DNA from: Flavobacteriales bacterium
GTDB lineage: Bacteria; Bacteroidota; Bacteroidia; Flavobacteriales_F; PHOS-HE28
Reading direction: 5' to 3'
Length of the DNA: 64,000 nt
NCBI GenBank assembly: GCA_016705545.1
Contig: JADIYA010000020.1
Span: 15,413 to 79,412 of the forward strand
Under the pieces are notes generated by a model. The model had not been told where the DNA came from and made no database searches. It worked only from the letters and a program-made list of their open reading frames with translations. A program made the position numbers and the translations under genes. Positions 1 to 64,000 of the stretch are shown in pieces. The number at the start of each line of letters is the position of its first letter. Positions within the stretch are counted from its first letter, which is position 1.

Positions 1-76
1 TGGCCTCGCGGAAGCGCGGCTCGAAGGCCTTGAGCTCCTCGGCGATGGGCCGCTGCACTTCTTCGATCGTCGGCAT
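1..76 (-). CDS. 5' end (about 25 codons) of a probable polyprenyl-diphosphate synthase; gene runs off the left edge
   Basis: Minus-strand ATG at 76-74, then MPTIEEVQRPIAEELKAFEPRFREA. This resembles the N-termini of IspB-type polyprenyl synthetases but is too short to be sure. Confidence 0.3.
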   Translation of the reverse strand, partial: MPTIEEVQRPIAEELKAFEPRFREA

Positions 77-183
77 CGGGGCAAAGATGGACAGTGGGCC
101 ATCACCGGAGCGGACAACCACAGGCACCGGCGAACGTCCGCAAGGGGATGGTTGTTCTCCAGCTACCTTTCCCGCCTATCGCC

Positions 184-918
184 ATGATGCCCATCCGGAT
201 CGCATTGTTCGCACTGGCTCTCTGCGCCACGGGCCTCGCCCATGCACAGGACAAGCCCAAGAAGACCAAGGCGCAGACGCGCGTGCTTCTCTACAAAGAG
301 CAGCTGGCGCAGCAGTTCGACACGGTGAAGTCCGTGAAGAATGTGTTCAAGCTGAACCCGCTGATCTTCTTCCGCGGCGAGGTCCCGCTCTACTACGAGC
401 GCGCGCTCACCCCAAAGCTGAGCCTAGAGGTGGGCCTGGGCTTCACCGCGCGCAACTACCTCGCGCTCTCCTGGGTAGGCGACGATGCCGATGAGTACGG
501 CGCCGGCACCAAGATCCTCTACAACCCCAGCTACCACATCGGCGCCCGCTTCTACTTCGCCGACGACATCGAGCCCGCAGGCGTGTACATCAACCCGGAG
601 TTCGCGCACCTGGTGTACAGCAAGCTCATTCGGGAGAAGAATCCCGATGGGTCATTGAGCGAGCGCCAACGGCTCGACGAGCGCACCTACAACGATGTGC
701 GTGTGATGCTGGGCTACCAGAGCCTCGGGTACAGCAGCAACTGGGTGCTCGATTTCTATGGCGGGCTGGGCTTCCGCAACCGCGACAACATCGTGGTGAA
801 GGAGAAGCACATCATCAATGCGGACCCTGAGCCGGATGAGTACCTGTACGACGATGTCCGGGAGAACAAGAACGTGATCGCGTTCTTCCTGGGCGTGCGG
901 ATCGGGGTGGGGTTCTGA
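184..918 (+). CDS. putative outer-membrane beta-barrel protein (hypothetical)
   Basis: ATG at 184 gives signal peptide MMPIRIALFALALCATGLAHAQ. Alternating aromatic/hydrophobic strands and a C-terminal ...FFLGVRIGVGF ending in Phe, as in OM barrels. The ORF track start at 94 is probably too far upstream. Confidence 0.6.
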   Translation: MMPIRIALFALALCATGLAHAQDKPKKTKAQTRVLLYKEQLAQQFDTVKSVKNVFKLNPLIFFRGEVPLYYERALTPKLSLEVGLGFTARNYLALSWVGDDADEYGAGTKILYNPSYHIGARFYFADDIEPAGVYINPEFAHLVYSKLIREKNPDGSLSERQRLDERTYNDVRVMLGYQSLGYSSNWVLDFYGGLGFRNRDNIVVKEKHIINADPEPDEYLYDDVRENKNVIAFFLGVRIGVGF

Positions 919-943
919 AGCTGAATGCCGGTTGGGGATTGAC

Positions 944-977
944 GAGGTTGAGGGTTGCAGGTCATCAACCCTCAACC
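944..977. terminator. hairpin between convergent genes (bidirectional terminator candidate)
   Basis: AGGTTGAGGGTTG (944-956), 8-nt loop, CAACCCTCAACCT (965-977): a perfect 13-bp stem between the stop at 918 (+) and the stop at 996 (-). Confidence 0.5.
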
Positions 978-995
978 TGGTCACCTTTCAACCGG

Positions 996-2089
996 TCATT
1001 CCGAGCGGAGCGGAGGAACAACCTTCGGCACCGCAGCATTCTTATTGGCCAACTGCCCGCAAGCCGCATCGATGTCTCGCCCGCGGCTGCGGCGGATGCG
1101 CGCCACGATGCCTTTCCTGTCCAGATACTGCTGGAAGGCCTCGGCGTCCTTGCTCTCCGTTCTTTCGAATGAACCCGTCACCCCGGGGACCCGGGGTCGA
1201 TCGGGTTGTACTCGATCAGGTTCACCTTGGCGTGCACGTCGCTCGCGTATTTCACCAGCTCTTGCGCATCGGCCAATGAATCGTTGAAGCCGCGCAAGAG
1301 GATGTACTCGAACGTGACGTCCTTCCGCAGCGTGCGGGTGTAGTAGCGCAAGGCATCCTTCAGTTCGGCCAGCGTGTTCTGCTCGTTGATGGGCATGATG
1401 CGGTCGCGCTTGGCATCGTTGGCGGCGTGCAGGGATAGCGCGAGGTTGAACCTTGCTCCATCGTCGGCCAGCTTGCGGATCATCTTGGCGATTCCGGCCG
1501 TGCTCACGGTGATGCGGCGCGCGCTCATGCCCAGCCCATCCTCGGCAGAGATCCGTTCGGCGCTGCGCAGGGTGTTGGCGTAGTTGAGCAGCGGCTCGCC
1601 CATGCCCATGTACACGATGTTGGTGAGGCCCTGCTTGTAGTACTTCTGCGCGAGCTGGTCGATGAGCACCACTTGATCCACGATCTCACCGGCATCGAGG
1701 TTGCGGATGCGCTTGAGCTTGCCGGTGGCGCAGAAGCTGCACGTGAGGCTGCACCCGATCTGGCTGCTGATGCAGGCCGTCAATCGTGTGGGTGTGGGGA
1801 TGAGCACGCCCTCTACCACGTGCCCGTCCCAGGTCTTGAAGGCGCACTTCACGGTGCCGTCCTGGCTGCGCTGCTCTTCGGCCAGCACCAAGGGCCGCAG
1901 CACCGTGCGCTCGGCAAGCGCCGCGCGGAACGCCTTGGGCAGATCGCTCATGTCGTTCAAAGCGCGGGCCTTCTTCTTCCAGAGCCATTCCCAGAATTGC
2001 TTGGCGCGATAGGGCTTCTCGCCGAGCTCCGCGACGAGGGACTTGATCTCGTCGAGGGTAAGGGAGCGGAGGTCGGGGGCGGCAGGCAT
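996..2089 (-). CDS. rlmN: 23S rRNA/tRNA (adenine-C2)-methyltransferase RlmN, radical SAM; reading frame broken near 1181
   Basis: ORF 1178-2089 has the radical-SAM motif GCSLTCSFCATG and MGMGEPLLN, ending ...VNLIEYNPIDPGSPG*. ORF 996-1181 in another frame continues with the RlmN C-terminus ...FERTES..AFQQYLDRKGIVARIRRSRGRDIDAACGQLA. One missing base in the C/G run at 1181-1184 would join them. Confidence 0.9.
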
Positions 2090-2106
2090 GTTTGAAAGGT
2101 TTCAGC

Positions 2107-2784
2107 TCACTGCAGGAGTTTCTCCAACACCAGCAGGTCCATCGCGTTGGTCACCTTGATGTTGTTCTCCTCCCCTTCCACCAGCGCCACCTTCACGCCC
2201 AAGCGCTCCACGAGCGTGGCTTCATCGGTGAAGGTGAGATCGTAAGGCTGCCCGAAGGCCTTGCGCAAGAGGTCGGCGTGGAAGCATTGCGGCGTTTGCA
2301 CGGCGAGCAGTTTCGAGCGGTCGAGCGCGCGTGACCCATCAGCAGTGGTCTCGCGGATGCTGGGCACCACGGGCACTACCGGAATAGCGGCGGCTTGCTT
2401 GTCCGCAGCATCGAAGCAGCGCGCGATCAGCTCAGCACTCACCAAGGGCCGCACACCATCGTGAACGGCCACCAAGCCATCGCCTTCAACCTTGGCCAGG
2501 CCCTCTTTCACGCTGTGCCAGCGCTGCTCGCCACCGGCCACCACCTGGTGCTCGATGAAGAAGCGGTGACCCATGCACAGTGCCTTCCAGATGTCGAAGT
2601 GCTCCTGCGGCAGCACCACGATCAGCGCCATCTCCGGGTCGAAGCGATGGAAGGCCTCGATGGTCCACATCAGCAGCGGACGGCCCTTCACCGTTTGGAA
2701 CTGCTTGGGAACGGGTCCGCCCAAGCGCTTGCCGCTTCCGCCGGCGACGATGATGGTTGAACGCTGCATGGTTGATGGCCGCAA
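2107..2784 (-). CDS. ispD: 2-C-methyl-D-erythritol 4-phosphate cytidylyltransferase IspD
   Basis: STIIVAGGSGKRLGGPVPKQF, VAVHDGVRPLV, AVQTPQCF and NIKVTNAMDL are typical IspD blocks. An alternative ATG at 2769 (MQRSTIIV) is equally plausible. Confidence 0.9.
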   Translation of the reverse strand: MRPSTMQRSTIIVAGGSGKRLGGPVPKQFQTVKGRPLLMWTIEAFHRFDPEMALIVVLPQEHFDIWKALCMGHRFFIEHQVVAGGEQRWHSVKEGLAKVEGDGLVAVHDGVRPLVSAELIARCFDAADKQAAAIPVVPVVPSIRETTADGSRALDRSKLLAVQTPQCFHADLLRKAFGQPYDLTFTDEATLVERLGVKVALVEGEENNIKVTNAMDLLVLEKLLQ

Positions 2785-2826
2785 AGGCGCAAGGACGCGG
2801 GGAAGAGGAATCCCCTTGCAAAGAAA

Positions 2827-2856
2827 GAGGCGCAGCGGGCATTCCCCCTGCGCCTC
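2827..2856 (-). terminator. rho-independent terminator candidate after queA
   Basis: GAGGCGCAG (2827-2835) pairs with CTGCGCCTC (2848-2856). On the minus strand the stem is followed by TTTCTTTG. Confidence 0.6.
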
Positions 2857-2877
2857 AGCGTCTTTGCGGTGACGCGA

Positions 2878-3927
2878 TCAGATGATGAGCATCGCGTCCC
2901 CGTAGCTGAAGAAGCGGTACTTGTCCTTGATGGCCACCTTGTAGGCGTTCCACACGTGCTCGTATCCGCCGAAGGCGCACACCTGCATGAGCAAGGTGCT
3001 CTCGGGCATGTGGAAGTTGGTGACCATGCTGTCTGCGATGCTGAACTCGTATGGCGGGTAGATGAACTTGTTGGTCCAGCCGTTCATCGACTTCATGTGG
3101 TTCTCCGTGCTCACGCTGCTCTCGATGGCGCGCATGGTGGTGGTGCCCACGCAGCACACGCGCTTCTTGGTGTCCTTCGCACGGTTCACGATCTCGCAGG
3201 CCTCCTTGGAGATGATCACCTGCTCGCTGTCCATCTTGTGCTTGGTGAGGTCCTCCACCTCCACCGGACGGAAGCTGCCGAGGCCCACATGCAGGGTGAC
3301 CTCGGCGAAGTTCATGCCCTTCAGTTCCATGCGCTTCATCAGCTCGCGGCTGAAGTGCAGTCCCGCGGTGGGAGCGGCCACGGCGCCTTCGTGCTTGGCA
3401 TAGATGGTCTGGTAGCGCTCGGTATCGCTGGGCTCGGTCTCGCGCTTGATGTAGCGCGGCAGCGGCGTCTCTCCCATCTCGGTGATGGTGCGCTTGAACT
3501 CCTCGTAAGGCCCATCGAAGAGGAAGCGCAGCGTGCGGCCGCGACTGGTGGTATTGTCGATCACCTCGGCCACCAGCTCATCGTCTTTGCCGAAGTAGAG
3601 CTTGTTGCCGATGCGGATCTTGCGCGCGGGGTCAACCACCACATCCCAGAGCAGGCTCTCGCGATTGAGCTCGCGCAGCATGAAGACCTCGATCTTGGCG
3701 CCGGTCTTCTCCTTGTTGCCCCACATGCGCGCCGGGAACACGCGCGTGTTGTTCAGGATGAAGGTGTCGCCTTCATCGAAGTAGTCGAGGAGGTTCTTGA
3801 ACTTCTTGTGCTCGATCTTGCCATCCTTGCGGTGGAGCACCATCAGCTTGCTGCCGTCGCGGTCCTTGGTGGGATAGAGGGCGATCTGCTCCTTCGGGAG
3901 GTTGAACTTGAATGCGTTGAGTTTCAT
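2878..3927 (-). CDS. queA: S-adenosylmethionine:tRNA ribosyltransferase-isomerase QueA
   Basis: [19 protein letters not shown]...SKLMVL...[18 protein letters not shown]...[23 protein letters not shown]...[11 protein letters not shown]; full-length QueA signature. Confidence 0.95.
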
Positions 3928-4012
3928 GTGGATTGCGGGGTCTTACGGGGCCTCGCCGGGTTTGGGGGGCCGAATATAGTGTCACGGTTAAGCCAAGGTC
4001 AAAGAACTTCGC

Positions 4013-4035
4013 ATTCAGGGGATTAGCCCCTGAAT
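4013..4035 (-). terminator. hairpin downstream of truB
   Basis: ATTCAGGGG / CCCCTGAAT 9-bp stem with 5-nt loop. On the minus strand it is followed by a T-rich stretch (GCGAAGTTCTTTG). Confidence 0.5.
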
Positions 4036-4064
4036 TCAACAGGCGCGAGTGGTCCTTCGGCGGG

Positions 4065-4793
4065 CTATTGGGCGCCTCGGTCGGGCAAAGGGGCAATGTG
4101 CTGCGCCCAGGCTTCCGGCACGTGCGCGTCCTCTACCCGGTATGGACCGATGGCCGTTCGGCGCAACTGGCTCAGGTGGGCGCCGCATCCCAGCACCTGG
4201 CCGATGTCGTGCGCGAGCGAGCGGATGTAGGTGCCCTTGCTCACATGCACTTCGAAATCGACTTGAGCGCCCCGGACGGCGGTGACTACCAATTGACTGA
4301 TGATCACTTTCACCACGGGCATCACTACTTCGTGGGCCCGCTCGGGATCGCGGGCCAGGAAATAGGCACGTTCACCCTCGAAGCGCTTCGCGGAATAATT
4401 CGGCGGGCGCTGGTCCACTTCACCGATGAAGCGGGCGAATGCGGCGCGTATCTCCGCTTCGCTCAAGTGCTCCCACGGTCCGCTGTGCAAGGTGGCCGTC
4501 TCCAGATCGTAGCTGGGCGTGGTGCTGCCGAGGGTGATGGTGCCCGTGTAGGTCTTCTCCAATCCCGTGAGCGCGGGCAGCTGCTTGGTGAGCGGGCCAT
4601 AGGCCATGATCAGCAGTCCGCTCGCCAGCGGATCCAAGGTGCCGGCATGCCCCACTTTGAAGTTGCGGCGCTGCACCACGCTGCGCATCGCGCCTCGGAT
4701 CTTCTTCACCGCATCGAAGCTGGTCCAGCCGAGGGGCTTGTCCACCAGGATCAGGCCACCGGCGACCGGGTCGAAGACATGGTCATGGATCAT
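4065..4793 (-). CDS. truB: tRNA pseudouridine(55) synthase TruB
   Basis: ATG at 4793: [33 protein letters not shown]...[19 protein letters not shown]...[15 protein letters not shown]. In the ORF track it is fused to the out-of-frame tail of uppP. Confidence 0.93.
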
Positions 4794-4797
4794 GGGC

Positions 4798-5645
4798 TCA
4801 GAACATCTGCATCTGAACGCCCATGAAGTGCAGCGCGATGATGACGCCGCCCACGGCGATGCGGTACCATCCGAAGGCCTTGAAGCCATGCTTGGTGAGG
4901 AAGCCGATGAAGCCGCGGATGGCGATGATGGCCACGATGAAGGCGACGGCGTTGCCGACGGCGAAGAGATTTTCAGTAGTCGTTTCGGAGAAGAATTGAT
5001 GCATCCCAGAAACCGCTCTTCAGGATGGCGAAGGAGGGGAAACGCCCCATGTTCCTTCATGTAATCAAACGTTGTCTTCACCGTTGCGGCGAACATGGTG
5101 GGCACCGCGAGGAAGAAACTGAACTCCGCCGCATGCTTGCGCGTGAGCCCCTGCGAAAGGCCGCCGATGATCGTGGCCGCCGAGCGCGACACGCCGGGCA
5201 CCATGGCCAGGCATTGCCACGCCCCGATGGTGAAGGCCTTGCGCCACGTGATGGGCTGCGGTCCGGTTCCCGTTCCGCCCGGCATCCAGCGATCGATGAA
5301 GAGGAAGACGATGCCGCCGAGGAAGAGCGCGAGGCCCACCACGAAGACGTTCTCCAGCAACGCATCGATGTGCTCCTTGAAGAGCAATCCTGCGATCACC
5401 GCGGGGATGAAGCCCGCGAGGAGCTTGAGGTAGAAGTCGATGCTCTGGAAGAAGCGCTTCCAGTAAAGCACCACCACGCTGAGGATGGTGCCGAACTGGA
5501 TGGCCACGGTGAAGAGCTTCACGAACTCATCCTTCTCGATGCCCATGAGCGCCGAGCCGATGATCATGTGGCCCGTGCTGGAGACGGGCAGGAATTCGGT
5601 GAGCCCCTCGATGATGGCCAGGATGATGGCCTGCAGCAGCGTCAT
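4798..5645 (-). CDS. uppP: undecaprenyl-diphosphate phosphatase UppP (BacA); reading frame broken near 5000-5019
   Basis: N-terminal part (from 5645): [29 protein letters not shown]...[13 protein letters not shown]...[12 protein letters not shown]-terminal part in another frame (4798-5004): ...[41 protein letters not shown]. The 848-nt span is not a multiple of 3. Confidence 0.88.
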
Positions 5646-5896
5646 TGCGCCTCGCCGCTACGATCGCGCTTGAGGATGGCGTATACCACGAAGAGGTAGC
5701 CTACCAGCACCACGATGGGCGCCACGGTGATGCGCCGATCACTGAAGATCTCGGTGGCATCGAAGGCGTTGGGATCCCCGTTGCCGCCGCCGCTCATGAG
5801 CAAGTAGCCCACCACCACGATGCCCAGTCCGATGAGCAAGAGCTTGTAGTTGGTGGCGGTGAATGCCAGGTCGTTGAAGTGGTTCTGCTTGGCCAT
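5642..5896 (-). CDS. DUF3098-family small membrane protein
   Basis: [37 protein letters not shown]...[27 protein letters not shown]. Two TM helices, in the usual Bacteroidota position between ftsX and uppP. The rest of ORF 5642-7033 is a shadow frame. Confidence 0.8.
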
Positions 5897-5907
5897 GTGC
5901 GATTCGT

Positions 5908-6783
5908 TCAGCTCCAGTGCAATGCTTCGTGATCCATGCGAAGGTAGCGGCCCACGGCCACCCAGGTGGCCAACAGCGCGATGAGCAGCCCTACGACCAC
6001 CACGGCCGCGAAGAGCAGGCCCAGGGAGAGCGCGTCGGTGAAGGCAAGCAGGTCGGGCACGTAGCGCTTGCCCAGCCAGAAGAGGCCGGCGAGCGTACCG
6101 ACGGCCAGCACCGCCGCAATCAGCCCTTGCCACACGCCGCTCAGGAGGAAAGGCCGCTTGATGAACCAGCGGGTGGCGCCCACCAAGTGCATGGTGCGGA
6201 TCAGGAAGCGCTGGCTGTGGATGGCCAGCCGGATGGTGTTGTTGATGAGCGCAACGGCCACCACCAGCAGGAGGGCCAGGAAGATGAGCCCTCCGATGTT
6301 GAGGGTGACGAAATTGCGGTCCATGTTCTCGATCACGGCGGCGTTGTAGGCCACATCGTGCAGGCGGGCATCCTTCTGCAGGCCGGCCACGATCCACTTC
6401 ATGCTGTCGGGGTGCGCATATGCGGGCTTCACGCTCAGCTGGATGCTGGGGTCGATGGGGCTCAGCCCGCCGAGCAGCTCCAGGAAATCCTCGCCCAGCT
6501 CCTCCTTCATTTGCGCAGCGGCTTCTTCCGGGGTCACCAACAAGGTGCCGGCGCTGTATGGCTGAAGGTCCAGCTCCTTGCGGAAGCGCAGCACGTCGGC
6601 CTCCTTCAGCTCGCGCTTCAGGAAGAGCTCCACCCGCACCTGCTCCTTGAAGTAGCGCTCCAGCGCCCGGGCGTTCATCAGGATGAAGCCCTGGATTCCC
6701 AGCATCCACAGCACCAGGGTGATGCCGATGATCGTACCCACGGAGGTGGTGCGGGTTCGGATCTTGCTGCGGCGGGCGCTCAT
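5908..6783 (-). CDS. ftsX: cell-division permease-like protein FtsX
   Basis: 291 aa. N-terminal TM, periplasmic loop (LVTPEEAAAQMKEELGEDF), then three C-terminal TM helices (IRTMHLVGATRWFIKRPFL...). Confidence 0.85.
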   Translation of the reverse strand: MSARRSKIRTRTTSVGTIIGITLVLWMLGIQGFILMNARALERYFKEQVRVELFLKRELKEADVLRFRKELDLQPYSAGTLLVTPEEAAAQMKEELGEDFLELLGGLSPIDPSIQLSVKPAYAHPDSMKWIVAGLQKDARLHDVAYNAAVIENMDRNFVTLNIGGLIFLALLLVVAVALINNTIRLAIHSQRFLIRTMHLVGATRWFIKRPFLLSGVWQGLIAAVLAVGTLAGLFWLGKRYVPDLLAFTDALSLGLLFAAVVVVGLLIALLATWVAVGRYLRMDHEALHWS

Positions 6784-6846
6784 CGGGCGGCGAAGGTAGG
6801 AGCGCGTACGGACGCCCTTCTACCTTTCGCCACGCAAGCAACCGTG

Positions 6847-9800
6847 ATGGCCTACGAGCACAACGAGATCGAGAAGAAGTGGCGCGCCGAATGGGCGAAG
6901 CGCGGAACCTACCGTGTGGAGAACGACGCTTCACGTCCCAAGTACTACGTGCTCGACATGTTCCCCTACCCCAGCGGCGCCGGCCTGCATGTGGGGCACC
7001 CGCTCGGCTACATCGCGAGTGACATCGTGGCACGCTACAAGCGGCACAGCGGTTTCAACGTGTTGCACCCCATGGGCTACGACAGCTTCGGGCTTCCTGC
7101 CGAGCAGTACGCCATACAGACCGGACAGCACCCCGCGAAGACCACCGAGGTGAACGTGGCGCGCTACCGCGAGCAGCTCGACAACATCGGCTTCAGCTTC
7201 GATTGGAGCCGCGAGGTGCGCACCAGCGATCCGTCGTTCTACAAGTGGACGCAATGGATCTTCCTGCAGCTCTTCGACAGCTGGTACGACCATGAAGCGC
7301 AGAAGGCGAAGCCGATCCACACCTTGGTCGTGCGCTTCGGGCACCAAGGCTGGCATCACGCTGATGCATGCGCCCTCACCGGCGATGTGGAAGAAGAACT
7401 GGGTGCATTCAGCGCTGATGAATGGAAAGCCTACGATGAGCGCACGAAGCAGCGCATCCTTCAGCACTTCCGGCTGGCCTACTTGAGCGAGGCATGGGTG
7501 AACTGGTGCCCCGCATTGGGCACCGTGCTCGCCAACGACGAAGTGAAGGACGGCGTGAGCGAGCGCGGCGGCCACCCCGTGGAGCGCAAGCGGATGCCGC
7601 AGTGGAGCATGCGCATCACCGCCTACGCGCAACGGCTGCTCAGCGGGCTCGATACGCTCGATTGGAGCGAGAGCATCAAGGAGGCGCAGCGCAACTGGAT
7701 CGGACGGAGTGAAGGAGCGCTCGTGCGTTTCAAAGTCAAATCCAACCTCACCCCTAACCCCTCTCCCGAGGAGAGGGGAACAGCTCACTTCGACCAGGAT
7801 GAATCAGATAGTGGTGCGATAAGCCGATTCCGCGAGACCGCAAACCCATTCATCTGGTCGAAGCTCGTCGCACACGCGAAAGAGATGCGTCATAACCCCA
7901 CCGAGGCCGAGAACAAACTCTGGCAGGCCATCCGGGGGAATGCGACCAGTGGCCGAATCCGGCGCCAACACATCATCGACAAGTACATCGTGGACTTTGT
8001 TTCCCTAAGGAAACAATTGGTCATCGAAGTGGATGGTGATATCCACGACCTTCAAATAGAGGAAGATGCACTGAGGACGCTAGCGCTTGGCGAGAAGGGA
8101 TTCAAGGTCATCCGCTTCCGAAATGAAGAGGTGCTCTCCGATGTGTCTGAGGTCAAGCGACGGATTCAAGCAGAACTGGATTCAAGGCCGGACTTCAGTG
8201 CATCAGCAGACGATAAAACCGAAGAGGAGTATTCCTCCCCTCTCCCCGGGAGAGGGGTAGGGGGTGAGGCAATCGAGGTCTTCACGACACGGCCCGACAC
8301 GCTCTTCGGTGTGACGTTCGTAACGCTCGCGCCAGAGCACGAACTCGTGGAAGTGATCACGCCCGCCAACCGCCGTGACGAAGTGATGGCCTACGTCACC
8401 ATGGCGAAGAACCGCAGCGAGCGCGAACGCATGACGGAGGTGAAGCGCGTGAGCGGGGTGTTCACCGGCGCGACCTGCATCCATCCCTTCACCGGACAAG
8501 AAGTGCCCGTGTGGGTGGGCGATTACGTGCTCGGAGGCTACGGCACCGGCGCGGTGATGGCCGTGCCCGGCGGCGATCAGCGCGACTGGAATTTCGCGAC
8601 GCACTTCAATCTGCCCATCATCGCCGTGACCGAGGGCGCTGACATCAGCAAGGAGGCCGATGAGCGCAAGGACGCCACCATCTGCAGCGAAGGTTTTCTC
8701 AAGGGCCTTAAGGTGCCCGATGCGATCAAACGCGCCATTGATGAATTGGAGAAGCGCGGTGCCGGTGAACGTCGAATCAACTTCCGCTTGCGCGATGCCG
8801 CGTTCGGCCGCCAGCGCTATTGGGGCGAGCCGATCCCGATCTACTACAAGGACGATGTGCCCTACGCGCTGCCCGAGAGCGAGCTGCCGCTGAAGCTGCC
8901 CGAAGTGGACAAGTTCCTGCCCACCGAGGACGGAGAACCCCCACTCGCACGCGCAGCGAATTGGAACTACCAAGGCCATCCGTTGGAAACGACGACGATG
9001 CCCGGTTGGGCTGGTAGCAGCTGGTACTTCCTGCGCTACATGGATCCGAAGAACGAAGGCCGCTTCGCGTCACCCGAGGCCATCAACTACTGGCAGCAGG
9101 TCGATCTCTACGTGGGCGGCAGCGAACACGCCACCGGCCACCTGCTCTACTTCCGCTTCTGGACCAAGTTCCTGCACGACCGTGGCTGGATCAACTTCGA
9201 TGAGCCAGCGAAGAAGCTGGTGAACCAAGGGATGATACAGGGGGTGTCGCGGTTCATCTTCTTCATGGGTGTGGCTATCAATTACCCTGACGTGGACAAC
9301 AATACCGTCGTCAAGCTTCAAGAGGAGATGAGAAGATTTCCGGTTGTACTCGTTCCGGAGAGTCTCTACACCCAAGCATCACGGTTGAAGCCAACGGATG
9401 TGCCGATGGTTCGCTCCTTTCTAAATCAAATGCAGCAACTTCGTCTGGAGCGAGATCCGAACGCTGTTGGAGTTATCACGAGTCAGACACTTGCCAAAAC
9501 GCACGTTGACGTCAGCTTTGTCAATCCCGTTACTGGCGAACTTGATATCTCGACTTACAAGAAGTTCGTCGGTAACACTCAAGACGTGGTGGTATTGAGT
9601 GATGGTCCACTTATCTGCCCGTCAGAAGTGGAGAAGATGTCCAAGTCGAAGCTGAACGTTGTGAACCCCGACGACATCATCTCGAAGTACGGCGCGGACA
9701 CTTTGCGCTTGTACGAGATGTTCCTCGGCCCCTTGGAGCAGAGCAAGCCGTGGGATACCAACGGCATTGAAGGCACCTTCCGCTTCCTGCGCAAATTCTG

Positions 9801-10317
9801 GAATCTCTTCCATGGCCATGGGGATGCATTCGGTGTTACCGACGATGCTCCCACCAAACCCGAACTGAAGATCCTGCATGCCACGCTGAAGAAGATCACC
9901 GAGGACATCGAGAAGATGAGCTTCAACACCAGCGTAGCGCAATTCATGATCGCCGCGAACGAGCTGGGCGCGCTCAAATGCAACAAGCGCGCGGTGCTGG
10001 AGCCGCTGGTGATCGCCTTGGCGCCCTTCGCGCCGCATATCGCCGAGGAATTGTGGGAGAAGCTCGGCCATACCGACAGCGTAACAGGGGCAAAATGGCC
10101 CCAATGGGATGCCCAGCACTTGGTGGAGGACAGCTTCAGCTACCCCATCAGTTTCAATGGAAAAACGAGGCTGCAGCTGGAGTTCCCCATCGGGCTGAGC
10201 AAGGAAGAGGTGGAGGCCCAGGTACTTGCGAATCCGGAGGTGCAGGCCAAGCTGGGTGGTCAGCCGCCGAAGAAGGTGATCGTGGTGCCCAAGCGGATCG
10301 TGAACATCGTGGTGTAG
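6847..10317 (+). CDS. leuS: leucine--tRNA ligase LeuS carrying an in-frame ~175-codon insertion
   Basis: ATG at 6847: MAYEHNEIEKKWRAEWAKRG, PYPSGAGLHVGHPLGY (HIGH region), NWIGRSEG, TTRPDTLFGVTF, EKMSKSKLNVV. 1156 codons versus 860 in E. coli LeuS. The upstream part of ORF 5917-10317 is non-coding read-through. Confidence 0.95.
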   Translation: MAYEHNEIEKKWRAEWAKRGTYRVENDASRPKYYVLDMFPYPSGAGLHVGHPLGYIASDIVARYKRHSGFNVLHPMGYDSFGLPAEQYAIQTGQHPAKTTEVNVARYREQLDNIGFSFDWSREVRTSDPSFYKWTQWIFLQLFDSWYDHEAQKAKPIHTLVVRFGHQGWHHADACALTGDVEEELGAFSADEWKAYDERTKQRILQHFRLAYLSEAWVNWCPALGTVLANDEVKDGVSERGGHPVERKRMPQWSMRITAYAQRLLSGLDTLDWSESIKEAQRNWIGRSEGALVRFKVKSNLTPNPSPEERGTAHFDQDESDSGAISRFRETANPFIWSKLVAHAKEMRHNPTEAENKLWQAIRGNATSGRIRRQHIIDKYIVDFVSLRKQLVIEVDGDIHDLQIEEDALRTLALGEKGFKVIRFRNEEVLSDVSEVKRRIQAELDSRPDFSASADDKTEEEYSSPLPGRGVGGEAIEVFTTRPDTLFGVTFVTLAPEHELVEVITPANRRDEVMAYVTMAKNRSERERMTEVKRVSGVFTGATCIHPFTGQEVPVWVGDYVLGGYGTGAVMAVPGGDQRDWNFATHFNLPIIAVTEGADISKEADERKDATICSEGFLKGLKVPDAIKRAIDELEKRGAGERRINFRLRDAAFGRQRYWGEPIPIYYKDDVPYALPESELPLKLPEVDKFLPTEDGEPPLARAANWNYQGHPLETTTMPGWAGSSWYFLRYMDPKNEGRFASPEAINYWQQVDLYVGGSEHATGHLLYFRFWTKFLHDRGWINFDEPAKKLVNQGMIQGVSRFIFFMGVAINYPDVDNNTVVKLQEEMRRFPVVLVPESLYTQASRLKPTDVPMVRSFLNQMQQLRLERDPNAVGVITSQTLAKTHVDVSFVNPVTGELDISTYKKFVGNTQDVVVLSDGPLICPSEVEKMSKSKLNVVNPDDIISKYGADTLRLYEMFLGPLEQSKPWDTNGIEGTFRFLRKFWNLFHGHGDAFGVTDDAPTKPELKILHATLKKITEDIEKMSFNTSVAQFMIAANELGALKCNKRAVLEPLVIALAPFAPHIAEELWEKLGHTDSVTGAKWPQWDAQHLVEDSFSYPISFNGKTRLQLEFPIGLSKEEVEAQVLANPEVQAKLGGQPPKKVIVVPKRIVNIVV
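7746..7778. repeat. left terminal inverted repeat of the leuS insert
   Basis: CCTCACCCCTAACCCCTCTCCCGAGGAGAGGGG; contains its own hairpin CCCCTCTC/GAGAGGGG; translated as ..LTPNPSPEERG. Confidence 0.8.
8237..8269. repeat. right terminal inverted repeat of the leuS insert
   Basis: CCCCTCTCCCCGGGAGAGGGGTAGGGGGTGAGG. Its reverse complement matches the left repeat at 30 of 33 positions. Translated as SPLPGRGVGGE. Confidence 0.8.
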
Positions 10318-10329
10318 CGCATGCCACTA

Positions 10330-10380
10330 GCCTCTAGCCCCAAGCTACTAGCCCGCCTTCGGCGGAAGCCGGCTAGAGGC
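10330..10380 (+). terminator. structured element just after the leuS stop (terminator candidate)
   Basis: GCCTCTAGCC (10330-10339) pairs with GGCTAGAGGC (10371-10380), enclosing a small CCGCC-TTC-GGCGG hairpin. Five CTAG-containing repeats lie within about 70 nt. Confidence 0.4.
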
Positions 10381-10443
10381 TCGTGGCTAGGAGCGAGCAG
10401 CTGCACTCGTACCGATCGGCACCCGCTTTGCGTTCCTGAGGGC

Positions 10444-11268
10444 ATGGCACGCACCTCCACCTTCCTGCTCGCGGGCATCGGCCTCTTCACCATGGCCTTC
10501 GCCCAGAGTGATCGCCCAACCGAACCGAACACGCTCCCGGCTCCCTCGAGCACGCCGTACCGCAGCATCAGCCACAATGCCTTCAAGCCCGGCGAGAAGC
10601 TCACCTACGTTGTTCACTACGGCTGGATGAACGCTGGCGAAGCGGTTGTGGAATTGCGTGAGTCGGAGCAGCCCATCATGGGACGCAAGGTGCTGCGCGC
10701 GGTGGGCCGCGGCCGGAGCCTCGGCGCCTTCAACGCCTTCTACAAGGTCGATGACTATTACGAGAGCCAGATCGATTCCGAGGGCGTGTTCCCGTGGATG
10801 TTCCAGCGCCGCGTGAGCGAGGGCGGCTACGAGTTCTCACAGGACTACTTCTACCGCCAGCACAAGAACGAGGTGACCACGCAGAAGCAGCAAACGCATG
10901 CTGTGCCACCCAGCGTGCAAGACATGCTCAGCGCCTTCTACTACGCGCGCACGATTGACTTCAGCAACGCCAATCCCGGCGATGTGTACACCATCCAGAC
11001 CTTCCTCGATGACGAGCTCTGGCCCTTGCAGATGAAGTTCATCGGCAGGGAGACGATCAAATTGCGGAACGGGAAGTACCGCTGCATGAAGTTCCAGCCC
11101 GTGGTGCAGGAGGGCCGCGTGTTCAAGACCAACGACGACCTCAACGTGTGGATCACCGACGACGGCAACAAGATCCCCGTGCTCGCGCAGGCCAAGGTGC
11201 TCGTGGGCTCGATCAAGATGGAGCTGAGCCAGTACGAAGGGCTGAGCCATCCGATCGCGAAGCACTAG
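10444..11268 (+). CDS. DUF3108 domain-containing protein
   Basis: ATG at 10444 gives signal peptide MARTSTFLLAGIGLFTMAFAQ. GEKLTYVVHYGWMNAGEAVVEL... and ...KIPVLAQAKVLVGSIKMELSQY are typical of DUF3108. Confidence 0.75.
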   Translation: MARTSTFLLAGIGLFTMAFAQSDRPTEPNTLPAPSSTPYRSISHNAFKPGEKLTYVVHYGWMNAGEAVVELRESEQPIMGRKVLRAVGRGRSLGAFNAFYKVDDYYESQIDSEGVFPWMFQRRVSEGGYEFSQDYFYRQHKNEVTTQKQQTHAVPPSVQDMLSAFYYARTIDFSNANPGDVYTIQTFLDDELWPLQMKFIGRETIKLRNGKYRCMKFQPVVQEGRVFKTNDDLNVWITDDGNKIPVLAQAKVLVGSIKMELSQYEGLSHPIAKH

Positions 11269-11636
11269 GATCATTTTCGGCGCAATCTGATCGCGAAGCA
11301 GGAATGGCCTGCCAGCCCAGGGCGATCACGCGGCTACCATCCCGAAGGCCAGCATCAGCATAAAGGACAAACCCTCTGGTGCTGGTCCTATTTGAGCAGG
11401 TGCTCATGTGACCCGGCACCGCCGGATATCCGCCCTTCCGCGCCCGGCAGTCCGCGCGTGCGTGCAGAGCCTTTGCCAAACGAATGGATCGCGGCTGGTT
11501 GTGAATGCGCCCGAAGGCCGGGATCGGATGACTTGCGATACCCATGAGCGCAGTGATATTCGACACAGTGCATTCGGACCGGATCACTCAATTTGCCGGC
11601 CCCACAGGCCTTGCCCGTCGGATTCACAATGATGCC

Positions 11637-14600
11637 ATGAAATCACTTGCACTCGCCCTTTCGCTGCTCACCGCCTTCACCGCCACCGCCCAGAGTCGTT
11701 TCTGGAGCGAATTGCCCGCCGCGCGTGCTGGCCAGATGCCCGGTGAACGGCGCATCGTGCCTGATCGGGCACGAACGCTCAGTCTCGATGCCGAAGGACT
11801 GCGATTGTTCCTCGCCACGGTCCCTGTCGGTTCGCTCGAGCAGGTGGGCAGTTCCTCGCATCTTTTGGAATTGCCCATGCCCGGCGGGGGCTTCGCGGGA
11901 TTCCGATTCCTGGAGGTTCCGGTGATGCACCCCGACCTGCAGGCTCGGTACCCCATGATCCGCACGTATACCGGAGTTGGGCTCGAGGACGGCGCGCTGC
12001 TGAAAATGGACCTTACCCCGCATGGCTTGCACGCCATGGTGCTCACGCCAAGTTCCGACGACTGGTTCATCGACCCCCTCGTTCACGGCGATGCCGCCCA
12101 CTACCAGAGCTACTACAAACGCGACTTCCGCAAACAACTGCCCGCCGACTTCGAGGCCTGCCACTATGACCAGGTGAACGACATCGACGCCGCACAGAAG
12201 CAGTCGCGCGAATGGATCGCTCAGATGGGCGTCGATCGCGTGGGCGATTGCCAGCTGCGTCGCTACGACCTGGCTTTGGCCTGCACCGGCGAGTACGCCG
12301 CTTTCCACGGCAGCAATACCACCAACAACGACAAAAGCTTCGCTGCGGCCGCGATGGCCACCTCGCTCAACCGGGTGAACGGCATCTATGAGAGGGACGC
12401 TACGCTCACCATGTTGCTCGTCGCGAACAATGATGCCATCATCTACCTCAACGCCGCCACAGACCCGTACACCAACAGCAATGGCAGCACCATGCTGGGC
12501 GAGAACATCAGCACCTGCAACAGCGTGATCGGCTCGGCTAACTACGACATCGGCCATGTGTTCAGCACCGGCGGCGGCGGCGTGGCCTACCTGAACAGTC
12601 CCTGCACCGGCAACAAGGCGGGGGGCGTCACGGGCTCCGGCGAACCGGTTGGCGACCCCTTCGACATCGACTATGTGGCGCACGAGATGGGGCACCAGTA
12701 TGGCGGCAATCACAGCCAGAACAACAACTGCAACCGCGCCGCCAGCGCTGCCGTGGAGGTGGGCAGCGGCATCACGATCATGGGCTACGCAGGTATCTGT
12801 TCGCCCGATGTGGCCAGCAACAGCATCGCGATGTTCGGCGGCTACAGCATGCAGGAGATAGCCGCCAACATCACCACCGGCGCCAGCAGCGGCTGCCCAA
12901 CCACCACCGCGCTCGCCAACGCCCAGCCCACCGCGAATGCCGGCGTGGACCGTGTGATCCCGCGCTCCACGCCCTTCATCCTCACGGGCAGCGCAACCGA
13001 CGCCAATCCTGGCAACGTGCTCAGCTACAGCTGGGAGCAAATGGACAACGCCGTGGCCACGCAACCGCCCGCGGCTACCAACACGGGCGGCCCGGCCTGG
13101 GTGCCCTTGTTGCCGCAAGGCACGCCTGTGCGCTACATGCCCAACCTGCCAGCGGTGATCGCCAACACCACGCCCACTTGGGAGGTGCTCAGCAGCGTGG
13201 CGCGCACCTACAATTTCCGCTTCACCGTGCGCGACAATGCCGTGGGCGGTGGCTGCGCGAAGCAGGATAACATGGTGGTGACGGTGAACGGAACGGCCGG
13301 GCCCTTCGTGGTCACCGCGCCCAATACGGCCGTGGCCTGGACGGCGCTCACTTCGGCAACGGTGACTTGGAACGTGGCCGGCACCAACGTCTCGCCGGTG
13401 AGTTGCGCGAACGTCGACATCCTGTTGAGCACTGATGGCGGCCTCAGTTATCCCATCACCCTGGCCACCGCCACGCCCAACGATGGCAGCCAGACGATCA
13501 CCGTGCCCAGCAACCCCACGACCACTGCGCGCGTGATGGTGCGCGCCAACGGCAACATCTTCTACGACATCAGCAACACCAACTTCACGATCACCGTGCC
13601 CGCCACCCCCGACTATTCGTTGAGCGTGTCGAGCGCTACGGCCAACGCGTGCCAACCCGCCAACACCACCTATGCGGTGCAGGTCGGCAGCATCCTCGGT
13701 TACAGCAGCGCGGTCACGCTGGGCACCGCGGGTCTCGCGTCGGGCCTGAGCGCATCGTTCAGCCCCAACCCGGTAACGCCCGGTGGCAGCAGCACGCTCA
13801 CCATCAACGGCACCGGCAGCGTGGCGCCGGGCACCTACAACCTCACGCTCACCGCCACCAGCGCCAGCGGCAACAAGAACCTGGCGCTCACGCTTGAGGT
13901 GATCGCCCCGGCCGGCACCGTCACCTTGGCATCGCCGGCCAATGGCGCATCGGGCGTGGGCGGCGGCACGCCTTTGACATGGAATGTGGATCCCAATGCG
14001 GCATCGTATGCCATCCAGATCGCCACCGATGCGGGCATGACCAACATCGTGGAGACCGGCAACGGACTCACCGCCACCAGCTACAACACGGCGGTGGCCA
14101 CGCAGCCGCTCACCACCTATTACTGGCGTGTGCAATCGAGCAACGCCTGCGGCTTCGGAACACCATCGGCCATCTGGTCCTACACCACCAGCAATTGCCA
14201 ACCAGTGGCAATCCGCATCGTGCTGGACCGCTACGGTGCCGAGACCACGTGGAACCTGCAGAGCAGCGGAGGCAATGTGGTGGCCAGCGGCGGACCCTAC
14301 ACCAACCAAGCTGCCAATGGCGCGTACCCGCAACCCGATGTGAACCTGTGCCTGCCTCCGGGCTGCTACACGCTGATCGTGAACGACAGCTTCGGCGACG
14401 GCCTGTGCTGCGCATACGGCAGCGGCTACATCGCGGCACTCGACGCGAGCGGCGCACCCCTGGCCTCGGCATCGACCTTCACCACCACGGTGTCGGCCAA
14501 CTTCTGCCTCGGTACCGCCTGCATCAGCACGCTGCCATTCAGCGAAAGCTTCACCAGCGGGCTGGGCTCGTGGACGCAAGGCATCACCGATAACTTCAAC

Positions 14601-15765
14601 TGGACCCTGCAGAGCGGCAGCACGCCCACCAGCAACACCGGTCCGACAGGCGACCACACCACCGGAAGCGGCAACTACCTCTTCACCGAATCGAGCAGCC
14701 CCAACAACCCCGCGCGCACCGCCGAACTCTTCAGCCCCTGCATCGACCTGGAACCGTATGCCAGCGCTGACCTGAGCTTCTGGTACCACCTATGGGGCAC
14801 CACCATGGGCACTCTGAACGTAGATGTGTGGAACGGCACCGCCTGGACGCAAGCCGCATGGAGCCGCACCGGCAACCAGGGCAACAACTGGCTGCAGGGC
14901 ACGCTTTCGCTGAACCCTTGGCTGGGCCAGGCCATCCGCATACGATTCCGGGGGAGTCACGGGCTCAGGCTCCACCAGTGACATGGCCATCGACGATATC
15001 CTGATCACCGGCAGCAACGAGGTGCAGGTGGCCGCACGCGTGGCGCTCGAAGGCGCTTATGATCCGGGCACCGGCTTGATGCGCGACAACCTGCGCGTGC
15101 TTCCTTCCTTCCCGCTCACTGAGCCATTCACCGCCTTGGGCTATGCGCATGTGGGCGGTGGCGGCGAAGCCGTGGCGGCGCCGGTGCTCACCACCACCGG
15201 GAACAATGCCATCGTCGATTGGGCGGTGGTGGAGCTGCGCAGCGGCGGCGAGCCGGCCACGGTGCTGGCCACGCGCAGCGCGCTGGTGCAGCGCGATGGC
15301 GATGTAGTGGCCAGCGATGGCCTCAACCCGGTGAGCTTCCCAGTGGCACCGGGCAATTACCATGTGGCAATCCGTCACCGCAATCACCTGGGCGCGATGA
15401 CGGCAACTCCCGTAGCCTTGAGCGCTGCCGCCACCACGGTCGATTTCCGGTTGGCCAGCTTGGCCACCTATGGCACCGAGGCGCGCAAGACCATCGCTGG
15501 TGCATTCCCGGCAGAGGCCTTGTGGGCGGGCGATGTGACTTTCAACAGCATGCTGCAGTACGTGGGCACCGACAACGACCGCGACCCCATCCTGGTGAGG
15601 ATCGGTGGCAGCGTGCCCACCAACACGGCAAGCGGATATCTCCCGGAAGACGTGACCCTGGACGGCACTGTGCGCTACGTGGGCGATGGCAACGACCGCG
15701 ACCCGATCCTGGTGAACATCGGCGGCAGCCTGCCTACGAACACGCGCGTGGAACAACTGCCTTAA
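11637..15765 (+). CDS. secreted reprolysin-like zinc metalloprotease with Ig-like repeats, a MAM domain and a C-terminal duplicated module; frame broken at the G run 14950-14954
   Basis: Signal peptide MKSLALALSLLTAFTATAQS; zinc site HEMGHQYGGNHS; MAM-like block FNWTLQSG...GDHTTGSGNYLFTE...LSFWYHLWG. ORF 11544-14981 ends ...IRIRFRGSHGLRLHQ*, while the next frame reads G-VTGSGSTSDMAIDDILITG, the normal end of a MAM domain, and continues to 15765. Confidence 0.85.
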
Positions 15766-15784
15766 CGAGACTGCTGAGATGCTA

Positions 15785-15810
15785 GCGGCCCGTGCGCTTG
15801 CACGGGCCGC
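15785..15810. terminator. bidirectional terminator hairpin
   Basis: GCGGCCCGTGC-GCTT-GCACGGGCCGC: 11-bp GC-rich stem followed by TTCTGCTT, between convergent genes. Confidence 0.65.
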
Positions 15811-15827
15811 TTCTGCTTGAACGCGAT

Positions 15828-18800
15828 TCAACCAAGCGCAGGCGGCGCCGCTGTCGCCGCCCCCTCATCCCCGCCCGTCATTTGCCCGCGCACGGGCACC
15901 CACCGGTACAGCACCTTGGTGAGCAGCAGGAACATCACCGGCACGATCACCAGGGTGAGGAAGGTGGCGAAGACGAGGCCGAAGATCACCGTCCAGCTCA
16001 TGGGTCCCCAGAACACGGTGTTGTCGCCGCCGAGGGTGAACTGCGGGTCCAGATCGCTGAAGAGCGTGAAGAAGTTGATGTTGATGCCGATGGCCAGCGG
16101 GATCAGGCCAAGCACCGTGGTGATGGCCGTGAGCAGCACGGGGCGCAAGCGGCGTGCGCCGGCATCCTCGATGCTGCGCAGCACATCGGCCATGGGCAGG
16201 CGCTGCTCTTGGGAGAGGCCCAGCTCGGCCTTGCGACGGCTCTGCAGCAGCAGCATGAAGTCAACGAGCACGATGGCGTTGTTCACCACCACGCCCGCCA
16301 GCGAGATGATGCCCACCATGGTCATCATGATCACGAACTCCATGCGGAAGATCACCAGGCCCAGGAAGACGCCGATCAGCGAGAAGACCACGCTGCTCAC
16401 GATGATGCCCGGTATGGCGGCGCTGTTGAACTGGGCCACGATGATGAGGAAGACGAGGAACACGGCGATCAGCAGCGCGGTGCTCAGGAAGCTCATCTGC
16501 TTGGCCTGCTCCTTCAGCTCACCGGTGAACTCGTAGGTGAAACGCGGGTCCTTCTGGTAGCCCTCGAACGCGGCGATCACCTTCTTCACCACGGGATCCT
16601 TCTGGAATTCGTCGGTCACGTTGCTCTGCACCTGCACCATGCGCTTGAGGTCCTTGCGCTTCACGGCGCTGAAAGTGCTGGTGTAGGTAGGCGTGGCCAA
16701 CGCGCTGATGGGCACCTGGCGGATCTGGCCGTTGGTCTGGTCGCGGAAGGTGACGCGCATGCCGGCGAGCACCTCGGGATCGTAGCGGTACTCGTCCTTC
16801 AGGCGGATGTTCACCGGGTAGTCGTCCTCGCCCTGCTTGTAGGTGCTCACCTCGCGGCCATAAAGACCGGTTCGCAGCGCATCGCCGATGGCCCAAGTGC
16901 TCACATTGTAGCGGCGGGCCTTCGCGCGGTCGATCACGATCGGCATCTCGGGCTTGCCCAGCTCCACATCGAGCTTGAGCTCCTCCACCATGTCGATGTG
17001 CTGATCCTTCAAGAAGGCGCGCACCTTCTCACCCTCCTCGATCAGTGCGAGCACGTCATCGCCCTTGATCTCGAGGTTGATGGCCTTGCCCACCGGCGGA
17101 CCGGCGGCGTCCTTATCCACCACCACGGTAACGCCGGGCACACCGCGCACGGCCTCGCGGATGGCTTCCATCACATCGAGGGAATTGATCCCGCGCCGTT
17201 CTGCATACTTCACGAAGCTCACCTGCACGCGCGCCTTATGCGGCGTGGCGTCGAAGCTGGGGCCGGCCATGGGGTCGCTGGTGCCCTCGCCCACTTGCGC
17301 GATCACGCTGCTCACCATGAAATTCTCCAGGCGCTGCGCGGTGCTGCCATCGGGAAGCGTGTCGGTCACGTTGTCGTTGTACTTCGGATCCGCGAGCACG
17401 GCGAACACGCGGCGCTCGATCTCGCGCGTGGTGGCATCGGTGCTGTTGATGTCCGTGCCGATGGGCTTCTCGATGAACACGTTCACGTAGAGCGGCTGGT
17501 TCACCGGGAAGAAGAGGGTGTTGAGCGGGAAGATGGCGGTGAGCGCCATGGAGAAGAAGAGCAGCCCGATGGTGCCGATGAACATCCAGCGCGGACGCTT
17601 TCCCTTCAAGGCCCAGACGAGGAAGAGGCGGTAGCGCTCCTCCACGCGCGGCATGGTGATAGTCTGGAAGCGCACGCTCGCCGGATAGAGGAAGTAGTGG
17701 TTGAGGTAACCGAAGAGGCCAAATGCGAATGCCAGGTTGCCGAGCGTGAAGAGGAAGGTGTTGCCGCCGAAATGCCCGATCAGGCTGAAGAGCAGGCCGC
17801 CAACGGTCATGATGCCGCCTACCTTGAAGGTGAGGAAGCGCGAAGGGCCGTTCTGCTCCACCTGCATGTAGCGCGCGGCCAGCATGGGGTTGATGATGAG
17901 GCCCACGAAGAGCGAGCTGCTGAGCACCACCATGAGGGTGATGGGCAGGAACTTCATGAACTCACCCATGATTCCCGGCCACATCAGCAGGGGAATGAAA
18001 ACCGCCACTGTGGTGGCCGTGCTGGCGATGATGGGCCAGGCCACCTCCCCGATGCCATTCTTGGCAGCGCGGATGGGGCTCTGCCCCTCGCTCATCAGGC
18101 GATGCGTGTTCTCGATCACCACAATGCCGTTGTCCACGAGCATGCCCAGCGCGAGCACGAGGCTGAAGAGCACCATCATGTTCAGGGTGTATCCCATGGC
18201 GTTGAGCACGATGAAGCTCAGCAGCATGCTCATGGGGATGGCGATTCCCACGAAAATGGCATTGCGCAGGCCGAGGAAGAACATGAGGATGCCCACCACC
18301 AGCAGCACGCCGAAGATGATGGAGTTCTCCAATTCATCAACCTGCGTGCGGGTCTGGTCGCTCATGTCACCGGTGATGGTGACGGTGAGGTCCTTGGGGA
18401 ACACATCGCGCTTGAAGCGGTCGAGCACGGCGTTGATGCTGTCGCTGGCCACGAGCAGATTGCGGCCGCTGCGCTTGATCACGTCGAGCATCACCACCGG
18501 CTGGCCGAATTCGCGGGCGTAGCTGGTGGGCTCCACGAAGGTGAAGGCCACATCGGCGATGTCGCCCAAGCGCACGATGTCGAGGTTCTCCTGCTTCACG
18601 ATGATGCCGCGCACCTCGTCCATGCTGGTGAACTCGCCATTCACGCTGATGGTGCGGCGCAGGCCATCCACCAGCACCTCCCCGCCGCTGATGCTCACGT
18701 TCTCTTGCTGCACGGCGCTGGCCACATCCTGGAAGCTGAGCTCACGGGCCTCCATCTTCGGCAGGTCGAGGCTGATGCGCAATTCCTTCTTGGGCACGCC

Positions 18801-19370
18801 GCGTATCTCCACCTTGTTCACGGTCTCCAGGTCCTCGAGCTTGTCCTCGAGCTGCTCAGCCCACTTGTTCAGCTGGTCGATGCTGTAGTCGCCGCTGAGG
18901 TTGAGGTTCATCACGGGCATCATCTCCGAGAAGTTCATCTCGAAAACGCTCGGCTCAGCGGGCAGATCGGTGGGGAAGTCGGGGTCGGCCTTGGCCTTGT
19001 CCACCGCGTCCTTCACCTTCCGCAAGGCCTCGCTGGGCTTCACGTTGAAGTCGAACTTGATATGGATGGTGCTGAAGCCCTGCACGCTGGTGCTGAGGAT
19101 CTCGTCGATGCCGGTGATGGTCTTGATCTCCTTCTCCAGCGGGCGCGTGATCAGCTTCTCCATGTCGTCCGGGGCGTTGCCTGGGTACATGGTGCTCACG
19201 AAGATCTCCGGGGTGACCACCTCGGGGAAAGCCTCGCGCGGCATGCTGGTGTAGGCGTTCCAGCCCACGAGCGCGATGAGGATGCTGAGCACCATCACGG
19301 TGGCGCGATTGTCCACCGCCCACGAGGCGATGCCGAAGCGCTTCTCAGGGAATACGTTGTCGTTTGACAT
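15828..19370 (-). CDS. RND efflux transporter permease (AcrB/HAE1-like)
   Basis: 1180 aa. FGIASWAVDNRATVMVLSILIALVGWNAY..., 12-TM layout with two large periplasmic loops, and typical blocks GMLVDNGIVVIEN and SLAGVVVNNAIVLVDF. Confidence 0.92.
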   Translation of the reverse strand: MSNDNVFPEKRFGIASWAVDNRATVMVLSILIALVGWNAYTSMPREAFPEVVTPEIFVSTMYPGNAPDDMEKLITRPLEKEIKTITGIDEILSTSVQGFSTIHIKFDFNVKPSEALRKVKDAVDKAKADPDFPTDLPAEPSVFEMNFSEMMPVMNLNLSGDYSIDQLNKWAEQLEDKLEDLETVNKVEIRGVPKKELRISLDLPKMEARELSFQDVASAVQQENVSISGGEVLVDGLRRTISVNGEFTSMDEVRGIIVKQENLDIVRLGDIADVAFTFVEPTSYAREFGQPVVMLDVIKRSGRNLLVASDSINAVLDRFKRDVFPKDLTVTITGDMSDQTRTQVDELENSIIFGVLLVVGILMFFLGLRNAIFVGIAIPMSMLLSFIVLNAMGYTLNMMVLFSLVLALGMLVDNGIVVIENTHRLMSEGQSPIRAAKNGIGEVAWPIIASTATTVAVFIPLLMWPGIMGEFMKFLPITLMVVLSSSLFVGLIINPMLAARYMQVEQNGPSRFLTFKVGGIMTVGGLLFSLIGHFGGNTFLFTLGNLAFAFGLFGYLNHYFLYPASVRFQTITMPRVEERYRLFLVWALKGKRPRWMFIGTIGLLFFSMALTAIFPLNTLFFPVNQPLYVNVFIEKPIGTDINSTDATTREIERRVFAVLADPKYNDNVTDTLPDGSTAQRLENFMVSSVIAQVGEGTSDPMAGPSFDATPHKARVQVSFVKYAERRGINSLDVMEAIREAVRGVPGVTVVVDKDAAGPPVGKAINLEIKGDDVLALIEEGEKVRAFLKDQHIDMVEELKLDVELGKPEMPIVIDRAKARRYNVSTWAIGDALRTGLYGREVSTYKQGEDDYPVNIRLKDEYRYDPEVLAGMRVTFRDQTNGQIRQVPISALATPTYTSTFSAVKRKDLKRMVQVQSNVTDEFQKDPVVKKVIAAFEGYQKDPRFTYEFTGELKEQAKQMSFLSTALLIAVFLVFLIIVAQFNSAAIPGIIVSSVVFSLIGVFLGLVIFRMEFVIMMTMVGIISLAGVVVNNAIVLVDFMLLLQSRRKAELGLSQEQRLPMADVLRSIEDAGARRLRPVLLTAITTVLGLIPLAIGININFFTLFSDLDPQFTLGGDNTVFWGPMSWTVIFGLVFATFLTLVIVPVMFLLLTKVLYRWVPVRGQMTGGDEGAATAAPPALG

Positions 19371-19500
19371 GATGCTCTCCTTGATGTCCGTTATCCTTTA
19401 TTGCGATCAGACAGATTCCGTGCTGTTGCTGGCCATGGTTCGTCGCCCATTCGGTCGCTGCCTCGGGTGCGCAGGGAATGCCGCTGTGCGATGTTCACGA

Positions 19501-20658
19501 TCATGCCCCCTTCAGCACCTGCACTTCCTGCTTGTCCACCACCAGGCGCGCGCCTTGGTCGATGAGCGCGATCCCGCCCTTGAGCGCATCTGATGATTCG
19601 AGCAGCATGTCGCCGCCCTGGGTGCTGAGCACCTTCACGAAGATCTTGCGGCTCCGGGGCGTGCCGTTCTCCTGGTCCAGCGCGAACACATAGCTCTCAC
19701 CGGCGCTGTTCTGCATCACCAGGCGGCTGGGCACCACCATGGCATCGGCCACCATGAGGTCGCGGATGCGCACGTTCAAGAGCTGGTTCGGGCGGAGCTT
19801 GGTGCCGTTGTCCATGCGCAAGGTGGCCTTGAAGCTGCGGTTGGCGGGGTTGATGTACTGCCCCACTTGCGCGATGGTGGCCATGTGCTTTTCGTGGGTC
19901 TCGGGGATATGCACCTCGACGCTGTCGCCCGGTTTCACCTTCGTGAGCAGGTCCTCCGCGAGGTCGCATTCGATGCTGGCCTTCCCGAGTGATACCACCC
20001 GCGCTACGGGCTGCATGGGGTTGGCCATGTCGCCGAGGTTGGGGAAGATCGCGTCCACCACGCCATCGAAGGGAGCGCGCACTTCGGCGCTGCTCACCTG
20101 GTCCATCATCGACTTCACCTGAGCGGCGCTGCTCTCCATGTTGGCCTGGGCCTGCAGGAACTGCACCTCGCTGCCGATCTTCTGCTCCCAGAGGCGTGCT
20201 TGCTTCTCGAACACGGTGCGCGCCAGCTCGGCTTGGGCCTGGGCCTGTCGAACGCCTTCGCGCAGTGCATCCACATCGATATCGACGATGGCCTGGCCTT
20301 GCTTCACGCTCTGGCCCTGCTGCACCAGGATGCGCCGCACCTTGCCGCCGGTGGCGGAGAACACCAGCGCATTCTCGTCAGCGCGCACGCTGCCATGCGC
20401 CTCGGTCCAGTGCGCGAAGGGCTGCGGCTGCAGCGCATAGGTGGTGACCATGGGCAGCGAGCGCTGCATGCCAGGGTCATTGCTGGCGAGCCAGCCTTCG
20501 ACCTCGGCGATGGAGGCGTTGAGCTTCTCGCGCGCGGCTTTCAGCGAGTCGCGCTCGGCGCGCTTCGCAGCAACCTGCGCATCGATGTCGGGAGCGCTGG
20601 AGCCGCACGAGGCGAGCAGGGCGATGGCGGGGACTAGGAGAAGGAGGGAGTGACGCAT
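19501..20658 (-). CDS. efflux RND periplasmic adaptor (membrane-fusion protein), lipoprotein
   Basis: Lipobox LLASCGS, coiled-coil segment, lipoyl-like SATGGKVRRILVQQGQSVKQGQAIVDID and VRAPFDGVV motif. Confidence 0.88.
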   Translation of the reverse strand: MRHSLLLLVPAIALLASCGSSAPDIDAQVAAKRAERDSLKAAREKLNASIAEVEGWLASNDPGMQRSLPMVTTYALQPQPFAHWTEAHGSVRADENALVFSATGGKVRRILVQQGQSVKQGQAIVDIDVDALREGVRQAQAQAELARTVFEKQARLWEQKIGSEVQFLQAQANMESSAAQVKSMMDQVSSAEVRAPFDGVVDAIFPNLGDMANPMQPVARVVSLGKASIECDLAEDLLTKVKPGDSVEVHIPETHEKHMATIAQVGQYINPANRSFKATLRMDNGTKLRPNQLLNVRIRDLMVADAMVVPSRLVMQNSAGESYVFALDQENGTPRSRKIFVKVLSTQGGDMLLESSDALKGGIALIDQGARLVVDKQEVQVLKGA

Positions 20659-20679
20659 GGTCTTGGGTTGGTCGCGTTA

Positions 20680-22008
20680 TCAATAGAGGTCGAGCGCACG
20701 GCGCAGGTCGGCGCGCGTGGTGAGCAATTCGATCAGCCGCTGCACATACTGCTGCTGCGCGGCGAGGCTGTTGCCGCGCTCTTGGGTGAGCTCGAAGCTG
20801 CTGGCGGCACCTTGCCCGAACTTGATGCTGGTGCGCTCGGCGATGCGCTGGGCGAGCAGCAGGTTGCGCTCTTCCGTGCGGTAGTTCTCGAAGGCGGTGC
20901 GGGCCTGGCTGCGCGCGCGCTCCACCTCGGCCAGCAAGCGCTGCTCGGTGGCGGTGCGGTTCACTTCGACCTGCTTCACGGCGATGCTCGCCTGCTTCAC
21001 CTTGTGATGCCTGCTGCCGCTGCTGATCACCGGTACATTCAGCTTCAGGCCCCAAACCGTGGTTGGATAGAATGGATACGTGCCACCGGGGTCGAAGTCG
21101 GGGCCGTTCCACACCTGCTGGTGGCTCAGGAAGCCGCCGAGGCTCGGCAGTTGCTTGCTGCGCTCGTTGCGCATGTTCAGCGTTTGCAGGCGCACCAGGG
21201 TCTCAGCGCCTTGGAGTTCGATATGCTGCGCGGGCTGGAAGGCTTGCTCGCTCAAGGCGGTCTCATCGGGATCGTTCAGCAGTGTTTTCAGATCGTCGGT
21301 GAGCGTGATGGGGGTGCCTTGCGGCGCACCGAGCGTGAGCGCGAGCAGCATGCGCGCCACGCTGGCCTGCTGCTGGAAGCTGTTCTTCAGGCTCGTGGTC
21401 TGATCTAGCTGGATGGTGAGCCGATCCACGTCGGTTTCCTCGAGGAATCCAGCATCGAGCATGGCGCGTGCTTCGCGCAGGCTCTGCTCGATCAGCGGGA
21501 TGCCCTCGGCAGTGATGCGCGCGCCTTCTTCGGCCGCGAGCACGCCGTAGTATGCTTTGGCGGACTGGTTGCGCGCATCGGCACGCGCCTTCTCCAATTC
21601 CTCGCGGCTCTGCTGGGCCAGGGCCTTGGTGGCTTTCAGGCCGATCAGGTAGCTGCCATCGAAGAGCAATTGGCTGAGGGTGGCTCCGGCGCTGGCGTTC
21701 CAGGGCAACCCGAACTGCGCGGCAACGAATTCGGGGCCCTGACCCGGCGTGAAGAAGTTCGGGATCAGCTGCGTGGGCACGTCGATGAAGTTCTGCAGCT
21801 GCACTTCGCCGTTGATCTGCGGAAGGCCGATGGCGGTGATCTCCTTCACGCGGTGCTGCATCTTCTCAGCTTCCAGCGCACTCGCCTGCACGGCGTACGC
21901 CTGCTTCGCGGCCATGTCCATGGCTTCCTTTAGCGAGAGGCTGATGGGGCCTTGGGCTTGCGCGGCGATGGCCGCAGCGGATAAGAGGATGGTGATGGCT
22001 GTTCTCAT
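20680..22008 (-). CDS. TolC-family outer-membrane efflux protein
   Basis: ATG at 22008 gives MRTAITILLSAAAIAAQAQG; two repeated helical/barrel halves; ends ...LTTRADLRRALDLY. The start overlaps the tetR stop (ATGA). Confidence 0.85.
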   Translation of the reverse strand: MRTAITILLSAAAIAAQAQGPISLSLKEAMDMAAKQAYAVQASALEAEKMQHRVKEITAIGLPQINGEVQLQNFIDVPTQLIPNFFTPGQGPEFVAAQFGLPWNASAGATLSQLLFDGSYLIGLKATKALAQQSREELEKARADARNQSAKAYYGVLAAEEGARITAEGIPLIEQSLREARAMLDAGFLEETDVDRLTIQLDQTTSLKNSFQQQASVARMLLALTLGAPQGTPITLTDDLKTLLNDPDETALSEQAFQPAQHIELQGAETLVRLQTLNMRNERSKQLPSLGGFLSHQQVWNGPDFDPGGTYPFYPTTVWGLKLNVPVISSGSRHHKVKQASIAVKQVEVNRTATEQRLLAEVERARSQARTAFENYRTEERNLLLAQRIAERTSIKFGQGAASSFELTQERGNSLAAQQQYVQRLIELLTTRADLRRALDLY

Positions 22009-22622
22009 CAGGCGCGTTCTTTCTTGGCTTTCTTCTCGAGGCAGGCGACGCCCTTCTTGCTGGCGATGCCGCGGATGTGGTACTCGAAGTGCTTCCAGAG
22101 CACGTCGCTCAGGTTGAATCGGTCCGAAGGGAATACACGGCCGTCCCAAGTGGAGTCGATGCGCGCGATGTACAGGCGCGTGATCACCTCCACATCGAGA
22201 TCCTCCCGATAGAGCCCCTCAGCGATGCCTTTGCGCAGGTTGGAGCTCACACAGGTGTACACATCCTCCTGCTCTCGCTGCTCCATGATCTCCCACGCCT
22301 TGGGGTGGTACTTCTGAAGGTCGAACTGCACGCTGGGGTGCATGCTTCCGATCTGTCCCACGATGAACTTGGTGATCTCCTCGTTCTCGTCGATGGCGTT
22401 GAGGCCCCGTTCGCAGATGGCATTGATGGTCTCCCGGTGGAAGCCGCACACCGCGGCCACCGCCTGTTCCACCAGGTCGTTCTTGTCGGTGAAGTGCTCG
22501 TACAGCGTCTTCTTGCTCATGCGCAGCTGCGTGGCCACGTCGTCCATGGTCAGGCTCTTGATGCCCAAGCGCATGAAGAGCTTCAGCGACTGCTCCAGGA
22601 TCTCTTGCTTCTTCGGGTCCAT
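22008..22622 (-). CDS. TetR/AcrR-family transcriptional regulator
   Basis: MDPKKQEILEQSLKLFMRLGIKSLTMDDVATQLRMSKKTLYEHFTDKNDLV is a TetR HTH. First gene of the efflux operon. The ORF track start at 22694 adds an implausible N-terminus. Confidence 0.85.
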   Translation of the reverse strand: MDPKKQEILEQSLKLFMRLGIKSLTMDDVATQLRMSKKTLYEHFTDKNDLVEQAVAAVCGFHRETINAICERGLNAIDENEEITKFIVGQIGSMHPSVQFDLQKYHPKAWEIMEQREQEDVYTCVSSNLRKGIAEGLYREDLDVEVITRLYIARIDSTWDGRVFPSDRFNLSDVLWKHFEYHIRGIASKKGVACLEKKAKKERA

Positions 22623-22676
22623 TCCGGCGGGGTTGGGGAGGCGTTTTCGGAAGGGGGCGCAAACGTAGGGGACGCA

Positions 22677-22705
22677 GGAAACGAAATGCAACATGAATCG
22701 TTTCC
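22677..22705. promoter_or_regulatory. inverted repeat in the tetR/dsbA divergent region (possible TetR operator)
   Basis: GGAAACGA-N13-TCGTTTCC, about 55 nt upstream of the tetR ATG. Confidence 0.25.
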
Positions 22706-22761
22706 GGTGTGATGAACGGTGCTATTGCTGGATGAGCACCCGATCTTTCGGCCCGACCCGC

Positions 22762-23505
22762 ATGCGCGCCGCCACCCTCTCCGTGGTCCTATGGGCCTTG
22801 TCCAGCGCGGCTTCCGCTCAATTCCAACCCATGTCCACCACCCCCATCGGCGCTGATCAACCGCTCACCATCGAGGTGTGGAGCGATGTGGTCTGCCCGT
22901 TCTGCTACATCGGCAAGCGCGAGCTCGAGAGCGCTTTATCCCGTTTCCCGCACCGCGATCAGGTGAAGGTGGTGTGGAAGAGCTTCGAGTTGGATGCCAA
23001 TGCTCCCGACCGCGCCCCGCACGATACCTATGGCATGCTCATGGAACGCTACCGCATCGGCCGGGAAGAAGCCGTGGCGCGTGTGAGCGGTGTTACGCAA
23101 CGCGCCGCCAGCCTTGGGCTGAAGTACGACTACGACAAGGTGATCGTAGGCTCCTCCTTTCAGGCGCACCGGTTGCTGCAATACGCCAAGAGCAAGGGCA
23201 AGGGCGATGCGATGAAAGAGCGGCTCTTCCGCGCCTACTTCACCGAGGGCAAGCACTTGGCCGATAAGCCCACGCTGGTGGCACTGGCGAAAGAGGTGGG
23301 TATCAATGCCGATGAAGTGCGCTACGACCTGGACAACGACGCTTGGGTCCGGGAGGTGCGCGCCGATGAGCAAGAGGCGCGACGGCTCGGGGTGAGCGGC
23401 GTGCCGTTCTTCGTGTTCGACCGGCGCTTCGCGGTGAGCGGGGCGCAATCAAGCGCCGTGTTCCGGCAAGCGCTGGAGAAAGCATGGGAAGTGAGCGGGA
23501 AGTGA
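22762..23505 (+). CDS. DsbA-family thiol oxidoreductase (FrnE-like)
   Basis: Signal peptide MRAATLSVVLWALSSAASAQ; active site WSDVVCPFCYIGK; ...GVSGVPFFVFDRRFAVSGAQ. Confidence 0.85.
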   Translation: MRAATLSVVLWALSSAASAQFQPMSTTPIGADQPLTIEVWSDVVCPFCYIGKRELESALSRFPHRDQVKVVWKSFELDANAPDRAPHDTYGMLMERYRIGREEAVARVSGVTQRAASLGLKYDYDKVIVGSSFQAHRLLQYAKSKGKGDAMKERLFRAYFTEGKHLADKPTLVALAKEVGINADEVRYDLDNDAWVREVRADEQEARRLGVSGVPFFVFDRRFAVSGAQSSAVFRQALEKAWEVSGK

Positions 23506-23523
23506 GCCGCAAGCCAGCAGGAC

Positions 23524-23541
23524 ATACCACGAGCGTGGTAT
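23524..23541 (+). promoter_or_regulatory. palindrome copy a: ATACCAC-GAGC-GTGGTAT
   Basis: Perfect 7-bp inverted repeat with 4-nt spacer, 19 nt after the dsbA stop and 35 nt before the ATG of kinase 1. One of four copies. Confidence 0.55.
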
Positions 23542-23575
23542 TGTGAATCGGAAAGCGCACCTTCACTTTCGCCCG

Positions 23576-25660
23576 ATGCGGATTCCCGTCTTCATAGCCC
23601 TTCTGTCCATTGCAAACGCGCTCATGGGCCAGAACCTGGACAGTTTGCGCAGCGCCTGCGCGGATCGCAGCCTACCGGACTCTGCTCGTTTCGTGGCCTG
23701 CAACGAATTGATCTGGGAAGGCTACCTGTTCAACGCGCCCGATACGGCCTACCTGCTGGCCGAACGCATGGAGTCCGAGGCGCGCGGAAAAGGGAACGAT
23801 AGGTTCGTCGCAGTGGCCATCGATGCGAAGGCCGCCACTTGGTATGTCCGTGGACAATTCGAGTCCGCCCTTGATCTGTATCGGCAATCACTGGCCATTC
23901 ACCGGCGCCTCGGCGACAGAAACCGGCAGGCGGATGTGATGACCAACATGGCCGCCATGCATTCCTTCCTCGGCGCGAAGGACACGGCGCTGGTCCTCTA
24001 TGAACAAGGGCTCCACGTTCATGAGGAGCTCAAGGACTCCGCTTCCATCGCCAACGACCTCAACAGCATCGGCACCATCCACATGATGCGGGGAGACCAC
24101 GCGAGAGCGGTGGACCTGTATTCCCGTAGCCTGAAAATCCAAGAGGCGCTTCGCAATGATCGTGGCTTGGCCACCACCTTCATCAATATCGGCTCCGTGT
24201 ATATGGCTCAAGGCGACTACGGCAAGGCGCTGGAGCAATACGGCAGCGCCTCTGAGCTAGCCGAAAAACTGAATGATGCCCACCTCACCGCCAAGGCCTT
24301 GATCGAAATGGGCACCTGTCACCAGGAGCTCGGTGATCTTGAACGCGCTTTGCGCCACTTCAATCGCAGCCTGGACCTGCGCAACTCACTGGATGACCAG
24401 CATGGCATCGCGACCGCCTTGAACAGGATCGGCGAGGTCCAACGGAGGCAAGGGAGCACCGATGCGGCCATCGCCACTTTCCGGCGGAGCGCCGCGATCG
24501 CCGAGGAACAGGGTTCGCCGTTCAACGGAGGCACAGCATGGGCGGGCATCGGCAACGCGTTCCTGGATGAAAGCCGATATGTCGATGCATTGAATGCCGC
24601 GCAGACTGCGCTTCCGCTCGCTGAAGGAGCAGAGGAGCTATCGCTGCACCGCGATGTGCTCCACCTCACCTACCGTGCGCTGAAGGAGCTCGGTCGGGAG
24701 CGCGAGGCCCTTGCCGTGCTGGAGAAGAGCATCGTGCTCAGCGATAGCTTGATGCGCGAGGAGAACCAGCGAGAGATCCTTCGCCATGAGTACGCCTATG
24801 CTTACGAGCAGCAGGCGATGGCAGACAGCCTTCGCAACCAAGAGGAAAAACTCGCAACAGCTGCTGCCCACCGTGAGCGCCGCAATCTCTTGCTCGGCAG
24901 CGTGGCCATCCTCTTCGTGCTCGGCCTGGCGCTGTTGGGGCGGGTGCGCTACATGGCGCGGGCGAACAAAGCCATTCTGGCAGCCCAGTCCAAGCTGGTG
25001 ATCAGCGAAAGGCAACGCGAAGCAGAGCATGTGCGCAACCGGATCGCGAGCGACATCCACGACGACCTTGGAAGCGACCTGACGAAGCTGAGCCTGCTGG
25101 GCGATGAGATGAGGCGCACGGTAGCCGACCACGCCCATGCCACCGCGAAGCTCGCGAACCGCATCGTGGAGCTCTCACGCGATGCCACCACCGCGCTCAG
25201 CGACATCGTGTGGGCCGCCGATCCCCATCAGGATACCGCCCATGGGCTCATCACGCGGTGCAGCGCCTATACCCACCGCATGCTGGATGGAACGGGCCTG
25301 CAGCAGGACCTCCGGTTCGAGCACACCGGTCCCGACCTCATGCTCGACCCGGGCACCAAGCACGATGTGTTCCTGCTGCTGAAGGAACTGGTGAACAATG
25401 CCGTGAAGCATGCTGGCGCCAAACGCATCGACGTATCGCTCACTACCGATGCGCAGCGCTTCCAATTGGCCGTTGCCGATGATGGCCTTGGCTTCGACCA
25501 CGGCGCCGTGACGCCTGGCAACGGCCTGCGCTCCATCACCAGCCGCGCCAAGCGCATCGGTGCCGCCTTCATCGTGGACACCTCGCCAGGCAAAGGCACC
25601 CGGGTAAGGGTGGATGGTACTTGGGGCCAGGCATCATCGCCCGAGGGTCCTGCTGAATGA
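23576..25660 (+). CDS. TPR-repeat sensor histidine kinase (HisKA_3 / NarX-DesK type)
   Basis: Signal/TM MRIPVFIALLSIANALMGQ; about 9 TPR-like repeats (..ALDLYRQSLAIHRRLGD.., ..AVDLYSRSLKIQEAL..); TM LLLGSVAILFVLGLALLG; H-box RIASDIHDDLGSDLT; ATPase GNGLRSITSRAKRIGAAF. Confidence 0.88.
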   Translation: MRIPVFIALLSIANALMGQNLDSLRSACADRSLPDSARFVACNELIWEGYLFNAPDTAYLLAERMESEARGKGNDRFVAVAIDAKAATWYVRGQFESALDLYRQSLAIHRRLGDRNRQADVMTNMAAMHSFLGAKDTALVLYEQGLHVHEELKDSASIANDLNSIGTIHMMRGDHARAVDLYSRSLKIQEALRNDRGLATTFINIGSVYMAQGDYGKALEQYGSASELAEKLNDAHLTAKALIEMGTCHQELGDLERALRHFNRSLDLRNSLDDQHGIATALNRIGEVQRRQGSTDAAIATFRRSAAIAEEQGSPFNGGTAWAGIGNAFLDESRYVDALNAAQTALPLAEGAEELSLHRDVLHLTYRALKELGREREALAVLEKSIVLSDSLMREENQREILRHEYAYAYEQQAMADSLRNQEEKLATAAAHRERRNLLLGSVAILFVLGLALLGRVRYMARANKAILAAQSKLVISERQREAEHVRNRIASDIHDDLGSDLTKLSLLGDEMRRTVADHAHATAKLANRIVELSRDATTALSDIVWAADPHQDTAHGLITRCSAYTHRMLDGTGLQQDLRFEHTGPDLMLDPGTKHDVFLLLKELVNNAVKHAGAKRIDVSLTTDAQRFQLAVADDGLGFDHGAVTPGNGLRSITSRAKRIGAAFIVDTSPGKGTRVRVDGTWGQASSPEGPAE

Positions 25661-25706
25661 CTGCGGAGGAGATCGGAACCCCAGCACCAAACGCAATCGC
25701 TTCGTC

Positions 25707-27575
25707 ATGGCATATCTCCGAATCCTGCTGTTGGCCCTTGGCTGGGCGTCAATCACGGCAGCCCGCTCCCAGGCAAGCGAAATGGACAGCCTGCAACAAG
25801 TCCTGAAGTCGACCCCCATAACCGGGTCCTTGAAGGACACTACCCTCGCCCGATGGCACACGGAGCTTGCGGCCATGCTGAGCAAAGCAGGTGAACGCGA
25901 CAGCGCAAGCACGCACGCACAAGCGGCCATCGCCATGCTTGTTCCCTTGTCCAAGCGCTTCAATCAAGAACGAAAGGTCCATCATCTCCTTGCGGTCGCC
26001 AATCGGCACGCCGGAAGGCTCCACTACTTCGGGAGCCGATATGCCGAGAGCTTGGAGCATATGCAGGTGGCTCATCGTCATGCACTGCAAGCCATGGACA
26101 CCGTGGAACAGGGTCGCAGTCTTCTCTACATGGCGTATTGCTTCCGGGAGATGAGTGACACACAGCAAGCACTCGACTACACGCGCCGGGCCATCGCGGT
26201 GCTATCGAATACCTCTGCCCGGTCGGATCTTGGAACCTCAATCATGAATCTGGGCGGCATCTACTCCAATCAAGGCGTGCTCGACAGTGCGACGCATTAC
26301 TTCCGTCGGGCGCTGTACGTGTTCCAAGGCATCGAATCCCGATCACAGATCGCAGCCGCCATGCTGAACATGGCCGAAGCCTTCAATAACACCGGCCAAC
26401 ACGACTCCGCGCACTACTACCTGGATTTGGCCGCGCCATTCGCGCCGGCAATGAGCCCTCCGGCCCAAATTCGGTACAGCGGCATGATGGGCAGGTCGCT
26501 GGTCATGCGCAAGCGCTTCACGGAAGGATTGGCGAAGCTGGAGGAGGCTGAGGAGATGGCCGATGGCAATCCATCGGACCTCGCCGTGATCCTGCATGTG
26601 AAAGCGCTCGCCTATGCAGGCTTGCACGACATGCCCGCTGCGATGGCGGCATTGCGCGCGGGTGATGATGCGACGGTCGAGGACCTCGACCTCGAGAAAG
26701 TGCAGGAGGTGACTGCCTTGCGCATGACCTTCGAGCAGGAGCGCGAAGCGGCGCTCGCTCAGGAACGCATCGTCGAGGAGCAGGAGCGTCGTAAGCTCGC
26801 ATACGCCGCGTCGGCACTGCTGGGCATCGCCGTCGTTCTGCTCCTTGCGCTTGCCTGGATGCGCTCCCGATCGGCACGAGCCCTTCGTCTCAAGCATGAA
26901 GAGTTGCTCCGCGCCCAAGAGAAGCTCGTGCAAAGCGAGAAGCGGCGCGAAGCCGAGCAGGTGCGCACGCGGATCGCGCGCGATATCCACGACGACATGG
27001 GCGGTGAATTGACCAAGATCCGCCTGTTCGGAGGTGAGGCCATGCACCTCTTGTGGAGCGATCCCGCACAGGCGGGCGCCGCCGTGGAGCGCATGGCGCG
27101 CTCGGCGCAGCTGGCGAGCGATTCCCTGCGCGACATCGTATGGGCCACTGATCCGCATTATGACACCAAGCAAGGAACATTGGACCATGCGCGCGAACTG
27201 ATCCAGCGCATGCTGGAGGGCAGCGGTCCGCAATACACGATGGACCTGCGGCTCGATGGTCCCGATGGCCCGGTGGACACCGTTTGGAAGCAGAACCTCA
27301 TACGTATCCTCAAAGAAGCGCTGAACAATGCCCTGAAGCATGCGGAGGCTTCACGCATCGCGGTGTCAATAGCGCTTTCCGATGAGGGCTATCGTCTTTC
27401 CGTGCAAGATGATGGCCGCGGCCTTGACTCTTCCGGGTCGGGCGGCGGCAATGGCCTTCGGAACATGCGGGCCAGGGCCGCGAGCATGGGCGCGCGCTTC
27501 GATACGAGCACCCCGCCCGAAGGCGGATGCCGTATCGCGTTGCAAGGCACAGCGTTGGTTCCGGCATACCACTAA
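25707..27575 (+). CDS. second TPR-repeat sensor histidine kinase (HisKA_3 type)
   Basis: MAYLRILLLALGWASITAARSQA; TPR repeats; TM ASALLGIAVVLLLALAW; H-box RIARDIHDDMGGELT; ATPase GNGLRNMRARAASMGARF. Confidence 0.88.
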   Translation: MAYLRILLLALGWASITAARSQASEMDSLQQVLKSTPITGSLKDTTLARWHTELAAMLSKAGERDSASTHAQAAIAMLVPLSKRFNQERKVHHLLAVANRHAGRLHYFGSRYAESLEHMQVAHRHALQAMDTVEQGRSLLYMAYCFREMSDTQQALDYTRRAIAVLSNTSARSDLGTSIMNLGGIYSNQGVLDSATHYFRRALYVFQGIESRSQIAAAMLNMAEAFNNTGQHDSAHYYLDLAAPFAPAMSPPAQIRYSGMMGRSLVMRKRFTEGLAKLEEAEEMADGNPSDLAVILHVKALAYAGLHDMPAAMAALRAGDDATVEDLDLEKVQEVTALRMTFEQEREAALAQERIVEEQERRKLAYAASALLGIAVVLLLALAWMRSRSARALRLKHEELLRAQEKLVQSEKRREAEQVRTRIARDIHDDMGGELTKIRLFGGEAMHLLWSDPAQAGAAVERMARSAQLASDSLRDIVWATDPHYDTKQGTLDHARELIQRMLEGSGPQYTMDLRLDGPDGPVDTVWKQNLIRILKEALNNALKHAEASRIAVSIALSDEGYRLSVQDDGRGLDSSGSGGGNGLRNMRARAASMGARFDTSTPPEGGCRIALQGTALVPAYH

Positions 27576-27583
27576 TGTGGTAT
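27566..27583 (+). promoter_or_regulatory. palindrome copy b: ATACCAC-TAAT-GTGGTAT
   Basis: Perfect inverted repeat. The spacer contains the stop codon of kinase 2. It lies 173 nt upstream of the response-regulator ATG. Confidence 0.55.
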
Positions 27584-27755
27584 TCCACCGAAGGGAGGCG
27601 GCGTGTTGCTTCGGCGTCAACATATCCTTTCCTCCGCATGATGTTCTGTGCGATGGCGATCGCGCCTTCGCCCTGAAGGTCTTGGGCGCTTGCTGGTTCG
27701 GTGCCAACGGTTAGCTTAGGCAGCGATTCCGGATACGTGTGCCCGGACCTTGCGC

Positions 27756-28397
27756 ATGAGCGAATCGAACATCCGTGTCATCATCGTAGAGGACGACACT
27801 GAGATCCGAGATTTGATGCGGCGGTCCTTGGAGCGAGAGGCTGGGCTCCGTGTGGTTGGCTTGTTCGGCGATGCCGAAGGCTTCCTGGAGCGCTTCGAGG
27901 AGCTGGAGCCGGACGTGGTGCTGATGGATATCGGCTTGCCGGACATGAGCGGCATCGAGTGCGTGGCCAAGGCGAAGCCCATGCGCCCGCAGACCCAATT
28001 CCTCATGAGCACGGTCTTCGAGAATCCGGCATTCATCTTCCAGGCCTTGTGCGCCGGTGCAACGGGCTACCTGGTGAAGAATGCCGGACAGGAGCAATTG
28101 GCCATCGCCGTTCGCGAGCTGCACGAGGGCGGCTCCCCCATGTCATCGACCATCGCGCGGCTGGTGGTGGACTCCTTCCAGAACGGCGTGAAGACAAGGA
28201 TCCAGGACCACGCCCTCACGGATCGGGAAAAGGGCATCTTGGACCAATTGGCCCAAGGCCTGATGTACAAGGAGATCGCCGCCAAGACGGGCATCAGCAC
28301 CGAGACCGTGCGCAAGCACGTGCGCAACATCTACGAGAAGCTGCAGGTGGGCTCCCGCATGGAGGCCATCCGGAAGGTGTACCCCAACGGCTACTGA
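27756..28397 (+). CDS. NarL/LuxR-family response regulator
   Basis: Receiver IRVIIVEDD...DVVLMDIGLPDMSGIE...; LuxR HTH LTDREKGILDQLAQGLMYKEIAAKTGISTETVRKHVRNIYEKLQV. Confidence 0.92.
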   Translation: MSESNIRVIIVEDDTEIRDLMRRSLEREAGLRVVGLFGDAEGFLERFEELEPDVVLMDIGLPDMSGIECVAKAKPMRPQTQFLMSTVFENPAFIFQALCAGATGYLVKNAGQEQLAIAVRELHEGGSPMSSTIARLVVDSFQNGVKTRIQDHALTDREKGILDQLAQGLMYKEIAAKTGISTETVRKHVRNIYEKLQVGSRMEAIRKVYPNGY

Positions 28398-28404
28398 GTG
28401 TGCC

Positions 28405-28422
28405 CTACTACTGACGTGGTAT
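28405..28422 (+). promoter_or_regulatory. palindrome copy c: CTACTAC-TGAC-GTGGTAT
   Basis: 8 nt after the regulator stop and about 60 nt before the ATG of the barrel gene. The left arm differs from the consensus at two positions; one change is a C-to-T that keeps G-U pairing in RNA. Confidence 0.5.
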
Positions 28423-28483
28423 TTCCCGGGCAATCGTACGCCGGTTGCTTTGGCCGTCAGCATGCCCACGCATGCGATGGCAT

Positions 28484-30193
28484 ATGCTCAGCGTTCGACA
28501 AGCAGTCAATCGGCTCAAGGGGGCATTGCTCCTTTCCGGCTTGCTGGCACATGCCACGAGCCCGGCTCAGGACCTCGGGCAGATCGGCAACAGGAAGCCC
28601 TTCGCGCTGAGCGGCAGCCTCTCGCTGCAAGGGGGCCCTTACTTCTACAGCGGCGACGGCACGGCGCGCAACCTGCCCTACTTCTGGAACAGCACGGGCA
28701 CATTGACGTTGTCGTTGTGGGGCTGGCAGGCGCCATTCAGCTACTCGGTGGGCTCACAGGAGCGCTCGTGGACCCAGCCATTCAACCGATACGGCGTCAG
28801 CCCCTATTACAAATGGATCAAGCTGCATCTCGGCTTCCGCAGCATGCGCTTCAATCCTTACACCTTCGCCGGCCTTCAGTTCTACGGCGCAGGCGTGGAG
28901 CTACAGCCAAGGGGATTCCGCTTCTCTGCTTTTTACGGACGCTTCAACAAGCCGATCGCTCAGGACACCTTGGGGTCGATCATCCCCGTACCCGCATACC
29001 GGCGCATGGGCATGGGCGTGAAGATCGGGGTGGGCAGCCGCCGGACGTTCGTTGATCTGATGGTGTTCCGAGCTGTGGATGACACCGCCTCCATCCCGGA
29101 GGTCTCAGGCAACCGCAGCATCGCGCCGAAGGAGAACATCGCCGTGGGGCTCAGCGGACGCATCCCGCTGAGCAAGAAGCTCAGTTGGGACTTCGATGGC
29201 GGTGCCAGCGCCGTCACGGATGATGTGCGAGCGCCCGTGATGGAAGGCACCGATTTGCCTCGCTTCTCGCAAGGGATCTTCACCCCTCGGCTCACTACGC
29301 GACTGCTCTTCGCAGGCAACACCAGCCTTCGGTGGAACAGCCGATACATGGATATGCGCCTGCTCTACAAGGAAGTGGAGCCCAACTACCGCTCACTCGG
29401 CGCATTTTACCAGCAGACCGACATCCGCTCGGTGACCGTGGAGCCGACGGTGCGAATAATGAACGGCAAGCTGCGCGTGAGCGGGAGCTATGGCCTGCAG
29501 CAGGACAACATACGCGGCACCAAGGTGACCACTTCCGTGCGCCGCATCGGATCGGCCAGTGCCAACTGGAACCCGGGCCGAAGCTATGCCCTCGATGCAA
29601 GCTTCTCCAATTACGGCATCGCTCAAGAAGCTGGCCTTCGCGTGCTGAACGATACGTTCCGGGTCGCGCAAGTGAACCGCGTGTACTCCTTATCGCAGCG
29701 GGTGACCTTGATCAACAAGGTGCGGACCTGGACCGTGATGCTGACTGGCGGCTACCAGCAGCTGGTGGACCTGAACCCCTTCGGCACCTTCTCCAGCGCA
29801 GAGAACGAGGTGATGTACGCGAACCTCCACATCGGCCGCATCCGCATGCGCGATAACCTGATGGTGAACGGCGGCCTCAACGCCAACCGGAACAGCACCA
29901 TCGGCGGCACGTTCCTGCTCGTTGGTCCTTCGCTCGGCTTCTCCCGGCCATTGGCCAAGCAGAAGCTCATGGTCGCGCTCTCAGCCAGCTACAACAAAGC
30001 CCTGCAGGAAGGGCGCGATGCGGGCACCACGGTGAACGCCAACCACACGCTCCAATACCGCGTGGGCAAAGCGCACCGCTTGCAACTCACCATCAGCGCC
30101 CTGCAGAACAAGACCTCCTTCGTTGCCGCACGTGAATTCACCGAAGTACGGATCATGGGCGGCTATGTGCTCACCTTCCAAACAAAGTCCTGA
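28484..30193 (+). CDS. outer-membrane beta-barrel protein of unknown family (porin-like)
   Basis: ATG at 28484 gives MLSVRQAVNRLKGALLLSGLLAHATSPAQ. Many amphipathic strands rich in aromatic residues (FRFSAFYGRF, LRWNSRYMDMRLLYKEV, YALDASFSNYGI). The stop is 3 nt before the next ATG. Confidence 0.6.
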   Translation: MLSVRQAVNRLKGALLLSGLLAHATSPAQDLGQIGNRKPFALSGSLSLQGGPYFYSGDGTARNLPYFWNSTGTLTLSLWGWQAPFSYSVGSQERSWTQPFNRYGVSPYYKWIKLHLGFRSMRFNPYTFAGLQFYGAGVELQPRGFRFSAFYGRFNKPIAQDTLGSIIPVPAYRRMGMGVKIGVGSRRTFVDLMVFRAVDDTASIPEVSGNRSIAPKENIAVGLSGRIPLSKKLSWDFDGGASAVTDDVRAPVMEGTDLPRFSQGIFTPRLTTRLLFAGNTSLRWNSRYMDMRLLYKEVEPNYRSLGAFYQQTDIRSVTVEPTVRIMNGKLRVSGSYGLQQDNIRGTKVTTSVRRIGSASANWNPGRSYALDASFSNYGIAQEAGLRVLNDTFRVAQVNRVYSLSQRVTLINKVRTWTVMLTGGYQQLVDLNPFGTFSSAENEVMYANLHIGRIRMRDNLMVNGGLNANRNSTIGGTFLLVGPSLGFSRPLAKQKLMVALSASYNKALQEGRDAGTTVNANHTLQYRVGKAHRLQLTISALQNKTSFVAAREFTEVRIMGGYVLTFQTKS

Positions 30194-30196
30194 TCC

Positions 30197-33100
30197 ATGC
30201 TCATCCGGACCATCAAGCGATCACTGGCCAGCACAACGGCCCTGCTCCTCGGCCTCATCGCTGCTGCCCAGGGCAGTTATCCGATGACGATCAACCCCGT
30301 GATCCTGCCTCCCTATTCCCCGAGTATCGCCACCTACTTCAGCAGCCAGACCAACGTCGCCTTCATCATCAGCAACAGCACCTCGACCACATATCAGGTG
30401 TACTTGGCCGGGTCAGTGCGCAGTGTGCCCAACGAAGAGATCTCCGCCACGGTCGAGGGTGGGCAGCCATGGAGCGCGCCTCCTTTGATCGTAACGCCTG
30501 GCAGCAACTATTTCACTGGCGAGACCCTGCAGCCCATCCTGAATGCAATCAACGGGAATCCGGCCACCATCGTAGGGTTGGATGAGGAGCAGCTCCGACT
30601 CGGGGTTATCCCGGAGGGGGAATATGAATTGTGCCTAAAAGTGTACGACTATACGAGCCCGGAGACGCAGCTTTCGGAGCTCGGCTGCGTCGGCTTCTCC
30701 ATCCGGGAGGGTGAACCTCCTGTGCCGCTGACCCCTACTTGCTGGGACGACGGCACCGGCGAGATGGTGACGCCGCAATCGCCGCAGTTCATCAACTTCA
30801 ACTGGATCCTGCCGGGCGGCACGCCGCCGGGCGCCACCATCAGCTACGCATTCCGCCTGGTGCGCATCGACAATCCTTCCAACGCGCAAGCCGCCTTGGA
30901 AACCAGTACCGATGTGGTTTATGAAGACCTGGTGATGATGAACCAGCTCTCCTATACGCAGATGATGCCGGCCCTGGAGCCAGGCAGGATGTACGCGTGG
31001 TGGGTAAGGGCCATCCCATTCCCTGAATCGGCCATGGTGTTCCGCAACGACGGCTACATGCGGCCCTGTACGTTCACCTACGCAGAGCATTCGGGAACAG
31101 CCTTCTCCCTCACTTTCCCTCTTCAACAGGACACACTGCCATGGGACCTCATGCCGATCATGGCGCGATTCGAGCCGCATGCCCCGCCGGACGATGAGCG
31201 CACGACCGGGAAATTCTGGAGCAGGCTGGACCTGTACCAGGACGCCGCATTCCTGAATACGACTTTCCGGCACACCCAATCGAATGAGATCGATTGGGCT
31301 CAGGGCTACTACCGCTCACAGCTCGAGTTGCTGGATGAACCCCTGACTTCACAGAGGAGCAAGCACGTCACATCAACATCTACACGAACAACCCAACGCC
31401 GGATGGCCGTTTCAAGCGCGGTTCCAGCTACGCGCTCTCCGCCGATCTCCGCATCAAGGACCTCGCTGGCATGGATGCCCGATACGGTGACGTCGAGGGG
31501 ATCTTCGTTTCCGGCATGGGAAAGCCCAAGCCGCAATCACCGGCGCCCAATGCCGTGATCCCGAAGAATGGCGGGGACACGCTGGTGAGCGGTTTCGCTC
31601 CGATCAGGCTCCGCTTCCAAACTGCAGAGCCCCCCATGGCGCTCCGCCCGCCATTCCCCATCCGCATCCTTTATGGCTCGAATGCTCCAACGCAGACCCA
31701 AGGGCAAGCGCATGAGCGATGGCGGCTGGAGGTATCACGATCAGCGACGATGGCCAGTCCGATACTCACGAGCAGCGTGGAGCTAGGGCCCGTTCAGCTG
31801 CTCAACGATGCCTGTGATGACAACTGCTTCATCGATCAGTTCTACAAGCAGGATTCCGTGACCTTCACGCCGACAGACACGGGCACCTACTACTGGCGCG
31901 TCTCCTGGATGAAGGATCCGACCTCTGCGGTCGGTGAGACCTATCACGACGGACCCGTCCGCATGTTCCGCATCACGGGAAATCCAGCTCCCGCGACACC
32001 GGATGAAGAACCGGAGCGCCCGCGTGAATGCGTCACCATTTGCCGTGGCGCACGCACCCCGCTCGAGCAGCAGATACCAGCCAGCACTGTAATCGCAGGT
32101 GATACCGTGAAGGTCGGTCTGTTCGCCATGCGTGTATCGCAGATCACCTGGGCAGGCGGCAGTGCCAGTGGCGAGGGCGTCATCCCGGTTCCATTCATGA
32201 ATTGCCCCTTGCGCGTCTCCTTCACGAACGTGCGCATCAATGCGAGCAAAAACCTCTATGATGGTGAGGTCCTTGGATTGTACGATAACGAGAGCATCGT
32301 TCCGGCAGCGTGGCGCACAGGTGGCGGGCTCGCTGCGGGCTTCAGTCCGAGCGCGGTGGAGAACATCGACAACTACTTGAACGCAGCTGGCCGCCTCGTG
32401 GCACAGATGAGCATGAACTCGCCAATGGGCCTGCCCATCGGGATTGCCACGGATGTGCCAGGTGGCCGCTTCACGGTGGGGATCGTCGGTATGCGGTTCA
32501 CCGACACGGTGGCCGTGATGAACGCGATGATGAGCGTGCCCGTGCCCGAACTGGGCTTCAACTTCGGGCTGGGCGCCTCTGAGCAGGTATTCCACCCCGA
32601 TGGGGTGGGATGCCCTGAGCGTGACGCCCTGCTATACCTGGTTGACGATGTGCGCGTCGGAATCGGCGAGGATACGCTCGTGGTGCGCTCAACGCGCTTC
32701 GAACCGGGCAACTACATCAACGTGGTGGATTCGGGAACATTCGCCGCGTGGGATTGCCGGGGATTCCGTGCGCTGCAACTCGATGCGCAATGGCGATTCA
32801 GCAGCGATCATCTGCGCGAGGACATGCCCAATGGCGATTCCGGCCCGAGCAAGATCATCGCCTCATTGAAGACACGCACAGGGCGAGGCGGTTTCATGGG
32901 ACGTGTGGATTTCAACAAGCCCTTCCATATCGACGGAGCTGAAGGATGGGGCTTTGATGTACAAGAAGCCTGGATGGACCTGGCCAGCTACGCGAATCCT
33001 CCGGACATGAGCTTCTCCGCCGAGGTGGCCCAGCATGTGGGGCTCACGGATGGCTCTGGCGCCGCCGTGCCCGCTTGGCGCGGATTCTACCTGAAGCGCG

Positions 33101-36100
33101 CTATGCTTCGTCTGCCGGATCAAGTGAAACGCTTCGGGAGCACAGAGCGCATCGCGGCCTTGGTGGATGATCTTGCAATCACCGGCTCACAGGTCACCGG
33201 CAGCATCAAGCTCGCGAGCCTCATCCTGCCTGACGAGGGCAATCTGGGCGGATGGTCCTTCTCTGTGGACACGCTTCGATTGGACATCGTGATGAACTCG
33301 TTCCATCAGGCCGGCATGAAGGGCCGCATGCGCACCTCCGTGAGCCCGACATTGCTGGACTACTCTGCAATCTGGCAACAGAGCCTCTCCACCTCGGACC
33401 ACTGGATCCAATTCCTCATTCAACCACAGGACGATCTGAGCGTTCCGTTCCTCTTCGCGAACATCAATCTGGAAGAGACCAGCACGGTCGTGGCGACGCT
33501 CGGGCATGCGCAACTCGGCAGCTACGCGAAAGCGACGCTGAACGGGAGCATCAGCATCACCGCTCCAGCGGCGATACCGGTCTCGCTCAGCTTCGCCGAT
33601 ATCGAGTTCGAGAACCTTTGGTTCGGTACGCAAGCGCCTTACACCAACATCGATAGCAGCGCGGTGTTCTCACTCGCCAGCCCGCAGAAATGGATGGGCT
33701 CCGAAGAGGACGATGACATGCCAACCGTTCCGGGTGGAAGCGCGGGTGGCTTTCCCGTCAGCATCACGCGCGTCACGGGTGAACGCACCACCATCGATGG
33801 CAAGCCAGCCGCAGGCATCGCGTACGACATCAACCTGAAGCTCACCGGCACCACCAACATCTTCATCGCCACCACGCGCGTGGCCACGTTAGGCGTGCTC
33901 AACACGAGCAACATCCACCAATGGGGCGACCATGAGATGCGCCTCGACTCCATCGGTGTAACGGGCGGCACAGGAGCGGTGCACATCGAAGGCGGTCTGA
34001 AATGGTATCGCGACAGCCCCACCTATGGGAACGGCATCAAAGGGGGCTTGCGCGCGCGCTTCCTCAACGGCAAGGTTGACGTGGAAGCGAATGCGCAGTT
34101 CGGCACCACCGGCGGCAACAAGTATTGGTACATCGACGCCATGGCCGCGAAGCAGGGCGGCTTCAATCGCCCATCTGCATTCACGGTGTACGGCTTCGGC
34201 GGCGCCGCCTGGTACCACATGAGGCGAACCAGCGAGCCTCCCGGGGCGAATGCGATCATGGAGCAGGAGCTGGCGAACCTCCAAGACCCGAATTTCGAGC
34301 CAGGACTGACGGTCTCGGGCATGACGTTCGTGCCGGATGCGGGCATCGGCTTCGGCTTCAAGGCCACCGTGGTATTCGGCGATCCCAGCAGCGGCTACGC
34401 TTACAACGGCGACCTGAGCGCGGGCGCGCAGTTCGCTTCGGAGGGCGGTATCCAGAGCCTCTTCCTCGAAGGCGACCTCTTCGTGATGCACAAACGCGAA
34501 GAAGAGGGTCGAGTACCCATCCGCGGGCACATGGAAATGGAATACGATTTCGCCGAGGATGTATTCACGGCGCGCGCGGAGATGTTCGTGGACGTAGGCC
34601 CGAACGTGGTCTACGGCCTCGGCGCCAACAAATCGGCTGGAGAGCTGGAACTCTACATCGGCCCGGAGAACTGGCACCTCTACATCGGAACGCCGCAAGC
34701 GCGCGTGGGCCTGCAATTCGTGGATCTCTTCTCCGGCAACTTCTATTTCATGGTGGGCGATGACATCCCCGGCGTCCCGGACCCCCCCGCCGCCCTTTTG
34801 GATGTGATGCCCGCCAGCTACCGGTCGCGACCAGACATCAGCAACGCCAGCGGCATCGCCTTCGGCGCCAGCGTTCCATTCGCGTCGCGCGGCGACTTCC
34901 TCCTGTTCCGTTATGCGCTCAATGGCGATATCGGCTTCGATGTGCTCTTCCGCAGCTCCGAGGAGATGCAATGCGATGGCATCGATGATCCCGGCATCGG
35001 GCCTTTCTATGCGAATGGCCAGGTCTATGGCTACGTGAATGCCTCTGTGAGCCTCTATGTGGACGTCCGCTTCTTCTCCGGTGAGTACCACCTCTTCTCC
35101 ATCGGCGTGTCGGGGCTCTTTCAATGCGGCTTCGCCAATCCGACCTGGGCGCGCGGGTTCGCACACGGCAACTATAGCATCCTGCACGGCGCCATCAGCG
35201 GATCGGCCACGGTGCCCTTCTTCATCGGGGAGGCCTGCCTTCCGCCGGGCGGCGATGTCCTGGCCGGGCTGGATCCCATTGGCGACCTGGTGCCCCACCA
35301 CCTCGAGGGGCTGCTCCCGACATGCTCCAACGCCGCTGTTTGCGGTGTGGATTGCGGAGCAGAGCCGGAAGCCATCTTCAACATGAAAGCGGAGACTCCC
35401 TTCGAAGTGAAGGAGCAGCTATCCAACGGCAGCTTCAAGACGCACACGTTCAGGCTGCGTATCGAGACCTTCCGCTTGGCGAAGGCGAGCGGCAATGTCA
35501 CAGTTGCTTGCAGCAATCCTGAATTCAACAGCGCCAAGGACCGCATGAGCATGCGGCCCACCGCCTACCTCGCGCCCACCATTGAATACACCTGCACGCT
35601 GAAGGTGGCTGCGGAGAAGTTGGACGCGAATGGAATCTGGCAACCCGCGCGCAACACCGACGGCCAGGCCGTGACTTGGCAGAAGATCCACCGCTTCAAG
35701 ACCAATACCGGGATAGAGGAGCTCCGTCCAGAGGATGTTGATGTCAGCTATCCCTTCTACCGACAGCGCTACTTGCTCCAGGATGAATGCCGGAGCGGCA
35801 TCATCATCTGCAAGTCGGATATCAGCGATCAGCCGGTATTCAAGGCGCCTCCCGGCAGACGTCGTGTCTTCCGAGCGGTATTCATGCCCGTGACGGGGGG
35901 AACACCCGTTGAGCGGACGGCACAGGTGACGCATGGCGGACAGACACGCATCGCATTCGCTATACCACCGCTGGTGAACAGCCGCACATACGCGCTGCGC
36001 ATCGTCGCGCGCGACGAGATTGATCTGAGCACAATGGGCATCGCTGTTGGCAGCCCTGCCGCATCCGGGGGGGGCTCAACAAGCCCGTTCGCCGCACCCA

Positions 36101-37143
36101 TCACAAGCGGCGTCGCTGTGGCGAGCGCTGGCAGCACCAGCCTCGCGAATGGCATGGTGCTCCTCCGCAGGCAAGTGCTACAGGGCTATACGCTGCGCGC
36201 TGATGAGCGAATCACCTACATCTATCACTTCCGCACCTCCGGATTCAGCACGCTCTCGGCCAAGCTGGCGTCACTTACGAATGCAGCGACGACGCGGACT
36301 TCCTCGGTCACGAATCCTGTGCAGGAATACCTGCTGCCCGCCTTCAGCGGTGAGCGGTTCGATGCGTACGACCTCGTTGGCTTCACCTACGGTTTGCAAG
36401 GCAGCATCACGCAGCCTCCCTTGATCACCGCTGTCGATGCGAATACGGACACCTGGATGAAGAACTGGGCGAAGCCCTTGATCTACGACTATTATGCAGC
36501 GATCAAAGCAGCGAATTGCAGCGATGAGGACCTTGAGCGCAGCAGGACAGTGATCAGCAACGGGTTCTTCACGCGCACCATCATCAGCGACTCGCCGGAT
36601 AACATCGGCATGCCTCCGTACCGCACGGTGGCCATCAACCCCTACTACACGCCTGATCCGCAGCTCGCCACTAGTGAGACAGCGCCATCTCCGCTGCCAA
36701 TCGGCATTGGTGTGAACTCCAGCACAGCTGGCGGCACAGTAATTCCTACCCCGCTATACAAGGTAGGAACAGGGAAGCAGGTTGCGATGGATTACGCACG
36801 CATGCAGACCATTACCACGGATGTGATCGCTACCTGCGGGCCCGTAAATCCCGTCGTTGATGGACAAGGAGAGGATATGGGTGGCATGCCCGAACCCTTG
36901 CGCAGCAAGGTGCAAGCGTTCCAAGCCTCGAGTTACAAGCTGCTCTATAAGGGCAACTACGGATTGAAACTCACCTTCCGGCTTCCTCTGGCCTGTGGTG
37001 CATTCGTAGGCGAACCCGGCACCGTAGCGCCGACCGGCACCATTGGCACGCTCATCTACAATCACCCGACCGGGCCCAACCCGCCGATCGGCATCTCTCC
37101 GACTGGGCCACTAGGACCTGGTTCGGGCACCATACAATATTGA
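30197..37143 (+). CDS. giant secreted protein (about 2315 aa) of unknown function; frame broken at the C run near 31340
   Basis: Signal peptide MLIRTIKRSLASTTALLLGLIAAAQG. ORF 30197-31558 reads sensibly up to ...YYRSQLELLDEP. The frame of ORF 31471-37143 is open from 31339 (TPDFTEEQARHINIYTNNPTPDGRFKRGSSYALSADLRIKDLAGMDARYG...), so a 1-nt indel at GAACCCCTG joins them. No T9SS C-terminal domain is visible. Confidence 0.7.
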
Positions 37144-37145
37144 CC

Positions 37146-39203
37146 ATGGTCCGCAACTCGATCATTCTCATAGCAGCCGCGCTGCTGGCAACCAGTGCGC
37201 AAGGCCAGAGCTTCCATACTATCGCCCGCAATACGGCCGATTCCGTAGTGCTGCGCTGGGCGCCAGCTAGCGTTGAAGCATGGCTCATGCACAACACGTT
37301 CGGCTACCGCGTGGAGCGCCTTGAGATCACCCCGACGACCTCGCGGCGCTCGAAGGCCGAACGAATCGGGCCTGACAGCATCCGCCCGCTCCCGCTCGAT
37401 GGCTTCATCGCGCGATTCCCCAAGGATCATCCTTCTGCCGGGGCCATGGCGCAGATGCTCCATGGGAATGGCGAACAGCTGCCCTCCGATGCGAACAACA
37501 TCATGGGCGCAGCGATAACGGCCGATGGGCAGCGCATGCGTTGGTCCGTCTGCCTCCTGCTCTCGGACCTGGATCCCGCAATGGCCCAAGCCGCCGGCCT
37601 GCGTTGCGTGGATCGCACGGCGAAACCTGGTGCCACCTACTTGTACCGTGTGATCGCCCTGCATCCTCAGCATGGCGACACCGCAATCGTTGGCGTGAAC
37701 CGCGCCATGGTCGAGCCGCTGCCGGACGGTCCGGAACTGAGGGCCGAGGAACTGGAGCGCCGCGTGCAGATCGGCTGGCTCATGCCCTCAGGGCTCGCGG
37801 CCTTCAGCGGATACTGGGTGGAGCGATCGCCCGACGGTCGAACGTGGAGCCGCCTGCATCGCACGCCATTCGTGCCGTCTCGCGCCGAGGGCGACAAAAG
37901 CGATTTCACCTGGTTCAACGACACTTCCCTCACGCGCAACTATCAGGCGCATCATTACCGGGTGCTGGGCATCACGCCCTTCGGCGAAGTGAGCGGATCA
38001 GGACCCACGACCATCGCCATGGGCAGGGACCGTACACCGCCAACAGCTCCGGTTCTGAAGGGCGCGAAGGACGAAAAGGGCAGGCTCGTGGTGCATTGGG
38101 AACAATCCCAGAGCAGCGCTGATCTGCGCGGGTACCGTGTTGAAAAGGCCGTTGAAACCAATGGCGCTTACTGGTCATTGCACACCGATCTCCTTCCAAT
38201 AGACGCGCGGAGCTTCACGGATACATCGCGCTTCTTGGCCGGCGGCAACCACTACCGGGTGGCGGCGCTGGACACGGCAGGCAATATCGCCTATTCCATG
38301 AGCGGCTATGGCTTCCTCATGGACAGCATCGCACCCGCACCGCCTATTGGCCTGATCGGGTCAATCGATACCAGTGGCGTGGTCACTGTTCGTTGGCGGT
38401 TGGGCAAGGAACCGGACATCCTCGGCTACCGCGTGTTCTTCGCGAATGCCACGGACCATGAGTTCAACAACCAGAGCCCCGAACCCTTCGCGGACACTGT
38501 CTTCACCGACACGCTGCAGATGAACACGCTCACCAAGCGCATCCATTACAAGGTGGTAGCCGTGGACCGCAACTACAACCACAGCCCGATGAGCACCATG
38601 CTCACCCTCACTCGGCCCGACCTGATCCCGCCCGTAGCACCGGTGTTCAAGAACTATGTGGTGAGCGACACCGCCGTGGTGATCCACTTCATCCCCAGCA
38701 GCAGCAAGGATGTCGCGCGACACCGACTCATGCGCAAATCACCGGGTGAAGCATCGTGGAAAGAGGTGCTCCTGCTTACCGTGTCAGACAAGCAACGCGT
38801 GTGGACCGACCGCGATGTGCGCGGACCGGCCCACTACAGCTATACCATGGTGGCGGTGGACAGCGCGGGCAATGCTTCAACAGAAGCGCTTCCGCTCGCC
38901 GTGCGCGTGCATGAGCGCCTGAAGCGTGCGGAGGTCACCGGAGTGAAGGCGTTGCGAATCGACGAACGCACCGTGCAGGTGAGTTGGAGCCAGCCGCCCG
39001 GTACCGTTCACCATTATCTGGTGCTTCGCGCCAAGGACGGTGGCGCGGCCATGCCCGTAGGCTCGGCGCCCGGCAGCTCATCATCGTTCGCAGATATCCG
39101 ACTTGCGGGCAAAGGCACGTACACCTACACCGTGCAGGCCGTGTACGACGATGGAGCGGCGTCCGCGGTATCGATCCGAAGCGCGCCTTTGGATATGCGC
39201 TGA
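37146..39203 (+). CDS. secreted multi-FN3-like domain protein
   Basis: Signal peptide MVRNSIILIAAALLATSAQGQ. At least six repeats of the pattern ...V.L.W......I.GYRV.R........W......P......F.D.......Y.Y.V.A.D..GN.S. The ATG is 2 nt after the stop of the giant gene. Confidence 0.7.
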   Translation: MVRNSIILIAAALLATSAQGQSFHTIARNTADSVVLRWAPASVEAWLMHNTFGYRVERLEITPTTSRRSKAERIGPDSIRPLPLDGFIARFPKDHPSAGAMAQMLHGNGEQLPSDANNIMGAAITADGQRMRWSVCLLLSDLDPAMAQAAGLRCVDRTAKPGATYLYRVIALHPQHGDTAIVGVNRAMVEPLPDGPELRAEELERRVQIGWLMPSGLAAFSGYWVERSPDGRTWSRLHRTPFVPSRAEGDKSDFTWFNDTSLTRNYQAHHYRVLGITPFGEVSGSGPTTIAMGRDRTPPTAPVLKGAKDEKGRLVVHWEQSQSSADLRGYRVEKAVETNGAYWSLHTDLLPIDARSFTDTSRFLAGGNHYRVAALDTAGNIAYSMSGYGFLMDSIAPAPPIGLIGSIDTSGVVTVRWRLGKEPDILGYRVFFANATDHEFNNQSPEPFADTVFTDTLQMNTLTKRIHYKVVAVDRNYNHSPMSTMLTLTRPDLIPPVAPVFKNYVVSDTAVVIHFIPSSSKDVARHRLMRKSPGEASWKEVLLLTVSDKQRVWTDRDVRGPAHYSYTMVAVDSAGNASTEALPLAVRVHERLKRAEVTGVKALRIDERTVQVSWSQPPGTVHHYLVLRAKDGGAAMPVGSAPGSSSSFADIRLAGKGTYTYTVQAVYDDGAASAVSIRSAPLDMR

Positions 39204-39210
39204 GCGCGGC

Positions 39211-39228
39211 ATACTACCAACGTGGTAT
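39211..39228 (+). promoter_or_regulatory. palindrome copy d: ATACTAC-CAAC-GTGGTAT
   Basis: 8 nt after the FN3 gene stop and 56 nt before the next ATG. There is one C-to-T change in the left arm (G-U compatible). Confidence 0.5.
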
Positions 39229-39283
39229 TGATGACCGCGAGCGAGCGGGGCTACTTCGCTCGCTCCAAACCAACACCCCTGCC

Positions 39284-39754
39284 ATGCGCATCGTGCTTCT
39301 CCTCATTCCGCTTTCCGTACCACTTCTGGCCCGAACGCAAGACGTGGTGGCCACCGGCGGCGGGTACCACACCGGACCCGGCACTGCCATCTCCTACACC
39401 ATCGGCGAGCCGGTGATCGCCACGGTGGGCAATGCCAGCACCACACTCACGCAGGGCTTCCAGCAGCCGTGGGCTGACATCAACACGATAGTGGATGACG
39501 CCGCAACGGATGGACCAGGCATCAACGTGTATCCGAACCCTGTGCGCCACATCCTGCACATCGCCATGGAAGGCGCGCCCGATGGGCACCACTATGTGCT
39601 GCACGATGCCGAGGGCAGGCAAGTCACCGATGGCCGCATCGCATGCACCATCACCGACCTCGACATGGAACCCACGCGAGCGGCAGCTACTACCCGCGCG
39701 TGCTGGGCCCGAACGACAACAGTCCGCGCCTTCAAAATCTTCGTCACCCACTAA
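39284..39754 (+). CDS. small secreted protein with T9SS C-terminal sorting domain (probably with local indels)
   Basis: MRIVLLLIPLSVPLLARTQ; module ATGGGYHTGPGTAISYTIGEPV...LTQGFQQPW; CTD start INVYPNPVRHILHIAM and end ..VRAFKIFVTH. The segment 39665-39720 reads like a CTD (ASGSYYPRVLGPNDNS) only in another frame, so two compensating indels are suspected. Confidence 0.55.
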   Translation: MRIVLLLIPLSVPLLARTQDVVATGGGYHTGPGTAISYTIGEPVIATVGNASTTLTQGFQQPWADINTIVDDAATDGPGINVYPNPVRHILHIAMEGAPDGHHYVLHDAEGRQVTDGRIACTITDLDMEPTRAAATTRACWARTTTVRAFKIFVTH

Positions 39755-39757
39755 CCC

Positions 39758-42700
39758 ATGAAAAAGACACTCCTCCTCCTCACGGCCCTCGCGCTCTCCC
39801 TTGGCGCGCTCGCCCAAGTGCCGCAGCGCATTAGCTACCAAGCCATCCTGCGCGATGCCGGCGGTGCCATTCAGCCCAACACCAGCGCTACGCTCGGCCT
39901 CGCCGTGCTGCAAGGCAGCGCCGGTGGCCCTGTGGTGTACAATGAGAACCATGCGGTGACCACCAACGGCTTCGGCCTGGCCAACGTGCCGCTCGGCGGT
40001 GGCACCGTGGTGAGCGGCAACTTCGCTCAGATCGATTGGAGCGCAGGCCCCTACTTCGTGCGCACCAGCGTGAACGGTACGCCGCTCGGCACCTCACAAT
40101 TGCTGAGCGTGCCATACGCGCTGTTTGCAGAACAGAGCAACACGCCTGGTCCGCAGGGCGAACAAGGCGAACCCGGGCCGCAAGGACCTCCCGGCGCCGA
40201 CGGAACCGGCGTGACGATCCTTGGCTCGCTCACCAACGTGAACCAATTGCCTACCGGTGGAGAACCCGGTGATGCCTACTTGGTGAATGGCAGCCTCTAC
40301 GTTTGGAGCGAGACCACGAACGACTGGGAGAACGTCGGTTCCATTCAGGGTCCAGCCGGTGCAACCGGTCCGGCAGGTGCTGATGGGCGCACGATCCTGA
40401 ACGGCGCGAGCAATCCCGCAGCGGGTACAGGTTCGAATGGCGACTTCTACATCAACACCGCCACCAACACGCTTTTCGGCCCGAAGACCGGCGGCGTATG
40501 GGGAAGCGGCACATCCTTGATTGGACCAATCGGCCCCCAAGGCCTTACTGGACCACAGGGCATTGCAGGGCCCGCAGGCGCAACAGGCAGCACCGGGCCA
40601 CAAGGTGCGCAAGGTGTACAGGGGCCTGTGGGTGCTACAGGGCCGCAAGGTCCTGCTGGTGCAGATGGAACAGGCGTGACGATCCTTGGAACACTGCTCA
40701 ATGAAGGACAGCTCCCGGGAACAGGGTGATCCGGGCGACGCCTACCTGATCAATGGCAGCCTCTATGTGTGGAGCGCGACCACGAATGATTGGGAGAATG
40801 TCGGGTCCATACAAGGCCCTGCCGGGCCACAAGGCCCGCAAGGAGTGGCCGGCCCCACAGGTGCAACGGGACCGCAGGGGGCTACTGGTCCGCAAGGCGC
40901 AACAGGAGCAACAGGACCGCAAGGTGTGCCGGGCACCAACGGAACCAACGGGATCAACGGAACGAACGGTACCAATGGCGCGGATGGCCGCACCGTGCTG
41001 AATGGAACAAGCAACCCAACCGGTGGCACGGGTGCCAACGGCGACTTCTACATCAACACCAGCACGAGCAACATCTTCGGGCCGAAGACCGCCGGCGTTT
41101 GGGGTGCTGGCGTACCGTTGATCGGACCGCAAGGTCCGCAAGGGGCAACAGGTGCTACAGGCGCAACCGGGCCGCAGGGCACTCAAGGCCCGCAAGGTGT
41201 GCCGGGCACCAACGGAACCAACGGGATCAACGGAACGAACGGTACCAATGGCGCGGATGGCCGCACCGTGCTGAATGGAACAAGCAACCCAACCGGTGGC
41301 ACGGGTGCCAACGGCGACTTCTACATCAACACCAGCACGAGCAACATCTTCGGGCCAAAGACCGCCGGCGTTTGGGGCGCAGGCGTACCACTGATCGGAC
41401 CTCAAGGTCCGCAAGGGGCAACAGGCGCCACCGGGCCGCAGGGCACGCAAGGTCCACAAGGTGTACCAGGCACCAACGGAACGAACGGTACGAATGGCAC
41501 CAATGGTGCGGACGGCCGCACCGTGCTCAGCGGCGCAGGCAACCCTACAGCGGGCATCGGCGTGAATGGCGACTTCTACATCAACACCAGCACGAGCAAC
41601 ATCTTCGGGCCGAAGACCGCCGGCGTTTGGGGCGCAGGCGTACCGCTGATCGGACCACAAGGGGCAACTGGCGCCACGGGTGCGACTGGCGCAACAGGCC
41701 CACAAGGCGTTCCTGGAACCAATGGCACGAACGGGACCAACGGTCTCAACGGCAAGACCGTATTGAATGGCGCTGCGGATCCGACTGGCGGAACGGGCAC
41801 TGATGGGGATTTCTACATCAACACCACCACGGACTTCATTTTCGGGCCGAAGACCGCTGGGGCGTGGGGAGCGGGCACTTCATTGGTAGGACCGCAAGGA
41901 CCTGCAGGTGGTGGAAGCGGTTGGCTGCTCACGGGTAATGCTGGGATCAACCCTGCCACGAACTTCTTGGGCACCACCGATGCACAACCACTGAATTTCC
42001 GGATGAATAACATCACATCCGGAACCATCAATAACATAACACGCAACACAGCACTGGGTTCCTTCACACTCGACGCCTCGCCAACCGGGAACTGGAATTC
42101 CGCTATCGGATACGAAGCGCTCCGCTTCCTTACCACCGGAGCCTTCAACGCAGCCATTGGCGCACGTGCCCTGAAAGCGAATACAACCGGATATGATAAT
42201 TCTGCGATGGGCACTGAGGCGATGACCTCGAATACCACTGGCTACCGGAATGCCGCCTTCGGCGCGGCTTCTCTCTATCTGAACACGACGGGATTCTACA
42301 ATACTGCGGCTGGTGTGTATGCGCTATTCGAGAACTCCTCTGGCTTCTCCAACGTCGCTCCGGCGTCTCTGCCATGAAGAACAACCAGACCCGTTCGCAC
42401 AACGCAGCGATCGGCGATAGCGCCTTCACCAATGACAATGGCCTTCCTCCGTTGGTCGGTGAGACGCCCCCGCCGACCGGCTATTACAACACGGCGGTTG
42501 GGAGCAAGGCTATGCAAGGCAACGTCAGCGGTTACTACAATTCATCGCTGGGCTATCGAAGCTTGTACACGAACGACAACGGTTTCAGCAACACGGGTAT
42601 CGGGTCATTCGCCCTGACACTTTCGAGCACCGGTTATGGCAACTCTGCGATTGGCAGCGGGTCACTGCAATTCAATACCGCAGGAAATGAGAACTCGGCT

Positions 42701-43336
42701 TTGGGCCTGAATGCGCTCAGCCAGAATTCTAGCGGTAGTTTCAACACCGCTGTAGGTGCATATGCCGGCCCGAATGCGGCAACCCGAAGCAACACCACTG
42801 CGGTTGGCTACCAAGCCAGCTGCACCGCCGGCAACATGGTGCGCGTAGGCAACAGTGCTGTTACCAGCATCGGGGGCTACACGGGCTGGACGAACATCAG
42901 CGATGAACGCGTGAAGAACAACGTGCAAGCGAATGTTCCTGGCTTGGCTTTCATCACCCGCCTGCGCCCGGTGACCTATCACTTGAACGTGGACAAGATC
43001 GCCGCCCACCTTGGCGAGGACATGCGGCTCGACAAGAACGGCAACCGAATCCCGATGCCCTTGGCCCCTGAAATAGCACAAGCCCGTGCGGAGAAATCAG
43101 CGCTTCTTCAAACCGGCTTCATCGCGCAAGAGGTGGAAGCCGCTGCGCAAGAGGTCGGATTCGACTTCAGCGGCGTGGATAAGGCCGGCGATGGCGATGA
43201 TCTTGTCGGCCTGCGCTACGCGGAGTTCGTCGTCCCCTTGGTGAAAGCCGTGCAGGAACAGCAGGCCCAGATCGAGGCGCAGCAGAATGAGATTCTTGAG
43301 CTCAAGGCCCTGGTACAGCAGCTCCTGAAACGCTGA
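39758..43336 (+). CDS. collagen-like triple-helix repeat protein with tail-fibre-type head repeats and C-terminal S74 intramolecular-chaperone domain (about 1190 aa); frame broken near 40724 and near 42360
   Basis: Signal peptide MKKTLLLLTALALSLGALAQ. Gly-X-Y runs (GPQGEQGEPGPQGPPGADG, GPQGATGATGPQG...). Modules GDFYINT...FGPKT..VWG. N-x-A-x-G repeats (NTAVGSKAM, NSALGLNAL). SDERVKNN...GFIAQEVE...LRYAEFVVPLVKAVQEQQAQIEAQQNEILELK. ORFs 39758-40729, 40686-42377 and 42374-43336 join if one base is removed from CAGGG (40724-26) and one is restored near 42358. Confidence 0.8.
40850..41900 (+). repeat. four tandem coding repeats of about 264-273 bp inside the collagen-like gene
   Basis: The block GGCACCAACGGAAC...GACTTCTACATCAACACCAGCACGAGCAACATCTTCGGGCC recurs at about 40932, 41205 and 41469, with a diverged copy near 41715. 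Confidence 0.8.
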
Positions 43337-43350
43337 TCAGTCATCCATCC

Positions 43351-43391
43351 GGGCGGGGATCGAAGGCATGTTTATCCTTCGGTGCCCGCCC
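43351..43391 (+). terminator. imperfect hairpin after the collagen-like gene
   Basis: GGGCGGG...CGAAGG / CCTTCG...CCCGCCC nested stems, 15 nt after the stop at 43336. Confidence 0.35.
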
Positions 43392-43405
43392 GCCTCGTTC
43401 CAACT

Positions 43406-45244
43406 ATGCGCACCCTGACGCTCCTCCCGCTCCTTGTTCTATCCCACTGTTCCAGCGCGCAAAGCGACCGGACGGATTCGCTGCGGAGCTTGATCGGCGA
43501 GCACATCACGAAGAGGAGCCTAGCGGATACAATCCAAGCCGCCCGATACAGGCAGCTCACGCGCGCATTCATCAATGCTGGCATGCTCGACTCCGCCGCC
43601 GTGGTTGCCCAGGAGTGCGTCGAATTCATGTCACACGCCAATGGTCCTTTCGCGCAAGAAGCGGCTTGGTTGAGGCACCGCATGCAGGCGCACAAGTTGA
43701 TCGGCATGGTGTCCTTCTACCGAGGGGGGTATGATGAGGCGCTGGAAGCCATGCAGGATTACCAGCGCGACGCATCATCGATCGGCTCCGCTACGGACGA
43801 GGGCGCGGCGTACAACTACATGTCGTACTGCTTCCGCTCCATGAACGACAACCAGCAGGCGGAGCGCCATGCGCGAGAGGCCATCCGGATCCTTGGCGCG
43901 CTCACGCCCGATCAGGATCTCGCTGATGCCTACACGGGGCTCGCAAGCACATTGGCCGATGAGGACCGCATCGACAGCGCGCAGCACTACAACCGGCTCG
44001 CGATCGCCGTTTACGACCGCATCGGCAACGTGGCCAACACGACGAATACCTGGCTGAACACGGCGGATAACTGGGCTCGCATCGAAGCCTATGATTCCTG
44101 CGCGGTCGCGCTCGCACACGCGCGCACCGGATTGGACCAAGCATTACCGGACGCTTGGATGAAATACCATGCCCATAGGGGCCGCATGCTGCTCGCAACG
44201 GGCGCGATCGCATCGGCCGGGAGCGCTCTGGACAGCGCCATGCAGCTCGCGAAAGACCTCGGTAGCGCAGAGGCCATGGCCCATGTGGGCGCCCTTCAGG
44301 CACTCACCGCTGCGGCATCGGGCAGGTACCGTGAGGCCATCGCGCTTCATCGCAGCGCCAACGATGCGTTGATCGAGGACCTCGACCTTGAGAAGAGCCG
44401 CGCGCTCACCGAGGCGCGCTTGACCTTCGAGCATGAACAAGACCTCGCCGAAGCGGAGCAGCGCATCGCGCAGCAACGCGAACAGAAACGCCTCTTCCTG
44501 CTGATCGGCGGACTAGCGCTCTTGTGCGCGATCGCACTTCTGGTCCTCTACATCTCCACCAGGAGATCACGCGCGATCATCCAGCGCGAACGCGATGTGA
44601 GCGACAAGCTGCTGCTGAACATCCTGCCATACGAAGTGGCGCAGGAGCTCAAGGAGAAGGGCGAGGCCGAAGCACGGCTGATTGACCAGGCCACGATCCT
44701 CTTCTCCGACTTCATGGGATTCACAGGCGTCAGCGAATCGCTCTCGCCGCAGGAATTGGTGGAGGAGCTGAATGTGTGCTTCAAAGCCTTCGATGACATC
44801 ATCACCGCACGTGGCATAGAGAAGATCAAGACCATCGGCGATGCCTACATGGCGGCCGGCGGGCTGCCTGCGCCCCGAACCAGCGCGCCCACCGATGTCG
44901 TGCTCGCCGCGCTGGAGATGCAGGCTTTCATGCAGGAGCGGAAGCAGATCCGGGAGGCGCAGCGACGGCCCTCCTTCGCCATGCGCGTCGGGATCCACAC
45001 CGGTCCCGTGGTGGCTGGCATCGTTGGTGTGAAGAAGTTCCAGTACGACATCTGGGGCGATACGGTGAACATCGCCGCACGCATGGAGAGCAGCGGTGAA
45101 CCTGATCAGGTGAACATCAGCGAGGCAACCCATGAGCTGGTAAGACATGAGCGCGGCCTGTCCTTTTCGCCCCGAGGAAAGGTGCTGGCAAAGGGCAAAG
45201 GGGAGCTGGAGATGTTCTTCGTGCAACGCGACGAGATGCGCTAA
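43406..45244 (+). CDS. membrane-anchored class III adenylate/guanylate cyclase with N-terminal TPR sensor region
   Basis: MRTLTLLPLLVLSHCSSAQ; TPR repeats; TM LFLLIGGLALLCAIALLVLY; cyclase core ATILFSDFMGFTGVSE...KIKTIGDAYMAAGGLP...VGIHTGPVVAGIVGVKKFQYDIWGDTVNIAARMES. Confidence 0.9.
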   Translation: MRTLTLLPLLVLSHCSSAQSDRTDSLRSLIGEHITKRSLADTIQAARYRQLTRAFINAGMLDSAAVVAQECVEFMSHANGPFAQEAAWLRHRMQAHKLIGMVSFYRGGYDEALEAMQDYQRDASSIGSATDEGAAYNYMSYCFRSMNDNQQAERHAREAIRILGALTPDQDLADAYTGLASTLADEDRIDSAQHYNRLAIAVYDRIGNVANTTNTWLNTADNWARIEAYDSCAVALAHARTGLDQALPDAWMKYHAHRGRMLLATGAIASAGSALDSAMQLAKDLGSAEAMAHVGALQALTAAASGRYREAIALHRSANDALIEDLDLEKSRALTEARLTFEHEQDLAEAEQRIAQQREQKRLFLLIGGLALLCAIALLVLYISTRRSRAIIQRERDVSDKLLLNILPYEVAQELKEKGEAEARLIDQATILFSDFMGFTGVSESLSPQELVEELNVCFKAFDDIITARGIEKIKTIGDAYMAAGGLPAPRTSAPTDVVLAALEMQAFMQERKQIREAQRRPSFAMRVGIHTGPVVAGIVGVKKFQYDIWGDTVNIAARMESSGEPDQVNISEATHELVRHERGLSFSPRGKVLAKGKGELEMFFVQRDEMR

Positions 45245-45289
45245 CCCATGGCCGATCCTGACAGGAAAGGCCGATAGTCGATACGAGCA

Positions 45290-46039
45290 CTACCTCAGCG
45301 CCACCCGCTCCAGCAGCTTGCCGTAGTACGAATCGCCGATGGGGATGGACCCTTTGCCATCCTCCATGATCACATGCGGGGCGTCGATAGCCTCCACCTT
45401 GTCGAGCCGGACGATGAAGCTGCGATGGATGCGCATGAACTTATCGGTGGGCAGGCGTGATTCGATGTGCTTCATGGTGCCGTGCACGATGTAGCGCTTG
45501 TCCTTCACATGCACGCTGAAGTAGTCCTTGAGCGCAGATATGTAATACACATCCTCCAGCGCCACGCGAACCTGCCGACCCTGGTGCTTGAGGAAGAGCG
45601 GACCCGTGGAAGCCTCGCGGGTGGCCAACTCATGCAACTGGTCGCGCTCGCGGCGAAGTTCTGAATCATGGATGTGCTTGTGCAAGGCCATCTCGATCGC
45701 CGCCTGCACCTCCACCACCTTGAAGGGCTTCACGATGTAGCCGTAGGGCTCGGCGATGCGCGCTTTGTTCAGCGTGGCCTCGTCGCTATAGGCGGTGAGG
45801 AAGATGACCGGGATCCCGAGTTCGCCGCCGATCACCATGGCCGCTTCGATGCCGCTCATGTCGCCCTTGAGCATGATGTCCATGAGCACCAGGTCCGGGT
45901 GCTGCTGCTCCGCCAGATCGATGGCCGCCTGGCCCTCGGCCGCAGAGCCCGCGATCTCGTACCCCAATTGCGTGAGCGTGCGCTCGATGTCCTTGCGCAC
46001 GATACCCTCGTCCTCGACCACCAGAATCCTGCTCGGCAT
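45290..46039 (-). CDS. LytTR-family response regulator
   Basis: Receiver ILVVEDEGIVRKD...DLVLMDIMLKGDMSG...; LytTR domain VYYISALKDYFSVHVKDKRYIVHGTMKHIESRLPTDKFMRIHRSFIV. Confidence 0.9.
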   Translation of the reverse strand: MPSRILVVEDEGIVRKDIERTLTQLGYEIAGSAAEGQAAIDLAEQQHPDLVLMDIMLKGDMSGIEAAMVIGGELGIPVIFLTAYSDEATLNKARIAEPYGYIVKPFKVVEVQAAIEMALHKHIHDSELRRERDQLHELATREASTGPLFLKHQGRQVRVALEDVYYISALKDYFSVHVKDKRYIVHGTMKHIESRLPTDKFMRIHRSFIVRLDKVEAIDAPHVIMEDGKGSIPIGDSYYGKLLERVALR

Positions 46040-46232
46040 GCTTGCTCGGTTTTAGCGCCCAACGTTGCGTTAGTGGCAACGTTAGGATGCTTCGCCCGCG
46101 AAGTTGGTTCAAATCGCTGAACGGGCGGGCGGCATCGACCGGAACGAGGCGTTGCGCGCCGCTCTCCATCTTTGTCGGCCTTCTCCCAAACCGGCCGCAA
46201 AAAGCCCGGGTCAGGCGCGGCAGCATAGCAAC

Positions 46233-47690
46233 ATGGACATCACCCCGATCAAATCCGTCCTCGACGACACCGCCCTTACCGGCACCACCCTCACCGTGGC
46301 CGGCTGGGTGCGCACCTTCCGCAACGACCGCTTCATCGCTTTGAACGATGGAAGCACCATCCGCAACCTGCAGTGCGTGATCGACCAGGAACAGGTGGTG
46401 CCGGAGATGCGCGCGCGCTTCACCACCAGCGCTGCCGTGAAGTGCACCGGCGTGATCGTGGAGAGCAAGGGCAGCGGCCAACGCGTGGAGATGCAGGTGA
46501 CCGCCGTGGAGGTGCTCGGCGACAGCGATGCGGAGAAGTATCCCATCCAGCCGAAGAAGCACTCGCTTGAGTTCCTGCGCGAGAACGCCCACCTGCGCTT
46601 CCGCACCAACACGTACAGCGCCATCTTCCGCATGCGCCACCAGGTGAGCTTCGGAATCCACGAATATTTCGACCAGAACGGCTACAACTACTTCCACGCG
46701 CCGATCATCACCGCGAGCGATGCGGAAGGTGCGGGTGAGATGTTCCGCGTGAGCACCTTGGATGCGAAGAACCCGCCGCTGAACGACGATGGCTCCGTGA
46801 ACTGGAAAGAAGACTTCTTCGGAGCGGAGAGCCGCCTCACCGTAAGCGGTCAGTTGCAGGCTGAACTCGCTGCGCTCGCACTGGGCAAGGTCTACACCTT
46901 CGGCCCCACCTTCCGCGCCGAGAACAGCAACACCGCGCGCCACCTCGCCGAGTTCTGGATGATCGAGCCCGAGGCCGCCTTCATGGACCTCAAGGGCGAC
47001 ATGGACCTCGCCGAAGGCCTGTGCAAGCACCTCATCGCCCGCGTGCTGCGCAACAGCATGGACGATCTGCAGTTCTTGGATGCGCGTTTGAAGGAAGAAG
47101 AAGCAACGAAGCCGAAGGAGCAACGCAGTGAGATGGGCTTGATCGATCGATTGAAGTTCGTGTTGGAGAATCCTTTTGAGCGGATCACCTACACGGACGC
47201 GATCGATATCCTGCTGCGCAGCAAACCGCACCAGAAAGGTCAATTCCAGTTCCCCGTGGAATGGGGCATCGATCTACAGAGCGAACACGAGCGCTACCTG
47301 GTGGAGAAGCACTTCAAGAAGCCGGTGATCGTCACGGGCTATCCCGGCAAGATCAAGGCCTTCTACATGCGCACCAACGCGCCGGGCGACTTCGGCTACA
47401 GCGACAAGGGCACCACCGTGGCCGCCATGGACGTGCTCTTCCCCGGCATTGGCGAGATCATTGGTGGCAGCCAACGCGAGGAGCGATTGGATGTGCTCGA
47501 AGCACGCATGAAGGAGATGCACGTGCCCGCCGAGGAGCTTTGGTGGTACCTGGACACGCGTCGCTTCGGCACCGTACCGCACGCAGGTTTTGGACTGGGG
47601 CTGGAGCGCTTCGTGCTATTCGTCACCGGCATGGGGAACATCCGGGATGTGATTCCGTTCCCGAGGACGCCGAAGAGCGCGGAATTCTAA
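46233..47690 (+). CDS. asnS: asparagine--tRNA ligase AsnS
   Basis: ATG at 46233: MDITPIKSVL...TVAGWVRTFRNDRFIALNDGS; class II motifs FRAENSNTARHLAEFWMIEPE and GFGLGLERFVLFVTGMGNIRDVIPFPRTP. Confidence 0.95.
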   Translation: MDITPIKSVLDDTALTGTTLTVAGWVRTFRNDRFIALNDGSTIRNLQCVIDQEQVVPEMRARFTTSAAVKCTGVIVESKGSGQRVEMQVTAVEVLGDSDAEKYPIQPKKHSLEFLRENAHLRFRTNTYSAIFRMRHQVSFGIHEYFDQNGYNYFHAPIITASDAEGAGEMFRVSTLDAKNPPLNDDGSVNWKEDFFGAESRLTVSGQLQAELAALALGKVYTFGPTFRAENSNTARHLAEFWMIEPEAAFMDLKGDMDLAEGLCKHLIARVLRNSMDDLQFLDARLKEEEATKPKEQRSEMGLIDRLKFVLENPFERITYTDAIDILLRSKPHQKGQFQFPVEWGIDLQSEHERYLVEKHFKKPVIVTGYPGKIKAFYMRTNAPGDFGYSDKGTTVAAMDVLFPGIGEIIGGSQREERLDVLEARMKEMHVPAEELWWYLDTRRFGTVPHAGFGLGLERFVLFVTGMGNIRDVIPFPRTPKSAEF

Positions 47691-48592
47691 GACCTTCCGA
47701 TCCGCACGCTCGTCATCGTCAACGAGCCAGCCAGCGCATGATCATTGAAGAGCGTGGCTTGCTCATCCTTGCGCTGCAAAGCCAACACATAGAGCAAAGG
47801 CAGGAAATGCTCGCCGCTGTTGATCGCGAGGTCGAAGGCGCGGCCTTGGCTGCGGTAGGCGGTCAGCGGTGAATGATCGCCGGTAGCGATCGCGCGCTTC
47901 ATCTTCTCACTGGCTTCTCGTGCCCAATCGAATGCGAAGGGCTGATTGAGCTTGTTCCAGTCGACCATGCCCAGGTTATGCACCATGTTGCCACTGCCGA
48001 TGATGAGCACGCCCTTATCGCGCAGCGTCGCGATCTCCTTCGCGAGGGCGTAATGCTGTTCCGGCGATAGGTTGCGATCGATGCTCATCTGGATGATGGG
48101 CACATCGGCATTCGGGTAGAGGTGTTTCACCACGCTCCATGCGCCATGATCGAGGCCCCAGTTCTGGTCCAAGCCAACGGAGGTGCTGGTGATGGAGCGC
48201 TTCACCTCCTCTGCCAGCTCCGGGCTGCCCGGCGCGGGGTACTGCACATCGAACAGCGCCTTCGGGAATCCGCCGAAGTCGTGGATGGTGCGCGGCTTGG
48301 CCATCGCGGTCACGTAGGTGCCCCGAGTCTCCCAGTGCGCGCTCACACAGATGATCGCCTGCGGCTTCGAAATCTCCGCCGCTACCTTCCGGAAGCCCCG
48401 CACGAACTCGTTCTCCTCGATGGCGTTCATCGGGCTGCCATGACCGAGGAAGAGCACGGGCATGCGCTCGGTCGGGGGCAAAGGATCGGTTAGACTGGTG
48501 AGCGCGTTCAGTTTCATGGCGGCTCCGGCTAATGGTACGGCGGCGAGGGTGGTGAGGAAATGCTTGCGGTCCACGAGGCTAAGTTCGGTCAA
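47687..48592 (-). CDS. 4,5-DOPA dioxygenase extradiol (YgiD-like) family protein
   Basis: MPVLFLGHGSPMNAIE...AIICVSAHWETRGTYVTA...PRTIHDFGGFPKALFDVQYPAPGSPELA. The start is uncertain: a TTG at 48592 gives a signal-like N-terminus, and there is an internal ATG at 48517. Confidence 0.85.
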   Translation of the reverse strand: MTELSLVDRKHFLTTLAAVPLAGAAMKLNALTSLTDPLPPTERMPVLFLGHGSPMNAIEENEFVRGFRKVAAEISKPQAIICVSAHWETRGTYVTAMAKPRTIHDFGGFPKALFDVQYPAPGSPELAEEVKRSITSTSVGLDQNWGLDHGAWSVVKHLYPNADVPIIQMSIDRNLSPEQHYALAKEIATLRDKGVLIIGSGNMVHNLGMVDWNKLNQPFAFDWAREASEKMKRAIATGDHSPLTAYRSQGRAFDLAINSGEHFLPLLYVLALQRKDEQATLFNDHALAGSLTMTSVRIGRS

Positions 48593-48654
48593 TGCTGAAC
48601 TGATGGGACATGCTGAACTTCAAGCGCTCCGATACCACCCGCCCTTTGCCCCGC

Positions 48655-48785
48655 CGCTTCTACTGCCTCGGCACCTACACCACCTGCGAGCGCACCATAC
48701 AGGAGTCTCCGATATGGAGCCTTTCTTCACGGCGCCTGTTCGTGTATCTCTGAAGATTGTCGCCATGGTGGGTCACTTGCCGTAG
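48655..48785 (+). pseudogene. internally deleted remnant of an ArsC/Spx-family gene (copy A)
   Basis: TTCTACTGCCTCGGCACCTACACCACCTGCGAGCGCACCATAC aligns with the 5' end of the intact copy (TTCTACTACCTCGGCACCTGCTCCACCTGTGAGCGCATCATGA). GAAGATTGTCGCCATGGTGGGTCACTTGCCGTAG aligns with its 3' end (GAAGGTGACGGCCGCGATGGCGGAGGCAAGCCGTAG). The middle of the gene is missing. Confidence 0.6.
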
Positions 48786-48940
48786 CGCGCACCCAAGGGG
48801 AATGCAATGATTGGGAGCCGGATTGCGCTTTACGGGGTTGTGGGGTCTGCCTTCGTGACCCCCGGCACCGATTGGTATCGCTCGCCTTTCATGCGCGCAA
48901 GGCTGGGCGGGACACCGGCTTGGGCATCCCGCCGCGACAC

Positions 48941-50047
48941 TCAACGAGCCGGTTGATAGCGCGTGGTAGATGGCTGGAACGTTCGCCAGCTATGCCAGAA
49001 TTCCTGGTATGCCCGAATGTGCTCTGGCGTAATGCCCGCATGGCGATCGGCCTCGCGAATCACTTCGAAGGAGGCATTGTCCGCTTTCAGATTAATGAAG
49101 ATGGTGTCGTTGGCCAGGGTATCGCTGACCGTGCGCAAGGCCAGCAGATCGTTCCAATCGTATGCACGCGCAGCGCCCTTGTGCAGCACGCCCAAGACCC
49201 AGCTCTTCCGTTGCCAACTTGCTGTGTCGCGCTGTTCCAGCGTCGAAGTGATCGTCCCATCATCAAACCCCTCCAGTCCCTGATACTTCGCGAGAAAGTG
49301 CGGGTCGGGTTGGAGCACCTTTCCAGAAGGATGGCGACGCGCGAATTCACCAAGAGACATTTGCGACGAAGGCAACTCCACCAAACGGCCTCCTTTCAAA
49401 GGACCAGCGATGCATTCCCCGCTGACCTGCCGCCACCAGCTCTTCGTCCTGGAATCCTCGAACATGGCGTTGAAGTGGTCCATGCCCACCAAGCGGAACC
49501 GGTCCGCCTCACCTTCGATTACGGGCGAGAACGCCCGACCGGTGCGGCAAACCGTGCAGTAAGTGATGAGCACGGGCTCATGAGCGATGGTGTCTGAGAC
49601 TTGATGGTGGTACCCGATGATGCTGACCGGAAATGCCCGGGCATCACCTTGGCGCTCAACCACCAGCACCAACGCATCGGATGCGCCATCAATCGGCGAT
49701 ACCGGTCGTAGCACCTTTTCCGTGAGCTCGAGGAACATCTTGTCCGCCATGAAGCGGAAATTGAATGCATAGGCCACCGCCACGCTGAGCAAGAGAGCGA
49801 GCGCAACGGTGATGCGTTTCCCCCACCCATCGAATCGCAGGTAATGCACAGTTGGCCCGGCTATCAATGCCAGGCCGATCATGCGCAGCCACCAGATGTG
49901 ATTGTGCAGCCAGTACGCGATCTCCACTTGCCTGGCATCACCGGGAACATCCTGCTGACTGCCCGGAAACGGCATGATGAAGTAGACGCGCAGGAACTCA
50001 GGAACCACCAGAAGCAGAATGCCGGTGAGGAATAGCTGTGGCCGCAT
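48941..50047 (-). CDS. DUF3179 domain-containing membrane protein
   Basis: N-terminal TM helices, then ...ARAFPVSIIGYHHQVSDTIAHEPVLITYCTVCRTGRAFSP...FRLVGMDHFNAMFEDSRTKSWWRQVSGECIAGPLKG. An alternative start lies at 50083. Confidence 0.75.
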   Translation of the reverse strand: MRPQLFLTGILLLVVPEFLRVYFIMPFPGSQQDVPGDARQVEIAYWLHNHIWWLRMIGLALIAGPTVHYLRFDGWGKRITVALALLLSVAVAYAFNFRFMADKMFLELTEKVLRPVSPIDGASDALVLVVERQGDARAFPVSIIGYHHQVSDTIAHEPVLITYCTVCRTGRAFSPVIEGEADRFRLVGMDHFNAMFEDSRTKSWWRQVSGECIAGPLKGGRLVELPSSQMSLGEFARRHPSGKVLQPDPHFLAKYQGLEGFDDGTITSTLEQRDTASWQRKSWVLGVLHKGAARAYDWNDLLALRTVSDTLANDTIFINLKADNASFEVIREADRHAGITPEHIRAYQEFWHSWRTFQPSTTRYQPAR

Positions 50048-50109
50048 GGCCTGTGAAGTTATCGAACTTCGCCAGCGCATCAATCAGCCACTGGGCGGAT
50101 TCACCTTCC

Positions 50110-50463
50110 ATGAAGTTCTACTACCTCGGCACCTGCTCCACCTGTGAGCGCATCATGAAGGATATCCCGAACCTCAAGCGTTTCACGCTACGCGAGATCA
50201 AAGGTGATCCCATCACGGCGAAGGAACTCGACGAGATGAAGAAGCTCGCGGGCAGCTACGAGGCGCTCTTCAGCCGCATCGCGCTCAAGTTCCGTGCGCT
50301 CGGGTTGAATAAGATGGCGCTCACCGAGAAGGACTACCGCAAGTGGATCCTGGAGGAATACACCTTCCTGAAGCGGCCGGTCATGATCATCGATAAGGAG
50401 ATCTTCATCGGCAATGCGCCGAAGGTGACGGCCGCGATGGCGGAGGCAAGCCGTAGGCATTGA
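50110..50463 (+). CDS. ArsC/Spx/MgsR-family protein (arsenate-reductase-like), intact copy
   Basis: MKFYYLGTCSTCERIMKDI...ITAKELDEMKKLAGSYEALFSRIALKFRALGL...LKRPVMIIDKEIFIGNAPK. Confidence 0.8.
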   Translation: MKFYYLGTCSTCERIMKDIPNLKRFTLREIKGDPITAKELDEMKKLAGSYEALFSRIALKFRALGLNKMALTEKDYRKWILEEYTFLKRPVMIIDKEIFIGNAPKVTAAMAEASRRH

Positions 50464-50548
50464 TCCCCCAACAGGCTTGTGGCAGATGTCAATATGCGCG
50501 TGTGCTGGCTTGGGTTCCAAGACACGGGCGCCGTGCCAAACCAGTCGC

Positions 50549-52261
50549 CTAGGCTCCTTCCTCTTTGGTCTTTTTCCGGAATAGCCCGCCGAACCAGTCC
50601 TTGAAATACCCGATGATGACCGCAATGCCGCCGAGGATCCCTCCAATGGCCGCGATATGGTCCTGCAGCCATTTGATCGGGTCGAATGGCTCGGTGACGG
50701 TGACCTCGAAGGTCAGGGTGTTGGTAGGGTTGATGGTCCACCTGCCGGTGCTGCAGTCCAGCGTGTAGGAGTTCACCTCAAGCGTGGTGCGGTCGTCCTT
50801 CAGCTTCGAGGGCGTCTTCTCAGCTGTGATGGACCAGGTGAACACCAAGGTGTCGGAGCTGCGGATGGACTGGTCAGGATTGATGCCGGTGATCTTGAAG
50901 CACTCGTCCGGCGAGGACAGCAGCAGGCGGAGCGAGTCGTTCACATACACCAAGCCATTCAGGCTCGCCCCTTTTTCTTCCAAGCCTTGTTGGGAATTCG
51001 GCGCTCCTGTGTACACGCCGGGATCCACCTTCACCTTCATCACGTCCACATCGCCCACGTTCCATTCCGGTCGGGGTTTCGCGCTGGCCAGCACGTGCAG
51101 GTTGCTGCAGCGATTCGCCTGGGAATCGGATTTGATCAGCGGCATGGTTTGCTTGGCCTTGTACCCATGGCATAGGCAGTTGGCGTCGTACTTGTCCTCC
51201 ACCGTGGTCGGATCTCCATCGTCGCAGCGGGTGCCTTGTTTGGCGGTGCCGCCGGGCACGCCCAGGCAATCCTCCTCCAAGGAGGTCCCCATGCATTTGC
51301 AGTTGACCGCCCAAACGTCGTTCACGGTCTGCGGATCGCCATCGTCGCAAGGCTCGCCCTGCACGTCAGGCCCGCCGGGGACTCCCTTGCAATCGGGCTT
51401 CTGCACACCGCCGGTGCATTCGCAACGGCGGTTGTATTTCTCCCCGATGGTCTCCGGGTCGCCATCCTCGCACGGTGCGCCAGGCGTGCACTGCTCAGGA
51501 ATACCACGGCAGGTGCAGTCCGCGAGCAGCTTGTCCTTCTTCGTTTGCGGGTCGCCATCATCGCAGGGCTCACCAGGTGCACAGGGCGGGTCCGGATTCG
51601 GCGGCGGCGCCTGCTCCTCGGCCAATTCCCATTTGGGCGGCACGGAGCCATCGTTGGGCACCGATGCCGTTCGGCTGAAGGTTCGCCCGCCGATCCGATA
51701 GGTGAGCGTATACGCATGGCCGGGCTCCACATGAACCAGCCCGTAGCCCTTGGTCATCGGTCGGGTCGATTTGACGAATGCACCATCACTTGTGGTCACG
51801 GTGAACACGGGTTCGCCATCGGTGGAAGCATTGACGCCTTTGGCCTGCGCCAGCAGGGGCAATTTGCCCTTGGGCCCATCCTTCATCTTGGGCACCTTGT
51901 CGAACTGGATTTCCTTGATGATGGGCCGGAGTGGCGAAACGCGGTCCGCCACCACCGGCGAGTGAACATGCTTCACTACACCCGCTAATTGGTATTCCAC
52001 TTCATAGGAGACACCGGTCTTCAGCCTGGCCATGGCGAGGTAATACGCGCCTCCTGGTTTGGAAACGTTGGCCTTCTGCGTGGATCCGTCATCGCCCCTC
52101 ACCGTGACCACCAGCTCCTTGCCGGACTCCACCGGATAGCCGGTGCAGATGTAGGTGACCTGATCCGTCTGCGCGGAGACATGACCAGCGGCCATCAAGG
52201 CTCCGAAGGCCCAGAGCAGCCTTCCGAAAACGACGGGCCTGACGCGGTTTCCTGACAACAT
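50549..52261 (-). CDS. type-I membrane protein with four Cys-rich PCDDGDPxT repeats (hypothetical)
   Basis: ATG at 52261 gives signal peptide MLSGNRVRPVVFGRLLWAFGALMAAGHVSAQ. Repeats: CAPGEPCDDGDPQTKKDKLLADCTCRG, CTPGAPCEDGDPETIGEKYNRRCECTG, GEPCDDGDPQTVNDVWAVNCKCMG, GTRCDDGDPTTVEDKYDANCLCHG. C-terminal TM IAAIGGILGGIAVIIGYF followed by a basic tail. Confidence 0.65.
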   Translation of the reverse strand: MLSGNRVRPVVFGRLLWAFGALMAAGHVSAQTDQVTYICTGYPVESGKELVVTVRGDDGSTQKANVSKPGGAYYLAMARLKTGVSYEVEYQLAGVVKHVHSPVVADRVSPLRPIIKEIQFDKVPKMKDGPKGKLPLLAQAKGVNASTDGEPVFTVTTSDGAFVKSTRPMTKGYGLVHVEPGHAYTLTYRIGGRTFSRTASVPNDGSVPPKWELAEEQAPPPNPDPPCAPGEPCDDGDPQTKKDKLLADCTCRGIPEQCTPGAPCEDGDPETIGEKYNRRCECTGGVQKPDCKGVPGGPDVQGEPCDDGDPQTVNDVWAVNCKCMGTSLEEDCLGVPGGTAKQGTRCDDGDPTTVEDKYDANCLCHGYKAKQTMPLIKSDSQANRCSNLHVLASAKPRPEWNVGDVDVMKVKVDPGVYTGAPNSQQGLEEKGASLNGLVYVNDSLRLLLSSPDECFKITGINPDQSIRSSDTLVFTWSITAEKTPSKLKDDRTTLEVNSYTLDCSTGRWTINPTNTLTFEVTVTEPFDPIKWLQDHIAAIGGILGGIAVIIGYFKDWFGGLFRKKTKEEGA

Positions 52262-52476
52262 AGCGAAGGTGAGGTAAGGCCCGAAAGTATCGTGTTCAGG
52301 CACATGGCCTAAGAGCCCGTCCGGTTTCCTGTACCGCCACCCCCATCAGGGCCGTAAGGCGGCTTGCCGAAGGAACCGTACCGTGACCTTGAAGCTAGGA
52401 TTGAATCAGCGGCTCCAGCAGGGGGAGCCCGCAACAGATCCAGCTCGATAAGAAGCTGCGAAAGCCCACCGTTGCG

Positions 52477-52821
52477 ATGGAGGAACGCATCAAGCCTGAA
52501 AGCGCTTACTTACATCAATTCATGCTGAGGAAAGTCTCCTGTAGTACTGCGGGAGGTGATCCCATCAGCGCCAAGAAGCTCGACTGCTTGAAGAAGCTCG
52601 CGGGCGGATACCAGGCGCTCTTCTACCGCGTGGCCCTCAAGCACCGAGCGCTCGGGTTGAACACGATGACTCTAATGGAGCAAGATCACCACTAGTGCAT
52701 CCTCCGGGAATACACCTGCGCGTAGCACCCGGTGAGAATCGCGAGCAATGAGTTACTCATCAGCAATGCGCCGAAGGTGACGACCACCCTGCTCGAGGCC
52801 GCGCGGGCGCCTGATGAATGA
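52477..52821 (+). pseudogene. decayed full-length paralogue of the ArsC/Spx-family gene (copy B)
   Basis: ...GDPISAKKLDCLKKLAGGYQALFYRVALKHRALGLNTMTLMEQDHH*CILREYTCA*HPVRIASNELLISNAPKVTTTLLEAARAP is collinear with the intact copy but has two in-frame stops and lacks the CxxC-type N-terminus. Confidence 0.65.
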
Positions 52822-52848
52822 GGCTCAAGTATCGTTGGTGCCATGAAG

Positions 52849-52886
52849 CCCGAAGCCCGCGCTGGATCACCAGCGCGGGCTTCGGG
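52849..52886. terminator. strong hairpin between pseudogene copy B and the convergent T9SS gene
   Basis: CCCGAAGCCCGCGCTGG-ATCA-CCAGCGCGGGCTTCGGG: perfect 17-bp stem, with no clear U tract on either strand. Confidence 0.55.
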
Positions 52887-52900
52887 AATGCAATCGCCGC

Positions 52901-54226
52901 TCAGCGCTGCACCACCAGCTTGGCCTGGCGCAGGTTCGTGACATCGGCCACGCTCAGCGTGTAGATGCCGGCTGGCAATGCATGCACCATGAGCACGCCG
53001 TTCATCAGATTGCCTTGCAGCACGGTACGGCCCATCGCATCACAGACCGCATAAGCGGCGCGCGCATCATCGGCGGCCACGCGCACCATTTCGTTGGCCG
53101 GGTTGGGGCCGATGGCCACTGCTGAACGGACCGCTTCACCGATGCCCGTCACCACCTCCACATCGGCCACGAAGCGCGGCAGGATGCGCCATTCGCTGAA
53201 GGCGTACTGCAGCACTCCGGTGATGTCGTAGAACTGTCCCACCACGAAGGGATAGGCGTAGATGACGTCATCCACCAGCACGGTGCCGCTGCCGTCGTCA
53301 ACGGTGAACTGCCCGAAGGCCCCGGACACCGTGCAGTTCGCGGCTTCCACTTTCACGAGCACGCTCTCGTAGGGCTCCGTGTTGCCATCGAGGGTGCTGA
53401 TCACGGTGGCCGTGAGCGCATTGCCGCTGGTGAGCGTCACCATGTTCAGCACTGAAGCGAGCTGTGTCTGCCCGTTGAATTCCGTTACCGTTCCCGATAC
53501 CGACACGGAATCGCCGATGGCCAGCGCGCCCGGGGTGCCGAACACGAAGAGGCCGGACCAAGGGCCTGTGCCATCCTGAAGATAGAAGCCATTGCCGAGC
53601 AAAGCACTCACAACGCCCTGCGTGAGAACGGTGATGCCGCTCATTGGTGATGCTCCATCGGGAGCCGTTGTCTCTTGGATCTCGACAATGGTCGCTGGCG
53701 TAGGGGCAACGATCGCCAAGGCAGTGATCGTCACATCATCCACCACCAAGTGCTCGGGCGCAACGGTGCTCTGCACGCTCAGGATGAATTCGGCATTGCC
53801 TGCATCAACAGCGGCAACCACGTTGAGTGCCACTTCCTGCCAGGTGTTCCCGGTTGATGTGGTGTAAGCGGTATACGACGCATAGCCGCTGCCGGTGGGC
53901 CGGCCATCGTACAATCCAAGGCGGATCTGGCCTTCGCCGCGCACCCAGAAGCGCACCTCGTACTCCTGGTTGGCGGTCACAGAGAGCACTTGCGTCGTGA
54001 AACGCTGGTGGCCGGTGCCTTCCTTGATCAGCTGCACGGCGCTGTTGCCGCCATGCACATTGGTGCTCACTTGCACCACGTCGGTTTGAATGATGTTGCT
54101 CTTGCTGCCGTACCAATCGGTGGGCAGGCCAGCCGCCCAATCCTCGAAGCCGCTGGTGAAGATCACCTGGCCGTGCGATGCGAAGGAGAACAGCGCTGTG
54201 AACGCGAGTAGGGTAATGTGTCTCAT
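52901..54226 (-). CDS. secreted protein with CBM-like N-terminal domain, OB-fold-like domain and T9SS C-terminal sorting domain
   Basis: MRHITLLAFTALFSFASHGQ; GFYLQDGTGPWSGLFVFG...GDSVSVSGTVTEFNGQTQL; CTD AIGPNPANEMVRV...LPAGIYTLSV...AKLVVQR. Confidence 0.75.
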   Translation of the reverse strand: MRHITLLAFTALFSFASHGQVIFTSGFEDWAAGLPTDWYGSKSNIIQTDVVQVSTNVHGGNSAVQLIKEGTGHQRFTTQVLSVTANQEYEVRFWVRGEGQIRLGLYDGRPTGSGYASYTAYTTSTGNTWQEVALNVVAAVDAGNAEFILSVQSTVAPEHLVVDDVTITALAIVAPTPATIVEIQETTAPDGASPMSGITVLTQGVVSALLGNGFYLQDGTGPWSGLFVFGTPGALAIGDSVSVSGTVTEFNGQTQLASVLNMVTLTSGNALTATVISTLDGNTEPYESVLVKVEAANCTVSGAFGQFTVDDGSGTVLVDDVIYAYPFVVGQFYDITGVLQYAFSEWRILPRFVADVEVVTGIGEAVRSAVAIGPNPANEMVRVAADDARAAYAVCDAMGRTVLQGNLMNGVLMVHALPAGIYTLSVADVTNLRQAKLVVQR

Positions 54227-54260
54227 GATCTGAAGGGTTAAGGGTGCGTTGGGGGAACGA

Positions 54261-55538
54261 TCACTGGATCGCTACGTCGTCGATGCGGAAGTTGGTGGTC
54301 TGGCCTCCCGTTCCACTGCCGGTGTAGCGGAAGCCGACCACGAAAGGCCCAGAGAAGCCACCGGGCAAAACCGTGCTCAGGTCGATGGGGCCGCTATCGA
54401 CCCATACCTGATCAGCCGTGGAGGTGTTGGCGTATGGGAAGCCGGTCACCGGTGTCCAATTGGCGGTCGAGAGGTTGAGGCCCGTGTAGTTAGTGCTCAC
54501 GAAAAGCGCGAAGGGGTCGTGCGTGGCAACGCCGAATCCGCGCTGGCTGCGGAAGCTCAATACCATGCCTGGCTGAAAATTCACAGGTGCGGATACCAGC
54601 CACGAAACATCGCTGGCGTTGCTGCTCCCGAAGGCCGTGGCTTGCACCGCCATGTTGCCGCTTACGCTGTAGCCACGCCAGAACCGGCTTCCCACCTGCG
54701 CTTGGTTGTACCAGCAGTCCGTGGCGAAGTCAACATTGGTCACCGCAGCGGCGAAATCCTGCGAGAGGTTCGCGGCGGGAGCGCACGGCACCGGACATGG
54801 CGCGCAACGGGCTCCGGTCATCAGGACCTCGCTCACATTGCGGATGAAGAGCTGCATCTCGTCATTGAACTGGCCTACCACGGCGATGATGCTCCCGTTG
54901 CCGCTGGGCAACTGCTGCCCAGCGAAGTTGGCATAACCACTGTTGCGCACCAGCACTGTTCCGGAGCAATCCGTGAGGGTGCGGTTCAGGGTCTCCTGAC
55001 CGGCAGCATCCGCGTAGGTTAGGCCGTTGCAAGCCTCGCTTACGATGAACTCAACGCCTTCGATCTTCACCAGGCGGGCTTGCATCGCCGGCGTGATCTG
55101 CGCAATGGTGACGAGCTCGGGCTGCTTCTGAACCCCAGCGGCTTGCTTCACCACATTGTTGTCAACGTCCACATTATCCAGCTGGAGCAGGCCGTTGTAG
55201 GCCCCGAGGATGGTGCCCGGCAGGTAGATGCGGATGCTGTCGCCCTGATAAAGGCCGCCGCTATTGATCAGTCGCAGCACGATGGCGCCGGTATGGTCCT
55301 GCACATACACGTTCTTGTACAGGTTACCGCTCTCTTCATCGGCTGTCACCACGGCGTACACGCTGCTATCGCCGGTGAAGGTGTGCGATACGCCGGTGAA
55401 CATGGCGCGCAGCTGGGCCACGGTCATCACCTGCCCCACGGGCAAGGTGCGCTGGGGCGGTGAGTCGAGTTCCTTCTCGCAGCCCGCGAGGATCAGGAGC
55501 GCGGCAGCGGAAAGAGCGAGGGAGATGTTGCGGATCAT
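54261..55538 (-). CDS. DUF5689-like lipoprotein with C-terminal choice-of-anchor-J-like domain
   Basis: Lipobox LILAGCEK; NVYVQDHTGAIVLRL...GDSIRIYLPGTILGAYNGLLQLDNVDV; C-terminus ...FRYTGSGTGGQTTNFRIDDVAIQ. It lies directly downstream of a TonB-dependent receptor, the usual context. Confidence 0.7.
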   Translation of the reverse strand: MIRNISLALSAAALLILAGCEKELDSPPQRTLPVGQVMTVAQLRAMFTGVSHTFTGDSSVYAVVTADEESGNLYKNVYVQDHTGAIVLRLINSGGLYQGDSIRIYLPGTILGAYNGLLQLDNVDVDNNVVKQAAGVQKQPELVTIAQITPAMQARLVKIEGVEFIVSEACNGLTYADAAGQETLNRTLTDCSGTVLVRNSGYANFAGQQLPSGNGSIIAVVGQFNDEMQLFIRNVSEVLMTGARCAPCPVPCAPAANLSQDFAAAVTNVDFATDCWYNQAQVGSRFWRGYSVSGNMAVQATAFGSSNASDVSWLVSAPVNFQPGMVLSFRSQRGFGVATHDPFALFVSTNYTGLNLSTANWTPVTGFPYANTSTADQVWVDSGPIDLSTVLPGGFSGPFVVGFRYTGSGTGGQTTNFRIDDVAIQ

Positions 55539-55562
55539 CGGGTGATGCGGTTGTGCGTTGGG

Positions 55563-58121
55563 TCAGAAGCTGAAGGTGAGCATGGCGAAGTAGTTCCGGC
55601 CGAAGAGGTAGCTGTACTTCGGCGGGAAGCGGTCAGGATCCATGCGGTCGTAGCGGAGCTGCTCGAAGCCGCCCACACGGAAATCGCGGTTGTTGAGCAC
55701 GTTGCTCACGCTCACATTCACCGCCAGACGGTACTTGCGCTTGAGCATCCAGCTCTTGCCAGCGAAGAGGTCAACGGTGAACTGGTCATCCAGGCGCGTC
55801 TGGTTCAAGAGGCCGTCCCATTGCGGATCGCTGGTCACCAGGTTCTCCAGCGCCTCTTGCGTGCGGCGATCGGGGTTGGGGTCGAGGTAGATGTGGCGGA
55901 AATGGTTGGCGCTGGCACCGGCGAACCAGAACTTCGGCGAATTGTAGCGCAGCCCGAGCGACGATGCGCTCTGCGGCATGCCGCCCACGCGGTAGCCCTT
56001 CCAATACACGGTCCGGTCCTGCGCGAATACTTCATCACTGTTATTGCGTGTCACGGTAGCCGTCGGGCGCGAATCGTAGCGGTAATCGCCACCGGCATGC
56101 ACGGCAGTGAGTTGCCAGGTGCTGGTGAGGTTGGCCTCAACACCGAGCTCGATGCCCTGATGCACCTGATCCACGCCGGTCATGGTGTAGTTCACGATGG
56201 TGAGGAACTCGTCGTGGTAATAGCTCCGGTTCCAGACCTGGTCCGCGATGCGCGAGTAGTAAAGCGTGGCGCGGCCTTTTACGCGTGGGGCCTTCAGCAC
56301 GTAGCTCACATCAGCACCGCTGGCGCGTTCCTGCGTCAAGCCGCTCACCACGGCATCGCGCACCCTCGGGGAGAGATAGGCCACGCTGCCGGCCGGCGGA
56401 CGCACGATATACGCGAGGTTGGCGGTCACGAAGTGGCGCCCGGTGATCTTGCCGATCAAGCCGCCCTTCAGGCCATAGCCAAGGAAGCCCTGCTTCTCCG
56501 ATTCACCGAACGAATTGTCCGGGAAGCGACCATTGCGCAGGTTGCCTTCACGCCAAAAGCTTGTTTGCGAGATGTTGGCACCGAGGTAGGCCTCCACGCG
56601 CGTCCACTTGCGCTCCCATTGGCCGAAGAGGTCCGCCACGCGCGTATGGATGTTGTAGTCGTGGCCGAACACATCACCCTCGCGCACGAGCTTGTTGGTG
56701 GTGGTCAGGTCGTTCTGCGAGATCAGCGTGTCGTTGAAGTCGCGGTCGGCGAACTGGTCGATGTCGAGCCAGAAGTCGCCGCCCAAAAGATCGTCCATCA
56801 CCCGGAAGTAGTGCGTTTTCTGCTGGTGGAAGCTCGCGCCGATGGTCACGTGCGTGCGGTCGCTCAGGGCCTTGTCCCAAACGCTGTTCAGGCCGAAGCG
56901 CGTGGGGTCCTGCCGCACCTCCTCCACCACGTACTTGCTGCGATTCCCCGTGACGGTGTTCCCTGTGATGCCATTCGCGTTCTCCACCTGATAGATGTTC
57001 TTCCGGTTGGCGAACCAGAACTGATCCCAGTTGAGCTGCCGCGTGTTCACGTCGTTCTGCCAGGCATTCGTCTGAGGGCCGAACTGCTCTGCATCCTGGA
57101 ACCGGAAATAGCTGGGCAGGTAGCGGTAATAGTCCGGGCGGGGGTCCTTGGCATCGAACCAGTTCAGGCCGGTGAGGCCATCACGGCCGAAGGTGTAATA
57201 GGCCGAAGTGGTGAGGCGTGTGGCCGGGCTCACTTGCATGCGATGGGTGAGCAGGATCATCGGCTTGTGATCGCGGCTCATCTTGGCATTGCGCTTCTGG
57301 CCGGCTTGATAGCCCCAGTTCGGATTGTACCAAGGATTATCCGTGAGATCGTAAGCTTCTTGCACTGCCAAGGCTTGCCTGCCTTGCGTGATGGCGGCAC
57401 CGAAAGCGCTCAGGCTGATCGAGTGGTTGGCGTTGATGCGCTTCTCGGCCCCGAGGTAGTATGAATAAGCGTCGAAGGAGGTGCCCTCCACATATCCTTC
57501 TTCGGCCCACCGCCGCGAACCGCTCACAGCGAATGACCAGCCCTTGGGGTTCATGCCAGTGGCGTAGGTGAACATGGCGCGATTGCGATAAGCGCGGTTG
57601 GCGCTGGCATACGAAGCCCGGACGCCCTTCCGCAAAGCGCTTGGGCGGATGTCCATGTCGGTGGTTCCGCCGAGGCTTCCGAACACCAAACGGCTCGGGC
57701 CGGTTCCGGTGCGCACCTGCATCCAGCGGGTCACATCATTCAAGCCTGCCCAATTGCTCCAAACGGCCCAGCCCGTCTCCAAATCGTTCACCCGCACCCC
57801 GTTGATGGTGACGACGGTGTTCTCGCCATCGTAGCCGCGGATGCGGAAGCGTGCCTGGCCGAAGTTGAATCCCGCCACCGCCGTGAATGGGTCGCGCGAC
57901 GATTGCAGGATCCCGCTGATGTCCTGATTGCCCAGCTCGCCATCGAGGTCGTCGGTGGTAAGGGTAAAGACCGGCAGCTGCGGGCGATTGGCGGCCGAGG
58001 TGTCCGGCGGCGCTGGATTCACCAGCGTGTCAATCTGCGCTTCCAGCCCGAAAGCGAACGCACTTGCAAGCAGGACAAGTAGGGTGCGGCTGGCGGGTGA
58101 ATGATGGCGGAGTGGTGTCAT
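55563..58121 (-). CDS. TonB-dependent outer-membrane receptor
   Basis: ATG at 58121 gives MTPLRHHSPASRTLLVLLASAFAFGLEAQ. Plug RIRGYDGENTVVTINGVRVNDLETG. Long barrel ending ...GRNYFAMLTFSF. Confidence 0.88.
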   Translation of the reverse strand: MTPLRHHSPASRTLLVLLASAFAFGLEAQIDTLVNPAPPDTSAANRPQLPVFTLTTDDLDGELGNQDISGILQSSRDPFTAVAGFNFGQARFRIRGYDGENTVVTINGVRVNDLETGWAVWSNWAGLNDVTRWMQVRTGTGPSRLVFGSLGGTTDMDIRPSALRKGVRASYASANRAYRNRAMFTYATGMNPKGWSFAVSGSRRWAEEGYVEGTSFDAYSYYLGAEKRINANHSISLSAFGAAITQGRQALAVQEAYDLTDNPWYNPNWGYQAGQKRNAKMSRDHKPMILLTHRMQVSPATRLTTSAYYTFGRDGLTGLNWFDAKDPRPDYYRYLPSYFRFQDAEQFGPQTNAWQNDVNTRQLNWDQFWFANRKNIYQVENANGITGNTVTGNRSKYVVEEVRQDPTRFGLNSVWDKALSDRTHVTIGASFHQQKTHYFRVMDDLLGGDFWLDIDQFADRDFNDTLISQNDLTTTNKLVREGDVFGHDYNIHTRVADLFGQWERKWTRVEAYLGANISQTSFWREGNLRNGRFPDNSFGESEKQGFLGYGLKGGLIGKITGRHFVTANLAYIVRPPAGSVAYLSPRVRDAVVSGLTQERASGADVSYVLKAPRVKGRATLYYSRIADQVWNRSYYHDEFLTIVNYTMTGVDQVHQGIELGVEANLTSTWQLTAVHAGGDYRYDSRPTATVTRNNSDEVFAQDRTVYWKGYRVGGMPQSASSLGLRYNSPKFWFAGASANHFRHIYLDPNPDRRTQEALENLVTSDPQWDGLLNQTRLDDQFTVDLFAGKSWMLKRKYRLAVNVSVSNVLNNRDFRVGGFEQLRYDRMDPDRFPPKYSYLFGRNYFAMLTFSF

Positions 58122-58380
58122 GAGGGCGAAGGGGGCGCCGGTGGTCGGTGAATCCGCGTCAGTCCTGAGGCAGGGCACTTTCACGCGGGCGGCAAAAGTA
58201 GCCGCGCACCGGTTGATTGATCAGGCATGAATGGGTTAATTCCATGAGGTGAACAGTTCATGTGGGATTCACGTAACAGCGGCCTTCCTGATGTTGCCTT
58301 AACCACCTGAAGGATAATGGGTTTGATTATCTTCGACGCCCTTTCGACAAGGCCCTGCCCAGATGCAAGGGCGAACTGAA

Positions 58381-61300
58381 ATGTCATTCACGGGAACCCT
58401 TCGGCGCATCGCTGCCTTTGCCACCTTGGCGTTGGGGTTCACGGCTGCCCGTGCCGATCACTTCAGCGGGGCGAACATCACTTATGTGTGCAATGGTGGG
58501 AATTCGTACACCATCACGCTCGACCTCTTCCTTGATTGCGCTGGAGCACCGCTCACTCCGCACGCACTCAGCTTCACGAACAACTGCGGTGTCAATTTCA
58601 CCCTGAACAACATCCCGTTGGTTCAGACCAACGAGGTCTCACAGCTCTGCGGCTCTCAGTTGCTCAACAGCACGTGCAATGGCGGCACCTTGCCGGGCGT
58701 CATGCACTATCAGTTCCAGGTCACGCTCAATCTGGCGCCGTGCAATAGCTGGAACATCAGTTGGGCGATATGCTGCCGTGCAGCAACGCAGAATGTGCAG
58801 CTCACCCCGGGCATGTACGTCAATGCCACGCTCAACAATCTGGGCGGCCTTTGCGACCAGTCACCGCAGTTCGGCGATATGACCATTCCGTATGTGTGCG
58901 TGGGTGAGCCGGTCTCCTACAATCCGCAGGTCACCGATGCGGACGGCAACACGCTCGTTTACTCTTTCATCAGTGCACGGTTCGGAGCCCCCCTGCCGAC
59001 CAACGTGACCTACCAACCCGGTTTCACGGCGGCCGTCCCCATTCCCGGCATCACGCTCGACACCAACACGGGTACCATCAACTTCACGCCAACCGTCACG
59101 GGCCGCTATGTGATCGCCTTACAGGTCGCCTCCTACAATGCCATGGGCCAGCTCATCGGCACGGTGATGCGCGACTTCCTCTTCATCGTGATCCCCTGCT
59201 CCGATCCGCCTGCGGATAACGTTGGGCCCACCTCGATCACCAGCGGGGTAATCACCAGTTCCACATCCGTGGAGATGTGCGACGGTGTGCCTTCGTGCGT
59301 TGACCTCACCTTCACGGATGTGGATCCATTGGCGGTGGTCACGCTCTCCTCCCAGATCACTGCCCAGCTGCCGGGTGCAACCTTCATCGTCAACGGCACG
59401 AACCCGGCGGTGGCCACCTTGTGCTGGACACCCGTGCTCGCGCTATCGCCCGTTGTGGTGCTTGTGGATGTGAACGACAACGCCTGTCCGCTGCAGAACC
59501 TTTCCAATTACCAGCTCACGATCAATGTGGTGGCAGCACCGCCCATCCCGCCGAATGCCGGAACCTCGACAGTTGTTGCCAGCTGCCCAGGCACACCGCC
59601 CATCAACCTATTCGCCCAACTTGGCGGCACCCCTCAAGCCGGTGGTGTATGGGTAGGTCCTGGCGGAGCGCATAGTGGCACCTTCAATCCAGCCACTGAT
59701 GCTTATGGGGTCTATACCTACACGGTGGGGAATGGCTGCCAGAACGCCTCGGCAACTGTAACGGTTAACCAAAGTGCGGCAGGCAGCGCGGGCATCAATG
59801 GGAACATCACCGTGTGCGGCAATGGCGCGTCGTTCTCGCTTATCGCGCAATTAGGCGGAACGCCCGCAGCGGGAGGCGCTTGGAGCGGTCCTTCACCGGT
59901 AGTGGGCGGCAATTACAATCCGCCCACGATGAATCCAGGCGTGTACACCTACACGGTGACCAATCCCGCGCCTTGCGCGAATTCAACCGCCACCGTGACG
60001 GTTGCAGAGAACCCGTCCCCGAACGCCGGTACCGATGGCGCGCTCACCGTGTGCAGCAATGGCGCATCGCAATCGCTCTTCGCCGCGCTGGGCGGAGCAC
60101 CGCAGGCAGGCGGTGCATGGGCGGGACCATCTCCTGTTGTCGGTGGCAACTACAACCCGGCCACGATGAACCCCGGTGCCTATGCGTACACCGTGACGGG
60201 TGTCGCCCCTTGCGCGAACGCGAGCGCGACGATCACCGTCACCGAGAACGCAGCGACCAACGCCGGAACCGATGGCGCGCTCACCGTGTGCAGCAACGGA
60301 GCCGCGCAATCACTCTTCGCAGCGCTGGGCGGAGCACCGCAGGCAGGCGGTGCATGGGCGGGACCATCTCCTGTTGCCGGTGGCAACTACAACCCGGCCA
60401 CGATGAACCCCGGTGCCTATGCGTACACCGTGACGGGTGTCGCCCCTTGCGCGAACGCGAGCGCGACCATCACCGTCACCGAGAACGCAGCGACCAACGC
60501 CGGTACCGATGGCGCGCTCACCGTGTGCAGCGACGGCGCAGCGCAATCGCTCTTCGCAGCGCTGGGCGGAGCACCGCAGGCAGGCGGAGCATGGGCCGGA
60601 CCATCTCCTGTTGCCGGTGGCAACTACAACCCGGCCACGATGAACCCCGGTGCCTATGCGTACACCGTGACGGGTGTCGCCCCTGCGCGAACGCGAGCGC
60701 GACGATCACCGTCACCGAGAACGCAGCGACCAACGCCGGAACCGATGGCGCGCTCACCGTGTGCAGCAACGGAGCCGCGCAATCACTCTTCGCAGCGCTG
60801 GGCGGAGCACCGCAGGCAGGCGGTGCATGGGCGGGACCATCTCCTGTTGCCGGTGGCAACTACAACCCGGCCACGATGAACCCTGGCGCGTCATGCGTAC
60901 ACCGTGACGGGTGTCGCCCCTTGCGCGAACGCGAGCGCGACCATCACCGTCACCGAGAACGCAGCGACCAACGCCGGTACCGATGGCGCGCTCACCGTGT
61001 GCAGCAACGGAGCCGCGCAATCACTCTTCGCGGCGCTGGGCGGTGCACCGCAAGCAGGCGGAGCATGGGCCGGACCATCTCCTGTTGTCGGTGGCAACTA
61101 CGATCCCGCGACGATGACGCCTGGCGCGTACATCTACACCGTGACGGGTGTCGCCCCTTGCGCGAACGCGAGCGCTACCATCACCGTCACCAGGCCAACG
61201 CAGGCACATGGCGCGCCTGTGCGGGGCACGCCTGCGGGCGGGCAGGGCGGCGGGCCCTCCGTGCGGTGGCACACGACCGCGACGGAGCCTGGCGCGTACA

Positions 61301-64000
61301 CTACACCGTGAACGGCATCGCGCCTGCACGACGAGGCGACGATCACCGTCACCGAGAACGCAGCGACCAACGCCGGTACCGATGGCGCGCTCACCGTGTG
61401 CAGCAATGGAGCCGCGCAATCGCTCTTCGCAGCGCTGGGCGGAGCACCGCAGGCAGGCGGTGCATGGGCGGGACCATCTCCTGTTGTAGGTGGCAACTAC
61501 AACCCGGCCACGATGAACCCCGGTGCCTATGTGTACACCGTGAACGGGGTGGCGCCTTGCGCGAACGCGAGCGCGACCATCACCGTCACCGAGAACGCAG
61601 CGACCAACGCCGGTACCGATGGCGCGCTCACCGTGTGCAGCAATGGAGCCGCGCAATCACTCTTCGCAGCGCTGGGCGGTGCACCGCAAGCAGGCGGAGC
61701 ATGGGCCGGACCATCTCCTGTTGCCGGTGGCAACTACGATCCCGCGACGATGACGCCAGGCGCGTACATCTATACGGTGAATGGCGTGGCGCCCTGCGCG
61801 AACGCGAGCGCGACGATCACCGTCACCGAGAACGCAGCGACCAACGCAGGCACTGATGGCGCGCTCACCGTGTGCAGCAACGGAGCCGCGCAATCACTCT
61901 TCGCAGCGCTGGGCGGAGCACCGCAGGCAGGCGGAGCATGGGCCGGACCATCTCCTGTTGTCGGTGGCAACTACGATCCCGCGACGATGACGCCTGGCGC
62001 GTACATCTACACCGTGACGGGTGTCGCCCCTTGCGCGAACGCGAGCGCGACCACCGTCACCGGCGAGGACCAACGCCGGCCAGGACCTCCGCATACCGGG
62101 GCGACCTGTTGTGGTGGCCCCCCGGCCACATGACCCCGGCGGCGTGTACACCGTGAACGGGGTGGCGCCTTGCGCGAACGCGAGCGCGACCATCACCGTC
62201 ACCGAGAACGCAGCGACCAACGCCGGTACCGATGGCGCGCTCACCGTGTGCAGCAATGGAGCCGCGCAATCACTCTTCGCAGCGCTGGGCGGTGCACCGC
62301 AAGCAGGCGGAGCATGGGCCGGACCATCTCCTGTTGCCGGTGGCAACTACGATCCCGCGACGATGACGCCAGGCGCGTACATCTATACGGTGAATGGCGT
62401 GGCGCCCTGCGCGAACGCGAGCGCGACGATCACCGTCACCGAGAACGCAGCGACCAATGCCGGTACCGATGGCGCGCTCACCGTGTGCAGCAACGGAGCC
62501 GCGCAATCACTCTTCGCAGCGCTGGGCGGAGCACCGCAGGCAGGCGGAGCATGGGCCGGACCATCTCCTGTTGTCGGTGGCAACTACGACCCGGCGACGA
62601 TGAACCCCGGGGCGTACGTGTACACCGTGAACGGCATCGCGCCTTGCGCGAACGCGAGCGCGACCATCACCGTCACCGAGAACGCAGCGACCAACGCCGG
62701 AACCGATGGCGCGCTCACCGTGTGCAGCAATGGCGCCGCGCAATCACTCTTCGCAGCGCTGGGCGGAGCACCGCAGGCAGGCGGAGCATGGGCCGGACCA
62801 TCTCCTGTTGCCGGTGGCAACTACGACCCAGCGACGATGAACCCCGGGGCGTACGTGTACACCGTTAACGGCGTGGCGCCTTGCGCGAACGCGACGGCGA
62901 CGATCACCGTCACCGAGAACGCAGCGACCAACGCCGGTACCGATGGCGCGCTCACCGTGTGCAGCAACGGAGCCGCGCAATCACTCTTCGCAGCGCTGGG
63001 CGGAGCACCGCAGGCAGGCGGAGCATGGGCCGGACCATCTCCTGTTGCCGGTGGCAACTACGATCCCGCGACGATGACGCCTGGCGCGTACATCTACACC
63101 GTGACGGGTGTCGCCCCTTGCGCGAACGCGAGCGCGACGATCACCGTCACCGAGAACGCAGCGACCAACGCCGGTACCGATGGCGCGCTCACCGTGTGCA
63201 GCAATGGAGCCGCGCAATCACTCTTCGCAGCGCTGGGCGGAGCACCGCAGGCAGGCGGAGCTTGGGGCGGACCATCTCCTGTTGCCGGTGGCAACTACGA
63301 TCCCGCGACGATGACGCCTGGCGCGTACATCCACACGGTGAACGGCGTGGCGCCCTGCGCGAACGCGAGCGCGACGATCACCGTCACCGAGAACGCAGCG
63401 ACCAACGCCGGTACCGATGGCGCGCTCACCGTGTGCAGCGACGGCGCAGCGCAATCGCTCTTCGCCGCGCTGGGCGGTGCACCTCAAGCGGGCGGGGCTT
63501 GGAGCGGCCCTTCGCCAGTGGCCGGTGGCAACTACGATCCCGCGACGATGACGCCTGGCGCGTACATCTACACCGTGAACGGCATCGCGCCTTGCGCGAA
63601 CGCGAGCGCGACGATCACCGTCACCGAGAACGCAGCGACCAACGCAGGCACTGATGGCGCGCTCACCGTGTGCAGCGACGGCGCAGCGCAATCGCTCTTC
63701 GCCGCGCTGGGCGGTGCACCTCAAGCGGGCGGGGCTTGGAGCGGCCCTTCGCCAGTGGCCGGTGGCAACTACGATCCCGCGACGATGACGCCTGGCGCGT
63801 ACATCTACACCGTGAACGGCATCGCGCCTTGCACGGCAGCGAGCGCGACCATCACCGTCACCGAGAACACGCCGGCCAACGCAGGCAGCGATGGCAGCGT
63901 GACCGTGTGCGATGTCGGGGCGGCAACCGGTCTGTTCGCCCACGCTCGGCGGAGCGCCGCAAGCAGGTGGAACGTGGAGCGGCCCTTCGCCAGTGGCCGG
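58381..64000 (+). CDS. giant repeat-containing cell-surface adhesin (gliding-type N-terminal domain plus 79-aa repeats); partial, runs off the window; multiple frame breaks inside the repeat array
   Basis: MSFTGTLRRIAAFATLALGFTAARA, then DHFSGANITYVCNGGNSYTITLDLFLDCAG (N-terminal Cys-rich domain common in Bacteroidota adhesins), then about 20 repeats NAGTDGALTVCSNGAAQSLFAALGGAPQAGGAWAGPSPVAGGNYNPATMNPGAYAYTVTGVAPCANASATITVTENAAT. An alternative ATG lies at 58363. Frame switches occur at about 60686, 60890, 61192-61337, 62050-62142 and 63940. Confidence 0.8.
59557..64000 (+). repeat. tandem array of 237-bp coding repeats (about 20 units, last one cut by the window end)
   Basis: The anchor ACCGATGGCGCGCTCACCGTGTGCAGC recurs at 60031, 60268, 60505, 60741, 60979, 61377, 61615, 61852, 62228, 62465, 62702, 62939, 63176, 63413, 63650 and 63887. 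Spacing is 237 nt except across two degraded units. The first two units (about 59557 and 59794) are more diverged. Confidence 0.95.

Follow-up and report, generated by a model that had tools for sequence, protein, structure and literature searches.

The window analysed in this work is the whole 64,000-nt stretch of DNA, and all positions are counted along it. It carries a leuS gene whose product, in a Pfam scan, matches tRNA-synt_1, the LeuRS editing domain and Anticodon_1, with a DUF559 match splitting them. Genes for FtsX, DUF3098, BacA and TruB lie upstream of leuS and a DUF3108 gene lies downstream, in synteny with L002 and L084, where the leuS site is empty. The features of the locus are as follows.

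6847-10317, + strand: leuS, the host gene, from the open reading frame and its translation (1156 aa including the insert)
7711-7745, + strand: host strand leading into the hairpin, LVRFKVKSN, from alignment with empty alleles
7746-7778, + strand: left 33-nt terminal unit, translated LTPNPSPEERG, from inverted-repeat and hairpin analysis
7779-7863, + strand: N-terminal linker and pre-core helix of the insert, TAHFDQDESDSGAISRFRETANPFIWSKL..., with low model confidence at its start
7864-8178, + strand: predicted DUF559 / Vsr-like PD-(D/E)XK nuclease core, from Pfam, PDB matches, Foldseek, invariant columns and pLDDT
8179-8236, + strand: C-terminal linker of the insert, SRPDFSASADDKTEEEYS, with low pLDDT
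8237-8269, + strand: right 33-nt terminal unit in inverted orientation, translated SPLPGRGVGGE, from inverted-repeat and hairpin analysis
8270-8293, + strand: host strand leading out of the hairpin, AIEVFTTR, which opens the invariant VFTTRPDT block of the editing domain

The element (7746-8269, 524 nt) is read through in frame with leuS, unspliced; the open reading frame and translation confirm the claim of the initial annotation that the frame is the same on entering and leaving and that no stop codon intervenes. In the protein, the essential leucyl-tRNA synthetase, the insert occupies a surface hairpin; it is flanked by RSEGALVRF and IEVFTTRPDT, and it sits between the invariant F295 and V478-T485, the latter invariant across 55 LeuS sequences. 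The distance from RSEG to TTRPDT is 199 aa in the window LeuS versus 27 aa in L002 (RSEGALVRFKLKDIAGNIEVFTTRPDT), the nearest allele with an empty site, which gives a net gain of 172 codons (516 nt), close to the 175 or so estimated at first. The insertion was no clean addition, since the length of the element is not a multiple of 3. The right junction occupies an identical position in every allele examined, and the left junction differs between alleles (VRF plus 1 to 6 host codons); this variation, together with the length, indicates that deletions or imprecise events were involved. Excision of the element would leave a short hairpin that is plausible, as had been proposed, but two residues shorter than the nearest retrieved empty alleles (L002, of the 27-residue type). 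The trinucleotide CAA at 7743-7745 recurs at 8270-8272 and so flanks both ends of the element. The search for a target-site duplication, suggested by the initial annotation, gave none that is consistent: the flanking repeat is absent at the L083, L085 and L086 cassettes and at 95 solo units, and the CAA repeat of the window is probably due to chance, since it was not seen in the other alleles examined.

The two inverted-repeat arms (7746-7779 and 8236-8269) are 34 nt long and 91% complementary, within one nucleotide of the 33 nt first described. The left unit consists of an outer 9-mer CCTCACCCC (7746-7754), a TAA spacer and the hairpin CCCCTCTCC-CGA-GGAGAGGGG (7758-7778), and the right unit of the hairpin CCCCTCTCC-CCG-GGAGAGGGG (8237-8257), a TA spacer and the outer GGGGGTGAGG (8260-8269). 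As had been noticed, each arm has its own hairpin, with nine perfect base pairs in the stem and three nucleotides in the loop (CCCCTCTCC-nnn-GGAGAGGGG), of about -10 kcal/mol when folded as DNA. This motif is found in the 64-kb window at these two sites only, versus 0.02 expected by chance, and further copies of the element were not detected in the window by tblastn with the insert, blastn with the repeats or the hairpin scan. The lower GC content reported for the element holds: it is 0.53 between the repeats versus 0.62 for the window, and the GC3 of the insert is 0.62 versus 0.84 and 0.77 in the leuS flanks.

Composition unlike that of the flanks is also what an assembly chimera or a sequencing artefact might give, and nothing else was found in favour of such an origin. 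An independent wastewater-metagenome contig (L001, ERZ965206, 6344 bp) from another data set carries the same leuS with an identical insert and both junctions, a second fragment (P0112) crosses the left junction, and dozens more assemblies, cultured isolates among them, have the same arrangement. The independent contig means that the arrangement is not an assembly artefact; in our view the chimera reading is already refuted, and its probability is practically nil. The exact window LeuS protein has no database record, and the 99%-identical P0121 served in its place.

The initial annotation had recognised a DUF559 signature in the insert, and the profile match is strong: Pfam DUF559 (PF04480) is hit with E=1e-31 and 109.5 bits (cut-off 20.6) over profile positions 3-108 of 109, and the Pfam scan of the insert and of whole LeuS assigns to the insert DUF559, a weak MTES_1575 match and nothing else. 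The core corresponds to insert residues 41-145, or LeuS residues 340-444. Its sequence matches in the PDB are 3hrl (E=4e-15) and 3r3p (E=0.02), and a Foldseek search with the model of the insert returned 3hrl at TM 0.86, 3r3p, the catalytic domain of the homing endonuclease I-Bth0305I, at TM 0.73 and 1vsr at TM 0.41, so that the first two are the closest structures to the core. A family alignment of 71 sequences has 12 invariant columns, and the window insert has them all (E56, W60, Q75, D84, F85, E95, D97, G98, H101, D108, R111 and R124), including the acidic/His constellation VDF ... IEVDG..H formed by D84, E95, D97 and H101. By profile, fold and motif the insert is a member of the DUF559 / Vsr-like branch of the PD-(D/E)XK nucleases, with predicted activity. 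The dN/dS ratio is 0.03-0.15 for the core, like the 0.04-0.13 of the LeuS flanks; on these sequence comparisons the predicted nuclease domain is complete and under purifying selection. In the AF2 model of the insert alone the overall pLDDT is 81.7, with 85-97 in the core, about 50 at residues 11-30 and 55-63 in the C-terminal linker. The full-length LeuS model (pLDDT 63, pTM 0.37) is too poor to show where the insert lies with respect to the active site and the editing site, so its local confidence values alone were used; residues 300-325 and 452-473 fall below 50. These models support a nuclease core that folds independently on flexible linkers.

Next to the window LeuS we aligned the 120 nearest LeuS proteins retrieved, mostly from MAGs or metagenome contigs. 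A DUF559 cassette occupies this loop in 53 of the 121 proteins and the other 68 have a clean site of 25-27 residues, so the search for empty orthologous sites that had been suggested was amply rewarded. Occupied and empty states are interleaved on the LeuS host tree, where at least 25 changes are required, and the nearest relative of a cassette-bearing LeuS is an empty allele in 20 of the 53 cases. Such scattered occupancy of a single defined site, empty in some close relatives and filled in others, is a homing-type pattern. Within-species presence/absence polymorphism was not found among these sequences. Host identity and insert identity are weakly correlated (Spearman 0.19): P0131 and P0139 have hosts that are 95% identical and cassettes that are 46% identical, while P0135 and P0202 have 84% identical hosts and 96% identical cassettes. 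At the DNA level the figures corresponding to the P0131/P0139 pair, for leuS of L085 and L086, are 91% (5') and 84% (3') for the flanks and 54% for the cassettes, with only the termini in common. Between the window and L001 there are 38 differences in leuS, none of which falls in 7708-8426 (P=0.002), and between the window and L003 dS is 0.41 for the insert versus 0.78-0.80 for the host. Neighbour-joining trees (109-129 columns for DUF559 and 868 for LeuS, with deep nodes that are unreliable) showed that the insert and host phylogenies disagree. Cultured carriers include Capnocytophaga leadbetteri DSM 22902, several Flavobacterium species, Formosa undariae and Mesonia oceanica. As for a vector, the phage collection gave two weak matches and the plasmid collection stand-alone DUF559 proteins of at most 47% identity, neither of which is evidence for one.

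Some of these data could be read as an accessory domain of LeuS and the other hosts that is old and specific to the lineage, was domesticated to serve the host and descended vertically with repeated loss. Purifying selection acts on the insert as strongly as on LeuS, many cultured Bacteroidota carry the cassette, and in Flavobacterium species the dS of the insert is similar to that of the host, which would fit long vertical co-descent and could equally mean a useful or fold-constrained domain. The domesticated fusion offered by the initial annotation as an alternative is a weak candidate, kept viable by that strong selection and the long persistence of the insert in Flavobacterium. Against an old domain are the number of changes on the host tree, the pairs of near-identical hosts with unrelated cassettes and of divergent hosts with near-identical ones, degenerate copies such as P0215, and the occurrence of the module in functionally unlinked proteins (WecB, HutU, IspG, PP2C and Type ISP). 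Moreover, its termini are kept as DNA across reading frames. The cassette is widespread in Bacteroidota as such a domain would be, but it is patchy, bounded by inverted repeats and, in the window, foreign in GC3, and we consider an accessory domain improbable.

The left-type terminal unit also bounds the cassettes of L083, L085 and L086, and at least 120 stretches of metagenome DNA contain it. An alignment of 95 units shows CCTCACCCC at the start, preceded by a purine (position -1), and neither a GTAG nor a CGTC tag. Their DNA is constant though it is read in different frames (e.g., LTPGPSPKERG versus LTPALSSGE), and this comparison of sequences showed the terminal units to be conserved as DNA and not as peptide. 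The units are open in all six frames, with no stop codon. Some form left-plus-right pairs of about 92 nt, and both pairs and solo units stand in frame in other genes. One such pair lies in IspG, at the site of a full cassette in L004, and solo units accumulate in genes that also hold a cassette.

Of the 95 exact units in the metagenome scan, about 85 are away from any DUF559; for this figure DUF559 was counted on any side of the unit, since the inner-side count is unreliable owing to the presence of unit peptides in the tblastn queries. The predominance of such units, together with unit pairs that have other sequence between them (370 nt in L156 and 28-75 nt in short pairs), might suggest that an enzyme encoded elsewhere mobilises the units and that DUF559 is a frequent passenger, for example a defence or addiction nuclease. 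We regard this as very improbable. DUF559 is the sole protein domain between units in the material examined. Among the 80 nearest DUF559 loci, 45 have a perfect hairpin no more than 200 nt from the core, and the density of pyrimidine-run/purine-run hairpins at cassette borders is 66 times that found elsewhere. In 62 fused representatives the border peptides hardly vary from the P-x-P ... G-x-G type.

The same architecture interrupts MetH, IcmF, WecB, IspG, IleRS, MetRS, PP2C phosphatases, Type ISP enzymes and others. These host proteins are unrelated and number in the dozens, and the split point usually adjoins an invariant motif. Among the 80 nearest loci in species-representative genomes, 81 of 83 DUF559 matches lie inside long open reading frames, and the hosts are LeuS (26), IcmF (20), MetH (12) and WecB (8), followed by HisD, IspG, Acs, MetRS, HutU, HisH and CinA. 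The initial search for homologues of the insert listed almost only short stand-alone proteins; it under-reports fusions, as it missed even the 99%-identical LeuS, and was corrected by an exhaustive HMMER search: among its 148 best cluster representatives at 50% identity, 70 are fusions with host sequence, and the 62 fusions that were scanned match 74 Pfam families. Window positions 7746-8269 are one copy of a large family that resides within many housekeeping proteins of Bacteroidota and some other bacteria. Full-text searches, from which subscription-only literature was outside reach, found no description of in-frame DUF559 cassettes or of 33-nt units, in line with the remark of the initial annotation that it knew of no described case.

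Many unrelated hosts are also what true transposition would produce. DUF559 would then recognise the 33-nt units and mobilise the cassette, the 92-nt pairs or single units into essentially arbitrary targets, and the recurrence of one loop would reflect merely which insertions are tolerated and unlosable. Consistent with this, the terminal inverted repeats are conserved even where the cores are 46% identical, full cassettes are far fewer than MITE-like left-plus-right pairs and solo units, solo units gather in cassette-holding genes, a cassette of the LeuS clade is found in IspG of L004, another Flavobacteriales genome, and the LeuS cassettes of CPR bacteria group with cassettes of other CPR genes and not with those of Bacteroidota LeuS. 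However, no strand-transfer chemistry is known for a PD-(D/E)XK hydrolase alone, and units and cassettes lack a consistent target-site duplication. The only two units in the 64-kb window belong to this element, and a single LeuS loop, always directly upstream of the invariant motif, has been hit in Flavobacteriales, Chitinophagales, Sphingobacteriales, Bacteroidales and CPR. Transposition of this kind is unlikely in our judgement, though to be taken seriously.

We propose, with a probability of about 0.6, that the window element is a widespread selfish nuclease element, translated through with its host gene and lacking an intein, whose spread depends on gene conversion initiated by the nuclease. 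The initial annotation had suggested an intein-free selfish or homing element, and this is supported by the interleaved presence and absence, the discordant trees, the dozens of hosts and the lack of an intein or intron signature. The LeuS-DUF559 chimera, whole or as a fragment, would nick or cut DNA, either at the element-free allele near the VFTTRPDT-coding sequence or at the palindromic units themselves; recombinational repair would copy the cassette from an occupied allele in a homing-like manner and sometimes co-convert short flanking tracts. The 33-nt units would be just long enough to act as portable homology, allowing cassette replacement at occupied sites and rare jumps to new genes. 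Being free of stop codons, they would encode Pro/Ser/Gly-rich flexible linkers, so that the nuclease could fold separately at the tip of the editing-domain hairpin while LeuS keeps working. In an essential gene and beside an invariant motif imprecise loss would be lethal, and the element would be trapped by the logic of inteins. Homing copies junctions exactly, and the left-junction variation seen among aligned alleles counts against the homing reading. Classical homing has no need for terminal inverted repeats, and their strong conservation as DNA therefore points to an additional step. DNA access may also be limited for a small PD-(D/E)XK domain tethered inside a 1156-aa enzyme.

It is possible, at odds somewhat short of even, that these elements form a class of bacterial mobile element not recognised before, one that settles inside protein-coding sequence without splicing and comprises an autonomous cassette, non-autonomous derivatives and site-specialised lineages. 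The palindromic termini would double as cis-acting DNA sites and peptide linkers; the 33-nt solo units and 92-nt pairs would be non-autonomous derivatives across Bacteroidota, with full cassettes in CPR; and the sites of the lineages would be the LeuS/IleRS editing-domain hairpin, the MeaB P-loop of IcmF, the MetH activation domain and PP2C. If this is true, selfish nuclease genes would have a third means of inhabiting an essential gene, beside self-splicing introns and inteins: the element would simply be translated as an extra domain, with linkers encoded by its own palindromic ends. It would explain common and puzzling 'insertions' and Pro/Gly-rich peptides of Bacteroidota proteins, and DUF559 would gain a biological role. 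The insertions would provide natural maps of permissive sites in aminoacyl-tRNA synthetases, MetH, IcmF and other enzymes, as well as compact nucleases, possibly with long or structure-specific targets. For annotation, the chimeric genes are currently named after the host enzyme alone, and gene callers run on metagenomes break them up or prolong them across the stop-free units. These questions are directly testable, since there are cultured strains among the carriers.

Several known systems share part of this organisation. Like an insertion sequence or DNA transposon, the element has terminal inverted repeats (34 nt, 91% complementary), but Pfam detects in it no DDE, HUH, serine or tyrosine transposase domain. 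REP/RAYT systems (REPtrons) also place an enzyme gene between inverted hairpin repeats, with enzyme-less copies far commoner. RAYTs are HUH tyrosine transposases, whereas the enzyme of the element is a predicted PD-(D/E)XK hydrolase. REPs are for the most part extragenic and have a GTAG or CGTC tag (PMC3733652), whereas the units here are untagged and many copies are in frame inside genes. Membership of the REP/RAYT group was rejected on the missing tags (95 aligned units) and on the absence, by Pfam, of an HUH Y1 enzyme between the repeats.

The initial annotation had pointed to the Rickettsia palindromic elements (RPEs). RPEs and in-frame MITEs likewise place palindromic repeats in frame in protein genes at surface-compatible positions, and the 33-nt units and 92-nt pairs would fit a short palindrome feature that encodes no enzyme. 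RPEs are about 100-150 bp long and, to our knowledge, encode no enzyme and are confined to Rickettsia. The present element is 524 nt long, encodes a complete predicted nuclease domain and occurs in Bacteroidota and CPR, with hairpin-peptide-flanked relatives among distant matches. The comparison is apt for the units and the 92-nt pairs, as a likeness of form and not as membership of the RPE family. Mitochondrial GC-cluster or double-hairpin elements are GC-rich hairpins found alongside mobile endonuclease ORFs that share the reading frame of a host gene, and such ORFs are fused in frame to the 3' ends of hosts (e.g., Allomyces atp6). The C-terminal HisD fusions of L026, L066 and L072 resemble them; unlike our cassettes, the mitochondrial elements belong to another compartment, use GIY-YIG or LAGLIDADG nucleases, and are terminal rather than internal fusions.

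Homing endonuclease genes reside in self-splicing introns or inteins or are free-standing, whereas this element is neither, and it alters the host product. A group I or group II intron was rejected after an Rfam scan of 7400-8600 (E<=1), which gave three chance matches to eukaryotic or unrelated families. The Vsr-like (EDxHD) homing endonucleases, with I-Bth0305I and the 'fractured gene' enzymes, share the fold and a related catalytic motif with the insert (TM 0.73; E=0.02), and they too are selfish nucleases that interrupt conserved enzyme genes. I-Bth0305I (PDB 3r3p) and the 'fractured gene' endonucleases (PMC2677866) are separate ORFs in group I introns or between split-intein halves, with their own starts, upstream hairpins and extra DNA-binding modules. 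The LeuS insert belongs to a different Pfam family (DUF559), has no extra module and is translated within the host protein.

An intein was likewise rejected: Pfam finds no Hint domain in the insert or in whole LeuS, and the junctions ...KSN|LTPNP... and ...GVGGE|AIEVF lack the Cys/Ser first residue, the His-Asn end and the Cys/Ser/Thr at +1. Without a splicing domain or junction nucleophiles the insert stays in the mature protein; it also differs from inteins in its palindromic terminal inverted repeats and in a predicted nuclease that is Vsr-like/DUF559 and not LAGLIDADG or HNH. The likeness to inteins with a homing endonuclease lies in the in-frame insertion into an essential conserved gene next to an invariant motif, in the sporadic distribution among close relatives with the same site occupied in distant taxa, and in a nuclease that appears to be kept under selection while degenerate copies exist.

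The leuS gene of the window is interrupted in frame, in the hairpin that leads into the editing domain. The features concerned are:

6847-10317, + strand: leuS, encoding 1156 residues
7746-7779 and 8236-8269: inverted repeats bounding the insert, 34 nt, 91% complementary

The interval from RSEGALVRF to IEVFTTRPDT is 199 residues in the window versus 27 in L002, the closest insert-free relative (RSEGALVRFKLKDIAGNIEVFTTRPDT), a net gain of 172 codons. The initial annotation had read a full DUF559 signature and terminal inverted repeats with hairpins of their own from the sequence alone. Pfam bears out the first (E=1e-31, profile positions 3-108 of 109), and each repeat arm indeed contains a perfect 9-bp stem with a 3-nt loop (CCCCTCTCC-nnn-GGAGAGGGG; about -10 kcal/mol when folded as DNA). 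Elsewhere in the 64-kb window no further copies of the 9-bp hairpin motif were found (0.02 expected by chance). GC3 is 0.62 in the insert; the leuS flanks on either side have 0.84 and 0.77. The chimeric assembly against which the same annotation had cautioned is excluded, because L001, an independent wastewater-metagenome contig, carries this gene, insert and both junctions included, and one more fragment, P0112, crosses the left junction.

A second low-GC stretch lies within leuS at 9200-9700 (GC 0.48-0.52), with about 60% DNA identity to the closest LeuS relatives versus 86-92% over the remaining gene. It looks like a hypervariable, lineage-specific segment and showed neither inverted repeats nor hairpin units. 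On the - strand, positions 4065-5645 form one 526-aa ORF that runs from a UppP/BacA-like N-terminus to a TruB-like C-terminus, the two parts being joined by a Ser/Pro/Ala-rich stretch that is apparently out of frame. The syntenic relative L002 has bacA and truB as two genes. There is probably a frameshift or fusion near 4800-5000.

When the insert was modelled alone, its core (residues 33-150) reached pLDDT 85-97 and both ends were poor. The full LeuS model is poor overall, with the DUF559 part well predicted there too and linkers 300-325 and 452-473 both below pLDDT 50. The catalytic domain of the homing endonuclease I-Bth0305I (3r3p) is among the closest structures by sequence and by fold: the nearest solved structures by sequence are 3hrl (E=4e-15) and 3r3p (E=0.02), and Foldseek returned 3hrl (TM 0.86), 3r3p (TM 0.73) and then Vsr. 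All 12 family-invariant residues of a 71-sequence alignment are present in the window copy, D84, E95, D97 and H101 (the VDF...IEVDG..H constellation) among them, and the best-conserved DUF559 columns are the putative catalytic ones. In all unsaturated comparisons dN/dS of the DUF559 core is 0.03-0.15, the same range as in the LeuS flanks (0.04-0.13); one degenerate cassette copy was seen (P0215). High-probability fold matches to the DUF559 model also occur among mitoribosomal proteins of Toxoplasma and Tetrahymena (9i05 Xv/Xl/Xr, 9g6k, 6z1p AS), where the modelled fold seems to be reused. An intein was rejected on the grounds that Pfam finds no Hint or intein domain and the junction residues are not intein-like, and an intron on the grounds that there is no Rfam intron match; the insert is therefore predicted to be translated and retained in the protein.

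We compared the window LeuS with the 120 LeuS proteins closest to it, which all come from Flavobacteriales MAGs or metagenomes. The empty sites that the initial annotation proposed to look for among orthologues exist: 68 of the 121 alleles are clean (25-27 residues), and 53 have a DUF559 insert in exactly this loop. On a host tree built from 868 host columns, occupied and empty states are thoroughly interleaved; parsimony requires at least 25 changes (31-46 with shuffled tips), and for 20 of the 53 occupied alleles the nearest relative is an empty one. How similar two hosts are says little about the similarity of their inserts (Spearman 0.19): the hosts of P0131 and P0139 are 95% identical and their cassettes 46%, those of P0135 and P0202 84% and 96%. 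At the DNA level, the two host parts of leuS alleles L085 and L086 are 91% and 84% identical and the inserts 54%, with only the termini in common. The window and L001 genes (99% identical) differ at 38 positions, none of which falls within 7708-8426 (P=0.002); ten crowd into the 145 nt directly upstream of the insert (7563-7707), the next 719 nt being identical, and this cluster may mark a recombination-tract boundary. Compared with L003, whose insert is 89% identical to that of the window, synonymous sites have diverged by 0.41 within the insert and by 0.78-0.80 in the host. These patterns are consistent with cassettes having been gained repeatedly, replaced and moved horizontally, and not with one old fusion. 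Domestication, passenger status and artefact are less likely readings or excluded. Long vertical persistence also occurs, because dS of the insert is similar to that of the host in Flavobacterium species.

Other copies and in-frame hosts, for which the initial annotation had proposed a search, were found in a scan of one genome per species: among the nearest 80 loci, 81 of 83 DUF559 matches lie inside long ORFs. Host identities were confirmed by Pfam.

Hosts of DUF559 cassettes in the 80-locus species scan
LeuS: 26 loci, same hairpin as in the window
IcmF-like fusion protein: 20 loci, immediately before the MeaB P-loop
MetH: 12 loci, activation domain
WecB: 8 loci
HisD: 4 loci, C-terminal fusions
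IspG, Acs, MetRS, HutU, HisH, CinA: 1 locus each

Carriers of the LeuS cassette include cultured Flavobacterium spp. such as F. shii, Formosa undariae, Mesonia oceanica and Capnocytophaga leadbetteri DSM 22902, together with one Saccharibacteria. The LeuS cassette of CPR-type bacteria sits in the same hairpin, and an IleRS cassette in the equivalent one, before TTTPWT; cassette sites typically adjoin invariant motifs (for example VFTTRPDT, GITGTGGAGKS, DCTGHG, FWCTADIGW and WFDAPIGY). Shallow clades of the DUF559 tree, whose deep nodes are unreliable, track the host site; on the same tree LeuS cassettes are polyphyletic, and the IspG cassette of locus L004 nests inside the LeuS cassette clade. 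HMMER, run exhaustively against 1.84 billion cluster representatives, returned 16,948 hits. In the best 148 representatives, the domain is internal to a longer protein in 37 and is flanked on one side by 80 or more host residues in 33 more. Pfam identified 74 host families in 62 fused proteins: class I aminoacyl-tRNA synthetases account for 12 of the 62 (10 of them LeuS), Type ISP restriction-modification enzymes, split in the C-terminal specificity domain, are equally frequent (12), SpoIIE/PP2C phosphatases account for 5, and N6 methyltransferases are also recurrent. The top match of this search, P0241 (377 aa), has three DUF559 domains in tandem. Two full cassettes were seen in one Pedobacter leuS (L011, 9026-12895; hairpin site and the loop before TMPGWAGSSWY), in one Chitinophagaceae metH (L063, 3252-7067) and in the Type ISP/methyltransferase protein P0247.

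The cassette ends in four LeuS alleles with DNA read CTCACCCC-n2-3-CCCCTCTCC-nnn-GGAGAGGGG ... CCCCTCTCC-nnn-GGAGAGGGG-nn-GGGGGTGAG, stems and outer 9-mers being constant and loops variable. A 1-nt difference in the spacer puts the same unit DNA into different frames (LTPGPSPKERG versus LTPALSSGE). Since the same DNA is kept across reading frames, the constraint is on the nucleic acid and not on the peptide, which is rich in Pro, Ser, Gly, Glu and Arg. Each arm is a pure pyrimidine or pure purine run, so all frames of a unit are free of stop codons. In the 80 genome loci, the density of such hairpins within 200 nt of a DUF559 core is 66 times that found elsewhere. Of the two leuS junctions only the left one varies (VRF plus 1 to 6 codons), the right one being constant, and no consistent target-site duplication was found at cassettes or units.

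Units also occur without the nuclease. Scanning metagenomes for exact copies of the unit gave at least 120 stretches; 80 of the 95 units analysed are 33 nt, and only about 9 of the 95 adjoin a DUF559 among the matches listed. The others are solo, or left-plus-right pairs of about 92-139 nt or, in one case, a pair around 370 nt. Many DUF559-free units lie in frame inside ORFs such as PurL, AspRS and IspG, the IspG pair occupying the site of the full cassette in L004. Solo units are also present in other loops of cassette-bearing LeuS genes, for example in the loop before ETTTMPGW, where other genomes have a full cassette.

Individual cases illustrate this range. At the species level the closest insert-bearing relative is L003 (89% identical); its LeuS loop before PLETTTMPGW also contains an in-frame solo unit of 33 nt (6409-6441, SPLLGRGAGGEG), without a counterpart in the window. 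In three further loci (L096, 3787-3878; L104, 884-975; L157, 473-565) a left and a right unit separated by a 28-nt spacer form elements of about 92 nt. The ORFs into which these are inserted in frame are 313-448 aa long, and the spacer peptides resemble each other (ELPITDCVSL-like). At L156 (1180-1615) the two units enclose about 370 nt with internal repeats and no similarity to DUF559. At 10598-10700 in L006, two full copies of a peptide repeat (NDNTTNLSPSPLE) stand in tandem beside the LeuS cassette's right unit; this leuS has three more solo units elsewhere, and another lies just downstream of it.

Solo units, pairs and cassettes together form the picture of an autonomous element accompanied by non-autonomous derivatives or by footprints. 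The two 21-nt hairpins of the cassette are direct as well as inverted repeats, and a deletion between them would leave exactly one unit. The main rival, true unit-directed transposition with recurrent sites explained by survivorship, is less likely and may be part of the truth.

We concluded that the element has an intact, selected Vsr-like nuclease domain that is read through in frame and palindromic termini that are conserved as DNA, is mobile over evolutionary time and has a broad range of hosts. Through gene conversion started by the predicted nuclease, the element would home into alleles that lack it, the 33-nt units may serve as cis sites or as portable homology for cassette replacement and rare jumps, and the peptides that they encode could act as linkers.

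No account of in-frame DUF559 cassettes, or of the 33-nt units, came up in full-text literature searches. A survey of PD-(D/E)XK nucleases groups DUF559 with Vsr and I-Bth0305I (PMC3424549); homing endonucleases of the Vsr type have been described as ORFs of their own, within group I introns and 'fractured genes' (PMC2677866); and in-frame palindromic repeats are known from Rickettsia, with intragenic REPs also reported (PMC3733652). The cassettes are related to these known kinds, homing endonuclease genes and in-frame palindromic elements, and there is a real chance that they deserve naming as a class of their own.

Follow-up and report, generated by a model that had tools for sequence, protein, structure and literature searches.

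A palindrome that occurs four times in a gene island of a Flavobacteriales bacterium is very probably a DNA operator for the REC-GerE response regulator encoded within that island (27756-28397), which, judged from sequence comparison, would be a class-II-type activator of an autoregulated regulon. The initial annotation of this DNA had set an operator for the NarL/LuxR regulator, with an autoregulated regulon, beside an RNA hairpin at transcript 3' ends, slightly favouring the latter. Comparative genomics, the phasing of the palindrome to a -7 promoter box and a correlation with the recognition helix of the regulator strongly support the former. As a gene switch it would be of an ordinary kind, and one undescribed in this bacterial group.

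The palindrome and the genes of the island

In the window, by which we mean the whole 64 kb stretch of DNA analysed, the four annotated palindromes were recovered, and they are the only matches with at most one mismatch:

23524-23541, plus strand: candidate operator 1, ATACCAC-GAGC-GTGGTAT, upstream of kinase 1
27566-27583, plus strand: candidate operator 2, ATACCAC-TAAT-GTGGTAT, upstream of the regulator gene
28405-28422, plus strand: candidate operator 3, CTACTAC-TGAC-GTGGTAT (one mismatch), upstream of the barrel operon
39211-39228, plus strand: candidate operator 4, ATACTAC-CAAC-GTGGTAT, upstream of the small T9SS gene

Their shared form is (A/C)TAC(C/T)AC-N4-GTGGTAT, followed in each copy by T. 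None is expected by chance: 100 dinucleotide shuffles of the window yielded zero palindromes with at most one mismatch, and allowing up to three mismatches adds just three weak matches (22066, 38368 and 56027) against 2.3 expected. The copies do lie just past plus-strand stops and ahead of the next start, as first described, at measured distances of 0-18 nt and 34-172 nt. The preceding stop codon is 18 nt from copy 1, overlaps copy 2, where the TAA stop of kinase 2 falls within the spacer, and is 7 nt from each of copies 3 and 4; the next start codon follows after 34, 172, 49 and 55 nt in copies 1 to 4. The 4-nt spacer had been described as free, which needs correction, as three of the four window copies and 33 of 34 related sites have A as its third base. 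The 7-2-7 form TACCACn-NN-nGTGGTA is common to the four copies in the window and to about 40 related sites.

The identities of the genes in the island (DsbA, kinases, regulator, FN3, T9SS-tail, collagen-like and cyclase) were checked by Pfam:

23576-25660, plus strand: sensor kinase 1 (signal peptide, TPR sensor, HisKA_3, HATPase_c; Pfam)
25614-27575, plus strand: sensor kinase 2 (TPR, HisKA_3, HATPase_c; Pfam)
27756-28397, plus strand: response regulator (REC and GerE/LuxR HTH, recognition helix ETVRKHVRNIYEKL; Pfam)
28472-39203, plus strand: putative target operon 1 (barrel, giant, FN3), delimited by synteny
28472-30193, plus strand: large outer-membrane beta-barrel (structure model)
30197-37143, plus strand: giant protein of about 2300 aa, frameshifted here
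37140-39203, plus strand: FN3 protein (Pfam)
39284-45244, plus strand: putative target operon 2 (small T9SS, fibre, cyclase)
39284-39754, plus strand: small T9SS-sorted protein
39758-43336, plus strand: collagen-like trimeric fibre with S74 chaperone domain, frameshifted here
43382-45244, plus strand: TPR-guanylate/adenylate cyclase (Pfam), 45-nt gap to the fibre gene

The regulator is the sole LuxR-type regulator of the window and matches the NarL, VraR and MadR models along its full length. The structure model of the barrel (pLDDT 82.6) has about 26-28 strands; in fold comparison, the FimD usher and MtrB match it best. Given the 45-nt gap and a conserved adjacency in the related locus L084, the cyclase probably belongs to target operon 2.

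Phasing to a -7 promoter box

In the window and at about 40 orthologous sites, a Bacteroidota sigma-A -7 box (TAnnTTTG) begins exactly 23 nt past the right arm of the palindrome, the gap between the two being 22 nt in about 36 of 40 sites and 23 nt in the others. When 34 sites chosen by the palindrome alone, from genomes of 35% to 63% GC, are aligned, a second information peak, T-A-n-T-T-T-T-G, occupies columns 41-48, with T45 present in 32 of the 34 and T46 in 33. The -7 box spans -12 to -5 in Flavobacterium (PMC9723704), and because the spacing between palindrome and box is fixed, the site would be centred at about -43.5 relative to the predicted transcription start, which is itself taken from the -7 box. 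With its centre that far upstream, the promoter-proximal arm is predicted to abut or overlap the -33 position. The boxes in the window are as follows:

23564-23571, plus strand: -7-like box CACTTTCG of the kinase promoter, starting 23 nt after the palindrome
27606-27613, plus strand: -7-like box TTGCTTCG of the regulator promoter, predicted start site about 27618
27712-27719, plus strand: conserved TAGCTTAG box, 36 nt before the regulator ATG
28445-28452, plus strand: -7 box TTGCTTTG of the barrel promoter, predicted start site about 28457
39251-39258, plus strand: -7-like box CTACTTCG of the small T9SS promoter, predicted start site about 39263

The high-GC copies CACTTTCG, TTGCTTCG and CTACTTCG are degenerate -7 boxes. 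In high-GC genomes TTCG replaces the TTTG of the Bacteroidota sigma-A consensus, and the box of the small T9SS promoter reads [GC]TACTTCG in orthologues. Compared with Bacteroidota sigma-A promoters (-33 TTTG, -7 TAnnTTTG), the -7 box is present here but the -33 element is only partial, a TT(G/T) after the right arm that is embedded in the putative operator.

At the kinase promoter the predicted start site, 23576, is the A of the ATG, and the kinase mRNA is thus predicted to be leaderless. The regulator promoter (copy 2) has an unusually long predicted leader of 138 nt and is similar to the barrel promoter over the stretch that spans palindrome and -7 box; the TAGCTTAG box, kept in the window, L085 and L086, is a candidate basal promoter (P2) of the regulator gene. 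The palindrome is tied to the genes downstream of it and not to those upstream, since at related sites the next ATG lies 31-74 nt downstream (window copy 2 excepted), while the upstream stop may be anywhere from -15 to +181 nt away. Some 10 sites at operon heads lack any plus-strand ORF upstream.

Conservation in relatives and association with one regulator clade

All four palindrome positions are kept in relatives, at the kinases, the regulator, the barrel-giant-FN3 operon and the T9SS/collagen-fibre operon, and they hold their place in genomes with regulators of 57-82% identity. Sites precede the kinase genes in L002, L003, L004, L005, L007, L009, L021 and L085, and the kinase and barrel promoter sites are both kept in L002-L009 and L021. 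The regulator-promoter site is kept in the closest relative, L085 (position 9831; regulator 82% identical), where the kinase 2 stop likewise lies within the spacer, and is absent in L086. About 20 regulator-anchored loci have a site directly after the regulator gene, as in the case of candidate operator 3, and in low-GC relatives the site at this place would drive homologues of the collagen/S74 fibre of the window. The FN3/small-gene site is kept in L081 (9933), L082 (9935), L083 (9925) and L084 (7261), and also in L095 and L108.

Regulators with the recognition helix ETVRKHV all have a site at most 400 nt downstream (score at least 14.5, mostly 19-31), and equally similar regulators with ETVHTYI, TVKVHI, TVRVHI or TVRTHI have none within 400 nt downstream, a correlation of helix and motif that is partly confounded by phylogeny. 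One TVRVHI locus carries TACCATG-CG-CATGGTA in the same promoter phase instead. Across 0.69 Mb of loci from other phyla, with regulators of roughly 50% identity, no palindrome scored 12 or more. An unanchored metagenome scan gave 120 hits, and in 68 of these a good -7 box stands at +23, where the background rate is 9.3% (p about 2e-38); at least 20 have a gene for a homologous regulator on the same strand, ending roughly 15-80 nt upstream. The architecture of palindrome plus -7 box is widespread in Bacteroidota.

Proposed regulatory circuit

In the mechanism that we propose, the adjacent TPR sensor kinases would phosphorylate the regulator, and the phosphorylated dimer would bind the 7-2-7 site and recruit RNA polymerase in a class II manner at sigma-A-type promoters. 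Class II activator sites have their centre near -41.5 to -44.5 relative to the start and a fixed phase to the core promoter; the predicted centre here would be -43.5. This would activate the two kinase genes (unit 1), the regulator gene itself, as positive autoregulation atop a basal promoter (unit 2), the operon of the outer-membrane barrel, giant protein and FN3 protein (unit 3), and the operon of the T9SS-sorted protein and collagen-like fibre, perhaps with the cyclase (unit 4).

A wider reading, which we regard as rather unlikely, is that the motif serves as operator throughout a large, uncharacterised signalling family of Bacteroidota built around a peptide-based autoinduction loop, of which the island in the window is a derivative. 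TPR sensor kinases and a LuxR regulator of the ETVRKHV type would then form a self-amplifying circuit. In many relatives this circuit would also drive precursor peptides in tandem, each of about 55 aa and ending in RGGWDxN, together with an MccB-like ThiF enzyme. If this is true, a microcin-C-like or quorum-signal-like loop would control T9SS-sorted proteins and collagen-like surface fibres, and the island in the window, which is without peptide genes, may listen to peptides made elsewhere.

Alternative explanations

It is quite improbable, in our view, that the same DNA element is bound by another transcription factor or that the local regulator is a repressor occluding -33. Identical palindrome-plus-box promoters do precede cysK, metY, DUF4856 and other genes on metagenome contigs without a LuxR-type regulator nearby, which suggests that other regulators share the specificity. 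Several genomes also have more than one kinase-regulator cluster of the clade (L082, for example, has a second), and paralogous regulators could cross-bind the sites. Another factor would, however, leave unaccounted for the tight coupling of the site to the 3' end of regulator genes with one type of recognition helix. Repression is conceivable in principle from a site that is centred at -43.5 and overlaps -33, but about 36 of 40 sites keep their distance to the -7 box to the exact base pair, as is typical of activators in contact with RNA polymerase, and the sites replace the consensus -33 TTTG.

That the palindrome is a conserved RNA hairpin at plus-strand transcript 3' ends, whether as terminator, stabiliser or processing site, appears highly improbable. 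A 7-bp stem with a 4-nt loop is possible (local fold z-scores -1.1 to -2.7), all four window copies lie 0-18 nt past a plus-strand stop, and both left-arm C-to-T changes in the window retain G-U pairs, which had been taken to favour RNA. This last argument fails once related copies are included: column shuffles pair as well as the 40 sites do (83.0% against 82.5% in the sites, and 452 of 500 shuffles reach at least the real value), covariation scores 0.071 in the sites and 0.083 in shuffles, both-sided changes occur in one pair against 1.1 expected, and the outermost pair is unpaired at 26 of the 40 sites. The right-arm variants GTGTTAT and GTAGTAT in relatives disrupt plus-strand pairing. Changes in the two arms are independent, with pairing at the shuffled expectation, and this fits an operator, because a dimer reads its half-sites separately and compensation is not expected. 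The annotation was right in holding that the motif is no generic terminator. The terminator scan called no copy; the U-tract that follows the GC-rich stem of an intrinsic (rho-independent) terminator is absent (tails TGTGAATC, TCCACCGA, TTCCCGGG and TGATGACC), and the window has no Rfam match. In addition, about 10 orthologous sites lack an upstream co-oriented gene, and an RNA element would not explain why the -7 box follows at a fixed 22 nt.

We give next to no credence to the palindromes being recombination or mobile-element boundaries (REP-, MITE- or cassette-like) of shuffled gene modules: copies stand at every module boundary, module order varies in relatives (barrel operon or fibre gene after the regulator) and the small-T9SS module is inverted in L087, but similarity between copies is confined to the 19-nt motif and the promoter box, recombinases and transposases are absent nearby, the positions are stable across the relatives, and promoter function fully explains the phasing to the -7 box and the start codons. 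A dispersed repeat of REP/MITE type was rejected on the lack of extended flanking similarity and the position of the copies, 31-74 nt before starts except for copy 2.

Comparison with known systems

The putative operator shares with the 7-2-7 sites of E. coli NarL/NarP its inverted heptamers, their 2-bp separation and the TAC...GTA outer ends. An engineered high-affinity NarL site reads TACCCCT-AA-AGGGGTA (TACCCCTAAAGGGGTA), and NarL 7-2-7 sites lie at -40 to -49 in napF and -38 to -47 in yeaR (PMC4549865). The consensus here, TACCACT-AA-AGTGGTA (TACCACTAAAGTGGTA), differs from the high-affinity site by one base per half-site, position 5 of the heptamer being A here and C/T in NarL/NarP sites. 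Both systems have a REC-GerE regulator dimer (predicted here) and sites centred in the -40s (here by the predicted start site), at promoters that are activated in E. coli and putatively activated here. They differ in that the promoters here are of the Bacteroidota sigma-A type (-7 TAnnTTTG) and those of NarL have -10/-35 elements, the sensors are periplasmic TPR kinases and not nitrate-sensing, and the targets are surface and secretion proteins. The recognition helix here, TVRKHVR, is also unlike that of NarL, which is TVKVHVK.

FimS/FimR of P. gingivalis is the only characterised Bacteroidota system with a kinase resembling kinase 1; there, a TPR sensor kinase is paired with a regulator that binds a promoter and activates surface-appendage genes (PMC1974823). 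FimS (HK_Porph_FimS) is the best NCBIfam match of kinase 1 (101 bits, E = 5e-29). Neither kinase qualifies as a FimS equivalog, as this score and the 53 bits of kinase 2 fall far below the cut-off of 600, so that kinase 1 is no orthologue of FimS. The targets also differ, being fimbriae in P. gingivalis and the barrel/giant protein and collagen-like fibres here, and the FimS/FimR literature examined defines no consensus site for FimR.

The closest solved homologues of the regulator, VraR/LiaR, DesR and DevR, share its REC-GerE architecture and align along the full length (E = 1e-20 to 1e-26). They come from Firmicutes and Actinobacteria and have other recognition sequences and sensors; their operons are autoregulated and have palindromic sites.

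The palindromes and their promoters

As the initial annotation had described, four copies of the palindrome ATACYAC-N4-GTGGTAT are present in the island. At 23524, 27566, 28405 and 39211, they are the only matches with at most one mismatch in the 64-kb window (62% GC), and 100 dinucleotide-preserving shuffles contained none. At up to three mismatches, three further weak matches appear (2.3 expected). Copies 1, 3 and 4 are intergenic, the exception being copy 2, the spacer of which holds the TAA stop codon of kinase 2; all four copies are directly followed by T. Pfam bears out the gene labels, finding DsbA, two TPR and HisKA_3 kinases, a REC and GerE regulator, an FN3 protein, collagen-like proteins and a cyclase, and the small gene 3' of copy 4 has a T9SS sorting domain.

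We aligned 34 sites, picked by the palindrome alone, and found a second information peak, T-A-n-T-T-T-T-G, with T45 present in 32 and T46 in 33 of the sites. Its sequence identifies this peak as the -7 box of Bacteroidota sigma-A promoters, TAnnTTTG, located at -12 to -5 in Flavobacterium psychrophilum (PMC9723704); the -7/-33 promoter consensus of the phylum is given in PMC2483708. The box begins exactly 23 nt beyond the right arm (22 nt between), a phasing that holds across genomes of 35% to 63% GC. With the box at -12 to -5, this fixed spacing puts the palindrome centre at about -43.5 of the predicted transcription start site (TSS), and T(T/G), conserved 3' of the right arm, coincides with the -33 position. 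The spacer had been called free, but its third base is A in 33/34 sites. The operator consensus is nTAC(C/T)AC-TnAn-GTGGTATT. A scan for sigma-70-type promoters made no call at the palindromes, which is expected because Bacteroidota promoters differ, and the -7 box was used instead to place the start sites of the four promoters, which are thus predictions.

Palindrome copies, -7-like boxes and predicted start sites in the window (plus strand)
23524, copy 1, before kinase 1 (23576-25660): box CACTTTCG at 23564-23571, predicted TSS 23576
27566, copy 2, before the regulator gene (27756-28397): box TTGCTTCG at 27606-27613, predicted TSS 27618
28405, copy 3, before the barrel operon (28472-39203): box TTGCTTTG at 28445-28452, predicted TSS 28457
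39211, copy 4, before the small T9SS gene (operon 39284-45244): box CTACTTCG at 39251-39258, predicted TSS 39263

The predicted TSS of kinase 1 is the A of its ATG, so a leaderless mRNA is predicted. A 34-nt gap from palindrome to ATG is likewise found before kinase and T9SS-protein genes of related loci (L007 7947, L014 6403, L019 1193, L020 6415), and as this exact gap puts the predicted TSS on the start-codon A, the mRNAs of those genes would also be leaderless. Leaderless mRNAs are rare in flavobacteria, at about 5%.

Across 40 sites, the next ATG follows the palindrome by 31-74 nt, window copy 2 being the exception with 172 nt. The distance from the upstream stop codon ranges from -15 to +181 nt, and about ten of the 40 sites are at operon heads that have no co-oriented upstream ORF. 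Judged by position, the palindromes are tied to the genes downstream, not to those upstream.

A further box, TAGCTTAG, lies at 27712-27719, 36 nt before the regulator start, and is kept in the window and in the related loci L085 and L086, along with its flanks (GCTTGCTGG.TCGGTGCCAAC.GTTAGCTTAGGC). Operator 2 is absent from L086, though the TAGCTTAG box is present there, and this box may be a basal promoter of the regulator gene.

Conservation and wider spread

Three samples were compared: loci anchored on relatives of the regulator, fetched from one genome per species; control loci from other phyla; and an unanchored metagenome scan. The best match to the regulator among GTDB representatives has 72% identity. 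The palindrome is present in about 20 Bacteroidota loci with regulators 57-72% identical to that of the window, and no palindrome scoring >=12 was found in roughly 55 loci from other phyla (0.69 Mb; regulators about 50% identical). The order of kinase(s), regulator, site, barrel, giant protein and FN3 protein is kept in high-GC Flavobacteriales (L002-L009, L021), where sites also precede the kinases. In the closest relative, L085, with a regulator 82% identical to the window's, sites precede kinase 1 and the barrel gene, and a third spans the kinase 2 stop codon before the regulator. In all four loci fetched via homologues of the small T9SS protein, a site with the box [GC]TACTTCG separates the FN3 gene from the small gene, and in low-GC Bacteroidia relatives, homologues of the window's collagen/S74 fibre follow the site 3' of the regulator. 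The regulon originally proposed, consisting of the kinases, the regulator, the barrel-giant-FN3 operon and the collagen unit, is thereby recovered independently in other genomes, with all four site positions conserved.

In another close relative (L081), one more operator copy with a -7-like box is found downstream of the fibre gene, at 13773, and is followed after 70 nt by an AraC-family regulator gene, which may represent a regulatory cascade that the window lacks.

The metagenome scan, with the pattern TACYAC-NNAN-GTGGTATT-N25-TT, returned at least 120 loci. Of the 120 matches listed, 68 show a good -7 box precisely where expected, compared with a background of 9.3% (p about 2e-38), and at least 20 lie downstream of a homologous regulator that is encoded on the same strand and ends roughly 15-80 nt before them. 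The genes downstream of the matches listed are diverse (regulators, T9SS proteins, fibres, cysK, metY, DUF4856), and some of the cysK, metY and DUF4856 contigs among them have no regulator nearby. These results indicate that this type of operator is widespread in Bacteroidota and not private to the island of the window. It is possible that the palindrome is also recognised by paralogues of the regulator or by other factors.

A near-identical palindrome and -7 box precede the cysteine synthase gene cysK in four metagenome loci (L159 10997, L164, L170, L176) and a metY-like gene in L110; L118 and L204 also belong to this group of Cys/Met PLP enzymes. The sequences at these genes are ATACCACAAACGTGGTATTG ... 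TACCTTTG or TTACCACATATGTGGTATTT ... TATCTTTG, on contigs with no LuxR-type regulator nearby, which suggests that sulfur amino-acid genes could be under a trans-acting regulator of the same specificity. On five unrelated soil metagenome contigs (L103 3556-3717, L139, L156, L158, L188), the operator is followed after 47-49 nt by a recurrent ORF of 49-53 aa, MRRKKMPHFIRLxRLALKSVWYALTIPNDPYHEK..., for which no Pfam or NCBIfam family was found.

The upstream operator copy in relatives precedes one to three tandem ORFs of about 55 aa, each hydrophobic at its N-terminus and ending in an invariant RGGWDxN. These are followed by a ThiF-family protein, the best solved match of which is MccB (E = 4e-33, full length). 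The module, which is not present in the window, looks like a microcin-C-like (MccA/MccB-type) or peptide-signal system under the same two-component family.

Peptide/ThiF modules in related loci
L013: 4859-5433, 6980-8008
L015: 5751-6108
L016: 1241-2495
L017: 6299-7938
L018: 6897-8130
L124: 2843-5848

RNA-level and mobile-element alternatives

The alternative reading of the palindrome as an RNA hairpin at transcript 3' ends, slightly favoured at first as left-arm changes in two copies keep G-U pairing, has several lines of evidence against it. No U-tract or terminator-like call was made at any of the four copies by a consensus terminator scan, and an Rfam search gave no match. Pairing in the 7-bp helix, counted over 40 sites, reaches 82.5% of cells, compared with 83.0% after column shuffling (at least as high in 452 of 500 shuffles), and the covariation score is 0.071, compared with 0.083 for shuffles. 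In 26 of these sites the outermost pair does not form, and the right-arm variants GTGTTAT and GTAGTAT stand opposite an unchanged left arm, breaking plus-strand pairing. As neither the terminator scan, the folds of both strands, Rfam nor the pair counts lend it support, we reject a terminator or RNA element. An extended repeat or mobile element is also rejected, the repeat search having given only a 30-nt motif family (D15) without longer flanks.

Regulator specificity and proposed mechanism

The core of the operator is a 7-2-7 inverted repeat with the consensus TACCACT-AA-AGTGGTA, each half of which is one base away from that of TACCCCT-AA-AGGGGTA, an engineered NarL site of high affinity. 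NarL 7-2-7 sites lie at -40 to -49 in napF and at -38 to -47 in yeaR (PMC4549865). The element described here has the defining sequence-level features of NarL/NarP class II 7-2-7 sites and would work in the same way. The local regulator matches the NarL/VraR family over its full length and is the sole LuxR-type regulator within the window. A site a short way downstream, mostly scoring 19-31, always accompanies regulators with the recognition helix ETVRKHV(R/Y), even at 45-48% overall identity, while regulators equally similar overall but with ETVHTYI, TVKVHI, TVRVHI or TVRTHI lack one. The ETVRKHV helix is a candidate specificity determinant.

In L018, the peptide promoter of a paralogous system with the helix TVRVHI carries a variant palindrome, TACCATG-CG-CATGGTA (6809-6824), 22 nt before the box CATTTTTG, which is the same promoter phase. 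In this one case, helix and operator possibly co-vary.

We propose that the TPR kinases phosphorylate the regulator, and that its dimer would bind the 7-2-7 site at -43.5 and recruit RNA polymerase to promoters with a -7 box and only a partial -33 element. The outcome would be positive autoregulation together with induction of two surface/secretion operons. Regulator binding, its activating sign and the sensed signal are what we infer here. This mechanism would be of the known NarL-type class II sort, neither new nor surprising, and would have been adapted to the unusual Bacteroidota promoter. TPR kinase and LuxR-type regulator pairs are among the most abundant two-component systems of environmental Bacteroidota, and to our knowledge they are almost wholly unstudied. 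Our literature search found nothing relevant on the motif or the system in Bacteroidota. Together, the consensus, geometry, helix and regulon make regulon prediction possible from sequence alone in uncultured Flavobacteriales.

Target genes and related systems

The first target is a large outer-membrane beta-barrel (model pLDDT 82.6, about 26-28 strands), the fold of which matches the FimD usher and MtrB weakly (TM-score 0.4-0.5), so that only the fold class is established. Neither the barrel nor the giant protein has a Pfam or NCBIfam family. The regulon kept across genomes includes the giant protein of about 2300 aa, the FN3 protein, the T9SS-sorted protein and the S74-chaperone collagen-like fibre.

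Two of these genes are split in the window. The ORF pair 30197-31558 and 31471-37143 (region 30197-37143) is one gene of about 2300 aa in relatives, and the ORFs 39758-40729, 40686-42377 and 42374-43336 (region 39758-43336) are one collagen and S74 gene of about 1060-1290 aa. Breaks in the reading frame fall at about 31350-31370, 40725 and 42359 and are either assembly frameshifts or pseudogenes/phase variation. Conversely, it is the barrel gene that is split in L085.

P. gingivalis FimS is closest to the kinases of the island, which yet score far below the equivalog threshold. Cultured Pedobacter schmidteae (L208, LS999839.1, 4515-21281) has the same collagen-like gene and an operon of barrel, 2494-aa giant and FN3 genes; its neighbours are a LytTR regulator and a TPR kinase (HisKA). 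With this regulator, and with the TACCAC motif absent from the locus, it was rejected as a model of the operator.

In the window and in L084, the fibre gene is followed after 45 nt by a gene (43382-45244 in the window) for an adenylate/guanylate cyclase domain joined to a TPR sensor. The TPR portion is similar to the sensor domains found in the kinases and in FimS, and this protein may give the same signal a second output. An orphan REC-LytTR regulator is encoded directly beyond the cyclase gene of the window (45290-46039, minus strand).

Follow-up and report, generated by a model that had tools for sequence, protein, structure and literature searches.

A TANFOR-class giant protein with a wide barrel and an FN3-chain partner: a candidate outer-membrane module of Bacteroidota

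Three adjoining genes of a Flavobacteriales bacterium are read here as a single TANFOR-class outer-membrane module, in which a barrel and an FN3-chain protein would export or anchor a giant protein and palindromic sites would control the whole, a reading that we regard as roughly an even bet. The genes lie in the window, by which we mean the whole stretch of 64,000 nucleotides that was analysed, and ORF calls and inspection agree with the original prediction of a plus-strand operon with gaps of 3 nt and 2 nt, each product having its own signal peptide:

28484-30193, plus strand: barrel gene, ATG start, 569 aa (the frame can also be opened from a TTG at 28445)
30197-37143, plus strand: giant gene (TANFOR-class), 2315 aa after repair by one C
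37146-39203, plus strand: FN3-chain gene, 685 aa

By inspection, each of the three proteins opens with a basic n-region, followed by a hydrophobic core and an A-Q cleavage motif, and homologues are SignalP-positive in Supplemental Data 1 of Jana et al.

The giant ORF is split in the window (30197-31558 and 31471-37143) at a homopolymer run:

31340-31343, plus strand: C-run short of one C, read as CCCC in the window

Adding one C restores a single ORF of 2315 aa that ends in ...GPGSGTIQY, the repair having already been proposed before this analysis. The extra C (CCCCC) is found in L010, a contig that is 98.4% identical, as well as in contigs assembled from four independent metagenomes of wastewater or sludge, and one homologue (P0001) is an intact 2315-aa protein with 99% identity to the repaired giant. 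Between 28.4 and 43.4 kb all other frame-breaking indels are absent from the comparison assemblies; the 12 kb that follow the C-run hold five further window indels, the four other frame-breaking ones among them, and none of the five occurs in the comparison assemblies. The frameshift is thus an assembly error and not the mark of a pseudogene, and the giant gene is intact in nature. A true pseudogene, or a gene made phase-variable by its C-run, would fit the window itself, which has CCCC and needs one C more, but is hardly credible given CCCCC in four independent metagenome assemblies and in L010, and given that the five further indels, likewise missing elsewhere, point to errors in the source assembly.

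The giant can be placed in a family through its N-terminus, and two of its regions stand out:

30281..31087, plus strand: N-terminal TANFOR module and FN3-like domain (aa 29-297)
32053..35652, plus strand: most conserved core of the giant (aa 620-1819, from the conservation profile)

The first of these is the portion common to all TANFOR proteins. The NCBIfam model TIGR02542 matches aa 36-163 with an E-value of 7.9e-6 and 25.9 bits, which falls below the NCBI naming cut-off of 67 bits; the same model matches 14 of 18 family members and 35 of 72 N-termini, with a best E-value of 5.4e-14. Furthermore, hhalign aligns the giant with P0150, a protein named TANFOR in its source, over aa 29-297 (probability 99.9, E 5e-33). 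As judged from these sequence profiles, the giant is a TANFOR-class protein with a divergent TANFOR module, a likeness that had been offered earlier as unverified. The earlier label of "no assignable function" is too pessimistic on family, and fair on biochemical function. Profile searches gave no confident match to any enzyme or adhesin family that has been characterised, and against Pfam nothing reached threshold, a single PPC match falling below the cut-off. Beyond the TANFOR module the giant is all-beta and has no known relatives; its core has many strands of 12-21 residues. The AlphaFold2 model of the core has a low pTM (0.40; pLDDT 75.1), and Foldseek returned only LptD, ApoB100 and SlpA, all at low TM (<=0.21), so that the core has no confident structural relative; given the weak LptD and ApoB100 matches, the core itself could lie in the membrane or bind lipid.

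Jana, Salomon & Bosis (2020, PMC7073777) proposed that TANFOR-domain proteins (NCBIfam TIGR02542) are polymorphic toxins in Bacteroidetes. The giant shares with the published proteins an N-terminal Sec signal followed by the TANFOR module, a large size and a neighbourhood with FN3, PKD and T9SS-tail proteins, and its TANFOR module and Sec signal would suit a polymorphic toxin of this class with an unrecognised C-terminal toxin domain. In T. forsythia, moreover, small restriction-endonuclease-like and GIY-YIG genes lie between the TANFOR gene and the gene for a protein of ~664 aa. We nevertheless regard a toxin as very improbable. No toxin domain was detected in the giant, and its body is instead a conserved all-beta core found in a subfamily only. 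The C-terminus is homologous throughout the family, with identity declining gradually and no cassette swap or boundary, and the C-terminal additions seen in relatives are LRR or Ig-like domains. There is no immunity-like gene; the next gene 3' of the giant is the conserved FN3 gene. Since in this lineage the body is conserved and all-beta and lacks a toxin domain, the likeliest role of the giant is that of a structure for surface contact or adhesion, and not of a toxin. An association of TANFOR proteins with the outer membrane is supported by the detection of one from T. forsythia (WP_052449025.1) in vesicle proteomes (PMC10682907).

The two partners are clearer in structure. The sequence of the barrel has zero matches in Pfam, NCBIfam and PDB, and its family comprises 2728 cluster representatives at E<=1e-10. 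The AlphaFold2 model bears out the expected outer-membrane barrel, with 26 strands (pLDDT 82.8, pTM 0.71) preceded by the signal peptide and with neither a plug nor a periplasmic domain, and the C-terminus (...GGYVLTFQTKS) is by inspection similar to an OMP beta-signal. The closest PDB fold is MtrB (6r2q_B, E 1.5e-8, TMq 0.53), followed by TonB-dependent transporters and the FimD/PapC ushers; the nearest folds (MtrB, LptD-like barrels, FimD/PapC ushers) are barrels that hold or pass protein. Barrels of such width need a partner as filler, as in LptDE, MtrAB, the ushers and TonB-dependent transporters. The FN3 protein, on the other side of the giant gene, has a signal peptide and then ~6-7 FN3-like domains, with a Pfam fn3 match (E 4e-11) and PDB profile matches to the FN3 arrays of titin, RPTP and fibronectin over residues ~175-700, in keeping with the chain of FN3 modules first proposed.

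The three genes also recur together. The trio occurs in hundreds of Bacteroidota-group genomes. Among 80 related loci, drawn from GTDB species representatives of Bacteroidota, Ignavibacteriota, Chlorobiota and relatives, it is complete in 59 and always on the same strand, and 17 of the 21 incomplete loci are interrupted by contig ends; co-conservation of the three genes, by which the original prediction could have fallen, therefore stands, the FN3 protein included. The order varies (barrel-giant-FN3 in 40 loci, giant-barrel-FN3 in 13, giant-FN3-barrel in five and barrel-FN3-giant in one). Two findings speak against a fixed trio: one locus (L005) combines a giant of 3637 aa with an FN3 gene but has no barrel within 10 kb, and in the Kapaibacterium loci the FN3 partner is not detectable. 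The distribution is patchy, and some genomes have two copies. A similar layout is visible in Supplemental Data 1 of PMC7073777: T. forsythia and many TANFOR genes have a protein of 548-567 aa upstream, often with a 17-nt overlap, most such rows have a protein of ~640-670 aa downstream, FN3-annotated in many, and rows 135 and 188-214 have the layout of the trio, with an upstream protein of about 550-565 aa. In the sections consulted, Jana et al. (PMC7073777) give the upstream barrel no partner role for TANFOR proteins.

Two loci separate the TANFOR module from the remainder of the giant. The giants of L091 (Mucilaginibacter) and L093 have only profile positions ~8-292 in common with the family, and both have a full-length barrel homologue directly upstream (545 and 195 bits, respectively) and the FN3 partner directly downstream. 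The barrel and FN3 partners thus go with the TANFOR module while the body of the giant is swapped. Furthermore, in P0290 and P0301, two contigs only but from two independent assemblies, a single chain runs from a signal peptide through a TANFOR/FN3-like module into the barrel and ends in ...YAVQF, which points to direct N-terminal coupling. The proposal that the barrel is the partner of a passenger gains support from its plugless 26-strand model, from the way in which it follows the TANFOR module and from this natural fusion.

These observations also bear on the possibility that the trio is not an exporter at all but a static trans-outer-membrane complex, with either the FN3 protein or a portion of the giant held permanently in the barrel, as in LptDE and MtrAB, and serving as a conduit, a sensor or an envelope-spanning device for handling lipid or polymer, with the long beta-sheets of the giant in the periplasm. 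Such a complex would agree with the best fold of the barrel, MtrB being a sheath round a partner protein, with the only folds found for the giant core (LptD, the ApoB100 beta-belt and SlpA-type sheets) and with the reach of seven in-line FN3 domains, which judging by domain size could span the periplasm. The trio further resembles MtrCAB and LptDE in having 26 strands, no built-in plug and the need for a partner in the lumen. However, the LptD and ApoB likeness of the core is weak at TM-scores of <=0.21, no CXXCH motifs were found, and the trio has no haem-binding motifs, no LptD-type jellyroll, no LptE-like lipoprotein and no sequence similarity in the barrel. Moreover, a patchy distribution, two copies in some genomes and two-component control make the trio a poor fit for a housekeeping envelope machine, and a giant whose body is swappable while its partners stay constant looks more like cargo than like a permanent component of a machine. 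We therefore consider a static complex possible but doubtful, and return to export or anchoring of the giant as the preferred reading.

The control region and the downstream neighbour of the trio are as follows:

22693..23505, plus strand: DsbA-like thiol-disulfide oxidoreductase (Pfam DSBA, E 4.7e-43)
23524..23541, strandless: palindrome copy a, ATACCAC-GAGC-GTGGTAT, before the gene of kinase 1, with a counterpart at the same place in L001 (3114)
23543..25660, plus strand: sensor kinase 1, TPR, HisKA_3 and HATPase_c (Pfam); syntenic in L001 and L003
25614..27575, plus strand: sensor kinase 2, TPR, HisKA_3 and HATPase_c (Pfam); paralogue of kinase 1
27566..27583, strandless: palindrome copy b, between kinase 2 and the regulator gene
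27750..28397, plus strand: response regulator of NarL/FixJ type, Response_reg 7e-23 and LuxR/GerE helix-turn-helix, GerE 5e-18 (Pfam)
28405..28422, strandless: palindrome copy c, CTACTAC-TGAC-GTGGTAT, ~62 nt 5' of the barrel start codon; candidate trio operator
39211..39228, strandless: palindrome copy d, ATACTAC-CAAC-GTGGTAT, just 3' of the FN3 gene and ~56 nt before the T9SS-tail gene
39284..39754, plus strand: small secreted protein, ~156 aa, with a T9SS C-terminal sorting domain recognised via homologues

The Pfam architectures uphold the proposed upstream module of two TPR histidine kinases and one LuxR-type regulator. Direct DNA repeats (D6, D10 and D19) at an offset of 1930 nt connect kinase 2 with kinase 1, and in 13 of 40 related loci a regulator gene of the same type immediately precedes the trio. 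The palindrome ATACYAC-N4-GTGGTAT (7-4-7) marks four promoter regions, with sites at 23524, 27566, 28405 and 39211, which at <=2 mismatches give eight strand-wise matches against 0.08 expected by chance. Copies c and d bracket the trio as originally described, and both positions are kept in the majority of the related Flavobacteriales loci that were compared, with giants of 40-68% identity; copy c is found in L001 and L010 and in L011-L014, L016-L018, L022-L024, L026, L027 and L058. This conservation of position supports signal-dependent control, and from sequence the palindrome is likely the operator of the NarL-type regulator. The small T9SS-tail gene probably shares the regulon of the trio. 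Its copy in the window carries assembly indels at 39673 and 39721; Por_Secre_tail is found in its homologues (L001 19061-19534, L003 19111-19653) and in 9 of 30 downstream neighbours. The position of the DsbA-like gene is kept in L001 and L002, syntenic with the module in close relatives, and the giant has 24 cysteines and the barrel 0; the DsbA-like protein may be linked to the module.

With a T9SS-tail protein co-located, the T9SS may be involved, and the giant could be a T9SS cargo, with the barrel as its cargo-specific anchor in the manner of PorP/SprF for SprB. The T9SS-tail gene lies directly downstream with the same palindrome, and according to PMC7073777 the surroundings of TANFOR genes are enriched in Por_Secre_tail and SprB domains and T9SS is present in >95% of TANFOR genomes; T9SS export of TANFOR proteins is there a speculation of Jana et al. 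(PMC7073777). The trio does resemble the SprB/SprF pairs in that the gene for a giant Bacteroidota surface protein adjoins that of a dedicated outer-membrane protein, with T9SS-tail proteins near. However, profile searches at E<=0.01 to 0.1 detected no T9SS C-terminal domain, whether type A or B, either in the giant, for which the same had been noted by eye, or among 18 relatives. By the conservation profile, the C-terminus is the least conserved part of the giant. The PorP/SprF family is much smaller than a 26-strand, 569-aa barrel, and the barrel has no PorP/SprF match. Finally, the TANFOR-barrel fusion indicates coupling through the N-terminus. A T9SS cargo is thus improbable in our judgement.

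The export or anchoring reading has its nearest parallels elsewhere. First of all, T5b (FhaB/FhaC, CdiA/CdiB) and T5a systems likewise place a very large Sec-dependent passenger beside a dedicated outer-membrane barrel; a conserved N-terminal passenger module tracks the barrel, the remainder of the passenger being variable and able to carry toxins, and a fused passenger-barrel form exists (P0301). The trio, on the other hand, has a barrel of 26 predicted strands without POTRA domains that is not Omp85-like, a giant without a TPS (Haemagg_act) domain and an obligatory third FN3-chain subunit, and it is confined to the FCB group (Fibrobacterota-Chlorobiota-Bacteroidota). Second, the FimD/PapC chaperone-usher systems share a wide barrel (24 strands in the ushers), which is among the fold matches, and ushers pass folded Ig-like subunits where the candidate passengers of the trio are FN3/Ig-like chains; yet the trio barrel lacks the usher plug, the N- and C-terminal domains and a Pfam Usher match, and no chaperone gene accompanies the trio.

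Our best reading is that the barrel and the FN3 protein would export or anchor TANFOR-headed proteins in a manner akin to two-partner or autotransporter secretion, with a different type of barrel. Sec would carry all three products across the inner membrane, and the 569-aa protein would sit in the outer membrane as a wide 26-strand barrel that lacks a plug. The TANFOR/FN3-like module (aa 29-297) would be the part of the giant that engages the barrel, and would serve either to thread the giant out to the cell surface or to anchor it there; the barrel may export the giant and not just anchor it. The FN3 protein would act as an obligate third subunit, a strut or a filler of the lumen, and may be a stalk. 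The analysis shows the structure and intactness of the genes, the TANFOR module, a predicted barrel fold, co-conservation of the trio in shuffled orders, the fidelity of the partners to the module, the natural fusion and the conserved palindrome, whereas where the giant is located, which way it is threaded, what the FN3 protein does and whether the regulator binds are inferences. The two kinases and the NarL-type regulator would probably switch on expression, with the regulator presumably binding the 7-4-7 palindromes that precede the kinase operon, the gene of the regulator itself, the trio and the T9SS-tail gene. Since the same trio recurs in hundreds of genomes, it points to an undescribed route by which very large proteins are placed on the cell surface.

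Three adjacent plus-strand genes lie at the centre of the locus, and the reading frames called for them are as follows.

28445/28484-30193, plus strand, open reading frame of the barrel gene
30197-31558 overlapping 31471-37143, plus strand, open reading frame of the giant gene, in two frames
37140/37146-39203, plus strand, open reading frame of the FN3 gene

When ATG starts are assumed, the gaps between the genes are 3 nt and 2 nt, so that the ORF coordinates agree with the tight coupling originally predicted. One additional C in the CCCC run at 31340-31343 fuses the two halves of the giant into a single protein of 2315 aa ending in ...GPGSGTIQY, the length anticipated after repair of one indel. 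This extra C is found in L010, a related locus on a contig 98.4% identical, and in contigs of four independent wastewater/activated-sludge metagenomes, which apart from it do not differ across the 201 nt examined; in metatranscriptome runs from these studies, the locus drew nothing but short, spurious matches. Furthermore, the homologous protein P0001 is an intact 2315-aa protein with 99% identity to the repaired giant. Over the 28.4-43.4 kb compared, the same four assemblies also lack the frame breaks seen in the window at 39673, 39721, 40724 and 42360 and, likewise, an in-frame TCT difference at 42423. The frameshift in the giant is thus an assembly error, not biology. The idea of a pseudogene or a phase-variable gene was rejected on the strength of the extra C in L010 and in the four metagenome assemblies, and a real pseudogene is extremely improbable. 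Against these independent short-read assemblies of near-identical sequence, the window carries six small indels in 15 kb (28400-43400), and ORF calls elsewhere in it need to be read with caution.

The three genes travel together well beyond this genome. A scan with the giant profile over one genome per GTDB species yielded 326 relatives, and all ORFs of the best 80 loci were profile-searched for members of the trio. These 80 come from Flavobacteriales, Bacteroidales, Chitinophaga, Cytophagales, Saprospiraceae, Ignavibacteriota, Chlorobiota, Kapaibacterium and Kryptonium. All three genes occur on one strand in 59 of the best 80, which upholds the co-conservation expected of them, and in 17 of the 21 incomplete loci the contig stops on the side that matters. 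Three Kapaibacterium loci, where the FN3 partner went undetected, and one Saprospiraceae locus depart from this pattern; the exceptional locus L005 has a 3637-aa giant and an FN3 gene, with no barrel within 10 kb. Gene order among the best 80 loci varies: barrel-giant-FN3 (40 loci), giant-barrel-FN3 (13), giant-FN3-barrel (5) and barrel-FN3-giant (1). Because the set is retained despite this shuffling, gene content provides strong evidence that the trio would act as a functional unit. Some Flavobacteriales carry two divergent copies of the whole trio (L013 with L076 and L021 with L079, each pair in one MAG), the second-copy giants being about 26–27% identical to the giant of the window; no second copy was found within the 64-kb window.

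Sequence searches with the barrel protein returned no match in Pfam, NCBIfam or the PDB, and none at or above threshold in PADLOC or PHROGs. Its AlphaFold2 model, built from a 42-sequence alignment, is confident (pLDDT 82.8, pTM 0.71) and, after the signal peptide, places the entire mature chain in 26 beta-strands, with neither a plug nor a periplasmic domain. Among PDB folds, MtrB from the Mtr complex ranks first (E 1.5e-8, TMq 0.53), followed by TonB-dependent transporter barrels, SlpA and the FimD/PapC ushers. The model supports the assignment of the first product as an outer-membrane barrel. The protein contains no cysteine and ends in ...GGYVLTFQTKS. Its family varies very little in length (mostly 545-585 aa for the 150 best matches) and is large, with 3444, 2728 and 1761 representatives of 50%-identity clusters at E<=1e-3, E<=1e-10 and E<=1e-30, respectively, and it is covered by no Pfam or NCBIfam model.

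The giant, which had been likened to TANFOR proteins, does carry this module. NCBIfam model TIGR02542 matches aa 36-163 (E 7.9e-6) at 25.9 bits, under the curated cut-off of 67 bits, so that the protein is not nameable as TANFOR by NCBI. The same model is the only one to match 14 of 18 full-length relatives; of the 72 N-termini taken from related loci, it matches 35, with E down to 5.4e-14. Profile alignment of the giant family with P0150, a homologue whose source name from JGI is 'TANFOR domain-containing protein', gives a probability of 99.9 (hhalign, E 5e-33) over aa 29-297, which correspond to TANFOR plus an adjoining FN3-like domain. The giant thus belongs to a class that is named but experimentally almost untouched: nine papers in the searched literature mention TANFOR, and one of these studies the domain. 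Its N-terminus, MLIRTIKRSLASTTALLLGLIAAAQG, shows by eye the basic n-region, hydrophobic core and A-Q site of a Sec signal peptide, and homologues are SignalP positive in the supplement of Jana et al. 2020 (PMC7073777). Beyond the TANFOR module, the giant has no match at or above threshold in Pfam, NCBIfam, PADLOC or PHROGs, and PDB searches with profiles of the giant and of the module gave no match. In the model of the best-conserved stretch, aa 620-1819, the structure is all-beta and many strands are 12-21 residues long (pLDDT 75, pTM 0.40). Foldseek pairs this core with LptD, the ApoB100 beta-belt, SlpA and ushers at low TM only (<= 0.21); we read it as large antiparallel sheets and do not take these likenesses for homology. 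Of the 24 cysteines in the giant, two in the TANFOR domain, C146 and C164, are invariant, and there is no CXXCH motif. The third product begins with a signal peptide and continues as a chain of FN3-like domains, and domain matches here confirm what had been predicted.

Comparison of more divergent loci indicates which parts of this assembly are constant. In L091 (Mucilaginibacter sp. AW1-7) and L093, homology to the giant family is confined to profile positions ~8-292 and the bodies of the TANFOR proteins hold CarboxypepD_reg-type domains instead, yet each is directly flanked by a full-length barrel homologue (545, 195 bits) on the upstream side and by an FN3 partner on the downstream side. 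The giant of L092 retains the core of this family and adds a 1700-aa LRR extension, and both partners are present. The same layout appears, without comment in the sections consulted, in Supplemental Data 1 of Jana et al. (PMC7073777). The rows concerned cover T. forsythia, whose TANFOR proteins are 3078-3148 aa long with four TANFOR domains, together with Dyadobacter, Larkinella, Pedobacter, Spirosoma, Siphonobacter, Runella, Flavobacterium and Salibacter. In each, the gene listed upstream, often with an overlap of 17 nt, encodes a protein of 547-567 aa that has a signal peptide and no conserved domain, and in most a protein of about 640-670 aa, FN3-annotated in many rows, is listed downstream; in the Runella and some Pedobacter rows, the downstream protein is shorter or lies one to two genes further (PMC7073777). 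Finally, an exhaustive search of the barrel family uncovered two proteins from independent assemblies, P0290 and P0301 (949 and 968 aa), in which the barrel is preceded in a single chain by a signal peptide and a TANFOR/FN3-like module (blastp E 2e-36 to giant N-termini). Within this fusion, the barrel part spans profile positions 29-559, thus without a signal peptide of its own, and the protein ends in ...YAVQF. The 968-aa protein is encoded at 9001-11907 of locus L094, whose contig stops 188 nt past the gene. Because the divergent loci, the layout in the supplementary rows and the fusion agree, the constant partnership is that of the barrel (plus the FN3 protein) with the TANFOR head, the body of the giant being exchangeable.

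Plugless barrels of 22–26 strands, as judged from LptDE, MtrAB, ushers and TonB-dependent transporters, must have a protein inside them. Most economically, the barrel of the trio would be a dedicated outer-membrane conduit or anchor for TANFOR-headed proteins, with the FN3 chain as a third structural subunit. The logic would be that of two-partner secretion, and that of an autotransporter in the fused form, with an unrelated barrel. The original prediction of an envelope apparatus, with the barrel as anchor or exporter of a very large passenger, stands overall in its description and interpretation, while surface location and physical contact are what we infer. In T. forsythia, the TANFOR protein WP_052449025.1 was detected in vesicle proteomes (PMC10682907), which fits an outer-membrane location. 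On a broader scale, we tentatively suggest that the TANFOR module, the 26-strand barrel and the FN3 chain may constitute an unrecognised, T9SS-independent export or display pathway of the FCB group (Fibrobacterota-Chlorobiota-Bacteroidota), one that might export toxins elsewhere too. Such a pathway would resemble type V secretion with a different barrel, and the same chassis would carry adhesin-like bodies in the lineage of the window and TANFOR polymorphic toxins in other Bacteroidota.

Several known systems share features with this arrangement. First of all, in two-partner secretion (T5b), passenger and barrel genes are likewise adjacent and co-inherited, and the trio described here has a fused form as well; T5b, however, uses an Omp85-type 16-strand TpsB with POTRA domains, whereas here there are 26 strands and no periplasmic domain, and its passengers begin with a TPS (Haemagg_act) domain, whereas the giant has no such Pfam match and carries the TANFOR module instead. 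Second, MtrB has a similar barrel fold, but the CXXCH motifs of the multihaem cytochromes are absent from all three proteins of the trio, and a cytochrome conduit was rejected on this ground. Third, chaperone-usher systems rely on a plug, N- and C-terminal domains and a periplasmic chaperone, whereas no Pfam usher or chaperone match was found here and the model is plugless. Less probably, the trio would form a static plug-and-barrel conduit or an envelope-spanning device. Finally, the giant could be a T9SS-dependent cargo with a PorP/SprF-like anchor. As had been noted from the sequence, the giant lacks a T9SS C-terminal domain: neither the type A (TIGR04183/Por_Secre_tail) nor the type B (TIGR04131) sorting domain was found in it at E<=0.1, or in 18 relatives at E<=0.01. 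Nor does the barrel match the PorP/SprF family in NCBIfam or Pfam. Dependence on T9SS is thus disfavoured and looks improbable.

TANFOR proteins were proposed in 2020 as polymorphic toxins of Bacteroidota, with their export left open and T9SS speculated upon (PMC7073777). The giant shares with this class, as described there, the N-terminal TANFOR domain, the Sec signal and the proximity of T9SS-tail and FN3 proteins (here 37146-39203, and 39284-39754, whose homologues carry Por_Secre_tail). On the other hand, the class has a variable C-terminal toxin and a downstream immunity gene, and the giant locus has neither. Pfam and NCBIfam revealed no toxin family in the giant or in 18 relatives, and in eight further relatives LRR or Big_5 domains are all that the C-termini hold. 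Homology of the C-terminus extends across relatives, identity declining gradually and no cassette boundary being seen. No immunity-like gene follows the giant in the window; the conserved FN3-chain gene does, and it is likewise conserved in 59 related loci. The reading as a polymorphic toxin was rejected for this gene on the gradual loss of C-terminal identity and the presence of LRR/Ig-like additions only. Taken together, the absence of toxin domain and immunity-like gene, the homologous C-terminus and the nature of the additions make a toxin role unlikely in the lineage of the window, and a cryptic polymorphic toxin very unlikely indeed. We thus favour a surface contact or adhesion structure, which we infer for this lineage.

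The trio is preceded by a DsbA gene, by two kinases of TPR-HisKA_3-HATPase architecture that are paralogues of each other, and by a regulator of the REC-GerE (NarL/LuxR) type. The palindrome ATACYAC-N4-GTGGTAT occupies four intergenic sites in the locus, at 23524, 27566, 28405 and 39211, with eight strand-wise matches vs 0.08 expected by chance. In most of the loci checked from related Flavobacteriales (giants 40-68% identical), it recurs at three places: just 5' of the barrel, past the FN3 gene before the gene with a T9SS tail, and 5' of the kinase/regulator genes. A role of these palindromes as terminators is weak, given the 7-bp stem, the lack of a T-run behind it and the conserved positions upstream of genes. 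The palindrome is best explained as a putative operator of the NarL-type regulator, since it is a 7-4-7 inverted repeat at conserved promoter-proximal positions and such a regulator is adjacent. A single regulon would then comprise the kinase and regulator genes, the trio and the small gene with the T9SS tail.

Close relatives share the kinase/regulator set upstream and the small T9SS-tail protein downstream of the trio. In the window, the latter is a protein of ~156 aa (39284-39754, plus strand), preceded by a palindrome copy; its homologues carry a T9SS C-terminal sorting domain, and its own last strands are scrambled by the indels at 39673 and 39721, absent from four public assemblies. The next three ORFs (39758-40729, 40686-42377 and 42374-43336, plus strand) are one gene of about 1190 aa (39758-43336), split only by the assembly indels at 40724 and 42360. 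Its product has a signal peptide, Gly-X-Y repeats like those of collagen and, at the C-terminus, an intramolecular-chaperone domain (Peptidase_S74); with its PHROG tail matches, it looks like a tail fibre or tail spike, no other phage gene being nearby, and has syntenic relatives in L001 (1220 aa) and L003 (collagen plus S74). Tandem 255/273-nt repeats span 40913-41713 of this gene, and contigs of two public runs omit exactly 255 nt (41162-41418), so that repeat copy number differs between populations. A TPR-domain class III adenylate/guanylate cyclase (43382-45244, plus strand), at the same downstream position in L001, L002 and L003, may provide the locus with a second input or output for signals. 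Thiol-disulfide oxidoreductase genes recur beside the module: DsbA in the window (22693-23505, plus strand) and L001, DsbD in L005 (6744-8765) and a thioredoxin gene in the Flavobacterium rows of the supplement (PMC7073777). A divergent RND efflux operon upstream of the trio (15828-22694, minus strand), which L001 and L003 share in synteny, probably has nothing to do with the module; it comprises a transporter, a membrane-fusion protein, an outer-membrane factor (20680-22149) and a TetR-type gene, of which the outer-membrane factor was scanned in the window and the others were assigned from Pfam annotations of the L001/L003 homologues. More distant loci have a TIG/NHL/PKD protein directly 5' of the barrel and hybrid TPR-kinase-AraC regulators nearby. 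The TIG/NHL (with or without PKD) beta-propeller genes lie at 6455-8272 in L006, 6978-10004 in L008 and 8202-10004 in L009, overlapping the barrel by 4 nt in the last two. Their product may be a fourth subunit, and it may be the counterpart of the PKD lipoprotein that, in the rows of Jana et al. (PMC7073777), stands upstream of the toxin-bearing TANFOR subclass (Tenacibaculum, Aquimarina and Cellulophaga), which has a protein of about 750-800 aa downstream.

In the literature searched, we came across no account that treats barrel, TANFOR protein and FN3 protein as one system. The TANFOR head accompanies a dedicated 26-strand barrel and an FN3 chain in Bacteroidota, Ignavibacteriota, Chlorobiota and related lineages, in an association that survives exchange of the body and includes one case of fusion. 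The trio is thus a concrete and testable candidate for the crossing of the outer membrane by giant proteins, or for their anchoring there, and cultured carriers for genetics exist in Tannerella forsythia, Mucilaginibacter, Dyadobacter, Pedobacter and Spirosoma. If true, a phylum that matters in gut, mouth, soil and wastewater would gain a further route of secretion or display.
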